NCBI GenBank assembly: GCA_030704615.1 | Contig: CM060734.1 | Location: 61,132,001 to 61,196,000, forward strand | Length of the DNA stretch: 64,000 nt | Source of the DNA: Takakia lepidozioides | Taxonomy: Eukaryota > Plantae > Bryophyta | Reading direction: 5' to 3' | Part shown: positions 1 through 64,000 of the stretch, piece by piece | Position numbering within the stretch: the stretch's first letter is position 1 | Layout: every line of letters starts with the position of its first letter | Program-made: the position numbers and the translations under genes | Notes under the pieces: generated by a model | Databases searched by the model: none | Told to the model about the DNA's origin: nothing | Seen by the model: only the letters and a program-made list of their open reading frames with translations

Positions 1-54
1 TTGTTCTTAGGTTTCCAAAGCCTTACTCCCACACCTATGCTACACACACCTTAC

Positions 55-190
55 AATCATGGCAGTCCACAACACCACATCTCATTTAGCCATGTTGTCG
101 AACTCTCCCTTTGCATCAGGCTTGCTGCACCCACATTTGGCATACATGTCCACTAGGGCAGTGGTCAGAATGACAACTAGTACAGTTTCA
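55..190 (-). pseudogene. Degenerate PLS-class PPR motif fragment
   Basis: Minus strand translates to VILTTALVDMYAKCG...FDNMAK*DVVLWTAMI, a typical plant PLS-PPR signature, with an in-frame TGA. Confidence 0.65.
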
Positions 191-674
191 GCTTTGACGA
201 TGGCGCATGGCCAAGAGATATCCCAATATCCCGCTACCAATGGGTTCAATGCATACTCTTGTCACATTGGCAGTATCATGTCAAAGTCACTCTAACTAGA
301 TTCACTCAACCAGCTAACTTGCAGAATTGAACATGAAAATTTAGGGCCGATTCTGATAAGAGGGGAAAATAGGGTGAAATGTGTTTCAGAAGGTGCCTTC
401 ATTAGCAGTGCTTGATTGTATCAATTGTGCTGCTACTGCTGCGGCTTCCAATTGACCATCTACCCATGCAGGTTTCTTGTATCTATCCTTCCACAGGGAA
501 TCATAGATAATCTGGAGCTTGAAATCTGGCCCTCTTCCACACTCTATCCCTGCTCCTTCAGCTATCTATGCCTCTGCACAAAATCATGGATACAACAATC
601 ATTCCAGCAAACACCCCCAACCCTACTTATCAATGAGCAACGAGCTAACTTACATAATTCAATATGCATCTCAA

Positions 675-1583
675 GGCCGAGTCTGATGAGAGGGAAAAAC
701 AGGCTGAAATAGGTCGAAGAAGAACCCATAGAGGATTTGACCGACCATCAACCCAAAAGGACCTCTTGTGTGTGCTGCTTGTGTCTTGTAGTCAGGTAAT
801 GTCGGATTGGTCTGTGAGAACCAACACGGTGCAGATGAGCAGGCAGAGATTGAAACACGGCCTGCTAAGACCAAGCTGACTCTCCCAAGAACCTTGAAAC
901 ATCAGGAAGAATACCAAATCATGGTACTAACAGGAGCCAACAGCCCACATTGGCAGGATGGACAAACTTCTTCACATCGTACATTAAGGAAAAGCCACAC
1001 CTTGCCATTGCGGTTGTCGCACCATCGTGAAGGATCTTTTAAAAATCTCATGCCAACTATGCTCCGTGCTGCAAATGAAGGGCCGAGTCTGATGAGAGGG
1101 CAAAACAGGCTGAAATAGGTCGAAGAAGAAGGTGCCCTCACCACATTGTCCTCGACCTTGTGTCATGGCCCATGGAGGATTTGACTGACCATGAACCCAA
1201 GAGGACCTCTTCAGTGTGCTGCTTGTTTCTGTAGTCAGGTAATGTCGGATTGGTCAGTGAGAACCACCACGGTGCAGCTGAGTGGGCAGAGATTGAAACA
1301 CGGCCTGCTAAGACCAAGCTAACTCTCCCAAGAACCTTGTAAACATCAGGAAGAATACCAAATCATGGTACTAACAGGAGCCAACAACCCACATTTGCAG
1401 GATGGACAAACTTCTTCACATCGTACATTAAGAAAAAGCCACACCTTGCGATTGCGGTTGTCCCACCATCATGAAGGATCTTTTAGAAACTCATGCCAGC
1501 TCTGCTCCGTGCTGTAAAATTAGGGCCGAGCGGGTAGAGATTGAAACACGGCCTGCTAAGACGAAGCTAACTCTCCCAAGAAC
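675..1583. repeat. Tandem duplication, ~410-440 bp unit, two full copies plus one internally deleted copy
   Basis: ggccgag unit starts at 675, 1081 and 1524; shared blocks such as gagattgaaacacggcctgctaagac..ctcccaagaac occur three times. Confidence 0.85.
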
Positions 1584-1831
1584 GGCGGGCTCCCAGCCGA
1601 AACCTCCTTGCACACATACCGTAGCGTTTCTAGGGTTGCTTGCTCCAAATGCGAAGGTTGATCCAACTGCGGGCCTCCCATGCATGTTTGCCCTCTCTCC
1701 CGCTTGCTCGTTCTAAGTCCCAACCCTCTCTCTCTCTCCCTCCCGCTCGCTCTAAGTCTGTTCACGCTACCGTGATGGGCAACTTTTTAAGTTTTTAAAC
1801 CTTCTTGTAAACCCTAAAAGCCCCTCTTTGA

Positions 1832-2040
1832 TTTTTTTTCTTTTTTTTCTTTTCTTAAAGGAAACCACAGGTCCTTGAGGAGGGGGGAAAATTCACCCGC
1901 CTTCATTTATGGGCCATAAGACGTACAGGACGATCAACGCCCAGACATACTGTCACGAACAATCCCACACACGGGATAAGGCAGCGGGTTTGAACCCCAA
2001 ACCACCAGGGCGACACACTGTGCACTTACCAGCCGATGTG
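1832..2040 (-). mobile_element. Putative tRNA-derived SINE
   Basis: Minus strand has an A-box-like ggctggtaag, B-box ggttcaaacc and an A-rich tail; a related diverged copy lies at ~50890-51118. Confidence 0.45.
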
Positions 2041-5000
2041 TTTTTTTTTTTTTTTAAATTGCATTTTGTTTTTTTTTTAAATTGATTCTAGTGGTCAGAG
2101 TCTCCGTTTTTTCAAAATATAAATACTCATATATTTTATATATAACCAGAAAAGCATGTGTTGACATGTGCAGTCATGTAGTGATTCATCCATGTGATGA
2201 TCTGGCAGAATGCATTAGAGTGAGAGTCATGAAGTCATATGTCTTTCTAGCAATATACACACGTCATTCTAGTGTAGCCATGACCGTGACTGGTAGTCAT
2301 ATCTGCCATGCCAATATTCGTGGTCAAACATGTTTGACCTGTGTTCCATAGAGTCCGGAGCCATGCAGTCGCATATACGCCTTCCCCAGACCTGCATTAT
2401 GACTTCAAAAGCATTTTACGACTGCAAATGGCATTTCTGCCACAAATCTGTCATGACTGCGCACCCATGGGAGTCGTAAAAGCCGCAATCTGTTGTAGTG
2501 TAATGAGCTCCACCGGATTGTTGCGGACCGCCGGTGGTCATTTGTACCCTTTCATTATTCCATGGAGTTTTCTATTGAGGAAGCCAACCATGTTCTAGAA
2601 GCCGCCTCTGCTGTTGCCATTGAGGCCACAAGTGACCAAAATGCGCCGCCTCTACTTGTGCAGCTGATTCTCATGGATGACCCACGGCCTGAAGACCTCA
2701 GACATATGCCTATGGCACATCCAACCTTTGGGGTGCGAAGAAAGCACTAGTTCGGATTGACTGAGGAGGACTTTGAGCGCATGACAGCTTCCTTCCTACA
2801 ACACAGATGGATGCAATTTGGCAATTTCCGCTCATACAACAAGTTGATGAAGGATCTGCATAGTTTGAGGATGGACTTACTCCATGGAACAGACCATTCA
2901 CCAGAAGTTTGTGGTGGATGACGCATTGCACTGTTTTGCATTGGTGATGGAGCGAGCAGTATTCGACATTGTTTTGCAGAATCCCAATGTCTTCAAAGTC
3001 CTGTGGTGTGGGATCCCAACTGAAGACCGCATCGGCGCCATTGCTCATCTCGATGGAGCATGCCTGTGCCGGCAAATCAAGGACATTGGCCTCGTCGGAA
3101 ATCTCTTGGAAGGTAAAATGTTATGGGCAACTTTCGTGTTTCAGCTCAATTTCTTTTGCCAACTTTTTTAGAAGTTCACATTTGCATAAATATGTGTTGC
3201 AGGGCGAGTTGATCTGGGAGACAAGCAAGTGCAGGCTGCTTTCGACTCTTTTGCCAGAGGTGCAAGGGACCTTGTCCTGGCTTTACAAGGAGTTCGGGAG
3301 ACTGTCCAGCAGACTGGCCACAAGAATGTCGAACAACATATTCCCCACGACACATGTGGGCAGACTGCCCAAGTGCTGGAGACCGAGCATGTGCACCAGA
3401 CCGTCCCGGGTAATAGGCCGGATCACTCCCAGCAGACTGCCCCGCATACACATACTCAGTATGTGCAAACAGTACTGAGCGGGCAGCGAACTTTGCAGAC
3501 TTTGCAGCAGACCGGAGAACAGACCGGCCAACAGACTGCCCCTCAGCCGACTGTGCAGCAGACCAGCAAACATGGCCACCAGATTGCCCCTCAGCAAACT
3601 GTATAGCAGACCGTTCAGCAGACCGACGAATCCAGCCAGCAGATTGCCCCTCAGCAGACTGTGCAGCACACTGGCGAACCCACTCAGCAGATGGCCGAGC
3701 AGACTATCCAGGAGACTAACAGCCAGTTTGTTCCCTGGATTGTGCAATAGACTCGGATGCACTGGCCTCACCGGGACCCTGTGGACGAATTTCTGCTGAG
3801 TTCCCAACAACATGTTTTTGGATCTGCCAATATGAGTGTTTTGACCGAGTCCACTTTTCCCCCAGGCACATTCACTGACGACGTCATCAGGTCACCGGTA
3901 AAGCATTTTTATCCAACTCCCCGTGGCCTGCCTTCTATGACCTTCCAGGTTAGTCCCGTTTTCGTGCGCTCAGTGGCGAAAGCCATAGATGAGTCTTACG
4001 TAATGACCGAACTCAATCTGGGAACGCAAAACCGTATCGTAGATCTTACAGAAGAGTCTGAGGAAGCAATTGCCGGTGGGTCTTCCATACATGTTCTTGA
4101 TGTTTCCCAAGTCCATGGAGATCCGAACACCCAGCCGGCTGTCCACCAGACTGACCAGCACACTGAACAGTGGACACATGGAAGGACTGCCGAGCAACCT
4201 GTGGCGGGGCAGCATACTGTCTTCATTGATGAGCAGATTGAACCGCAGACTAACCAGCAGACTGCACACGTCACAGATGGAAGGACTGACCAGGATGGCT
4301 CGGAGCGGCAGACTGCACAGCTCAGCTCTGACTGCACAGTTCAGATTGCACGGCCTGACCAGCACACTGCACACTTCACAGAGGGAAGGACTGACGACCA
4401 ACGTGCCACCGAGCACATTGCCCACATTGAGGAAGAGACTGAACCGCAGAATTGCCAGCAGATTGCACAGTTCACAAACGAAAGGACTGACGAAGAACCG
4501 GCGGCCGAGCAGACTGCCCACATTGAGCAACAGACTGAACATGCTGGCAGGCACACTGACAAGGAACCACATGCGGCGCAGACACCGTCTGGTATAGCGC
4601 TGGATTACATGGAGTCTGCTCCCTCACCCCTTGGGCAGGTTGTGCCATTTCCTCTTTCAGCACTGTTGTTTATGTTTTAGCACATTGTGAAATTGGGCTA
4701 ATTCGACATTTTGCTCGGTATCCTCACAGGATGTTCGTCCCTCCGTCGGCAGACTGTTTACTTCTGAGGACATGACATCTTCCGCCCATGCTGCAAACGT
4801 GGGATCGACAACCAAGAAAGGTGTGGGGGTGAGCACGCCCCCCGATGCGCAGGTCAGTTCTACGCATGCGACCCATGAAGCTACAAAGACAGGTCCAGCA
4901 AGTGTAAACAAACCTGCTGACCAGCCTCTGTTGCGAAGTAGGGCGGCAGCGCTGCGTTTGTCTGCTCTATCCAGCCCGCCTACAGCTGTCCCTGCTTCCC

Positions 5001-5329
5001 AGGGGAGAGGCAAAGCCAAGAAGCGGACTGTCGTGGACCATGCTGAGGAGGTCGAGGAGGGTCCGAGTACCAAGAGACCGGCGAAGAAAAAGTCTGGCGT
5101 CTTTATGAACAAGAACCGCAAGCTGGCCTTGGACATGGACAAAGATGTGGGTCGTTTCCTGGAGCAGCACAGGTGAGTACTGTGCTCAGTCTCCTCGTCT
5201 GTCTTTGTCATTAAGTGTTTTGCGCTCTGTTGTGGTCAGTCTGCACGCTGGTGCTGGTTTCATCATTGTCTGTTGTGGTTAGTCTTGTCAGTCTGATGAA
5301 TTGTTCAGCCTGTAGAGTGTTTGGTACCA

Positions 5330-5414
5330 TGTCGTGCGCATACATATCGCTACACAACTACATCGCTGTCCAAACCACACCACACAGATATGCACAATAA
5401 AGTAGTCTGCCACA
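5330..5414 (-). repeat. Terminal 85-bp LTR segment Y (element 3' end)
   Basis: Direct repeat of 5769-5853 (3 mismatches in 85) and of 52090-52174. Confidence 0.95.
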
Positions 5415-5415
5415 A

Positions 5416-5853
5416 TGATAAGAAAACCAAAGAACACACTGTTGACACAAAACATGAAAACCAAAACCATCACTCTTTGAAATAGTAGTCGAGCCAGGGG
5501 CACCCCAAGCTATGGGGACTCCACCCCACAACAACCTACACTCCCATCATGAGTACACTCAGATCTAAACGCATGCAGGAGCTCGGTCGCGCAGGCTCAA
5601 CTCGAGAGAGGTGAGCCGCCCGACTGCCGCTCTCGTGAAGATAAGACGGGTCAGGTGTCAAACTAAACTTGACACCTGATTTAACACTTGACCTAAATCC
5701 AAGTGTTAAATACAAATAACTAGCTTTATTCTAGCTAGTTTCACACTGTGCTTATTTAACTTGACAGCTGTCGTGCGCATACGTATCGCTACATAACTAC
5801 ATCGCTGTCCAAACCACACCACACATATATGCACAATAAAGTAGTCTGCCACA
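5416..5853 (-). repeat. Complete 438-bp LTR (Y + GC + X), sense TGTGG...TATCA, preceded by a short PPT
   Basis: X = 5416-5766 repeats at 17004-17354; Y = 5769-5853; PPT-like AGGGGGGCGA (sense) at 5855-5864. Confidence 0.88.
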
Positions 5854-6113
5854 ATCGCCCCCCTAGCTGGTGGATAGGTCCCTCTAACTCCAGATAGCTA
5901 CAAGATGTAATAGCCACAGCCGTACTAAGTCCTCTATCACTGTCCCTATCGTGCTCAAACTCTATCAACCAAGAGGCCGGGTACAAGAGTAGCCCCATCG
6001 TTAGTCGCCGTCTTGCAATTTGTGAACTTGAGCCAAGATCTCGTGTGTTCAAGGTCTCCTAGTAGCTTGGCCTTGAATTTCTTGTTAGCCTTCCATGGTT
6101 GTATCCACTCCCA

Positions 6114-9100
6114 CTATCCAATGCAATGTGGACATAACCAATCCCCATCCGGAACCATCTCAAGAGGTGGAATCAAGCATCCCATATGCCAACCTCTAGA
6201 GCATCGATCACACACCAGCATGGTGGCCGCCCCTCTAGCAGACCCACACAACATGCACCTCAAACCTGCAGATACCACTGCCAGGTTTGGGTCAATCCTG
6301 CCATCAACATTCGGAAGGTGACATGGCGCACAATTACGCACATGGTCCTTCCAAGTTATGCCATCCCGACCCTCCAAGACCAAGACGCCTGAGGGCAAGA
6401 CCTCTCGAACCTTCAAAATAACACGTCCTGCAGTCACATCCAGGGTCGTAGGAGCAGTCTGCTGCAGATAGACATAGTCACCAGGGTTGAATCTCCGAAC
6501 CCCAGGACGATAGCCCCCACCACGTATGGTAGCATATCTCAACATATCACGGTGTTGTGCAATGGCAAGGTTTTCGAAAGCCATGGGCACGTGCCCACAC
6601 GTCCGGATCGTCAAGGTTAAGAACTGCAGCAGCTTCTCTGCGAAAGGATGCAGGCAAATCCGGCTCTCGGCCAAAGAGAAGAAAGTATGGTGAGAAGGAG
6701 GCAAGTGATGCTTGCTTGCTGAACCTGTAGCCCATGGCTAACCAGGGTAACTGAAGGTCCCAATCTTGTAGGTGTCCCTTCTGCAAGCCATACTTGCGCA
6801 AACCCCTCTTTACTGTCTTAACAACTTTCTTTGCCAAGCCATCGGCCTCAGGATGATCCCGAGAAGTGGTGCGGTGGTCTATCAAGGCCTTGTCACACAA
6901 AGCCTGAAACTCCCCCAAGAACTCTCTCCCTTGGTCCGTGAGTACCTCAGTTGGAGCACCGAATCGGCTAAGCACACAATCCAAGAATGCATACGTAGCT
7001 CCCTCACTAGCCTTATCAGGCAATGGAACCAACTCAATCCACTTGGAGAAGTGCTCCACCATCACCAACACGTACTTGTTGTGGCGCATGGTCAGTGGCA
7101 ACAGCCCTGCGAAGTCAAGACTCCACCTGTAGCCCAATCCCATGATCGGAAGAGGGTGCAATTGTGGAGTAGGGGCGTTGAATGAAGCACGCACCCTGTC
7201 ACACACCATGCACCTAGCCACAAATTGTTGCACCTCTGTGTGCATACCACGCCACCAATACTGCCCCTGCAGTAGACTATGAGTCACCCCAAAATGCCCC
7301 AACTCCTCATGGGCATGCCGCACTAACCGTGCCCGCTGTGTTGGGTGAGGCACAATCCTCACTCGACCATCCTCCCACACTCAGAGCAGGTGTGTCCCCT
7401 CCCACCTGAACCTCTTGGCTCGTTGTAGGATCCGATCCCTCTCTTTGGTAGTCACAGTGGCTGTCGTGTCTCTAGTGCGGAGGTAGTCCAACACAACTGA
7501 ATCCTCATGTATATCTTTGGCGCCACCTTGCTCATTGCTGGCCTCAGGGTCCTCAGACACTTGATCCACAGTTATCCGTGTTGCAGGTCCAACCTGGCCT
7601 TCCGCTGCCAAGATACACAGAAATGCAGATGCATGCCATCCGGGCACCATCTCCTCGTCCGTCTCACCATGCCACCGAGCTCCAGTGTCATCCTGTTGGC
7701 TCGTGCATGGATTGCGACTCAACCCATCTGCATTGCGATTGACCAAACCCGGTCGATGCACCACCTGAAAGTCATACTCTTGAAGGATGAGTGCCCACCG
7801 TGCAAGCTTCCCCGTAAGCTTGTCTGACTCCATCAACCACTTGAGTGGTTGGTGATCCATGACAAGGGTGAAGAGATTGCCGTATAGATAGCACCTGAAG
7901 TGTGCCACGGCCCACACTACAGCTAAGCATTCTCCTTCATATGAGCTATACTTAGACTCTACAGCGTTGTTCGAGCGGCTAGCATAAGCCACTACGAACT
8001 CTCTTCCCTCATCATCCACCTGTGTGAGCACCGCTCCAAGCCCCAACATGCTCCAATCTGTATGCAGCTGAAAAGAACGCCCCCTGATAGGTTGTCTCAA
8101 GATGGGCGCCGAGGTCAACCTCGCCTTGAGCTCTTGAAAAGCTTGTTCTTGCTCATCTTCCCACTGCCACTCCTGGTCCACCTTGGTCAGCTTGGTTAGA
8201 GCCTTTGCAATGGCACTAAATCCTTTAACAAACCGTCTGTAATAGTTTGCTAACCCCATGAAAGCTCGAACTCGGCTCACATCCGTGGGGCGTGGAACCT
8301 GTGCAATGGACTCTACCTTAGTCTGCTGTACCCCCAATCCTCCAGGATATATCATGTGACCCAGATACTCAATCTGGTTGTGGAAAAACTTGCACTTGCC
8401 TGGATGTAACTTCAATCCGTGCGTCCTTAAGCGCTCAAATACCCCCTGAAGGTGTCTCTCATGCTCCTCCACCGTAGCACTAAAGATGATGATGTCATCT
8501 ATGTAGCACCGAGCAAACTCCACCCCTGCTAGAATCCTGTCCATGACTCTTTGAAACTCAGCGGGAGCGTTTTTAAGCCCAAATGGTAAGAACCGCCACT
8601 GGTATAGGCAATCCTTCCTGTGCTCATTGATCCCCCAGAATGCCGTCTTTTGCTTATCCGCCTCCTTGATCGGCAACTGGTGATATCCGGATCGTAAATC
8701 CAACGTGCTAAAGACCTTGGAATGCCCAATGGCATCAAAGATCTCCTCTGGTGTCGGCATGGCATACCTATCGGACTTGGTCTGACGATTTACAGGCCGG
8801 TAATCACCGCACATACGTCTCTCCGTCCAATTGCCATAGACATCCTTCTTAGCTGGCATCACTGTGGCTGAAGCATACTCTCCACCAGAGAGCTCCACCA
8901 AACCTGCCTCCCAGAGATCTTGAGTCCTCATCTGAATCAAAGACCTCTCCATGTCACTGTATCTATAGGGTCTCCGAAAGATTGGCGTGTCAGTGGCCAA
9001 CTCAATACGGATCTCTTGACCCTTCAGTGCTCCCAAGTCCTTCAAACTGTAGGTAAAGCAATTCATGTAAGCCCTCAGGAACCGCCGTATATGTCGTCTC

Positions 9101-9204
9101 TCTCCTCCAGTGACAATGGGTCCAATGTCAGGCTCCCAATTGTCCTCCGTAACTGCAACCTTAAGTCCAGCAGACTTAGAGGTAGGAGACGCATCCCGTG
9201 GTTG
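6114..9204 (-). pseudogene. pol: RT, RNase H, integrase and C-terminal PHD finger
   Basis: RT motifs LDLRSGYHQ, PFGLKNAP, YIDD; RNase H LHTDWS..YEGECLA..DHQPL; integrase HHCC, WSLDFAG, LTDQG; PHD CMLC..CDRC..HMGC..WLCPHC; stop at 7381 and a deletion frameshift near 6590. Confidence 0.93.
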
Positions 9205-12200
9205 CTATGCTGCAACCTCTTGAGCAGTACTCCCTTCCTGCTCAGTCAATGACAAGGCCTCATCCTGCCTCATCATCTCATCATTGAGAACCTCCTCAAC
9301 CCGAGAAAAATCACCAACCTCATCCATCACAGCTACCTTGGCTGCCAACTCCCTTTGGACCTCGAGCACCTCCCATGTGTGCCATGGATGTCTACACCCC
9401 GTGGTCCTCACCGGCTCGCCCCCACTCGCTGCCTGTACCGTCTCGGTAGGCAGAGAGACCATGAAGGGGAGTGCACTCCGCACTCTACGTTGCTCAGCCA
9501 TAGCCAAGCTGATAATCCAGGTCAAGCAATTGAGATCCATTGCTTGCCCCAACACCTGACGCCGTGATGCCTCAGAAAGAGAAGGCACCGCCGTGGTCCC
9601 AGTGGAAAACCCCATAGCCCGCTCTCGCTCGTCGGCATTAGGCTCCACTAACTGCTGCAACTGAGCATCCCACAGGAGGCCAGGTCCACCATCCCGAAAA
9701 GCATGGGATCCTGGGAAGCTGAGCAGTGTAGGTAATGCTGCTTGTGGTTGACCCACCCTGTTGACCACTGCCAAAGGCGAACGGTCATTATGTCTCACAC
9801 GTTGAAACTGCCTCCCTGTGTCCAAAATGTTGTCCACTGTGAGGTGTGCTGGCCGTTGCACCCCATCAAATGCACGCTTGAGCAGTACGGGTGGCATCAA
9901 GTTAGTCCACCAAAGCCGTGGACGATGAGCCCGTGACCCCACTGCAGCTGCATCCAGCAACACTGCTGACCCAAGCCACGACCGGACTTGATGCACACTG
10001 GCCATCACCCTGGCCCGAGAATCACCCATCAGTGGCACATTCTCCAAGATGTATGCTGGAGATACAGCTTGATGAAGCTGCAAGTGGCACAAAACCCGCA
10101 CCATCTCTCAAAACAGACCCGTCCTCGAGTCTCGCAATCCATTGCCTTGCCCGGCTGATGAATGCCCTTGGCAGGGCCAACCTGCCACTACCAGATCAAT
10201 GGAGCCAACCTGCTCCAAATCCCGCGCCCCCAGCAAAGAAATGTCTGCTGGCAAGGCTTCTTGGTATCCACGAACTGCAGACACCGGCAACAACTCAGGG
10301 TACTGCTGCACCATCTGAGCAACATGGCGCAGTGAGACGCGTCGTGCAGTCTCATCCCTCTCCACATACAGGTAACGTCGAACTCGTACACCTGCCTGCA
10401 GCACTGCAGCCAATCCAGTGCTGATCCCGCCAAACAAGTCCAGAAGGCATATGCCTTCATCCGGGCACTGCCACACAATAAGTGTGGTGTCCAATGGCAA
10501 CAACTGAGGTGGTCCTGGTGCAATCACCGCACTCTCCTCCTCTCCTGACGGTACGAAAGCTTCTATCCAAGCTTGTTGCACCCGTCCATCAGCAGCCTGC
10601 TGCAAATCCTTGCTCGTACCCCACAATGGAGTGTGAGCAACCATGGCAGGCAACTCCGCCATACCATGCATGTCATCCTGCTCTGCCGGAGGTGGCACAT
10701 CCTCTGCATGAGCATTGCCTTCCAGCAACTCGCCAGGCCAACTAACTGCAGCTGTGAAGGTGGCTAGTGTTGGCATCTTGCCCCGCTGGACAGCCGCCAT
10801 ACCCCCAATGAATGTCACAGGGAGCTGTGCACGACGACCATCCCCTGACTGCCATCCAGGCTTGTAGGATGCTGACTCCTCCCAAAAGTCCAGGGTGAAG
10901 CCCATGGGGTATAACACTGCCCCACCAACGAGGACATCGTAAGAGACCGCGTCTGTCACAATGGCCTTAGCTCGCATCACTGAGCCATCTCTAGGATGAT
11001 CCGGCTGTAGTCTAATGGCCAACTGATGCCGTGTCATGCCTCGAGCCTGCTCTGATCCTCCCAGAGATGTCTGTATCTGGAAAGGACAAGGCTCCATATC
11101 TGCCTCCATGAGGCCCAAACCTGCAATAGCAGCTCTGCCCAACATCAGTGGCTGAGCTCCCGAGTCCAACAAGACCCGAAGTGGCCGGTACTTCTTGCCT
11201 GCCGGTCCACTCAAAGTGAAAATGCCTCTCTGGTTGTCTAACAAGACAACTCCAGGTGTCACCGTGGCGCGCTCAAAGGCTGGCCTAGCTGGCAGCTCTG
11301 TCAACCTGGCAGCTGCAGCTTGCCATGGCGCAGCCGTGGCAGTCTTGACCCTCAAATCCGAGGATCCCTCTGCCACTACACCTTCCACTAACTCCGCAGA
11401 AGATGAAGTGACCTCCCCACTCTCACAGAGTGTTACTGCTAGTCTGAACAGTGCAACTGGTCTCACCCCCGGTGTCGCAATCATTGTTGCCGAGAACAGT
11501 GGGGCCTGACACACAGAGGTGGCTGCCCCCAATAACACACCGGCCGCACTAGCCTTGGCAGCAGGAGTCAATGCTGCACGTGTAGCTCTCCCCAATGGCA
11601 TAGTAACCTCCGCCTAGGTAAGAGTCGGGCGAGAACTAGGTGCCATGGATGGCGTCGACACAGTCTCCGCCAATGTGAATGACTGAGGAAGCCTCGTCTG
11701 ACGGCTTGCCTCCCCACGCTGTGGATCCAATTCCACCTCTGCACCTCGTGGCTCAGGAACTCGTGATGCTCCTCGAGTCACGGCTGTAGCAGACTCCACC
11801 TGCTCTAGTGGTAGCGCTGCTCCGCACATGACTCCCATGCCTTCCATATCTCCTCCCTCAGGAGCAGGAGGTGGACCATCCCGCCTGGGAACTGGTACCG
11901 CCTGAACTATAGCCATGGCAGCGAGCCTCTGCTCTAGCTGCTGAAGCCGGTTGGCCATGCCTTGGTTAACACCCTGACCACCGCGTCCTTGGCCATGTTG
12001 AGCTTGCCCTTGGCCTGCACCTTGTGCCCGACCACCTCGTCCTCTCTGGGCTGGTCCACCTCGCCCCCAGCCACCATTGTTCCCTTGGAACTGGCCTGGG
12101 CGCAACTCAGGATGCAAGTCATAACACTGGGCATCTCCATGCCCATACTTGCCACAATGCCCACACTGCAACTGTGCAGGCTGTGCTTGTGCCGGCCTTC

Positions 12201-13409
12201 TGCCACTCTCTGGGCAATCTCTTTTGACATGGGGTCCTCCACATGTCCAACATATCACCCCTGGTTGTTGTTGGCCTGCAAAAGATGCCACGGGTTTCTG
12301 CACCCGAGGTCCCCTATAAGCTCCATGGAACTTGGGCTGGGAAACCTTGCCCCCCTGACCACGCTGCTAGGCAGTACCTTGTGTCTGTGGGCTGGCAGCT
12401 GCGCCTCGTGCAGGCATGTCCTTGCCAAATCCAATGGTAACAACTCGCTCCTCCACCATGTTGAGCTCAATCCGCTCAGCCAGCAGAAACACATTTGCTA
12501 ATGTGGGTTGGGCTGCTTGTAATAGGGTTGCATCTCGCACCCTTCTCTTGAGCTCCTTATCCAGAATTCCATACCAAAATTGGATTGCCTGAGCTTCAGT
12601 AACCCCTTGGGTCACACTTATCAAGCGCCTCATACGAGTGTACGCCTCTCGCAGGCTCTCACTGGGTTTGCGCTGGAAGTCTTGCAAACTTCGCAGCTTC
12701 TCTGTCCGTACACCTTGGTAGTTCCTCCGCAACTCCTGGAAGAACTCCACCACCGGGTTGAATCTAGGCACATGTGTTGTAGTCGTGGCAGGAGGAGTAG
12801 TAGCACCTTTTGAACTGGTACCACCTGCAGAGAAGTACCAGCACTACTTGCTCCACTACTAGTGCAGGCAGTGGGAGCTATTGGTACTGATGCAGCTACT
12901 GGTCGCGTCGTGCCTCGAGTAATGGAGACGTAGTCAGGTGACCAATACATCCTCCACTCCTCAATCTCTGCTTCATGTCCTCGCCTGAACTCGTGGTAAT
13001 CGCCCATAGGCGGGCCTTCCAAATGCTGGAACAGCCCCTTCCACGCCATGAATGGGGTGAATAGTTGTGGGTTGCGCATCTGCTGCAAATCACACCAGCT
13101 GTCGAACTCCTGGGTAAAGTCATCGAACTCGATTGTGCCCACAGCTCCAGAGTACCTACGAGGCCCCTTGGTAGCTCCATACATCTCCTCCATGTCGTCC
13201 CACAACAATGACGAATGAAAGTGCACACCTGTTGATGAAGCCTCCGAGTCTGTGTCTGACTCTACAGTAATTGAGGGTGGCGGTGAAGGTGGTCTGATCC
13301 GAATACCTCGTCTTGTGAACCCACTCTCACTGTTACTGCTTGTAGCCGTACTCCCCTCAAAACCCTTGGGTAACTCCGTAATGACACTCACAATGTGCAC
13401 CTCCTCCAC
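9205..13409 (-). pseudogene. gag, aspartic protease and DNMT3-like C5 cytosine methyltransferase (single ORF in the two-copy consensus)
   Basis: Zn knuckles CWTCGGPHVKRDC and CGHCGKYGHGDAQC; protease LLDSGAQ; MTase motifs LDLFGG, GWPCQ, ENV, RPRLWW, ERERAMGF, LGQAMD (~9520-10460); internal stops are not shared with copy 2. Confidence 0.9.
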
Positions 13410-13927
13410 GTGACACTATAAGGCTCTAGTACTAATCTAATAGTGACACAGGTGGGCACCTGTTGCAGTTTAAGGGTCATATCCCAATGGCTCAGGGCAC
13501 CTGCACCTGCATCCACCGCAAGAACTCCTATGGTTGGCTGGTCATCAACCCAGCCTCACCATAGAAGAAACACTGGTGGTCTTGCTGGTCATCACTCCAG
13601 CCTCACCTCCGACAGCATACTCTAGGATTGACCGGTGATCAAATCCGGCCTAATCCCTATGAAAGCAAGCGCCCACACAAAACCAACATGGCGCACAGTC
13701 AAGCATGCAGGTGTTGGGGGGGATCCAAACACAAGAAATCAAAACATCAACACCCCCACACCAAAATCCAGCTGCAATGCTGATCCTGCAGAATAGCCCA
13801 GCCCAAAACCCGGACTGACTGGCCTCCACCAAGAGAGGCTTTGGCAACTACAAGTACAAGGTAATGAAAATAGTACAGAGATGGAGGGGAAGAATAGAAG
13901 CCCGACCAAGCAAGATCTAATCTTGAT

Positions 13928-14677
13928 CTATGCTATCAACTGCCAGACTTCTCTCAAAGTGCCTCGCTCTGCATGATGGTAAGGTGTAGGAGGTATATCT
14001 ATGTCCAGAAACCTGCCACTAACCTTGTCCCAAGCTACAGTAGCTCGCTCTAACCAACCCTCCTCCTCTTTCTGCCAGGTAGAGACAAAGCAACACTCTG
14101 CTATCTCCCGCTCACTGAACACTAAAGAAAACAAAGGTAGGGTCTGATAGTCTCTCAACTCGAAAGCTTTGAGACGGTTGCGGGTGTCCTCATTACGAAT
14201 GACTGCATCTCCTTCACGCACAACAAACATGTCATTGCAAATGAACCCCCGCTCGTGGTTGCCCTGTGCAGAGCGTGTCCGACTGCAACACTGTCTGATT
14301 GCACAAACTTGTGCAGCTCCTGCTCCTCTGCTCCAGTACACCACGGCCTTGTGGCTGAACACCTTGGTACCCGGGGCTGTATTTGGCTGTGTTCCAAGCC
14401 TAGCTTTCACCCACTTTGGTATTTCACTTACAGCTGCAGAACTGCTGGCTCCAACAGAGTTCTGATTGTCCAAGGCGATATTGAGGCCCTCAACGCCAAC
14501 TACAGCAGTCTGTTGTCTACTGTTAATGCCTGACTCCCAGTATGCAATCAACTCGTCCAACTGTTCTCCACTCAAATCAGTCTGAGTTCCTTGGGAAACA
14601 TAAATCCTGTCCCCTTGTGTGCACAGGCTAAGAGAAGAGACCTGCCCTTCAATTACGTCCTCATTTCCCCCAGCCAT
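13928..14677 (-). CDS. Extra 249-aa ORF of unknown function in the retrotransposon 5' leader
   Basis: ATG-initiated, uninterrupted, same strand as gag-pol, inside the TSD-bounded element. Confidence 0.5.
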   Translation of the reverse strand: MAGGNEDVIEGQVSSLSLCTQGDRIYVSQGTQTDLSGEQLDELIAYWESGINSRQQTAVVGVEGLNIALDNQNSVGASSSAAVSEIPKWVKARLGTQPNTAPGTKVFSHKAVVYWSRGAGAAQVCAIRQCCSRTRSAQGNHERGFICNDMFVVREGDAVIRNEDTRNRLKAFELRDYQTLPLFSLVFSEREIAECCFVSTWQKEEEGWLERATVAWDKVSGRFLDIDIPPTPYHHAERGTLREVWQLIA

Positions 14678-16987
14678 ACAAGGAGTACATCCACAGATTT
14701 GTCTCTCATATAGACCAGCACAGGTTCTAGAAACAGAATTGTGGATCTTTCATGACACACTCACACTCTAAAAACTCCATAGATTTTTAGCAGAGTCCTA
14801 AAAACAAAAATATCTAGATAGGTAGATATCCCCTTTCTGCAGCTATCCCCCCAAAAACTGAGTCAAACAGAGTCCATTTGACAAAGATATGACCAATTTG
14901 GCTCTAATCAAAAGACCAAACAAATACAAAGAAAACTCTTTTTTTTATTAAAAAAAATACTTGTCTTGGTTCCCTGTTCCCTGGTTATCTACGGGTTCCC
15001 AAACATGTTCATGTAGTTCTCACAGTCTGGATTCACCCCCTCCTTCGTTCTGTGCTCTTATGTTGTGGCAGTGCGTGGGATGTGAAGGTCGGTGATGCGG
15101 GTCTTGGCCTTTCTGTCAAGGAGAACGTGAGAAGGCTTCAGATCAGTACACCCTGTGCTCCGGGCACTCAGGATGCAGGTACGCCAACGCGCGTTTGTTA
15201 CACCGATGGCAACGTTGAGTCGATCCCTTCAGCTCATATCCCGCTCATACACCAAGTGTCACCTGGTGAGTTCATAGTCTCCCACTCTCATGCTTTCCTG
15301 CAACAAACACGACCTTGAGGTTCAATCCTCCAAAACTGAGGATCGCCAGCCTGGGGAGGTTGACACTGTCAGAAAGGCGCCCCTCCCGTCCAGCAAATGG
15401 CCTAAGATCTGGTGACCTCGTCAATCCTCCCCTGGACTGCTCTTGCTTGGCTTTCTCACAGCTGCCTGCACCTGTCACTGTGTTTCTGCCTTGACATTTG
15501 ACTACCCTCCCAAGAATGTAGAAGTCCCTAAGATTCTCCGTCTGCCGCTGAAGCACTGTGGCAGTCAGGCTTGCCCTGGTGTCACCTTCCACCTCCCCAC
15601 CTTTCTTCAGGGCTTCAATCACTCTTTAAACTGCTCGTGTTATGGACAGCCCCAACAGACTGAATGTGGTTAGTAATGGGGGGTGTTTTCTGGGTAGTGT
15701 GATGAGCTCAAGGTTCGCTTTGGGGAGCCTTGATACTGATCGGGTTGCTGGTGCGGTCGTGACGGAATTCCGCCTGGGATGTGGACGTGGGCTGACCGTT
15801 GCATGTGGCTGTCGAAGAAAAAGGAATTGGTCCGTGAGAAGCCTGAAGAAGCGCGGTCTTACTTGCTTGCATCAATACAAGTATTGCCCATTTAATTTCC
15901 TCTCCTCTTCCCTACATCTCTCCCCACCTTAGCTCCCGGAAGAACTGTCCCCCAGTCTGTATGTCTTCTCTCCTTCTGTGCGTTGCCTACCGGTTTTTTA
16001 CGCACGGGAAAGCAACAACACAACCAAATGCAAACTACAGACTCTAGAAGAGAGAACGGACTAACAGGCGAAAAACTCAAGCCCGTGACGTTCTTCCTAG
16101 AGAAGCGACCCTGCCACCCATTCGCCAAAAACAGGGTCTTCTGACAAGTAGCATAAGGACGGACACTAGATGCCACAACAACTGTACTCAGCACTGGGGC
16201 ATGAGTTCCACCTTCAGCAACATGAAGACTCTTATCTCTCCAGCGTACTCCGATACCATCGCTCCGACATCCAAGCCACTGCCTTTTGCGAGTCAAACAC
16301 GGAAATTTCCCTCTACAAAACCCGCTATCAGTGCAATTCTCACGCTTCCCCGTCGTACACACGCCCCGGTCACACAAGAGGGCTTCGCAGGAGCTTTCCT
16401 CCCGTCCGCCATCTCACTTGCGTGGTATGAACAAGAAAATGGTGCTTGCTGGTCTACAGTCTATTCCTAAGTAGACACTGCTCATCACACATGCCTGACT
16501 CGGGCACACCCTGCAGAACTTCGGAGCGAATCCCCCGCGCAACAGTCGGGATTTGACTGACACGTCGGTGCTGCAGCAACAGCCGCTTGGCACCTTCAGT
16601 TATCAGAGGATTGCGACATAGCCTGTTGTGTAAACCGAGCACACAACCCAGTTGACTAGCATCTCAACCCAGCCTTTCCCTCTCAGTGGAGCCTCCCTGA
16701 CAATGAGAGCACATGACGTGGTTACAGAGTTCGTCTCCATGCGCGCAGGTGCAGTGTGAAGAAGCTTGAAAGGGCAGGCAGCCATGGCCGAGTTGCTGCC
16801 GTGCTTCAACCCCACTCTACCTATAACCCCCAAGTCCCACATTGCGATGAGGATGTGGAGAAACTCAAGCTCGCGCGTTCTATGCTCATTGCTTGAACTG
16901 TGTACAAGACCATGACCATCTATATTATAATAATGATGGTAAAAAAACAAAAAACATATCTAGCTTAGCACTGGAAAACTAGATAGA

Positions 16988-17003
16988 GCTCAGCTCTCTC
17001 GAG
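16988..17003 (-). promoter_or_regulatory. Putative self-priming primer-binding site
   Basis: Abuts X; reverse complement of an LTR-internal motif (15/16 to 5601-5616, 13/14 to 17192-17205); no TGG tRNA PBS present. Confidence 0.6.
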
Positions 17004-17354
17004 TGATAAGAAAACCAAAGAACACACTGTTGACACCAAATATGAAAACCAAAACCATCACTCTTGAAATAGTAGTCGAGCCGGGGGCCACCCCAAGCTA
17101 TGGGGACTCCACCCCACAACAACCTACACTCCCATCATGAGTACACTCAGATCTAAACGCAGTGCAGGAGCTCGGTCGTGCAGGCTCAAAGCGAGAGAGA
17201 TGAGCCGCGCGACTGCCGTCTCTCGTGAAGATAAGACGGGTCAGGTGTCAAACTAAACTTGACACCTGATTTAACACTTGACCTAAATCAAGTGTTAAAT
17301 ACAAATAATAGCTTTCTTTTAGCTAGTTTCACACTGTGCTTATTTAACTTGACA
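17004..17354 (-). repeat. Terminal 351-bp LTR segment X (element 5' end)
   Basis: Direct repeat of 5416-5766; not adjoined by Y. Confidence 0.95.
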
Positions 17355-18953
17355 ACCATGTTGACGTCAGTCTGTTTAGTACATGAGGCTTCACGAAGGA
17401 TGGTCTGCTCTGTGCAGGATGGGTGCTCGGTTTGGCAAAGCACATGCTCTGCACGTGAAGGCGGGTAATTCCATGCTGATGTTTTTTGAAGGGACCCACG
17501 GTTTGAATGCGGACTGTCGCCGGATGACATAAAGGCGGTCCAGAAGGTTGAGTCGGAGTGCACAGATAGACTCCTGGAGCTGTGGTGTCGATTCTATGAG
17601 AAGTCGGTTGAGGTTGTTTTCACCAATATTATTGCTGTTCTTCCAACGTCGACGTGGACGGTGTTGAAGTCATTGGGGGTGGGGCAACATGAAAGCCTTC
17701 TGGAGGTCTTGAAAGATTGCCTCAACACTGAACGACTGGGCAAGGACTTGAAAGAGTGCGATTTCATTTTGGTGCCAATTGGGGACGAGTAAGAACTCTT
17801 CTGAGTCTACTGAGACTGTCTCTTGAATCATAGTCTGGTTTCGCAGTGTCGTCTTGACTCTGAGCGATTAAGTTGACCTCTGTATTTGTGCAGTGGATGG
17901 GGTTTGAAGATTGAGTCTGCTGAGTGGTCGGTCTGCTGAGTCTGCCCATCATGATTGTGCAATGACGCCATGTTGTTTGATACCATTGCAGGGGGCACTG
18001 GAGTGTTTGTATCATCGACCTCCGCAAGGGCTGTTACACTCACCTGAACTCTATCAGGGACTCGCATAAATGTCCCTTTGTTCTAGGGTGGATTCGGAAG
18101 CTTCATGCTGAGTGCTTAGGGTACTCGATGGACTCACCAGAGTGGCATGAGATTGTCCAAGCATTTCAGTTCCACGCGCCTGATGTGCCCCAACAACCAT
18201 TCAGCTAGGAGTGTGGCTTTTACGTCATGTCATTCATTCAAGTGTTTTATGAGTGGGTAAAAGTCAGAAGCAAATCTCCAAGACTGCAAAGCCAAGAGGA
18301 TGAACACCTTTCACGAAGGACTGGTTTACTTTCAAGTTTGCACTTGGGCAGCGAATGCAGTGTGCCCAGTATATCGTGCGGGGGTTGGACAATGTAGAGA
18401 AACTGCTCTCATGAGTATACTTGTCATGTGAAAGTTATGTACCGAAATAAAAAATGCGAGTCTTTTCGCTTACTATTCCAGTGGTGATGAGCACTTTTGT
18501 GTACTGTGGGTGCTGACATGTTTTGTAATGTTGTCACTAAACTCAATGGACACAATGGTATCAATTTTTCCATGCACTGTGCACCCGAGTCTGCTGAGCT
18601 TGAATGTTCGAGCAGTACGCTGCCGAGGCTAGGACTGCTGGGTCTGGTACCTAGTCTGGGAGGCACCATGTCCATGAGTCCGCTGGGACGTTGGATTGGC
18701 ATAAGTTGCAGGGATGAGGTGGAAGTGTGGTGAGCAGACTTTTGGAGTGGGCAGCAGACTGACAGCAGACTGGCTTACTGGCGCTCGCAGTTGTTGACTG
18801 TGACTCTGTTGGGAGACTGTGCGTGAGTCCGTTGGGAGACTATGCTTGGGAGACTGTGTGGGAGTCAGTTGGGAGACTGGAGGAGTCCGTTGGGAGACTG
18901 TGCATTAGTCCATTGCGGCACTTGTATTTTAGAAAGGGACAATGCTACCAGAA

Positions 18954-19218
18954 GAATTGCAGACTTATATTGTCTTTTTCGTGATACCTACACGACATGA
19001 AACCTTGTCTCTTTTCGAGGAATTGCAGACTTATATTGTCTTCTTCGTCACACCTACACGACATGAAACCTTGTCTCTTTTCGAGGAATTGCAGACTATA
19101 TTGTCTTCTCCGTGGACACCTACACGACGTGAAACCTTGTCTCTTTTCGAGGCATTGCCAGACTTATATTGTCTTCTTCGTGACATCTACACGACCTGAA
19201 ACCTTGCGAATTTTCGAG
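18954..19218. repeat. 66-bp tandem repeat x4 at the 3' end of the MULE transposase
   Basis: gaattgcagacttatattgtc... recurs at 18954, 19020, 19086 and ~19151. Confidence 0.9.
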
Positions 19219-19243
19219 TATATATGTGCTGCAGGTGCAGGTT

Positions 19244-22200
19244 TCAGACACCACCTCTTGCTGGTTCTCCACAAAACCCTAGGCCGGGTTTTCCAGGCCT
19301 CACGAAATCTCGTCTCCTTTTCAGAGACATGTTGTTGTTGTCGTTCAGAGGAAGGAAAGCCTTCGCTGCCGCAGGGTGCAACATTCCAGCCGCACTTTTT
19401 GCCAGAATATCAACGAGCTGCCCTCTGCACATATGAAGAGCAGATCGGGCATGTGCCTCCAGGTATTTGTCATCACCTACAATGCGAAGTATGTCCGCGA
19501 ATTCTTGTCCAATGAGGCTGAGACCTCCAGAGGTGCCTCGTCGTAGGGGAAGTTGTCCGGAGGATGTCTTTCCATGAACTGATTGGATTCGTCGTTGCCG
19601 CCGGCACATGCCCAAGAGCAAGTTAGGTAATCCTCCATGAATGGTTCCCAGCGCCGTGCCACAAGCGCGCACAAGGAGGCCATCCTGCAGGTCAGGGTGA
19701 AGCATCCAGGACACAGACCTGATGCTTGCATAAGTTCCCTTCAGTGCCATGGGCACGTGCAACAACCCCAATCGCAATCAGGATTGTAAACAATGTATGT
19801 TGTGCCGGGGTGGTTGCTGCTGAGAACGTAGGCTGGTTCACCAGGACCCAAGGGAAGAGTAACACTCTCAGCAGGAATGTCTCGTGCCGCAAGTATAGAA
19901 CTGGATATGTACTTTTCGTGTTTGTCATTTCTTATGAACCCGTGGGTCTTCAAATGGATTGCGTACCGGTAGTGTGTTAGCACACGGCCAGTGAGTTCCC
20001 ATATAAGCCAGTCCACTCTACGACCACTCATCTTGCCTTTCCCCATGACAAGTCTTGCCTTCAGATTTCCATGGTATGCCTCAATGCTTGCGTTTGTGTC
20101 TTGGCTCGCATGAGGGACATGGGGGCTGCTGTACACCACATTGCTATTTTGGGCTTCTAGTACTGTTCGAATAGTCAAGAATTCATGTCCTTTCGGGTAT
20201 TTTGACCTCATACGACGGATTCTCCTGCAACCCACCGAAGCGCTCTTTTCTCGTTGCGTGGTCCCCCTCTACAGTACATGAGGTCCCATATTCCTTCAAC
20301 AAGTTTACAGCGGTCACTGGATCCTTTGTTTTCTTGCATGATTGCTTTCACATGCCTTGCGGACATGCCAAAGGCAGAGGAAAAATGAGTAGTCCCTTAA
20401 AAAACAATTCTGGCACAACACACATGGTACACATTAGAGTCTTGGGATCGGACTGCAATGGTGGACTGCTGGAGTGGACTGTAACAGCAACCTGTATCAG
20501 CGGGCAGAGCCACTGGACTCGCCCAGTGGACAGTACAATGCCATGACGTTGATGTGCTGGAATAACCCCATTGGACTACCCAGTGGACTTCCCATTGGAC
20601 TCCCCATAGCTAGGACTGGGGCAGCGGACAGCATCAGAGGACTGCCCCATTGGACTGCCAACAGCGGACTGCAGAGTGGGACTTGGCAGCGGACGGCCGA
20701 CCCAGGGACTGCTGAGTGGACTTGGCAGCGGACTTGCCAGGGGACTAATGACCGGACTTGACAGCGGACTACCAGTGGATTTTCCCAGCGAACTGCCATC
20801 GGGTTTCGCCACAGGAGTCTGCTAGTGGACTGTAGCATGGACTGCTGCGTGGACCTCGACAATGGACCGGTTGTTGTGGACCAACAGACTTACCGAATAG
20901 CGTTGATTCTGCTTCGACATCGTTCACAATGAAGGCATTGGGTCGCCAGCTCGGCAAATCTGCCGAGGAGTGAATGCGCAAGGCTCTCATCCACGGAACC
21001 AAGTCTCTTGTCCGATTTCTCGCGGATATGAACATAGGCAACGGGTATACCGTTCACCACTCGTTGAAGACCATCAACGTGTACAATGGGAACTGTTGGA
21101 ATGCACAATGTAAGATGGTCAGAGCATGCAAATTCCGCTCAGTTCTGCACGAGAAGACTTCATAAGAGTGATGAGGTTTGTAGCGGTTCACAATGGGTCT
21201 GCCTCTCGGTCTTCCGCAACGTACACATGAAAACATACAGAAAGGGTCAGCACACCAAATATTATGTGAATGTTGCATGGTACTATGCTATCATGCTCAT
21301 ACAAGTCCATGGAATCGTTCGAATAGTACCTTGTCATGATTTGTCCCAAAGGTTGCATCACATGCAATGATACGGTCATGTCTTAGTTCCAGCATTCGTC
21401 GTTTCTGCCACGGAGTCTGTATGCCAATAGTGAATGTCAAATCTCCATCAAAATGCTCGAATGTTGGCTCTAATTTCTCCTCTTGATAGAAAAAAACGGA
21501 CGCAGGATTCTGGTCTCTCCACATGCGCACACTCTCTGCATCATCGGCGTGCTTTTTGAAGGTTTGCCACGCACGTTTCTCGGCAAGGTTGCGAACATCT
21601 TGCTCCAACAAGAAATCATCGCGGGTCCATGCATCGCCCAAGCCGGTGTTGCTCATCACGTGCTCTTTATGCTCCATCATGATTTTGGCGACCGACAGGC
21701 CTCGGCACAAACACTCGACGACCCAGGCTTTCAATTCCTCGCTAATGTGTGGTGCATAGGCGTGGCGGGTGTTCCTGAACTCTGCGGACTTCCCATGCGA
21801 GGGTTTCCCTTGCGCATCTGTATGCTCCATGTTGTTGTAGTACGTGAGGACACAGATGTCAGGGGCGAGATAACATTGCTGGACCTTGAAACAGCATTGG
21901 CAACCACGTTTGTAAGACTCTCCATACTCCGACTTCTTTCTTTTTGGGCCTTTATGAGGGCAAGATGTTCCAGCACCCACAAGAGGTCCTCCACGCTTCT
22001 GTTTTGGATCCTCCACTATTGCCTTGTTGGTGCGCTTGTCATCAGGACCGTAGCAGCATTGATACCTGGACAGAAAATTCTAAAATCAATATCCAACGAC
22101 TTGAGGAAGCATAAAATCAAAGAACTCGTGAAACAAAAAATGGCAACAGACATGCAATGAAACGTCAAAAGGACTGAGGATGGTGCACACATAATACTGG

Positions 22201-22513
22201 ACAGAAATGTGTTGGCTTTGGGTGCTTTTCGCGAGCCGGGTTCCACTTTAGAATGGACATTCACCCAAAACTGAGTGGGGTAGTCCTCCAAACTCTCCTC
22301 TCCCAGGACAAAGTCACCAACTCTATCCCAAGGTATGCAGGCCTTTTCAACATTCACTCGCACACCCATAAACCCATATTGCGTCTCACTCTTCCAATGG
22401 AGATCCTTCCTGTTGAAGGATCCTGGTTTTGCTGTTTGCAAACATTGTCGAAGAGGCCGTATAAGCGGGCTTTCCGTGATCAGTATATCATCGGGTTTTG
22501 CTTCCACGTCCAT
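19244..22513 (-). pseudogene. MULE-type DDE transposase with SWIM zinc finger, intron-containing, decayed
   Basis: IACDATFGTN, FIVNDVEAE, LCLWH, TNASIEAYHGNLK, SWIM CTCPW..GNLCKH. Confidence 0.8.
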
Positions 22514-22719
22514 GCCTTATACAGTACAAAGGACACGCTTCTGAACATGCAAGAAACGCGCCGCAGTACAAGACACGATCGACAACGTGCCAGGAGAACA
22601 GTGCGCACGTTCGCGGCTGCTGGCAAGTGGTAGACGGCAGGGATGCAGGTTTGAATTGCAGCCCTAAAAATGGAGGGCTCGGATGGGTTATGGGAATGGA
22701 CGGTGGCGATCCTGCGCTG

Positions 22720-22935
22720 TCAGCGGACTGGATGGTAGGGGACTGGCCAGCGGACTGGCGGGCAGACTGGCGGACTGGCAGACTGCTGGGCAGCGGACTG
22801 GCCAGCACTGGACTGGCGGGCAGACTGGTGGATTGGCGGGCAGACTGGCGGACTGGCAGATTGTTGAGCAGCGGACTGGCCAGCAGCGGACTGGCAGACT
22901 GGAGGGCAGCGGACTCATGGGCGGGGGACTGGCCG
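22720..22935. repeat. GGACTGGC/CAGACTGG short repeat array upstream of the transposase
   Basis: Many adjacent (g/a)gactgg units; similar arrays at ~20450-20880 and ~18740-18900. Confidence 0.8.
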
Positions 22936-24874
22936 CGCGGCGGACGGGGCGCGGGCGGGGTGCTGGGGAGCCGGGCGTCCGTGCGCGGGGCCCACCGGCC
23001 ACATCACACGTGCCCATTGAAGACCCTATTATCTTAAAATGAGAGGCGGCAAAACTGTACCTTGGATTCACTGTTAGATATTTTAGAATGCCATTGGTTG
23101 TTGTGTAGAGGTTGGGTAGCACGAGCACGTTCACACTTTCCACATGAGCAAGTTCACAGGAGAGCACTTGCGTGAGCACAACGACATATTCCACATATTT
23201 CCATAATAATTGAAAAATTTGATATCGTGAAACTTAAATGTGCTCACGTAGAAAAAATGGCGAACGCCTTTGAAATTTGTGCTCACATGTGTTTTGCCAT
23301 ACGACCATTTCTTGGTGTTGTTACTTGTACATCTCCCCGTGTTGTGTAATTAATTATTTTTATTACGTATATAGTTGTGAATTATAACATTAAGTATTTA
23401 ATGCATTATTTCTATGTTTTGAAATGCCTGAATACCACTTTGGTGTCCCTTTGTAACTCCATTTGAAAAACATATTGGCTTTATAACGTGGAGGACACTA
23501 GGAATAGTGTAAGAACTTAATGCACATGTGCAATCTCTGAAAGGATGGTACACCGGTTTTTGGCATGTCAAATCTTCCCCACCCTCTCTCTGAGTGACAT
23601 GGAACTGAAGGAGTGTAACTCCGCTCCGGGTTATACGGCCGAAAGTGTAGACTTCACTCAAGGTTACATGGAAGGGAGTGTAACTCCACTTGGTGTAGAT
23701 TGCATTTGGTGTCAGAGTCCAAATTTGGCTCAAGTATAAAACAGACTTAAGAGGAGTTACACAAAACACAAGGAGACACTTTCCTAGATTACACTAGTTG
23801 GAATTACATAGACATGGGTTATATTGGCTACCTATTATTGATCAAGAAAACCCAGCACCTCACCACCTATACTTCAATGATCTTGGTATCTGATGATAGC
23901 TGTGAAATACATGGTTTGATTCTTGCTCATACAAGAACACTCCGGTGGTGTTTGATGTCACCCTGTTCCTATATTAAAATGCATCATTTATTAGTGCAAG
24001 GTAAGTGTAAAGTAAGATATATCATGAAGATACACCCTTTAAACAAGGTTATATATCCTGACCAAAAATCTGTCACTCCTGTTATATCCCCTGGATATAC
24101 CTGAGTATATCCGGTAACTTGTATAATACCTCTTTTCTTACTGGTCATACGTGTGAACACAATATACTGCTCTTTCTGAGGCCATTTGTCCCAAAGGCAG
24201 CAGCAGCCGCCATGTGAAGTGGCTTTTAGTTATCCGGCAGCCTGAGTCCTCTCTCTCTCTCTCTCTCAAAATGGCTACTTCAACATGCAGTTAGTCACAT
24301 ATGGCTCCTCTTTGTGAATAGCGAAATCAACTTTTACCCATAATTAAATAATAATAAAATAAAAAATTCCATAATAAACTTGAAAACTCGTCCATTTATT
24401 TTTCATAAATTGTTCAATAAAAGAGATGTTACCTGAGGGAGGTGTTATCTGGAGGCAGTTCATGAAATAGTTTTCAACAATGGAGATGATGTGACACCTC
24501 CAGAAGGCATAATAGGGGGTTAGCGATTTTTGACACGGATGCGTACGTAGTCTCCTCTTTATTTATTTATTTATTATTAGAACAGGGGATGGAGGCCAGG
24601 CTGGAAATATACTAAATGGAATGGGAAAAAACAACCCGTGGAGATACAGCCTCTATTTTTTCTCTTTTTTTTCCTCTAGAGAGAAGAGGGGATGGTAGCC
24701 CTGCATGCTTTATTTGAACCTCTATTTATTCTAAAGAGGAGCCAACAAACATGGTTGTTTTTGTATTATGATGGGAAGTGCATGAAAAAAACAAAAAAAC
24801 AAAAAAGTGCATGGATATAGAAAGGAGAGTAGGTGGGCTATGATTACCACCAATTATGGAGCTGCCCGGACAAG

Positions 24875-25131
24875 GAATATTCTTCCCGAAGATGCGCGTG
24901 CTGACCAAGCGTGGGAGGCACGTAAATATAACAAAGTGTAATAAATAGAAAGAGTGAGACGGGGTACTTGACGTCCGCTCGCTGTTACTCCACACCCGAC
25001 CGCGCGGTCGCGGATCGCTGCCGGGTCGCTTGACCGCGGTCCAAGTCAGGGCGGACGGCGGCATCTCAGTCGGTGGAGTGCGACCGCGGTCGGTTACGGC
25101 ACCCTGGTGGGGCCACGAAGGACGAATATCC
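24875..25131. promoter_or_regulatory. Two P1BS (GNATATNC) phosphate-starvation elements upstream of the phosphatase
   Basis: GAATATTC 24875-24882 and GAATATCC 25124-25131; a third, GGATATGC, at 26003-26010 in intron 1. Confidence 0.55.
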
Positions 25132-25311
25132 GTAGAATGTCCGTCCGTCGACGTGTCCCGGGCTGGGAAATATGCGGGGACCCCTGATGGCGTAGCAAGT
25201 GTGGAAAAGTGGACCACGGATTGCCTGCGCACGCTCTCTTGTCTCGTCACGTATATATACACACTGTCTGCAACAAATGATGAAAAGTGATTTGTGATCT
25301 CGAGTGATTCA

Positions 25312-28300
25312 ATGGCGCAATGGAAGGGGTTGATCGGGTGTGTGTTGGTGGCGTTGGTGCTCTGTGTGGGAGAGTCGGCCTATGTGCGTCCTCCTGCTCG
25401 CGAGAACCTTTCAATCGACCTCGCTAAGAAGGATTCCACTGATCCTGACCAGGTAAAGGAGGAATCGACTCAAGAGAGATCTTGCATGGTTGGGTCTGGG
25501 TCTGGTTCTGCTGTGGCAGAGTGAGAGGTAGAAGCTGAATAGATCTGAAGAAAGCTGGAGAGTGGGGTGATTACCACAGGTAATGAACATTAATTTGTTC
25601 AAAGGTTTATCGCGTGGTACATGTTTGGGTTAGGTGAGGGTCACAGTTTGAATCAAGATCAATGCATGCGTAAGCTGCACACGAAATATTGTTCTACATT
25701 GCCAAAAATTATTGGAAGGTGGCATCGGATGAATTTGCAAGGCTCCCGCTTTGGTTGCACAATTAGTCTGCTTTTTTCGAAAGCTGTTGCACGAAGTCTT
25801 CTCCCTGTACAGCTCTCCCATTTTTCGAATGTGGGAAGAATCCTTAGTCCCACTAAAACCCGAGAAAAGTAAGAGGGGCAGATAGTATCGTGGCAATCGA
25901 ACAGGTTCGTGAGTAACACGAGATCTGTATCTATAGATCAGTTTATCAATCAGGCTTGCTTTAATAGATGGGGAATTAGGCGGGCTGAAATTTGCTGGTG
26001 GAGGATATGCTTGCTTGTAACTTATACCACCCAGCGGTGATAGTCTTCACATTCTACTTCTACGCTAAAGGTCCAGAAAGCAGTGTGGATATATATATAC
26101 GAATGAATCTCCAGGAATAGGAAGGGGGTGGGGAGAAAGGCAAGAAGGAAGTCACGAGGTCCACGGAATGTCCAAAGAGACCTTCCGATCACAGAGACTG
26201 TTAAGCTCTGTACTCTTTGTGGCCATGAACTCTGTTACATTGTTTCCTGGCCGGAGCAGAGAAATAAGAGTAATCTTGAGAGGAGAGGTGAAGTGGGAGA
26301 ATGTTTCTTGCTGTTTACCAATAGAACAAGGGGGGACAACAGGTGCATGTGTCATTGGCTGGACCCAATCAAATGAAGGTGTCATGGATGACCTCCGCAA
26401 CCACGGTGCCAGCCACTGTCCAATATGGAACGTCGCCGGGGCAATACACTGCAAGTGCAAGTGGGGTGACAACAAGCTACAGCTTCCTTCTCTACAAATC
26501 TGGTCAGATGCACCATGTTGTTTTGGGTCCACTGGCAGACAGCACCACTTATTACTATTTGCTGGGAGGTTTCGGTCCTGAGTACAGTTTTACAACTCCT
26601 CCTCCTGCAGGTCCCGCTGTGCCCATCAAATTCGCTGTCGTCGGTGAGTTTGCTAGTCTTACATTCTTTCTCCCTCACCCCCAGAAACCCACCCTGAATA
26701 TAAGAACACTGTCAACAATGAATCGAAAGGTGGCCCCTGTACTGTGCATACATGTATTCATTGTCACAAGCGACATTTGAGCCCACACCGACCCTGAAGC
26801 AATCTCGTATACTTTTCTCTTTCATAATTCAAGGACAGATTTGATGCCATCTCAGTGTTGTGTGAGGACTTCGGGAAAACTTAATTTGTATTCTGAGGAA
26901 GCAAATGACTAGTTTGAGCAGCTTACAGTACGATGCATGCATGCGGATGACAAACTTTAACTCCTGCTTGATTGAGAGCATGCAGGTGATCTGGGGCAAA
27001 CTGCATGGACAACATCCACACTGCAACACATTGGGAATTCGGTGTACGATGTCCTAATATTTGCTGGGGACCTTTCGTATGCTGACTATAATCAACCCCT
27101 GTGGGACTCATTTGGCACGCTGGTGTCACCGTATGCCAGTCTGAAGCCATGGATGGTGACACAAGGAAATCATGAGGAAGAGGGGCTCTTAGCCATTGAA
27201 AAGTTCAGATCGTACAACACACGATGGCAGATGCCGCATAACGAGAGCGGCTCAACCTCCAACTTGTATTACTCTTTCGAAGTTGCCGGGGTTCATGTTC
27301 TCATGTTGGGCTCCTATGCGGACTACAGCAGCGGCTCTGACCAATACCAGTGGCTTCAAGTAAGCTCGTTTTCCCCCTGCCGGACGTCTCTCATATACTC
27401 GAGGCAGTGCCCTGTGTTGTGGCCCTTCTTGGGTTGGGGTTCATTCAGTCCTCAAATTATTCGATCCTATGATTAAGGGACTGTCTTCCAGAAGTCTATG
27501 TGCAGGCTAGATCTATCTCATTTCGTTGTTAATGATCATACTGTCACCGAATACTACCTCACTGCATCTTCTTGTAACGTTTTGATGACAGAACGATTTG
27601 GCGACGGTAGACAGAACCAAAACGCCGTGGCTGATTGCTATGCTGCATGCACCCTGGTACAACAGTAACTCTGCTCACCAGGGTGAAGGAGATGGCATGA
27701 TGGCAGCCATGGAGACATTACTTTATAATGCCAAGGTCGACATCATCTTTGCAGGCCATGTCCATGCCTACGAGCGCTCGGTGAGTATTCGGCACTCGAC
27801 TCCCATCTCCCAAACAAATACCCAATTCGATCTGAAATGTGCTACCTTTGCTAAATTCCGTCTGCAGACTGAGTACAAACTTTGATAGAGCCCTCTTCGA
27901 CGAGAGATCAGGTGGCTCTCTCGAGGCTTCTCTTTGCTATCAACTAGATTTTGACCTTTCCCCAGCACTTGGCAGTGCGTAAACTGTACTTAGCAATTTG
28001 ATTTTTGAAGGGAGATTCTCGAGATCACTCATGAATGTAAATGCTACCTTGTACACGACCTCGTTTCCAGAGAGGATTGGGATAGATTTGCGTATGACAC
28101 TGACTACAGTACTGACCGAAGTCATGTGCTGCCTTGGGTGACAGACACGAGCATATTTGAAGCAAGTGGATCCATGTGGTATTATATATATCACCATCGG
28201 TGATGGGGGCAATCGTGAAGGTCTTGCCAAGGAGTATGTGTTCTCCTCCTCATACTTGCACTGAGACGAGAGGGAAATGGGGGTGACCCTTAGGGTGTAC

Positions 28301-28737
28301 TTGTGTCATGACCTGATGCTTTTCCAGTAAACATTTGGAAGATAATGAGGAAGGTTGAAAGAGCTAACTGAAAGGAAGACTCAACATTTTTAATGCATGT
28401 GAACATCAAGGGATAGGAAGATGCCAAGATTGGGGGTAGGCTTTGCTTCAATGTCAAATTCTAGCTGGCTGTCATGGAGGTCTGAAGTAAGATTAGTGGT
28501 TGTGTTTGCAGCTACTTGGACCAGCCTGTATGGTCGGTAGCCAGGGAGGCGAGCTTTGGGCATGGTGAGCTCAGTTTTGTGAATGCCACACATGCATATT
28601 GGAGCTGGCACCGAAATCAAGACGATGAATCTGTACTGGCAGACGATGTGTGGATCGCCAGTTTGAGTGGGAGCCAGTCGGGATGCACCTCAGGGCAGGC
28701 TCAGACAAGGTCCAGGAAAATGGGAAAGAGGGTGTAA
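25312..28737 (+). CDS. Secreted purple acid phosphatase (6 exons: 25312-25452, 26343-26643, 26986-27359, 27592-27780, 28145-28233, 28512-28737)
   Basis: Signal peptide; metal-ligand motifs GDLG, GDLSY, GNHE, LHAPWY, GHVH; GT-AG junctions in phase. Confidence 0.93.
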
Positions 28738-29989
28738 ATAAGTGATGCCCACAGAAATCTCATTCAATGTTAGATTTTTTCGGGAGATAACCCTTTCATA
28801 AGAGCAGTGGCTCAGACGTATCTCCTTCCTCTGGAGATGAAGGTTACAGCACGTATACAACTATGCAAGTCCTTGGGGCAAAAGCTTCCACAGTCTGCCA
28901 TGACTTCAGATTCCAGACCTCAGATACATGACAATCACGAAAGTGGTACTCGTAGTGTTTGAGTTGTTTCTTACGAGGAGAGCCAGTTGGACAGCTCCAC
29001 TTCCTCTCATATACATTACTGCTTTTACTACAGCATTTAGATAGCTCGGTAAGTAATCTAGCTAAGATTAAAGCTCTTTCCAACCTCACCTATTACAAAT
29101 TTAGTGCTGTAAAGCCTTTAGAGTTGCAATGTAAGACCTCAAACGCTTGTATACTGTTTCTATTATATACACAAACCTCATTTAAGGTTTCTACTTTCTA
29201 CATCCACTGCAGACACTAACTGCTCACTCTTGAATCATACACAAGCTCAAGCTGCACTCGAGCTACACTCAAGCTACACCACCAAATCTCTCTCCGAGCT
29301 GGACATATCCCATTCAAGATATGACATGTCTTCTACATCTGCACCTAAATAAGCCTTGCTTCACTACTCCCTACAATAGATTGCACCAATTGTAGAAATT
29401 CTACACCTTGATCTCTACAGCTGGAGTATACATACTGAAACAACAAAGAACTGTGTTAAGCCTCAAACCAAATATACTACTGCAGTAAGTTTCTATTGCA
29501 TGCACTTTTGTGTGAGCTTTGCAAGTATCCCATCTATCTCAGCACCAAATTGGATACAGGTCTTAACATGGGCCTCTCTAACAGGTGTGTGGCAGTTACA
29601 ATGCAACCTGGGCATCAAGTAACTTGACATGACATACATCTGTAACTTGACATGACTCGAGTTCATGACGAGCAATCAGAAGTATCTGACCACCAAAATT
29701 TCCTAGAACACTCTCAATTGCAACCCAAAAGCCTCCTGCACTACAGACAGCGCATTTCCAAAGGGAATAAGTTCAATACGAATAAAGACTTGGTAAGTAA
29801 GGATGGTTGGCCCAAGAATGTGGCCCACTTCCAAAACCACACAGGGTAAGACAAGATAGTACAACAATTGAGGGTGTGCATGAAATAGGAAAACAATGGT
29901 ATTGCCCAAAACTGCAAGAGCTCATTACATTAGGCAGCCAATGCCCTCCCATATCAACAAAACAAAGCTGGGTGACAGCTCTAAGGGCC

Positions 29990-31835
29990 TCAACGGTAGC
30001 GCTTAAGGGACAACGTGTTGTTCCGCTTCCAGGTGGCCCGAACAGAGGGACGTGCCTTGCAATACAAATGACCTCTGCCACGCAGTCCACGGTGCTTCTT
30101 ACCCGCTGAAGTCAATCCCCGGAGCTCGCGGTGCTTGTGCACAGGGTTGACAATCCAGTTGATGCGTGGGTCTTTACGGATCACCGAGTGTGCAGTATCA
30201 ACCAGTATCACTTCAAAGTACTTGTATGTTGAATCCTGCAAACCTCCCACATCCATCAGTACTCTTTCCTGTCTTACAACAAGGAACTCCGAGATGCCGT
30301 GCACGATACTGGTCTCTTCAGCCAAATGCTTGAGTTAGATAAAGTTTGCAGTGTAGTAGCAGTCTCACCAGTTTTAACCTTTAACTACCAAGTAAATGAG
30401 GGTCAGAATCCGTCCACAGGTCATGTTGAAAGCTATTAGATTCAGAGCTGTGTACTCATTCAGAGAGCTGCTGCAGAACCCTAATTCCCATACTGTATGC
30501 ATCCATACAAGGCCAGTCCATGGGGTCAAACCACATGAAAGCAGTAAATCAACATGCAATCACTTAGTGAACGGGATGAAGAGCACCCATCTCCAGTTGG
30601 CAGTCCCCTTCCTACTTTAAATTTTCTCTTATTGTGGAACTGCAGATATCCAGAGATGCCACTCTGACAGTCACATTGTTGCAAGGGGTTTTCCATCCTC
30701 AGAAAGTCTGCACTAAATATATACTCAAAACCTTTCTGATGAAAAACCCAGGCCTCACCAAACAATAGGTGGGAAAATAGCCTCAAGGTGAACAACCAGG
30801 TCTTACTTGACAACACACGACCCAGAGAAAGGGCACACCTGGTTAATCCAGTAAGAATTAAGAACCCTGAGACCTCCAAGTTTGCGGCCAGCGCGCTCCT
30901 CAGCTACAGACCGCAGGTTTCGCTGAAACTTGAGCTGGGTAATACCCTGATTCTTGGGCTTTCCATAAACGATACCCTTGCTCACAGGCCTCTTCCTGCC
31001 CCCTCGGCGCACACGGATGCGATACACTACATAGCCCTGCAAGAGCATGCTTATAATTCATCTTCCATGGACATAAAGACAAACTATTTACATAGCCTCT
31101 ACTCTTGAATTTTCTCAGTTCTGGCTCACATAGACCGGGCTCGAACAAATTGTGTTCCATCGTCAAGGCACCAAGACCAGAAGACACACCTGCTTGGCTT
31201 TGAAGCCGAGGCGGCGAGCCTTGTCGGGGCGGGTCGGCCTATTGATGCGAACAATGCCGGGCAGTTGCCTATACTCCCAGCATCTCACTCGAAGCAAGAA
31301 CCGCAGCACATCCGACTGCTTCTTCCTCCATAGCTCCTCAACATACTTGTACGCACCTGATCCTCGGAAAATCATCCAAGTCAGTACATTGTCCGAGACC
31401 TAAAATCTGGGAACATGTCCCAGCATCTCCCATATGCACGACTCAAATGCGGATCCGCAATACTTTGCTCTCCGTCCAGAACCAGATATGACAGCCATCC
31501 AGACGCGCGTGAGGGCACAGATTCTACTCATGAAGGCTTCAAGACGGACAACTTAGTGACATAGCCAGGTCATGGTTCTCCCAATGTGATTACCGCCCTG
31601 GTTCTAGGTCGGCACTCCTCTAGTCGAAACCACAGCATTAACTGTATCACTTCATACCCATCACAGTGCCCTAGTAGAAAATAAGTTTCAGTCACAGTGG
31701 GAGAGATTACGGGCGCAGCCTACAATAACCAAGCGGTACACCACACCACAGCCAGCGAAACAGTAATACAAACCAGGATTTCAATGCAAGAAAGACGATC
31801 TAGAAAAATTCGAGTAATGAACGATACACACCCAT
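29990..31835 (-). CDS. RPL15: 60S ribosomal protein L15 (exons 31835-31832, 31356-31190, 31036-30839, 30235-29990)
   Basis: [28 protein letters not shown]...[12 protein letters not shown]...NTLSLKRYR. Confidence 0.97.
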
Positions 31836-33396
31836 GGCTCGCCGCTGCGGCCTCCGATGCTGCAGAGCACGAGCAGGAAAGGAAAATCAAAGGGAGGAAG
31901 CTCAGCAGAAAAGGTGCGAGACGACAGCCGCCCCAAACCCTAACTCAACCCCCCTCCAACCCTGGTTGAATCTTGAACCCAGGGTTCGTCGAAATCACCG
32001 TCCATTTACATTATTGTTTTACTTTTTTACTCTTTTGACACGGCAGTCTGCGTGAACTCTCGCAAGAGCTTTACTTAGCGAGGAATGTACAAGCATTCTC
32101 TTCTCGTACTCTGAAATCCTCAGATCCTTCGCTTTCAACGCAAACATCACTCTTGAAAGAACCGAGAGATTTGTGAAGGCTTCTTTGGTAATCTTGTGTA
32201 TAGCAGGCAATTAGTGGTTGAAAGGATTCCCTCTGAGCTCAGCTCGTTCCTTTGGTTACCAGTTTCAAGATTTGCTTCATCGATTTCTCAAGTAATCTTC
32301 GCATTGGAAGAAAGCACGCAATGGCATGTGAAGACGCGCACTTTGGCCGAGCTGATCTCATCGCCATGATCGCCAAGGTATGATTTGTCTGCGTTAGCAG
32401 CTTTTTCCACATTTGCAGTTTTCTGCTCTTATGACGGACAACCGTCCTGCGTTCATGTAGGCATTTCCTGAGTGAGAGTTTGGAATAGCTGATAATTTTT
32501 GCGGCACTACGAGGGAACATTGGTTACACTAGACTCGTGCGGTCCGTGGATCATGAATTGCTATCAGGACGAGTAATGAGTCTCAGGTCGACGGATCGAT
32601 TGCTGGCGGTTAAGTGAGTGCTGCGACGATCATAGGCCACATGGGATCAAAACTTGTCCACAATCAGTTTAATCTACTCGCATGTTTGAATTAACATCTA
32701 TACTTGCTATTGGACTCAGTCTGCGTTGGAATTGGAGGTTACACCAAGGAAGCATGTTTGCCACGTAGTAATTTCACAACACAATATGTGACCTTGCAGC
32801 CCTGTGCTGCAAATGAAGATTTAATGGAAATTGACAATGTGAAATGTGACAGATAAGATGCTTCGCTAGCTTTGAATGTGCCGTGGGCATTACGTAGAGT
32901 CCTGTTCGTGTTCTGAATTTCTTATCTGCCTGTGTTGTGCAGGCTACAACTCAGTTGCTATTCTTTCAAGCAGTTTACATCGTCAGAATCTAGTTGTGTC
33001 TTTCCAGTCAATCAGAGGGAGGGATTGCATATGCACACAAAGATGCTGTAGTTGGATGAGACAGACACACTATCATCAGATAGTGTGATGATATCTTTCT
33101 GCGTATGACAGAACATTGACTCGTCTACATTTGCAATATTTGCTCGTTTTGGTTTGTTCTCCCCAAGTAGGCTACTGTCATTGATGGGGCCCTATCCTTC
33201 TGTACTATCTGACTTCTACACCCCCACAGTCCAGAACTTACATTGTTTCAGGCTACTTTTTGCTGCAGTTGCTTGTATTTAGTCTCCTTTGCTGTCTCTG
33301 GTCTTGGAATGCTTCTTCTCCCCTCCTCCCATTTTAAACTCTGGTCCTGCATTCCTACGTCCTAGAGACAGATGCATATCTGCTCACCTGCCCAGA

Positions 33397-35210
33397 TGGC
33401 CTCTCGAGGGTTCATCACATGCTCCAGTACTAATCATGGTTCGCCTATTCTCATTGACAGCACTTTTCAAACTTCCCCTTTGCTGTCTAGCATGAAACAG
33501 CTAGCAGTGAGTGCAGAGATAGATATCTTTCAGTTGAGTGGGCGGCCACAACATCATAGTAGACATGAGTCAAGAGGGACTGGGCAATCGGTCAGTCTGG
33601 AATGTCATAAATATCATCAGGCTCTACCTTTGTCTTCCTGGCAGCCAGTTTCCAGGAGTTTGTACCCCAAATGTGACACCAAATCCATACCCTGCAGACA
33701 ACCTGCCATCCATATGGCACAGTCTAGCAATGAAGGCACATCGCCTGCATTTACAGAGGAGTTCCAAACGAGAACAAGCGCAGATGAGGTGAGTATAATT
33801 TCGATATACCTGTTGGTGGAATTCACAAGTTGCCTTCTGTAGGTCGGAGGCCTTTGGCTTTCGATGTTGGAAGGGGCTTGCAAGATTCTCCTGGAAGAGA
33901 GAAGGAAGGAGGAGGAGGAAGGAAGGGACAGGTTTCCATAAGGCGGGCCAGAGTGTCAAGCCGGGGGCTATGAATTGTTTTGTTCAACTGGCGTGCTTTA
34001 CTTGTGTCCTCTTTATGTTTTGTTGAGTGTAAAAAAGGTAGTAAGAGCAGTTACAAGTAGTCGGCTGGATATGCAAATCTCCCAGGTGCGTCTACCAGAC
34101 TTTCGACCAACAAAGTCTGTTCCAAGACTCAAGGGAGTTGGAATCTTTGACTTATTGCATGAAGACCTGTGTGGCAGGTGCGAGATGAGATCCTAGCATG
34201 CTATAAACTCGTTCACAAGAGTGGAAGAGGAGCTGTTTACTTTGGATCTGCTCAAACCAAAGAAGACCACCCTCACTATTTGCAGGCCATGGAGCTAGGC
34301 CGGGATGTAAGTGAAAAAATATTTACAGAGAGGCTTTGGTAGGATACGAAGAACTAGACAAACCTACTTCAATTGTCCAATTCAGTCCTGGAAATCAACG
34401 GAGTGACTTGTCTAGCAGTTGTCATCCATCAGTGACATTTAGCTACTTGCTCATTCATACACACATAAAAAGGAAGTATATCGGGCCAGGTGGCACTGCT
34501 TCTCAACTGCACCTCATGGACAGGAGCGGGGCCAGGCATGATGGATGCAGTTGTTCAAGGGGCACTACAAGCAAACAAACCAGTGGGTGGCTTCAAAATC
34601 TCCAATGAGGGCGGCACTTGGACCAATTCCTGTGTGCTCCTGCCAGACACCTATCTCACATGCAGGTTTGGTGCTCATGTTTCTCACCAGTGTGGCTGAA
34701 TGTGGCCAGCTACAAGGCTTTTGAAATTTTGTTGCTGATGTTAGATTTTGCACCTGCTATCTCAGATTTTTCTTTCCCACCCACACCCACCTCCCGTGTT
34801 TTCTGAACCCGTTAGAGGATGAAGGAAGACACAGAGATGTTGAATTGCTGGGGTCGCAAGCGTGCAGATTTTTCTCGGCTCGCAAGCATGGTTTAGTGGA
34901 TGCAGGTGTTAGAATCAAGCCAGCCGACCGCACAGCTTTCATATTTTTGCCAGGTGGCGTAGGCACATTGGATGAGATCTTTGAGATTCTCACACACGTC
35001 CAGCTCAAGCGACTTGGGTCAACATACCCAGTGCCCCTCCTCATCATGAACTATGATGGCTTCTATACCAACCTTCTAAGCTTTTTTAGGACTTGCCAAG
35101 AATGGGGTACTGTTGCTGCTGGGGAGGTGGAGGCACTGGCGCAAGTGTGCAAAACTAATGAAGAGGCCCTCAAGTACTTGGCTGATTTCTATGGCATCAG
35201 TGCAAAGTGA
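33397..35210 (+). CDS. LOG/lysine-decarboxylase-like family phosphoribohydrolase with N-terminal extension (possible transit peptide); start uncertain
   Basis: VYFGSA, WTGAGPGMM, FFSARKHGL, PGGVGTLDE motifs over 4 exons (to 33788, 34178-34306, from 34490, 34868-35210). Confidence 0.85.
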
Positions 35211-35754
35211 ACAAAGCTTCAGAGGTAGGCTTCAAGATAGCAGGGCTAAGGAGAGCGTTAAAATTTTAATCTGCCAATTAAATGATCCAGTGACAGTAGT
35301 AGGAGCAAGTGGCCAACTGTGGGCATTAATAGCAAATGTCTGGGAAGGCAATGTCACTGTTTCAGAAACATGTCATATGCTAGTTCATGGCTGTTGACGT
35401 AACAATTTATTTATAGTCTCTCTGCTTCTTGAGCTTCCTTGTCCGTGTTGCCTTTCATGCCTAGCTGAAGCCCGGTGAAAAATGGTTTCTCTTCAGTCAC
35501 TGGGATTATGCTTGCGTCAATGCAAGCATCATTCATGACAGAAAATTTAGGGGAGAGATCACACAGTTCATGTTTACAAGATCCCTCGTGTCACCCTCAT
35601 CCCTCTGTCACCCTCCCATTGGCATATCAAAATATTCATCCATTAACAAACGGAGTCTGTATAAATCGTCCGTCATCTTACAGATATGTCACCCTGGCTT
35701 CCCAGGCAGGGGAAATAGAGAAGAGGGGAGAGAGGCAGCGTGCGTGAAGCAGCG

Positions 35755-36255
35755 ATGGAGAACAACAAGAAGAAGGGGGCGGAGGAGAAGATGGAGGGGG
35801 TGTGCGAGAAGAAGATCAGGAACATATGCATAGTGGCGCATGTGGACCACGGCAAGACGACGATGGCCGATCACTTGATTGCGGCAGCAGGGGGCGGGGT
35901 TCTGCATGCCAGACAGGCGGGGAAGTTGCGGTACTTGGATTACCGGGACGATGAGCAGCAACGAGGTGTGACTATGAAGAGCTCTTCCATTGCTCTTAGA
36001 TTCAAAGGCTACCTTATTAACCTCATAGATTCCCCTGGTCATGTTGATTTCTGTAGCGAAGTGTCAACGGCAGCGCGTCTGAGTGATGGCGCATTGCTGC
36101 TTGTGGATGCCTGTGAGGGTGTGCATATACAGACGCACGCAGTGCTGCGGCAGGCATGGGTGGAGCGGGTCATACCCTGCCTGGTGCTTAATAAGATTGA
36201 CCGTCTGATACTGGAGCTTAAGCTCACCCCCTTGGAAGCATATGCGCGTATGCAG

Positions 36256-36301
<46 letters not shown>

Positions 36302-39300
36302 CTAGGGCAAACGTCTTACGAATACGTTCTCTCAAGAGTTGAGTGTTTCAAATTTCGAGTTTAGGTTTCCGGTGCACAAGCAATATGCTATTTGTAAAGT
36401 GGGATTCGCCTTTGTAAAACATAGGCCGTCAAACTGGCGTGGTCCTTGCTATTATTCAAGACCGACCTTGTGCTCTGACTGGTGTTTTACCCTGAAGGAC
36501 TGTTTGTGGAGCACTTTGAAGAGGGGTCCAGGCAAAAATGTTGTTGGTATTGTTATCGAGCTATAAGAGCAGATAGCGTTAACTATGTGGTTGAAGTTCG
36601 TGTGTACTACTTGTAGTTGGCACGTCCGGAAAAGTAGTTTTACATTACAACATTTAAAAGGAAAATGGGCTGATCTGTAAAAGTTGTTATGCAGAGTATC
36701 ATCGGGGAAGTGAACAACATCATAAACGCCTTCCGCTCAGAGAAGTATTTATCTGATGTGGACTCGATTTTAGCAGGGCCTACGCTTGCATCCGGTCTGG
36801 ATGACGACGAGAGATTTGCTGCGGCAGAAGAAGAGGAGGAGGATGCGTTTGCTCCAGAGCGAGGGAATGTTGCATTCGCTAGTGCAGGGGATGGGTGGGC
36901 ATTTCGGATAGATCAGTTTTCAGAACTCTATGCTACAAAGCTTGGGGCCAGTGTCACAGCGTTGAGGAAAGCTCTATGGGGTGATCACTTCTATAGCCCC
37001 AAAAAACAGATGATAGTAGGAAAGAAGGCAGCTGGGAAGTTGAAGCCTATGTTTGTACAATTTGTACTAGAACCATTGTGGCAAGTGTACGAAGCAGGCA
37101 TGCAGGGCAGCCAAGGTGCTGAAAGGCTGAGTAAGTTCATCCAAGCCATGAATCTGAGTATCCCTCTTCGGGACTTGCAGCACAAGGATCCAAAAGTGGT
37201 TACCCAAGCAGTAGTGAGCAGGTGGCTGCCACTTGCAGACACAGTGTTGTCTATGGTGATCGAGTGCTTGCCTGATCCTATAGCTGCACAACCTGAGCGT
37301 ATGGCCCACCTACTTCCTAAACCAGAACTACCATCGACAATCAGCAAGGAGCTTGAGGGAGAGCTCAAGTTGGTGAGAAAGATGGTGGAGGACTGTGATG
37401 AGAGTCCCACTGCACATTGTGTGGCTTTCGTGTCAAAGATGTTTGCAGTTCCCATTGAAGCCCTCCCACGACATGGCCCAAATGGGGAGCTGCTTCAGAA
37501 TCTGGAACTGGAGTTGGGTGTGGGGGACACAGATGCAGCTCACCAAGAGTGCTTTTTAGCCTTTGCAAGGGTTTTCAGCGGTGTGCTGTCTGTGGGCTGC
37601 AAGGTGTTTGTCCTGTCAGCTCTCTACAACCCATTGACTGCTGATTCAGATAACAAAAATGTTCAAGAGGCAAGAGTTGAGGCCCTGTATATGATGATGG
37701 GGAGAGGATTGGAACCCAAATCTTCAGTGTCTGCAGGCAATGTGGTGGCGATCCGGGGCTTGGGCCAGCATATTCTGAAGTCGTCAACTCTTTCTACCAC
37801 TAGGTGTTGCTGGCCTTTTGCAAGCATGAGTTTCCAGGCAGCACCCATCGTCCGAGTTGCAATTGAGCCATCAGACCCATCTGATATGGGGGCCCTAACT
37901 CGTGGGTTGCGACTTTTGAATCGAGCGGACCCTTTTGTCGAGGTGAGCGTGTCTGGTAGTGGGGAGCATGTGATTGCAGCTGCTGGGGAAGTCCACCTGG
38001 AACGATGCATTAAAGATCTGAGAGAGAGGTTTGCACGAATCAAGTTGGCAGTGTCCCCACCATTAGTGGCCTTTCGGGAAACAGTGGAGGCAGAGGGAGG
38101 GACTGGTGAGAGTCCTAAACTCACGACAGGACTCGCGGATTTTGTGGAAAGCACCACACCCAATGGGAGATGTACAGTTCGAGTCCACGTCACAAAGCTT
38201 CCAGCAGCTTTGATTGAGGTGCGGAGCTTCTGGATGTAGTGAGGAATGTCCTAGGGTGTGAAGTGGTTGCTAGTATGTCACTAAGATGCCCTTGGTAAAG
38301 TATGCCATGTTTGTTTGGTTTTCTGACAAATGACTCGGAACCTGAGGAGTGGGGAGTAGCAGTACATGAGTGGGCTGCAGATGGGCGCGGGCAAGCTTCA
38401 GAGTGATTAGAGCTGAGGAAAACTGTATTTGTGATACACGACTAAGCAGCTTAATAGTGCTTGCTTGCCCACTCTAGTCATAGCCGCTTACCTTCTTATA
38501 GAAGGTACATTTGATTTTCTATTTGTCCTGAGTGTACCATGCTAGGGTTTCCACCTTTCAGAAACCTTGCACGCTACATTCGGCTTAAAAGGAAATCGGG
38601 AGACATCAGCCAACTTGACAATCTAACCTCAATCTTTGAAGCAACATTGGTCATCACCACAACATGACTGTAGAAATATTGTTACTCAGGTGTTGGACGG
38701 AAGTGCTGATTTACTAAGGGAGATCGTGGAAAGAGACACCGGCGTTTCAGGGCATAGAAACCAAGGGCTTGGACAGGGGAGTTCACTTGGAGGGAAAGGA
38801 AGTGAAGATCCAGTTACATTGCTGCGCAGTCGCTTGCTTGCAGCGGCCATTGCTGAGACAGACACCACTAACCAAGAGGCTGAGAAGAGGAAAAAAACTG
38901 AAGAAGAAAAGGATGCCTGGGCAAGAAAACTCGAGAGAATTTGGGCTCTTGGGCCCCGTCGAGTTGGACCAAACATTCTGCTTGTACCTGATATTCGTCC
39001 TGTGGGAAGGATGGAGAACTCAAATAGCGAGAGCACAGATGGGTCGCAGCCAGTAGCCATGGCTGTCCAAGCCATGTTAGTCAGAGGTTCAGCGCAGGTC
39101 TCCCAAAAACTGGGCCTCGTCAAGACTTCAGTAGATCCTGAAATTGGAAACAGTTGTTTGGACGTTGACACTGGGAGCCTAGCTGCACCTTCCAGTTTGA
39201 CAGAGGTACAGGGTTTAGAGAGTAGTGTTGTGTCAGGTTTCCAGCTGGCAACTGCGTCAGGTCCATTATGTGAGGAGCCAATGTGGGGCCTAGTTTTCAC

Positions 39301-40152
39301 CATCGAGGCTTTTGTGTCTATAAGGGCCAGAGGTGGTACAGACAATGGAGATTACATTGGGGATGCTGTTGATTCGAGCATCACTGCAGAGCAGTACGGC
39401 CCCTTTTCCGGTCAGGTATGAAGTCATACATGTGGACTTTTTATCCAGTTAGTATTATTGGAAGACTGTACTGTTTGAGTTTTTGCTTTGGCTGTACTGC
39501 GGGTCAAGTAACCCTAACGGTTTTCCAGTTCTTTTAAGGGAATGCCCCTGTTTCATCTCAATAACATCTGTCTTTTGACGCCCGCATCTGAGACTGACGT
39601 GTGCAACTGTTAGATCCAAAAAAATTGATGACTTCAAAGTGATTTTATGTTGATACGATTATGCAGGTTATGACCACCGTGAAGGATGCGTGCCGAGCGG
39701 CAGTGCTGGCAAGAAGCCCACGCATTGCAGAGGCCTTGTACTTTTGTGAAGTGAGTGCACCAGCTGAGCATTTAGGTCAGATGTATGGGGTGTTGGGGAG
39801 ACGGCGGGCACGGATTGTAAAAGAGGAAATGCGAGAGGGGACAGCCATGTTCACTGTGCATGCTTACATGCCAGTTGCCGAGAGCTTTGGTTTTGCTGAC
39901 GAGTTACGGAGGAAAACGTCAGGAGCTGCCAGCCCGCAGCTTGTTCTCAGCCACTGGGAGGCCTTAGCCCAGGACCCCTTTTTCGTACCTCGGACAGAAG
40001 AGGAACTGGAAGAATTTGGGGATGGATCAAATGTGCCACCCAATACTGCCCGGAAGCTGATTGACGCTGTTCGCCGCCGCAAGGGTTTGCCTGTAGAAGA
40101 CAAATTGGTGCAGCATGCAGCCAAACAGCGGACGCGGGCACGCAAAGTCTAA
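35755..40152 (+). CDS. EFL1: Elongation factor-like GTPase 1 (EFL1/RIA1); exons 35755-36255, 36695-38218, 38690-39415, 39667-40152
   Basis: [26 protein letters not shown]; C-terminus [26 protein letters not shown]. Confidence 0.95.
36258..36299. repeat. (CT)n microsatellite next to the EFL1 intron 1 donor
   Basis: Uninterrupted ct run. Confidence 0.95.
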
Positions 40153-42692
40153 TGAAGGGTTGTTTCCTGTCCTGTGCACCTATTCTCTTGGATCCTGTCG
40201 TAGCGCTTTCTATGCAGTTTGCCATGATGGTTTCCTCAAGCTGTGCTTCCTTTGTTTTGAAGTTGTGCTCCACATGACCACTGAATGGTGTTTCATGGTT
40301 CTAAGTGACTTTGAAGATATCTTAAGCTTAGGCCAACCTGTTTTCTTTGATGACAGGAGCATTTTTCAGGTTACAGTTAGTAGTGGGCCCAATCATTATC
40401 TAAGGGTGTGTTTATCTTTGGCACTTTGTGACTCTTGTATTCTCTGATCAAAAAGTTCCTTTCTTATTCAGGTCATTTGTCAAACTACAATAGTGCCGGG
40501 GAACTTTGTACAAAGATGATAAATGAAGTACCGGTGCATCTCACAGGTCGCAATCTCAGGTGTATTAGCTGTCTCACTCATCTCATCTGGAATGAAGAGG
40601 TAGACCTGCAATGTAGGGGCCATATGTTTGCTATTGTCATTGAATTTTTGTGGTTTCTAGGTGTCATCATGATATTTGACTGCAGGAATCTGCACTAAAT
40701 AGGCACTCTTCCTCCACATGACTAGTGGTGACAGTTGCATTTGAGGACCCACTTGCATGCATATCTTTCTTCTGCTATGGATCCTTAGCATGTTTTGTCT
40801 GGGGATTTTTGTGTAGCAGTTAAAAAGTGCTTGAACGGGGTGCAACAGTCCTCCTTACAGTAGTTACCTTATCATTTTACATTGGGAAGATGTTGAATGG
40901 TCAAACAAGTTGATGATGCTTGAATTGTTCATACTCACAATTTCGGCTTGCTGTGCAGTTTTCCAGGGACTTTGGAGGCTGCAGATTTCAACAGCTGAGC
41001 ACTGCTGCACTGTAATCATAGAGTACCAACTGCAAATCTCAGCTCACTGCTTTTATTTGCAAATGTATCAGATCAGATTGCACCGAGTCTCCAGAGATGC
41101 TTCTTTTCTCTTCCAGATTTGTGGAACAGTTGCTAATTATACCCTCCTAGGAGAGGGTCAACAAGAGGCAGGCACTGGATTTCATACTGGTACGCATCTC
41201 AACACCCACATCGTCACCTCTAACCTGGCCTTCAATGGCCTCAGAGGCCAAGTACTACAGTAAAGATTTTGAGGGATGGGAAAGGAATTAAATCTGCGTA
41301 CAGGATACAATACAGGCCAAAGCAGGGCTGAGGTCATGGGCAATTAGCTCTCTGAGAGCATGCCACCACTAGATAAATGGTAGCATATGCTTGACCCTTA
41401 AGGTGGCCAAGACTAATGTGTTGTGCTGACAATGAATTCAGAACTCAATCCCCTATGCTGATCTGTAAGGCTTTAGATTAGTTGGACATCCAGCCATCTT
41501 TGATTGCAGATATTGTGGGCTGCCTTGTTGACTTCATTTCCTTGGTACTAAATGGGATTTACTCGTCGCTCCAGTTTTCTGTCCAATTGGTGTTTAGTCT
41601 GCCAATGCTCTTTTTTGTGCACTGATAGCCAGCATTGTGTGTATTGCCTTCCATTGTCCCAGCAGGCCCAGGGAGGTGACTTCAGAAAAGAAGGCTGTCT
41701 TTTGCTTTGTCTCATGAACTAAACAGAGATGGCGCTCAAGGATTTAGAGAATCCCGTAACTTCTGGAATCAGATGGGTACAATGGGACTGTCTCTTTGCA
41801 CCTTTTCCCCTGCACCTGTGCATTTTGCCAGTTGTGGTTACTGAGCGCATCACATTGCTGAGGGTTGAGACTCGGGTCTCTCTTTGAAGGACAAGGATTA
41901 AGTAAATGGTCTTCCTTCTAGGCTGGGTTTGACACCAGGAGTTGGATGATTGTTTGTCTAGAAACAATCAACACTGCTGCGGAAAGGGAGCCATGAGGAT
42001 GGCATAGAGTTTCTGATACTCTTGAAAGTATCAAGAACTGTGTTGGACCTCCCTTGTCTCTCACAAGGGTGGGGACATCTTCACCTCTACCAATTTATTG
42101 TTGATCCATGTGGAAAACTGTCACTAAGACTTTTCGAAGTGAGGCCCAGTTGTACCATAATGCACAGGAGGTCACCCTGTCATTGAAGAAGGACTGTTGT
42201 GGATGAATGATGAGAAAAATGTGTATTACACATGAACGAGTTTAATAGAGTGTCAATGAAAGTATATTAGATGTACACGATCTTTGTTGTAGAGGATATG
42301 ACAGCCGCAACTCCATAGACCAGCAGTTGTTTAAGAGATCAGCATGCACACAAAGAAGAATGATTATGTGCATGAAGCTGAAGGCAGATTACTGAGACAA
42401 GGAAAGGTTACAAGCCCAAAACTAAGAGCACAAAAATGAGTCGGTGTTAAGACCTACACCACCCACCCGAAGTTTTCGGATGTAACTTCTACTCTGGGTC
42501 TGTCTCCCACCAGGAGTGGTTTCTATGTAGCAAGGGTTGGTCATAAGGTGATGAAAACCTGGATACAGGTGATGGATATGGGCAGCCACGAAGGTGAGAA
42601 GTAGGGCCTTCTTCTAGAGTTGTGCAACAGAAATGACTACCCACTCTTCTGGACCCTGTAAATCTCTTCACAACAATGATGTTTCATTGCTA

Positions 42693-43271
42693 TCTCATCT
42701 GTTCTACAAGTAGGTTTCCTTTTCGAATCATTAAAAAATACCTTCAAATATGTATATGTATTTTTTTATTATATCAAGTTTATTCATTTAAAAACAGACA
42801 TCGGCCTGTACTACTATGTAGGTCCAAATTTTATGAAACCAAGTCCGTGCATCCCTACTCATAGAGGGCTTTCCAACGGTACCAAAATCGTGGCTAGAGG
42901 CCGTGCGGTTTGGGAGATCTCAAGGACCCTACAAACAAACAATATTGTGTTCATGCCATATTTGAAAAAAAAACCCAATTATTTACATTTATGTCCCCGT
43001 GTACAAAGGATATATAAAGGGCCAGTAATTATTGCATGAAAACCCATTTTGCTATTTTTCACGAGTTTCCAATGACCAAAAGTACTTGAAATTTCATATC
43101 TCCCACACCGCAAGTTCCAAAATTATGAGACCAAGCCAGTGCACCCCTTCTCACCGAGGGCTTTCCAATGGTACCAAACACCAGGGCTGCCCTGCGGTTG
43201 GGGAGATCTCAACAATGATACAAAACAAAACATTGTCTTTATTCTAGCGACGACCGAAGGTCGAAAGCTAG
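42693..43271 (+). mobile_element. Putative non-autonomous Helitron
   Basis: 3' hairpin cgacc-gaa-ggtcg (43251-43263) then CTAG|T; candidate A|TC 5' end at 42693 or 42698; internal ~100-bp duplicated block (gagggctttccaayggtaccaaa...gggagatctcaa). Confidence 0.5.
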
Positions 43272-43600
43272 TTTAGCGTAGAGCAGGTATAGGGTGCGAG
43301 TATTGATCAACCTAGCTCCTCTTTCTTGTTGGTAGGATGCCAAAAGGCTTTGACTATTGAAGGAGCAAGAAGACATTGGAGAAGAGGTGGACTCAACATC
43401 AACACCAACAGGTTTAAATGTAAGCATTCGTATACACCCATATGGCCATTACATCCACCAGCCAGATGGAAGTTACTGGTTAGTGCAGAAGTCCAAAAGC
43501 TTGTGTTGATTGTTTCACCAGTACGTTGGTTGTCATTGTGGGCGCCTGCAAATTTTAGAGAGTACAGATAATACCAAGCCTCCTCCTAGGCAATCAAAAC

Positions 43601-44404
43601 CAGCGTTGGACTGGTATATAGGGTCTGGCCGGGTATCAAATATCAACCAGGGTATTGAATAACCGACCTGGCTGGTATTGGCTTTTGTAATACTATGGTT
43701 AATAACCGACCCGGCTCGTATTGGAAATTCCAATACTATGGTTGATAACCGACCGGCTGGTATTGCCAAGGCAATACCGGGGTGCATACCTGTATTATGG
43801 GCAAAAACAAGGACTATACCATGGTATGAATAGGAAATTGGCTGGGTGCACAATATGTCAGGGTTAGGGTAAGAGGGTGCACATATCCGGGAGGCCATGT
43901 CTAGCCCCAAAGGCCCGCCACTATGCTTCATTTCTTACCACATGTAGGGCAGGCCCACCCCTATTCTTTATTTTTTTTAGCTTATGTAAGGTGTCTTATG
44001 TGGTTGCAATCAGTCTTCTTATAACTAAGCTTGCTTCAATTTGGATACTAAAATCTGCGTCGTTATTATGTATTGCAAAGACTGAATGTTGTAACATAAT
44101 AATTAATTTCTTTGTGAAATCAATTCAAATCTTCTAAATTCATACATATTAATGATTTAGTGGTTATTTATTATTTATTATTTATTATTTATACCCAAGT
44201 TGATAACCGGCTGGTATTAGATTGGAATACCCATCCTATTGTTACCCGTCCGTAAATCGAAAATCATACTACTATTGAGAACCGGCAGGTATTAAAATGA
44301 AAGGAATCCTTCAATAGTATGGAACCGGCTGGTATTGCAAATTAATTTCTTCTCAATACCCGGACCCAGCTGGTATTAGAAAAAGTGATACCTGGCCAAC
44401 ACTG
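43601..44404. mobile_element. Non-autonomous hAT-type element
   Basis: TIR cagcgttggactggtat / atacctggccaacactg (14/17); 8-bp TSD atcaaaac/gtcaaaac; subterminal ccggctggtatt repeats. Confidence 0.8.
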
Positions 44405-45245
44405 GTCAAAACCCGCCATGTTGGCGTGATCATCATCTCAGTGCATTACACTAGATCACAAACCTGTAAAGCTTTACAAAAGTCCGAAATGAGGTGACTG
44501 AACTAGAACCCCCCATAAAGAAAGGGAAACATAAAGACATCTAAGCCAATCAAACCCACCAGATAACAAGAAAGAGGGTTGGTTCTGTACAAGATGGCAA
44601 CATTCAGACATTCCATCCACTGGATTAGCCATCCTTCAAGTTCCCGTCTTAACTATGAGAACACATGACTTGTAGACAATGAGGGATCCATTTGCTTTGA
44701 TCATCTGAAAGACGCACTAAAAGTTTGTCCAAACACAATCTGGAACAAGTGTATTACGGGCCTTCATTTCCTGAGATTTCCCCCAAAAAGACTGCCGAGG
44801 ATTGACAATAACCAGTTCTTCCAGATGCTACAGAAAGAATCTCCCTCACATTCCTAAAGCAAATGTGTCATGAGGACACCAATTGCAAAGCATTTTAGTC
44901 TACAGTCATTTCTATTTTTCAGGTTGCAAAGTGTCATTTTGTGTGGTGTGACCTAACCTGACTAATGACACAACTGTGGCGGATGAGAACTACCAAAAAG
45001 AATTCAATGTCCTCAGGCATGTCCGTAAAATGGTGACGCAGCAGATAACTCATGTCAGTCAAGTTTGGCTAACACTTGAACCCAATCTGCACTTAGGTCA
45101 AGACTGATGGCCTTGTATCCATGTTCTTTGTAAGAGAAAACAGAAAGTAAAGTTAGTGTACTTGTTGTGGCATGACAATGCAAGTAAATTCTTTCAGCAG
45201 ATTTGTCAAACACCCATGTTTCTTTCGAAGTTAGAATGGAACCAT

Positions 45246-48200
45246 CTACCGGGTGGAGACAATGTCATCAATCTTCAGAATCATGCGCACACACTCAGTG
45301 GCAAGTGAAACTGCACTGGTGCTCACTAGCAACGGTTGCACCACATTCTCTTCCAAGATGTTCGTGATTTGGCCCTTCCGCACATTGATGCCAGTGTTCA
45401 CCTGTGGATTATCCATTTGCCATGTCAGATTACTCTAGACTATACTTCAAACCAGAAATCAGAAAAGTCCACAAAAATGAGAAAGAGTCGTGAAATACCT
45501 CGCCATTGGCATGCCGGTTGCGAAGTTCAGTGACAATCAAGATGGGGTTCAAGCCAGCATTTTCAGCTAGAGTATAAGGAATAACCTGCTTCCCACCCAT
45601 CACTCATTTGGTCAGTAACAGAATTTTCTGCAAGAAACATGTCAAGCCAAATGGAATATCAACAAAATGCTCAGAAAATAGAGAAAATACCACAGGTGCC
45701 TGTGCCTGTGACAGTGCTATGCGAGAACTACCAATTCAACGCATATTGTTCCCATCTCCATAACTAGCATTCGAAATCAGTCCAGATGAGGAATGCCATG
45801 GATGCCACTGCTTCCAAAAGTTTTAGCAGCAATCAGAAACTCAACTTGTCAGAAAAGCCGGAAACACTCATACGTCCCAGAGTGCGAAAATGCATGATTG
45901 GTTCTAAGGGTTAAGGCAACTCTCAGAGTAGCACAGCCTATGATGCCGAGAAATTTCCTCGAGTGAAACCGAAGTATTGCTTCTAGCTTTCGCAAGGCAG
46001 ATCATAGGAAAGCCCCCAAATCGCAAATGTTGAGGCCAGTACTGACGTACGGTATTTATCAATGGTTAAGATGTCCCATATGTTAATAGGGAGTAGCAAA
46101 AATTACCTCTAGAGCATCAGCAAATGCACGCACACAGAAACTGTCCATCCCTTGCAGGGTTTTAGCCCAGGCACCCAATTGTCGGGACATCTCAATTTCT
46201 GGAGCTCCACCACCTGCATGTTTTGTCAATGCCTTTCCAATCAGTATCATGTTCATCTAGCATTTTAGACAGGGAATTGTTATCTGAGGTCCTTCATTGA
46301 CTACTTGCTGTAACAAATAAGATTTCTTCCTGCACAGCCACTTACACAAAGCAGCAAGGGCTGCGGCAGTGTTTCTAAATCTGGCAAAAAATGGCCAGAT
46401 TTCGACCTGGAAAATGGGTTGGCTACTTTTATAAAGGAATTTTGGAAGTAAAAATCCAAAAAAATCGCCAGAAAGCGCCAATGGTTGAATATCAGGAGCC
46501 AGAATTTTCCTACGATGACCTGTTAAAATGTGACACCTGTTATATAGCCACTTTTCTAAGCCTGCCACCTTGTTATTCTCGCCACAGGGGCACCGATTTA
46601 CATGTAGCCTTTGTGGCGATTTTGGAAAAGTGAAAAAAAAAAAACACTGGGCTGCGGTCTTCAGTGCACCAGACAAAAACAGGGTACACATTCTACTCTA
46701 CACAAATAGTGGAGATAGTTGAAGGCATAAGAAAGTCACCATACAAAGGATGAAGGGGATACCTGCAATTAGAAAACGGCGAGTGACCAGACACCTCACT
46801 ACACACAAAGCATCGTGCAGGCTACGCTCTGCCTCATCAAGTACCTGTGTCCCCCACCAAAATGAGGATAAAATGGCTCACGAAAAATTCCAAAGCACCA
46901 AAGGTTTCCTCAGAAGTACTCGAAGGTACCACTGAATATAACACTAATTCAGCTGTTCACTGGATACTAGTATCTGTTTCTCTTCCTGTTCCTCTTCAAT
47001 GGCCACAAGGCTACGGCAAACAACGTCTTATGAGTACAATCTCTTCCTGCTTGTACAAGACTAGACAGGGTACCCAAATCTCTCAAGTGCAGACAGCACT
47101 CCCATAGAATGTGGCATCCAAACGTCAGAGACAGACCAGAGCGTTGGATCCCCGAACAACAACTGTAGTAGTGCGCCCCATGTTCTTGATGCCGGTCACC
47201 TTCACAATCTGCACACTCCATTTGGCAGCCTTATTTCAATCAAAAACTGGCATCCCACCTAGTTCTCTCCTTACTAATTTTGATGTGTGACAAGCATGGC
47301 ACACTTGCTCAGTCTTGCCTGAAGAACGACTAAACTTAAGTCAAGTTGACAAGAAGGTTCCTAAAAAATCCTCTGAAGTCACAAACAGGGTGCTGACATG
47401 ACCCCCCAATAAAAATCTGGACACGAGTTCTATTTAAGGCCTGGCATTTTCACGATGACATGAAACCTTTACTTTGCTCTTCAACGTTACGTCCAACTAC
47501 TGACCTTTGTTCTAGACCTGCTCGAATCAAACCATGTTCCCATTTCAGACATTGCATTTCCTGTTCGAGTGTTACGTGATCAGGGACTCACCCGCCCACT
47601 GCCGACAGAGACCTCCTCGACAAAGTCAGCTAGGCCAAGCTTCTCCACACGAAAATGCTCAATGTTGGCAATGGGAAGGCAATTTAGCGTCTTGCTAATG
47701 AACTCAATGTCCTCACGCTCGACATCTTTTACCACAAGAATTTTTGCTTTTGCTAGGTAATGAAGTGAGAGGTCAGTGACAGCATCCCGCAATATACTCT
47801 TTTGGATCAGCAGGACATTGCACCCAGTTGCCTTTATCTTCTTAATCATTCCAAGAATGTAATTGCGCTCCTCCTTGAGTATTCGGTCCATCTGTCACCC
47901 AGTAAATTTCAGTCAGGGGCCCAGCATCCTAGTCCAAGAATGATAGACTTATCCGAGATTCCGCACAGCTTTCCTCTCAACCCACAAATCTCAAGCGTAG
48001 AGATGCTTGGCCAAGCAACTTTATGGAAGAGCATGTAGGGTAAAATAGGAAACCTGTGTGTAGTCAGATACAATGACATTTTGTTCGATGTCAGTTTTGG
48101 GAGGCGAGATCTGAAATTGAATTAACCCAATCTTAGCATTCTCAATCCTCGTGGGCCCACCAGCTAAATGACTTGCTTTGTGGTCAAACACCAGCCCTTT

Positions 48201-50462
48201 CACCATCTCTGTATCATCTACCTGCATCAATAGCAAAACCAGTAAGGCATGTTGACTCAATGGTGAAATTGTGAGTTTCAGAACAGGGACGTCACTTTTA
48301 CTTGGGATTTCCTAACCGAATAATAGTTATGCTCAAACCTAGCTTGGTCGCACCTAAAAGCTCATGGAGGACCTCAGACTAACTTATGATTGCATGAACT
48401 TTCTGGGTACAACATGGGAGTCAACGACTAGTGTGCAGGTCACCATAACACATATCAAAGATCCTTTGCTTTCTATGCAATGTATTGTTACTCTAACCAG
48501 ATCAACGGGTGAAGTAGCTTACAGTGCCACCAAGCTTTTTCAGGACTTTGATGTCACGCAGGTCTACAGTGTCAGGGCGAGCTGGGTCTATGACATTTAG
48601 CACTGCGTCCACTGCCATGGGAGCTAGCAATGATGAATATTGGCTCACCACCTGAGTACATAGTACGAGAGAAACATCAACCCACATCTCTATTGATTAA
48701 AATTTGCCATCCCTCCCTTGCAAATAGAAGATGCCCAATCAAGCTCATTAGTACATCAAATGATGCTCGTTAAGTAACACTGTCCAGTTGAGCAGTTAGA
48801 ATGCCATCCATTGGCTACAAGTTAGATTTGACATAGCAAGTTCATCGACATACCTTACTGTTCAACGAAGTGCTGGCACTCTTTACCAGTGACTCGCGGT
48901 CCGACAACTCCACTGGTTGGGCCATGGCTGTCAGCACCTACTCCCACATTGCATCAGCATAACATTCTCAGAGGGACCAAACAAACGTTCCCCCTTGGTT
49001 ATCAAACTGGACAGACAACTTCAAAAGCCTCCAACCATGATTACTGATGACAGGGGGCGATCGTCAGCTAAGTTTGTTAAATGCCAAATAAAAGTTTGTG
49101 CCTAATAAGAGCTATCACTACAATTGACTGAGAACGAGTTTAGTCCTAGAGTATTCCATTTTAAACTCCAAAACAGTCAAGTTGCAAAGCATAACTTAAA
49201 CAAAGCCAACAGCCATGGAAGATTCTATGCATAGAATATAGGAACAATCAATTTATGCCAGCCCTATCTGAGAGCTCACCTCCACAGCCTTCTCAGAGGC
49301 TTTGTGAAGAGCCTCCGAAATGATAGTGGGATGCACACCCTTTCCCAGTAAATTGAGGCATTGCTTCAGGAGTGCACCGGCCAAGACAACCACTGAAAGC
49401 ACACAACACTCACACTCAGATAGTTCTAATAGACCTAATGTCTTGTTGGAGAGACTGACAAAAATTCCCCCTCTAGCCTGAGAAGCCCAGCCCCTGCACA
49501 GCAATTCAATCTCTTTGAAAGAAGAAGGCGTTGGCTTTAGCTGTCCACTCGAGCTATATTGCCTGTAGATTGCAAACTACAACAGGAAATAAGCCGAGTA
49601 GTCTATCCCACCATAAACCCTACTTCGATAAACCTTGGCTTCTAGGTCTGTACCTGTGGTGGTTCCATCCCCGGCAACTATATCTTGAGACTTGGAAAGC
49701 TCCACCAACATCTTCGCTGCGGGCTGTGTCACCTCCATCTGCAATATAAATACCCCACTCTTGCTAATTCACTTGTCTGATCAACACCAAAACACTGACA
49801 CAATGTATGTACAGTCAGCTGGAGCGTGCCCTTCGATGCTTCCTTTCGAATTCAAGTAGAACGCCCCGTTCCACGACTCCCATTCCAACCTCCAGACTTT
49901 GGAGTTTCCTCTCTATGGCAGACCTAATTTTGATGACTTCCGTCTACCTTCTTTTCGTGTCTACAAAGCAACTCTTCTAATTACCACAAAAACCCTCGGC
50001 CGAGCCTCCGACATTTAAAACGGCAGGGGTTAAAAAATACCGACGTATTGAGCCACACATTCGCTTTCAAGAATGGAGAGAGCGAAAGCAACACACTCAT
50101 TTACAGCCAAGCCAGGCGGATGAAGTGAAGCCAAGAGCCCATAGCGACAAAAACCAATACGGACTTGGAAAGAAAATAGGATACAGCGGACTTGACCCTT
50201 GAGAATGAAAAGATGTAACAAGGCGCAAGATCAGGACCTTGTTCAGGATGGTGGCACCATCATTGGTGATGATGACATCGCCATTAGCAGTGGACAGCAT
50301 CTTGTCCATCCCGCGGGGGCCCAAGCTGGTTCGCACAGCATCTGCCACGGCCTTTGCAGCCACAATGTTGGACTGCCGGATATCATCCTTCCGCTTGTTG
50401 TCAACATACTTTTCAGTCTTTGCCCCCGGTCGCCCTCCATTCCCTGCATGCGGTCCTGGCAT
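45246..50462 (-). CDS. CCT4: T-complex protein 1 subunit delta (multi-exon)
   Basis: [74 protein letters not shown]. Confidence 0.95.
46367..46649. mobile_element. hAT-type MITE in a CCT4 intron
   Basis: TIR cagtgttt/aaacactg; perfect 8-bp TSD ggctgcgg (46359-46366, 46650-46657). Confidence 0.88.
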
Positions 50463-50889
50463 GTTGTCCGCCAAACGCTCACTAAAGCCTGTTCCTCACA
50501 CACCGCAGAACCGCCTCTTTCAATTCAAATGAAGATGCGGATCCAAGAACTATACAAACACACACTGTGCCAGATTACAACAGCAAATGCGGGCAAGTCT
50601 GTTGGCAGATGTTTCCCCTCCTTCTCCTCCCTCGTCTCTCTCTCTCTCCCTAAACCTTAAACTCTCAACAACCAAAGAAACGCCCGTCTCTCAACGCACA
50701 CTACCCTCATCAATCTCGACCGTTCACACTTCGCAATCGGATAGATCTCAATTGTATATTTATCACCGCCCGATCTCACATCATCGACAGTCAGTTTCCA
50801 CTTGAGATACCCTAGTATCCGACGCTCTGAATTATTCTAACTTATTTCGCTTACCGCAAACATATTAGCGAATGAAAATGAAAATTGGG

Positions 50890-51118
50890 CACAACAGGGC
50901 GGTAAGACACTGTGCATTCACGTGTAGGTCTGGGGTTCAAACCCCTGTAAGCTGTCTCTCTCAGGAGCATGGCCGTAAGGGGGTTTATTTTCCCCCTCAT
51001 CAAGGCCCAGTTGCTGGGGCTGGTCACTGGTGTTGCCTTTGGATTGAATTGTTTTTATTTCTGGCAATATTTCGACCTCAAGGAATAAAGTTTATCCGCC
51101 CAAAGAAAAAAAAAAAAA
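50890..51118 (+). mobile_element. Putative tRNA-derived SINE related to 1832-2040
   Basis: ggcggtaag...ggggttcaaaccc, shared ttttccccct..tcaagg block, poly(A) run. Confidence 0.4.
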
Positions 51119-52089
51119 GCTTAGGCTTCGATAAAGTTTTTCAGGGCCTCTGTCCCCTCTCTTTAATTTTTTTTTAAGAGAATAAAATGTAATATTCTGT
51201 CGTAAATTCCCTGTTTTCTCAAATCGCCAAACTTCTCCAAATAAAATATAAATTGTGGATGTATTTGCAAAATATGGATGATGTATGGGGATGAAAGTAT
51301 AGAGAAGGATGATTCTATCCAAATTTAAGTGGATGAACAGAAAATATGGCTACTTCTTGCAAAACTCAGTAGCAATTCCTGTTATTTTCCAAATTTCCAA
51401 GAAAAATCACAACTTTGGAAACAATAAGTTAATAAAAATTGTACTGTCGCTCCCAGGTGTTTCCCTTTAAAAACAATTTGACCTAATACAACATACATAG
51501 AATTTTGGGGGCGATGTAGGACGTCGCGAAAGCTCCGTGAAGTGTGGTGAGTGAAGAAAGGACTTAGCCGCTGGCAAGTCGTCGCTCACTGCTCAACGGA
51601 TGCATCCCTGATCCCCTCATCTACCCCTCTATGTTCTACGATTTGGCTCGAGCGGTGAGCGATGGATTATGTTTATTGATATTAACATCTCTACGCGTTT
51701 AAAACTACTTTAAACGAATGTCCTCCTTCTGATTCCTCTCTTCTCCTCTTCCTCCTGGATGTGTTCATCCCCCTTCATCTCTTCAAGGTTGATGTAACTG
51801 CTCCTCGGGTGTTGCATTTGAGGGTGTTATGTCCCTTGTCCCTTATTCTTCAAGTACGACATCATTCTCGGGATTCAGTTAGAAAAGAAATCGTTCTCCT
51901 CATTGCCCGCTGCAAGTCTTTGAAGTGCATGCATGCGGACAACTACTTTTCCGAATCTTGGTGTTGTTCTGCTTCAAGGGTATGGCTACATACAAATAAG
52001 AACCAGCTTCCCGCCCCTCTATCTCCTACCACTCCACCTATATCTTCTTCACTCCTCCTCTCCTTCCTTCTGCTCTCTTTGCTCGTCTC

Positions 52090-55000
52090 TGTCGTGCGCA
52101 TACTTATCGCTACACAACTACATCGATGTCCAAACCACACCACATATATATGCACAATAAAGTAGTCTGCCACAATCGCCCCCCTAGCTGGTGGATAGGT
52201 CCCTCTAACTCCAGATAGCTACAAGATGTAATAGCCACAGCCGTACTAAGTCCTCTATCACTGTCCCTATTGTACTCAAACTCTATAGATCAAGAGGCCG
52301 GGTACAAGAGTAGCCCCATCGTTAGTCGTTGTCTTGCAATCTGTGAACTTGAGCCAGGATCTCGTGTGTTCAAAGTCTCCTAGTAGCTTGGCCTTGCATT
52401 TCTTGTTAGCCTTTCATGGTTGTATCCACTCCCACTATCCAATGCAATGCGGACATAACCAATCCCCATCAGGAACCATCTCAAGAGGTGGAGTCAAACA
52501 TCCCATATGCCAACCTCTAGAGCATCGATCACACACCAGCATGGTGGCTGCCCCTCTAGCAGACCCACACAACATGCACCTCAAACTTGCAGGTACCACT
52601 GTCAGGTTTGGGTCAACCCTTCCATCAACATTTGGAAGGTGACATGGCGCGCAATTACGCACATGGTCCTTCCAAATCATATCATCCCGACCCTCCAAGA
52701 TCATGACTCCTGAGGGCAACACCTCTCGAACCCTCAAAATAGTACGTCCTGCAGTCACATCCAAGGTCGTAGGAGCAATCTGCTGCAGATAAACATAGTC
52801 ACCAGGGTTAAATCTCCGAACCCCAGGACGATAGCCCCCACCACATATGGTAGCATACCTCAACGTATCACGATGTTGTGCAATGGCAAGGTTCTCAAAA
52901 GCCATGGGCATGACTTTCTTGAACAACTCTGCACGCTGATCACATGCACGTGCCCACATGTCCGGATCGTCAAGGTTGAGAACTGTAGCAGCTTCTCTAC
53001 GAATGGATGCAGGCAAATCTGGCTCTCGGCCAAAGAGAAGAAAGTATGGTGAGAAGGAGGCAAGTGATGTTTGCTTGCTGAACCTGTAGCCCATGGCTAA
53101 CCAAGGTAACTGAAGGTCCCAATATCCTAGGTGTCTCTAGATCGAATTTCAAACAGCTTTTTACTTAAAAATGATGTTTACTCCAAAAATGTCTCAATTT
53201 CCCTCCCTCTCTGATTGCTCTCCCTGAATCAAATCTTTTCAACAGATTCCTCAGACACTTCATCATCCTCAACAACAGGCAAAGCCTCGACAAGAACCCC
53301 CTCCTCTGACTCAGTCAATATGACTTCTCCAATCTTGTGGTTGACATCTCCATTCACAGCAAGCTCAACTTCCTCCACCTTATCAAGCTCCATCTCCTCA
53401 TTTTTCTCAACTTGGCCATCTTTCGGCTCTCCTACACTTGCATCAGCATGCTGGGGAATCTCTAGTGAGGTAGGCCCATTCAACACCCCTTTCCCTTCAC
53501 TTTTTGTTCCATTCTCCCTTTTCTCCCTCGCATCATTCTGAAGCTTCAGAAAGTTCTCCTTCTTAGCCTTCACCTCCTCAAGACTCTTCGAAATATGGTG
53601 CGGTGGTCTACCAAGGCCTTGTCACACAATGCCTGAAACTCCCCCAAGAACTCTCTCCCTTGGTCCGTGAGTACCTCAGCTGGAGTATCGAATCGGCTAA
53701 GTACACAATCCAAGAATGCATACGCAGCTCCCTCACTAGCCTTATCAGGCAATGGAACCAACTCGATCCACTTGGAAAAGTGCTCCACCATCACCAACAC
53801 GTACTTGTTATGGCGCATGGTCAGTGACAATGGCCCTGCGAAGTCAAGACTCCACCTGTAGCCTAATCCCATGATCGGAAGAGGGTGCAATTGTGGAGTA
53901 GGGGCGTTGAATAAAGCACGCACCCTGTCATACACCATGCACCTAGCCACAAATTGTTGCACCTCTGTGTGCATACCACGCCATCAATACTACCCCTGAA
54001 GTAGACTATGAGTGCGTCGCACCCCAAAATGCCCCAACTCCTCATGGGTATGCCGCACTAACCGTGCCTGCTGTGTTGGGTGAGGCACAATCCTCACTCG
54101 ACCATCCTCCCACACTCGGAGCAGATGTGCCCCCTCCCACTTGAACCTCTTGGCTCATTGTAGGATCCGATCCCTCTCCTGGACAGTCACAGTGGTTGTC
54201 GTGTCTCCAGTGCGGAGGTAGTCCAACACAGCTGAATCCTCATGTATATCTTTGGCGCCACCTTGCTCATTGCTGGCCTCAGGGTCCTCAGACACTTGAT
54301 CTACAGTCATCCCTGTTGCAGGTCCAACCTGGCCTTCCGCTGCCAAGATACACAGAAATGCAGATGCATGCCATCCGGGCACCATCTCCTCATCCGTCTC
54401 ACCATGCCACCGAACTCCAGTATCATCCTGCTAGCTCGTGCATGGATTGCGACTCAACCCATCTGTATCCCGATTGACCAAACCCGGTCGATGCACAACT
54501 TGAAAGTCATACTCTTGAAGGATGAGTGCCCCGTGCAAGCTTCCCCGTAAGCTTGTCTGACTCCATCAACCACTTGAATGGTTGGTGATCCGTGACAAGG
54601 GTGAAGAGATTGCCGTATAGATAGCACCTGAAGTGTGCCACGGCCCACACTTCAGCTAAACATTCTCCCTCATATGAGCTATACTTAGACTCTACAGCGT
54701 TGTTCGAGCGGCTAGCATAAGCCACTACGAACTCTCTTCCCTCATCATCCACCTGTGTGAGCACCGCTCCAAGCCCCAGCATGCTCCAATCTGTATGCAG
54801 CTGAAAAGGACGCCCCCTGATAGGTTGTCTCAAGATGGGCGCCGAGGTCAACCTCGCCTTGAGCTCTTGGAAAGCTCGTTCTTGCTCATCTTCCCACTGC
54901 CACTCCTGGTCCACCTTGGTCAGCTTGGTTAGAGCCTTTGCAATGACACTAAATCCCTTGACAAACCGTCTATAATAGTTTGCCAACCCCATGAAAGCTC

Positions 55001-58000
55001 GAACTCGGCTCATATCCGTGGGGCGTGGAATCTGTGCAATGGCCTCTACCTTAGTCTGTTGTACCCCCAATCATCCAGGATATATCATGTGACCCAAATA
55101 CTCAATCTGGTTGTGGAAAAACTTGCACTTCCCCGGATGTAACTTCAATCCGTGCGCCCTCAAGCGCTCAAATACCACTTGAAGGTGTCTCTCATGCTCC
55201 TCCACCATAGCACTAAAGATGATGATGTCATCTATGTAGCACCGAGCAAACTCCACCCCTGCTAGAATCCTATCCATGACTCTCTGAAACTCTGTAAGAG
55301 CGTTCTTAAGCCCAAATGGTAAGAACCGCCACTGGTATAGGCAATCCTTCCCGTGCTATTTGATCCCCCGGAATGTCGTCTTCTGCTTATCCGCCTCCTT
55401 GATCGGCAACTGGTGATATCCGGATCGTAAATCCAAAGTGCTAAAGACCTTGGCATGCCCAATGGCATCAAAGATCTCTTCTGGTGTTGGCATGACATAC
55501 CTATCGGACTTGATCTGACGATTTACAGGCCGGTAATCACCGCACATACGTCTCTCCGTCCAATTGCCATAGACATCCTTCTTGGCTAACATCTAACTAT
55601 CATAGCTCCACCAAACCAGCCTCCCAAAGGTCCTGAGTTCTCATCTGAATCAAGGACCTCTCTATGTCACTGTATCTATAGGGTCTCCGAAAGATTGGCG
55701 TGTCAGTAGCCAATTCAATGCGAATGTCTTGACCCTTCAGTGCTCCTAAGTCCTTCAAACTGAAGGCAAAGCAGTTCCTGTAAGCCCTCAAGAACCGCCG
55801 TATACGTCGTCTTTCTCCTCCGGTGACTATAGGTCCAACATCAGGCTCCCAGTTGTCCTTCGTGACTGCAACCTTGAGTCCAGCAGGCTTAGAGGTAGAA
55901 GACGCGTCTCGTGATTGTTATGCTGCAACCTCTTGAGCAGTGACCAGTGCCTCCTCTGTCAGTGACAATGTCTCATCCTGCCCCATCATCCCGTCCTTGA
56001 GGACCTCCTCAACCCGAGAAAAATCCACAACCTCATCCATCACGGCCGCCTTGGCTGCCAACTCCTTTTGAACCTCAAGCACCTCCCACGTGTGCCATGG
56101 ATGCGGCCTGCACCTCGTGGTCCTCACCTGTTCGCCCCCACTCGTTGTCTGTACTGTCTCGATAGGCAGGGAGACCATCAAGGGAATTGTACTTCGTACT
56201 CTGCGCTGCTCAGCCATAGCCAAGCTGATAATCCAGGTCAAGCAATTGAGATCCATTGCTTGCCCCAACACCTGAAGACGTGATGCCTCAGAAAGAGATG
56301 GCACTGCCGTGGTACCAGTGGTGAAACCCATCGCCCACTCACGCTCGTTAGCATTGGGCTCCACTAATTGCTGCAACTGGCTATCCCACAAGAGGCCAGG
56401 TCCACTATCCCAAAAAGCATGAGATCCTGGAAAGCTGAGCAGTGTAGGCAATGTGGTTCGTGGGTGACCCACCTTATTGACCACTGCCAAAGGTGACCGG
56501 TCATCGTGTCTCACTCGCTGAGACTGTCTCCCTATGTCCAAATGCTATCCACCGTCAGGTGTGGTGGCCGCTGCACCCCATCAAATGCACGCTTGAGCAG
56601 TGCAGGTGACATAAAGTTGGTCCATCATAGTTGTAGGCGATGAGCCCGTGACCCCACTGCAGCTGCGTCCAGCAACACTGCAAACCTAAGCCAAGACCGC
56701 ACTTGATGTACACTGGCCATCACCTTGGCCCGAGAATCACTCATCAATGGCACATTCTCCAATATATATGTTGGAGAGTCTGTCTGCTGAAGTTGTAAAT
56801 AGCGTAGGACCCTCAACATTTCCCAAAACAGGCATGACCTTGAGTCGTGTAACCCATTGCCATGCCCGACTAAAGAATGCCCTTGGCAGGGCCAACCTGC
56901 CACTACCAAGTGAATAGGGTCAACTCGCTCTAAATCATGCGCCCCCAGCAAAGAGATGTCTGCTGGCAATGCTTGTTGGTATCCACGAACTGTAGACACT
57001 GGCAACAAATCAGAGTACTGCTGCACCAACTGAGCAACATGGCGCAGTGAGACGCGTCGTGCAGTCTCATCCCTCTCTACATACAGGTAATGTCGAACTC
57101 GTATACCTGCCTGCAGTACTGCAACCAATCCAGTGCTGATCCCGCCAAACAAGTCCAGAAGGCATATGCCTTCATCCGGGCACTGCCACACAAGAGGTGT
57201 GGTGTCCAATGGCGACAACTGAGGTGGTCCTGGTGCAATCGTCGCACTCTCCTCCTCTCCTGACGATACAAAAGCCTCTACCCAGGCTTGTTGCACCCGT
57301 CTATCAGCAGCTTGCTGCAAATGCTTACTCGTACCCCACAATGGAGTGTGAACAACCATGGCAGGCAACTCCGCCGTACCATGCATGTCATCCTGCTCTG
57401 CTGGAGGTGGCACATCCTCTGCATGGGCATTGCCCTCCAACAACTCTCCAGGCCAACTAACTACAGCTGTGAAGGCTGCTAGTGTTGGCATCTTGCCCTG
57501 CTGGGCAGCAGCAACACCCCCAATGAATGTCACAGGGAGCTGTACACGACGACCATCCCCTGACTGCCATCCAGGCCTGTAGGATGCTGACTCCTCCCAA
57601 AAATCCAGGGTGAAGCCCATGGGATACAATACTGCCCCACCAACGAGGACATCGTAAAATACCGCATCTGTTACAATGGCCTTGGCTCGCATCACTGAGC
57701 CATCTATAGGATGATCCGGCTGTAGTCTAATGGCCAACTCACGCGGTGTCATGCCCCGAGCCTACTCTGATCCTCCCAGAGATGTATGTATCTGGAAAGG
57801 ACAAGGCTCCATATCCGCCTCCATGAGGCCCAAACCTGCAATAGTAGCTCTGCCCAACATTAGTGGCTGAGCTCCCGAGTCCAACAAGACCCGCAGTGGC
57901 CGGTACCTCTTGCCTGCCGGTCCACTCAAAGAGAAAATGCCATCCTGGTTGTCTAATAAGACAACTTCAGGTGTCACCATGGCGCGCTCAAAGGCTGGCC

Positions 58001-59923
58001 TAGCTGGCAGCTCCGTCAACCTGGCAGCTGTAACTTGCCATGGCGCAGCCGTGGCAGTCTTGACCCTCAAATCCGAGGATCCCTCTGCCACTACACCCTC
58101 CACTAACTCCGTAGAAGATGAAGTGACCTCCCCACTCTCGCAGAGTGTTGCTGCTAGTCTGAACACTGCAGCTGGTCTTACCCCTGGCGTCACAATCATG
58201 GTTGCCGAGAACAGTGGGGCTTGACACACAGAGGTGGCTGCCCCCAACAACACACTGGCTGCATTAGCCTTGGTAGCAGGTGTCAGTGCTGTACGTGTAG
58301 CTCTCCCCAATGGTACAATAACGACCTCTGTATCTGTCGGACGAGAACTAGGTGCCATGGATGTCGTCGACACTGTCTCCCCCAAGATGAATGATTGAGG
58401 CAACCTAGCCTGACGGCTTGCCTCCCCACGTTGTGGATCTAACTCTACCTCTGCACCTCGTGGCTCAGGAACTCGTGCTGCTCCTCGAGTGACGACTGCA
58501 GCAAACTCCACCTGCATTAGTGGTAGTGCTGCCCCACACATAAATCCCATGCCTCCCATGTCTTCTCCGTCAGGATGACGCTGCTGAGGAGGAACATGAG
58601 GTGGACCCTCAGGTCTTGGAGCTGGTACCACCTGAGCTGTGGCCATGGCAGCAAGCCTTTGCTCTAGTTGCTGAAGCCGGTTGGTCATGCATTGGTCAAC
58701 GCCCTGACCTCCACGTCCTTGGCCATACTGTGCTTGCCCTTGTCCTACACCTCGTGCCTGACCACCTCGTCCTCTCTGAGGTGCTCCAGCTCGCCCTCGG
58801 CCACCATTGTTCCCTTGGAACTGGCCTTGCCGCAACTCAGGGTGCAAGTCATAACACTTGGCATCTCCATGCCCATACTTGCCACAATGCCCACACTGCA
58901 ACTGTGCAGGCTGTGCTTGTGCCGACCTTTTGCCACTCTCTGGGCAATCTTTCTTGACATGGGGTCCTCCACATGTCCAACATATCACCCCTGGTTATTG
59001 TTGGCTTGCAAAAGATGCTACTGGCCTCTGCACCTGAGGTCCCCTGTAAGCTCCATGGAATTTGGGTTGGGAAACCTTGCCCCCCTGACCACGCTGTTGG
59101 GCAGTCCCTTGTGCCTGTTGACTGGCCTGCGCCTCGTGCAGGCATGTCCTTGCCAAATCCAATGGTAACAACTCGCTCCTCCACCATGTTGGGCTCAATC
59201 CGCTCAGCCAGCAGAAACACATCTGCTAATGTGGGTTGGGCTGCTTGTAACAGGGCTGCATCCCGCACCCTTCTCCTGAGCTCCTTGTCTAAAATTCCAT
59301 ACCAGAACTGGACTGCCTGAGCTTCAGTAACCCCTTGGGTCACACTTATCAAGCGCCTCATACGAGTGTAGGCCTCTCGCAAGCTCTCACTGGATTTGCG
59401 CTGGAAGTCTTGCAAACTGCGCAACTTCTCTGTCCGTACGCCTTGGTAGTTCGTCCGCAACTCCTGGAAGAACTCCACCACCGGGTTGAAACTATACACA
59501 TGTATTGTAGTCGTGGCAGGAGGAGTAGTAGCACCTTTTGAACTGGTACCACCTGCAGAAGTACCAGCACTACTTGTTCCACTACTAGTGCTGGCCGTGG
59601 GAGATATTGGTGTTGATGCCGCTACTGGTCGCGTTGTGCCTCGAGTAATGGAGACGTAGTTAGGTGACCAATACATCCTCCACTCCTCAATCTTTGCTTC
59701 ATGTCCTCGCCTGAACTCGCGGTAATCGTCCATAGGCGGACCTTCCAAATGCTGGAACAATCCCTTCCACGCCATGAATGGGGTGAACAACTGTGGATTG
59801 CGCATCTGCTGCAAATCACACCAGTTGTCGAACTCCTGGATAAAGTCATCCAGCTCGATTGTGCCCACAGCTCCAGAGTACCTACGAGGCCCCTTGGTAG
59901 CTCCATACATCTCCTCCATGTCG
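52090..59923 (-). mobile_element. Copy 2 of the DNMT/PHD Ty3/gypsy retrotransposon, 5'-truncated and decayed
   Basis: Colinear with 5769-13198; ends exactly at the Y terminus (tgtcgtgcg, 52090); same gag-PR-DNMT-RT-RH-IN-PHD order; many private stops and frameshifts. Confidence 0.93.
53136..53595 (-). other. Foreign ~460-bp segment replacing ~90 bp of the integrase in copy 2
   Basis: Alignment to copy 1 breaks after ggtgtc (53135) and resumes at tggtgcggtgg (53596); carries an acidic E/K-rich ORF end (53229-53573). Confidence 0.75.
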
Positions 59924-60354
59924 GTGGTGTGCTCTACCACAGAGCTACCCGTCCCCTTTCTATTCTCAGAGTGTCGTGCAAGGGCTATAGCCTTGACACC
60001 TCCAACACTCCCCCTCAAGGCATAGCCTTTATAGCTGATGCCCACCCATTCTGACCACCGCCCCAACCTTGGCTCTGATACCATGTTGGAAAACAACTAG
60101 CGTATGGTCGGGCTAGGGATTGAACCTAGGACCTCCCCCATTCCGGTGGGGTGCTCTACCACTGAGCTACCCGTCCCGTTCTGTTCTCAAAGTGCCGTGC
60201 AAGGGCTATAGCCTTGACACCTCCAACACTCCCCTCAAGGCATAGCCCTTATGCTAATGCCCACCCATTCTGACAACCGCCCCAACCTTGGCTCTGATAC
60301 CATGTTGGAAAACCACTGGTCGGGCTAGGGATTGAACCTAGGACCTCCCCCATT
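59924..60354 (-). mobile_element. Tandem TRIM array (partial LTR-int-LTR-int-partial LTR) with tRNA-derived LTRs
   Basis: 145-bp LTR 60084-60228 (TGTTGGA..TCCAACA), PBS TGGTATCAGAGCC, PPT TGAGGGG(G)AG, ~75-bp non-coding internal regions. Confidence 0.88.
60105..60176 (-). ncRNA. tRNA-like sequence (Pol III A/B boxes) embedded in the TRIM LTR; probably not a functional tRNA
   Basis: GGACGGG-TAGCTCAGTGGTAGAGC-A-CCCCACCGGAATGGGGG-AGGTC-CTAGGTTCAATCCCTAG-CCCGACCA folds as a cloverleaf; acceptor mismatch and no U33. Confidence 0.75.
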
Positions 60355-63300
60355 AACTTGACATCTCTCTTTCGGACGTTTGTGGCTCTCTTGCCTCTTC
60401 TTAGGTGCTTGGTCGACTGTCTATCCGTAATTTTTCTAGGCTTCATGTTCTCTGCGTACTTTTCCGTCGTCACTATGGCTCCGAATGCAAGTGTCATTTT
60501 TGGAGGTCCTCCCAAAAACTCTGGGTTTAGGAATAATAGACAGCAGCACGAGAGACGGAAAAGTGAAGGGTTTTATAGACAAAATGGTGCGGGTCTTCTA
60601 GGCTCAGCCCCGCTCTCCCCTCCAGGCAGACTGGTGGAGCAGTGGAGTGAGGAGGCGGCGGTGGTGAAAGAAGACCAACCTGTCTTATCTCTGGATATGG
60701 AAGTCTTAAGAAATCACTCTCTGCTGCTGTCTAAAAGAGGAATCTTGCTCCTTTTCTTGGTAGGGTCAGAGATCGACATTGGGTCAGAACGTGGGCTCAG
60801 GAGCATCTGGGCCCGGATGGAGGCCTCACTAAGCATTTTTGTCACCCCCTTGGAAGGGGCTTCTTTTCTTTTCTGTTCAGCTCTGAGGAATTTGCTGCCA
60901 AGGCCCTCAAGTATAACACTCGCAAGTCCGGCTATCGAGTTCCATGGTCTTCTGATTGGGGTCATAAAATGGGGGTTACTTGTAAACCCAGAGTGCTTGC
61001 TTTTCCTTATCTCCTTGCCATCTATCTAAAATCTCTACCTGAAATAGGTGCTCACTTTGGTTCATATATTGGATCTATGAATGTGGATGATTTGGATGAA
61101 GAGGATCTCCTCAACATTGATTCGGTGGCCAACATGGAGCATTCTTGGGATTCGGGTGTTCCAAAGATCGTTGTATGGATGCCGGAGAATGTGAACATAG
61201 AACCATCCCTGAAACTCCCAACCTTGGACAACATGTTTATCACAGTGGCTGTGCTGGAAGAGTCACTTAATGTGCTTTGTCACCAGTGTCATAGGGAAGG
61301 GCACATTAAAGTGGATTGCCCACAACTAAAGAGGCCCAGAAGCTCTAATGTTGTGACTCCGTCTGTTGCAGCAGAACAGGCTGCTATGAATCATCATGGT
61401 CAGAGGGGTAATGGCCCAAGTGGAGGTGGCAGTGCCAGAATGAGAATAAACAACGTTGCCCAAGACGATGGCTCCCCGTCCGATAGACATCAGGCCAAGA
61501 GGCCTAGGGTACTGTCCACCCCTGCCTCTGCTTCCCAGTTCAATGTAAGAGAATTCTTGCTCTCTCCGGTTCCGATGATTGCAAGGTCCAGGGCTAAGGC
61601 TCTTATCTATAAGGTTGGCCATGATGAAGAAGCCAACCTAGGAGCCTTTTGCTGCCGGCTCAAGTCCTTTCACTAGCTAAATCTCCCGGATGACCCCTCT
61701 CCTACAGATGGCCCGGTTTATCTGGGTGTGCGCATCACTCCTATAATCTTTACTCTCATTGATGATAATCCTGCAATCTTGGCTACAAGTAAGGAAACAT
61801 TCGTGGGATCGTGGATATTCCCAGAGGATGTAGTGGCTTTCTCACCAGGAAAAGAGTTGGAGGTCATTCTGGCTAAAATCAGTAGCATCTTCTTGCATTA
61901 TCTTCCTAACTTGATTCTCAATGAAGGTACACCAATTTTCTTCGGTGCTTTCCAGCACCAAAGCACCTCTGGAGATTACAGTGTCCAACTCCTCCCTACC
62001 ATTCGCATTTTTGATCTTAAACTCTTGGACAGCTCCTCCTCTGCACTAACCTGGTTGTCTGGAAAGAACATTCCAGAGGGTTTTGGAGATGTGGGGAACA
62101 GAAAATTCTTGGCTTCAATTTATGGAGCAGAAATGGAGATTGTAGAGGAGTTCCATTACTCCCAAAGGAATCTCCCCTCGGAGGACGAACCTCCATCAAG
62201 TGACAAGTTCTTCACCATTATGGATCTGGCCACCACTGCCCTATCCCCGGTGAGCTCGAATAATCTCTGCTGCTCTCACTCGCTTCTCTCTCTCCCCCCC
62301 ACTTCTTTCTCTTCCCTCTTTATGAGACCTATCTACGGTTATAAAACCAAGCTTCATATGTGTTGCAGTTCTCCCTCTTGGACTAGTCTATTCCTCCCCA
62401 CTATTGTCATCCCTGCTTGTGGACAGTTGCTATGCCCTGTTTCTTCCCTCTCTTGCAAAGTTAAAGGGCTTTTCTTGGTCAAACTCTGGTTGGACTCTCT
62501 CATTTCTGCAATTCCCTTTCTTCATCTCTAGCTTTCCCTGGCTCTATTTGATCAGCCATCAATTCGTTGGATCTCACCAACGGGTTGGGAAAAATTCCCC
62601 ACATGACCTGGTCCCTATTCTCTTGGAACATACGTGGTTTAGGCTCGGATACCACTATGCCTAAAAGACGACGAGTAAAATTGTGGGCTTCTTCCCTTAT
62701 GTCTACTTCGGCTATCATTTTTCTCCAAGAAACTAAGTTAGATGATGTTAAGATCAGATCCATTGGAAACAGCTTCTGGCCTTCGCAGGTTGCATGGTGG
62801 AACCCCACTATTTCCTCCTCTCGTGGAGGAACGGCGATCCTAGTATCTCCGACCATTGCTGGTTCAATAAACAATGTAGAAATCTGGATCCAGGGTCGTG
62901 TCCAATGCCTTTTCACGGACTCCTCCTCTCCCTTTGGCCCCACTGCTTTCATAAATGTGTATGCGCCGAATCTATCTCAGGAAAGAGATGTTCTCTGGGA
63001 TGCTATCAGAGATAAAATTACCAGTTTTCCCAATGTTCAGAATTGGGTCCTAGCTGGGGATTTTAACATGGTGGATAATTATAATGATAGGCTGCAGCAC
63101 GCCTCACATTTTTTGTCTGATGACGAGCAAGTTGCTTGGGATATGTTATGTTTCTCAGTTGGATTGGTGGATATCCTTTCAGACTCCTCCTCTGGATTAA
63201 GATTCACGTGGTCCAATTTGAGGAATCCTCCCGACCTTTGTATGGCTCGGCTGGACATAATTTACTGTTCTCAGTCCCCCCTGGCCTGGTCTAAAGCTAT

Positions 63301-64000
63301 GGCTCAGACCCCTATACTAGCGGACTTTGATCATGCCATGGTTGCTGCGGAGTTCTATCCACCTGGACTGCATGCTAGAGGTCGAGGTTATTTTAAACTC
63401 AACCCAAGCATTCTGAAAAAACAAGACTGGCTGCAGAAGCGGAAAAAAGAACGGATGGAAGCAGGGGCTGGGTTTCACTCCCCCTCCATTTCCTTTTTAA
63501 ATAAACTTCAGGCTACACGCAGATTGGCTCAAGACCTTTCCCGCTCTGTTGCTGCTGAAAGAACACAACATCATAAGGCATTAACTAAATGCCTGTTACA
63601 TTGCCAAAAAAGAATTGAAGGGGGGAATCATGGTGTAATTACAATGGAATCCTATCTTGCAGCTAAACGTAATTTGGCAGTATTGGATGTTGAAAAGGAG
63701 GATTTCCTTCGTATTAGAGCGGGAGTAAATTGGACGTTGAAGGGGGAGAAGATGACTGGTTATTTCTTCCAGAAAGCAAAACAGCGAAGGGAAACAACGC
63801 ACTTTCACGCGATTACAAACCCCAGCGGGATGACCTTCTCCCAACCCAAGGAGATGGCTGCAGCAGGTGCAGACCACTTTGCCAAGCTCTTTTCTGCTTC
63901 TCAAGAGGGAAATAACCTGCTGGAATTTCGTTCTGAGGTTATCCAATCCTTCCCAAGCCTTGTCTTTGTTGACGAGCAGAATGCCCTTGCTGTTCCCTTT
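60355..64000 (+). mobile_element. L1/Tx1-type LINE, 5' part, running off the window
   Basis: Disrupted ORF1 (~60475-62531) with CHQCHREGHIKVDC knuckle, followed by APE-endonuclease ORF2. Confidence 0.88.
62603..64000 (+). CDS. LINE ORF2 N-terminus (AP-like endonuclease), apparently open to the window end
   Basis: MTWSLFSWNIRGL..IFLQETK..RGGTAIL..NVYAPN..LAGDFN..FTW..ARLD..DFDH..YFKLN; absent from the ORF track, probably because no stop is reached. Confidence 0.88.
   Translation, partial: MTWSLFSWNIRGLGSDTTMPKRRRVKLWASSLMSTSAIIFLQETKLDDVKIRSIGNSFWPSQVAWWNPTISSSRGGTAILVSPTIAGSINNVEIWIQGRVQCLFTDSSSPFGPTAFINVYAPNLSQERDVLWDAIRDKITSFPNVQNWVLAGDFNMVDNYNDRLQHASHFLSDDEQVAWDMLCFSVGLVDILSDSSSGLRFTWSNLRNPPDLCMARLDIIYCSQSPLAWSKAMAQTPILADFDHAMVAAEFYPPGLHARGRGYFKLNPSILKKQDWLQKRKKERMEAGAGFHSPSISFLNKLQATRRLAQDLSRSVAAERTQHHKALTKCLLHCQKRIEGGNHGVITMESYLAAKRNLAVLDVEKEDFLRIRAGVNWTLKGEKMTGYFFQKAKQRRETTHFHAITNPSGMTFSQPKEMAAAGADHFAKLFSASQEGNNLLEFRSEVIQSFPSLVFVDEQNALAVPF

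Follow-up and report, generated by a model that had tools for sequence, protein, structure and literature searches.

The window, by which we mean the whole 64,000-nucleotide stretch of DNA analysed here, carries two copies of a Ty3/gypsy-type retrotransposon whose polyprotein includes a DNMT3-like C5 cytosine methyltransferase (hereafter DNMT), and this domain is under purifying selection across copies although it is broken in both window copies. We favour, at about even chances and on the strength of sequence comparison, the reading that the window holds decayed members of a moss and liverwort Ty3/gypsy family that would package the DNMT at Gag level, by means of a readthrough stop codon, and would use it to methylate its own cDNA. 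The more complete of the two elements, copy 1, is organized as follows.

5330..17354, minus strand: whole element, copy 1; 12,025 bp with TGTC...GACA ends
5326..5329, unstranded: target-site duplication ACCA, left
17355..17358, unstranded: target-site duplication ACCA, right
17004..17354, minus strand: repeat A1, element 5' end; 95.5% identity with A2
16994..17004, minus strand: 11-mer resembling a primer-binding site, starting on the last base of A1; predicted self-priming site
13416..16993, minus strand: leader, 3.6 kb; exceeds the leader length of related loci
12370..13415, minus strand: gag region, with a frameshift and stops; Retrotrans_gag E=3.7e-4, under the curated cut-off
10882..11289, minus strand: aspartic protease region; LLDSGA motif
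9490..10461, minus strand: DNMT3-like C5 cytosine methyltransferase domain, by motifs, Pfam, PDB search and the fold of a homolog
9199..9207, minus strand: conserved in-frame stop TAG CAA CCA, end of the Gag-PR-DNMT frame; readthrough-type context
7774..8820, minus strand: reverse transcriptase and RNase H; RVT_1 E=1e-32, RT_RNaseH E=2.8e-35
6850..7344, minus strand: integrase zinc finger and core; Integrase_H2C2 E=1e-12, rve E=2e-14
6123..6257, minus strand: C-terminal PHD finger, frameshifted in copy 1; PHD E=7e-11
5856..5866, minus strand: polypurine-tract-like run adjoining B1; conserved CTAGGGGGGCG-type run
5769..5855, minus strand: repeat B1; three differences from B2 over 87 bp
5763..5772, unstranded: palindromic junction GACA-GC-TGTC at the B1/A2 joint; predicted integrase cleavage site
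5416..5766, minus strand: repeat A2, containing the primer-like 11-mer at 5600-5610
5330..5416, minus strand: repeat B2, element 3' end

Motif reading and Pfam give the minus-strand order gag, protease (PR), DNMT, stop, reverse transcriptase (RT), RNase H (RH), integrase (INT) and PHD finger, the latter sharing the INT frame in 28 of 31 cases. The gag region shares 40-76% identity with main-group loci. The protease region alone had no Pfam match, and its homolog at locus L025 gave weak Asp_protease matches (E=2e-4, below the cut-off). For the leader, no translated match was found among 80 related loci and no Pfam domain in the three ORFs tested. The gag-PR-RT-RH-INT order, with a DDE integrase after RNase H, makes this an element of the Ty3/gypsy type, with the TG...CA ends and short target-site duplication of that class, and with split repeats and a self-complementary primer site instead of a pair of identical LTRs at the termini and a tRNA primer site. 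DIRS/Ngaro elements have a tyrosine recombinase where others have an integrase; membership of that group was rejected, as an rve core and an H2C2 finger are present and no recombinase match was found in the ORFs scanned. A chromovirus of the Tcn1 type was also rejected, since a PHD finger follows the integrase and Pfam gave no Chromo match in the ORFs scanned.

The DNMT of copy 1 displays motifs I, II, IV, VI, VIII, IX and X in unpermuted order (minus strand: LDLFGG 10426-10443, YVERD 10354-10368, GWPCQ 10168-10182, ENV 10036-10044, AHRPRLWWTNL 9898-9930, ERERAMGF 9607-9630 and RRQVLGQAMD 9535-9564), and shares one frame with the upstream protease motif LLDSGA and the downstream RT. A premature stop (10108-10110) interrupts it after motif IV and before motif VI; this stop is absent from nearly all sequencing depth contributed by other copies. 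The second element of the window has the following features.

52090..59923, minus strand: copy 2; 90.8% identity over 6.3 kb
56251..57158, minus strand: copy 2 DNMT, motifs I to X, broken; DNA_methylase E=1.2e-9
55918..55920, minus strand: copy 2 conserved stop TAA CAA TCA

Copy 2 ends at B1, without A2-B2, and its 5' part is missing; ~460 bp of unrelated DNA (53139-53595) interrupts its integrase, and its DNMT has an altered motif VIII (AHRLQL), one stop and a frameshift ahead of motif IX. An earlier note on this DNA had described C5 methyltransferase motifs in canonical order in both copies, with the second domain at ~56230-57170. All motif positions were indeed located in copies 1 and 2, those of copy 2 within the interval given above. 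The Pfam DNA_methylase match that the same note had proposed to look for was found in both copies, and in copy 1, queried with its premature stop read as X, it reached E=1e-11 (45.3 bits, cut-off 22).

The domain had been called DNMT3-like rather than MET1/CMT or permuted DRM, an assignment borne out by two comparisons. In a PDB sequence search with the copy 1 DNMT, 29 of 35 matches were DNMT3A, DNMT3B or DNMT3C (best E=1.2e-10), with DNMT3A ranking first, and the remaining six were DRM-type, with E values of at least 5e-5 and covering the N-terminal half only; DNMT1, MET1 and CMT did not appear among the 35. The fold comparison used a model of P0326, an unbroken homolog 74% identical to the window domain (pLDDT 91). 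This model best matched DNMT3B (Z 28.8, rmsd 2.6, 278 residues), followed by DNMT3A (Z 27.5), bacterial M.MpeI (25.3), DNMT2 tRNA enzymes (21-23), ZMET2 (18.3), MET1 (16.8) and DRM2 (9.4). By sequence and by predicted fold, the domain is nearer to DNMT3 than to DNMT1, MET1, CMT, DRM or DNMT2, and a DRM or MET1/CMT type was rejected, being outscored by DNMT3 in both comparisons. Counting the catalytic motifs PC, ENV and RxR over 191 full-length domains, we found them retained in 173, 177 and 180 (~91-94%). The element DNMT has the motif order and fold of the host DNMT3 of bryophytes and animals, but shows only ~23-25% structural identity to DNMT3A/B and, unlike host DNMT3, sits in a transposon ORF. 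The host DNMT3 is described as carrying out de novo CHH methylation in moss (PMC9516144).

The earlier note had also proposed a dN/dS comparison across copies, and this comparison supports purifying selection: between the window copies, dN/dS is 0.22 for the DNMT (bootstrap 0.15-0.32), with RT at 0.14 and the remaining domains at 0.32-0.46. For the DNMT, five pairs of greater distance gave values of 0.08-0.17, dS being saturated in most distant pairs and ratios being reported only where it could be estimated. Two close, decayed metagenome pairs displayed weaker constraint (dN/dS 0.37 and 0.44), which we count against our favoured reading. Divergence between copies 1 and 2 reaches ~15% in the DNMT region, among the highest in the element, versus 4-6% in RH-INT. 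As the extra DNMT divergence is mostly synonymous (dS 0.36, dN 0.08), it suggests recombination between subfamilies.

Both window copies have an in-frame stop between DNMT and RT (9205-9207 and 55918-55920). To the two window copies we added the 57 of 80 fetched loci that include a DNMT end and an RT start. At the homologous site, 55 of these 59 loci have an in-frame TAG or TAA, followed by CA(A/G) in 54 of the 55; among the four exceptions, a one-base shift takes the motif out of frame in two, and the other two lack it. Because most of them are near-copies of one subfamily, the 59 loci represent about four independent lineages. This largest subfamily reads TAG/TAA CAA CCC (46 of 55) and is one base, the final A, off CARYYA, which counts against readthrough. 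In divergent subfamilies the stop contexts include TAGCAACCA, TAGCAGTTA and TAGCAATCA, and TAG CAA CCA, TAG CAG TTA and TAG CAA TCA fit UAG-CAR-YYA, the tobacco mosaic virus (TMV) readthrough signal, described as functional in plants (PMC2754532). Positions 9199-9207 showed no variant at or above 3% in four sequencing runs, and nine nearby positions vary. We therefore rejected the possibility that the stop at 9205 is a product of decay, since the site is both kept across loci and invariant at the 3% level. At L025, two uninterrupted ORFs in the same frame, of 1369 aa ending in the DNMT and of 1047 aa with RT-RH-INT-PHD, are joined by TAG CAG TTA. Among 45 proteins with a protease followed by a DNMT, 39 had no RT match, and most end at most ~170 residues past the DNMT.

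Being upstream of the conserved stop, the DNMT is part of the Gag-PR product rather than of the RT-containing Pol. The earlier placement of the domain in the retrotransposon polyprotein, between protease and RT, is thus right as to the single frame that joins them, but the product concerned is Gag-PR. We consider it likely, from the pattern of conservation, that Gag, protease and the DNMT are produced together, and that ribosomes would read through TAG-CAR-YY to yield RT-RH-INT-PHD as a minor extended product. With the DNMT in the Gag-PR frame, each particle would carry the enzyme at a Gag-like copy number. Our literature search found no paper joining CARYYA readthrough to retrotransposons.

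The element is without paired LTRs: repeat A (351 bp) forms its 5' end, and B1-GC-A2-B2 its 3' end. The same A...B-GC-A-B layout, with 4-bp duplications, was found at L037, L065, L074 and L078, that is in four of four full loci checked, of which L074 and L078 may represent a single insertion. The B repeat is recognisable in 23 of the 80 loci; 8 run into A2, 14 stop at B1 and 1 leaves the contig. Three loci of this short form have both ends visible, each with a 4-bp duplication and one with a degenerate end. A G-rich run adjoins B1 on its upstream side, placed as a polypurine tract before a 3' LTR. An exact complement of the primer-site 11-mer is present within A in the window and at L037 and L025, three sequence families that are mutually unlike there; in L037 and L025 this complement lies ~30 bases past a TATA-like box. 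Control 20-mers reached an equal match in 0 of 50 cases in the window, L037 and L074, and in 2 of 50 in each of L065 and L078. Two observations count against self-priming: in L065 and L078, two of the five loci tested, the primer complement did not exceed the controls, and the exact 11-mer complement was not found in L014. Self-priming is described as known for Tf1/Sushi and as predicted for the Tcn1 elements of mosses (PMC6317226).

We propose that the first ~11 bases of the transcript would prime reverse transcription, and that the true LTR would be B-GC-A. The cDNA ends would then join into a circle, of which the integrase would cut one internal GACA-GC-TGTC, with loss of the two central bases. 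A circle and a single cut at this palindrome yield exactly the genomic A...B-GC-A-B form. Three routes could lead to the short form A...B: a circle with one LTR, cleavage of both palindromes, or recombination between B1 and B2 at a later stage. As a precedent only, foamy-virus integrase is described as cutting a palindromic circle junction (PMC1180852). A literature search on split-repeat Gypsy elements gave no description of the family in this Takakia window.

To place the host, we used an EFL1 exon (36674-38239), whose identity is 72% with Ceratodon, 70% with Diphasiastrum and 65-67% with liverworts. In the tree of this one gene, built from 29 rows picked from 120 matches listed, with no identifiable hornwort or Sphagnum row, the window exon is sister to the Ceratodon group with support 98/96. 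On this comparison the host is probably a moss that does not belong to the Ceratodon group. An algal host was rejected, since the exon is placed with mosses, and the earlier suggestion that the lineage reaches a land plant is upheld. The lineage is present in the window plant as that note had it, but is not special to it: among the matches listed (55 of 55, and the best 120 of 187), DNMT relatives occur in Marchantia polymorpha (many gene models, up to 72% identity across almost the whole domain), M. paleacea, Riccia sorocarpa, Calypogeia fissa (74%), Sphagnum fallax, S. troendelagicum and S. tenellum, and the nearest alga with a species name is the distant Closterium (38% identity). Neither a named Klebsormidium sequence nor a host DNMT3 or DRM sequence appeared among the matches. 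No vascular plant was found among those listed matches that carry species names, most rows being without one. A scan of viral contigs gave no confirmed relative and one unconfirmed pattern match, which is weak evidence.

Clustering at 50% gave 259 clusters with E<=1e-30. Two layouts emerged from 203 proteins, in 58 of which the DNMT lies after the protease or before RT and in 82 between RNase H and integrase; 62 others have the DNMT alone and one is gag-DNMT. These two layouts split across one branch in the DNMT tree (52 rows, 95%) and in the RT tree (37 rows, 97%), both of which are quick, unrooted trees with half of the second layout group left out. Domains from the window, liverworts and Sphagnum cluster together in the DNMT tree (100%), and within this cluster Sphagnum joins Marchantia and not the window moss. 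Window and Calypogeia are 76% identical in the DNMT and 65% in EFL1 proteins. Horizontal transfer among bryophytes is possible on these sequence comparisons.

What would the packaged enzyme do? In the reading that we favour, the DNMT would methylate the cDNA inside the particle, so that the new copy would arrive already methylated, with the effect of either shielding the cDNA from host surveillance or dampening the new copy. No self-methylation footprint was found above background: the observed/expected CpG ratio is 0.50-0.51 in the element, 0.52 in the window and 0.43 in the EFL1 exon. C/T differences (CG 0.17, CHG 0.17, CHH 0.08) follow the pattern expected from host methylation. Since all repeats are methylated by the host, this test has little power. 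The Klebsormidium DNMT domain is reported to give no methylation in yeast, a result that its authors deem inconclusive (PMC5890265).

Two other functions seem unlikely, to a similar degree. The active enzyme, freed in quantity from Gag-PR, might act in trans in the nucleus, on integrated copies, rival transposons or host sequences, thereby limiting copy number or competition. Such a role would make sense of a Gag-level output far above the need of one cDNA, and slowed transposition is among the options raised by de Mendoza et al. (PMC5890265). A benefit in trans would be shared with copies that have no domain, however, so that steady purifying selection, and retention in both architecture groups, are harder to explain; nor does the family appear self-limiting, being very abundant in the host (21,737 contig records in one run). 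The domain might instead be kept for a role other than DNA methylation, such as methylation of the packaged RNA, or nucleic-acid binding in packaging, circle formation or integration. Fusion to Gag would suit an RNA or particle function, the Klebsormidium result in yeast points the same way, and RNA methylation was raised by de Mendoza et al. for LINE-borne enzymes (PMC5890265). Retention of PC, ENV and RxR in most domains and a fold that resembles DNMT3 (Z 28.8) more than DNMT2 tRNA enzymes argue against this role, as does the CG methylation described for the related SymbioDIRS-Dnmt3 domains (PMC5890265). That the domain is a neutral passenger, or a lately captured fragment of host DNMT3, is scarcely credible: its breakage in both window copies and its high divergence would fit, but the surplus divergence is synonymous with dN/dS well below 1, liverwort, Sphagnum and Closterium proteins share the domain position, and the main groups are the same in the DNMT and RT trees.

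The window element fits the described features of KnitGypsy-Dnmt3 of Klebsormidium nitens, a Gypsy element with a Dnmt3-like domain (de Mendoza et al. 2018, PMC5890265), and is therefore of an already-known type, to which a bryophyte host range and three structural features are added. The two have in common the Gypsy domain set, an intronless, unpermuted Dnmt3-like domain in the polyprotein and, as matched to the published wording of a legend, a DIRS-type repeat arrangement. Both DNMTs show purifying selection, with Ka/Ks <0.2 for KnitGypsy-Dnmt3 and 0.22 between window copies. They differ in the position of the DNMT, which is in the Pol ORF according to the paper and at the end of the Gag-PR frame in the window element. 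They also differ in host, an alga for one and a land plant for the other, the comparison between them being one of described features. The PHD finger, readthrough, self-priming and circle integration do not appear in the available text on KnitGypsy-Dnmt3, and may still hold for the algal element. The species table of that study, in the form available, includes Physcomitrella and not Marchantia or Sphagnum (PMC5890265).

The same source agrees with the earlier statement that DNMT-carrying retrotransposons had been reported from a charophyte and from dinoflagellates: in Symbiodinium, SymbioDIRS-Dnmt3 and SymbioLINE-Dnmt likewise carry a C5 methyltransferase, and SymbioDIRS-Dnmt3 is described as giving de novo CG methylation in yeast (PMC5890265). 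According to the paper these belong to the DIRS and LINE classes, unrelated to Gypsy, whereas the window element has a DDE integrase and 4-bp duplications. EpiLTRs and DAM-LTRs are also Ty3-like, with a DNA methyltransferase and a chromatin-reader domain (bioRxiv 10.64898/2026.05.21.726589). Their DNMT, by contrast, is sister to DNMT4 and, in Cymbomonas elements, is appended at the 3' side, accompanied by an adenine methylase and by a chromodomain; the authors describe these elements as distinct from streptophyte Gypsy-DNMT3. The Tf1/Sushi and Tcn1 Ty3 elements are likewise without a tRNA primer site and predicted to self-prime, Tcn1 occurring in mosses and club-mosses (Neumann et al. 2019, PMC6317226); they have chromodomains, in contrast to the PHD finger, split repeats and DNMT of the window element.

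As for land plants, a 2025 paper and the 2026 preprint (bioRxiv 10.64898/2026.05.21.726589) place such elements in streptophytes, land plants not being named in the portions available. Morozov et al. 2019 describe methylase-encoding transposons as absent from land plants such as tracheophytes (PMC6338049). This absence fails for bryophytes, because named liverwort and Sphagnum matches exist. We found no report of the Gypsy-Dnmt3 family from a land plant in the literature searched, in which subscription journals were thinly covered; the "DNA methylase domain" of a fern genome paper was rejected as such a case, since the term there denotes host CMT. More tentatively, and with rather more doubt than we attach to cDNA methylation by a Gag-level enzyme, we propose a Ty3 lineage of mosses and liverworts, Marchantia included, that would combine a de novo methyltransferase at capsid stoichiometry, obtained through amber readthrough, with tRNA-free priming, integration from a circle palindrome and pre-methylated insertions, next to a sister lineage with the enzyme between RNase H and integrase.

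Cytosine methylation is the main route by which plants silence transposons. It is a puzzle, then, that an element should retain under selection a de novo methyltransferase of its own. Because Marchantia gene models exist, enzyme activity, readthrough and the circle route can be put to the test in a genetic model. Split repeats would likely escape tools that seek paired LTRs, and gene models of the element can be miscounted as host DNMT3 genes. The Marchantia polymorpha copies are annotated as hypothetical proteins, for example Mp_4g09160 and Mp_8g17980.

The DNMT carried by this element also occurs in another arrangement. In 82 of the 203 homologous proteins, among them P0048, P0052 and P0195, the same domain is placed between RNase H and integrase, giving the order RT-RH-DNMT-INT-PHD. 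These proteins and those with the window's layout, in which the DNMT precedes the RT, fall apart in both the DNMT tree and the RT tree, which are quick, unrooted reconstructions holding half of the RH-DNMT-INT group. The RT-RH-DNMT-INT-PHD proteins are a large sister group of the window's layout.

Within the window, the DNMT region (9200-10400) differs between copy 1 and copy 2 about three times as much as RH-INT, and the excess lies for the most part at synonymous sites. This higher divergence possibly reflects module exchange between subfamilies. The leader of copy 1 (13416-16993) spans ~3.6 kb versus ~1 kb in related loci and contains a stop-free frame:

13928-14749, minus strand, 273 codons

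A Pfam search of this frame returned no match.

At the related locus L067, a second INT-PHD element lies directly downstream (14586-17192) and carries split repeats and a separate GACA-GT-TGTC junction. A further homolog, P0350 (50% identity), sits on a 2.4-kb contig whose label assigns it to a metagenome-assembled genome of a bacterium, and is likely a misbinned piece of a eukaryotic transposon.

The window additionally contains host genes and other repeats:

675-1530, tandem repeat of ~444-bp units
18951-19215, tandem repeat of 66-bp units
26976-27476, plus strand, host gene piece, calcineurin-like phosphoesterase (E=2.5e-7)
34725-35210, plus strand, host gene piece, Lysine_decarbox family (E=3e-20)
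35719-40152, plus strand, host EFL1/RIA1 elongation-factor-like GTPase gene, the basis for the host's placement
60735-64000, plus strand, LINE-like element with zinc knuckle and endonuclease

The LINE-like element lies beside copy 2, on the side where that copy has lost its 5' end.
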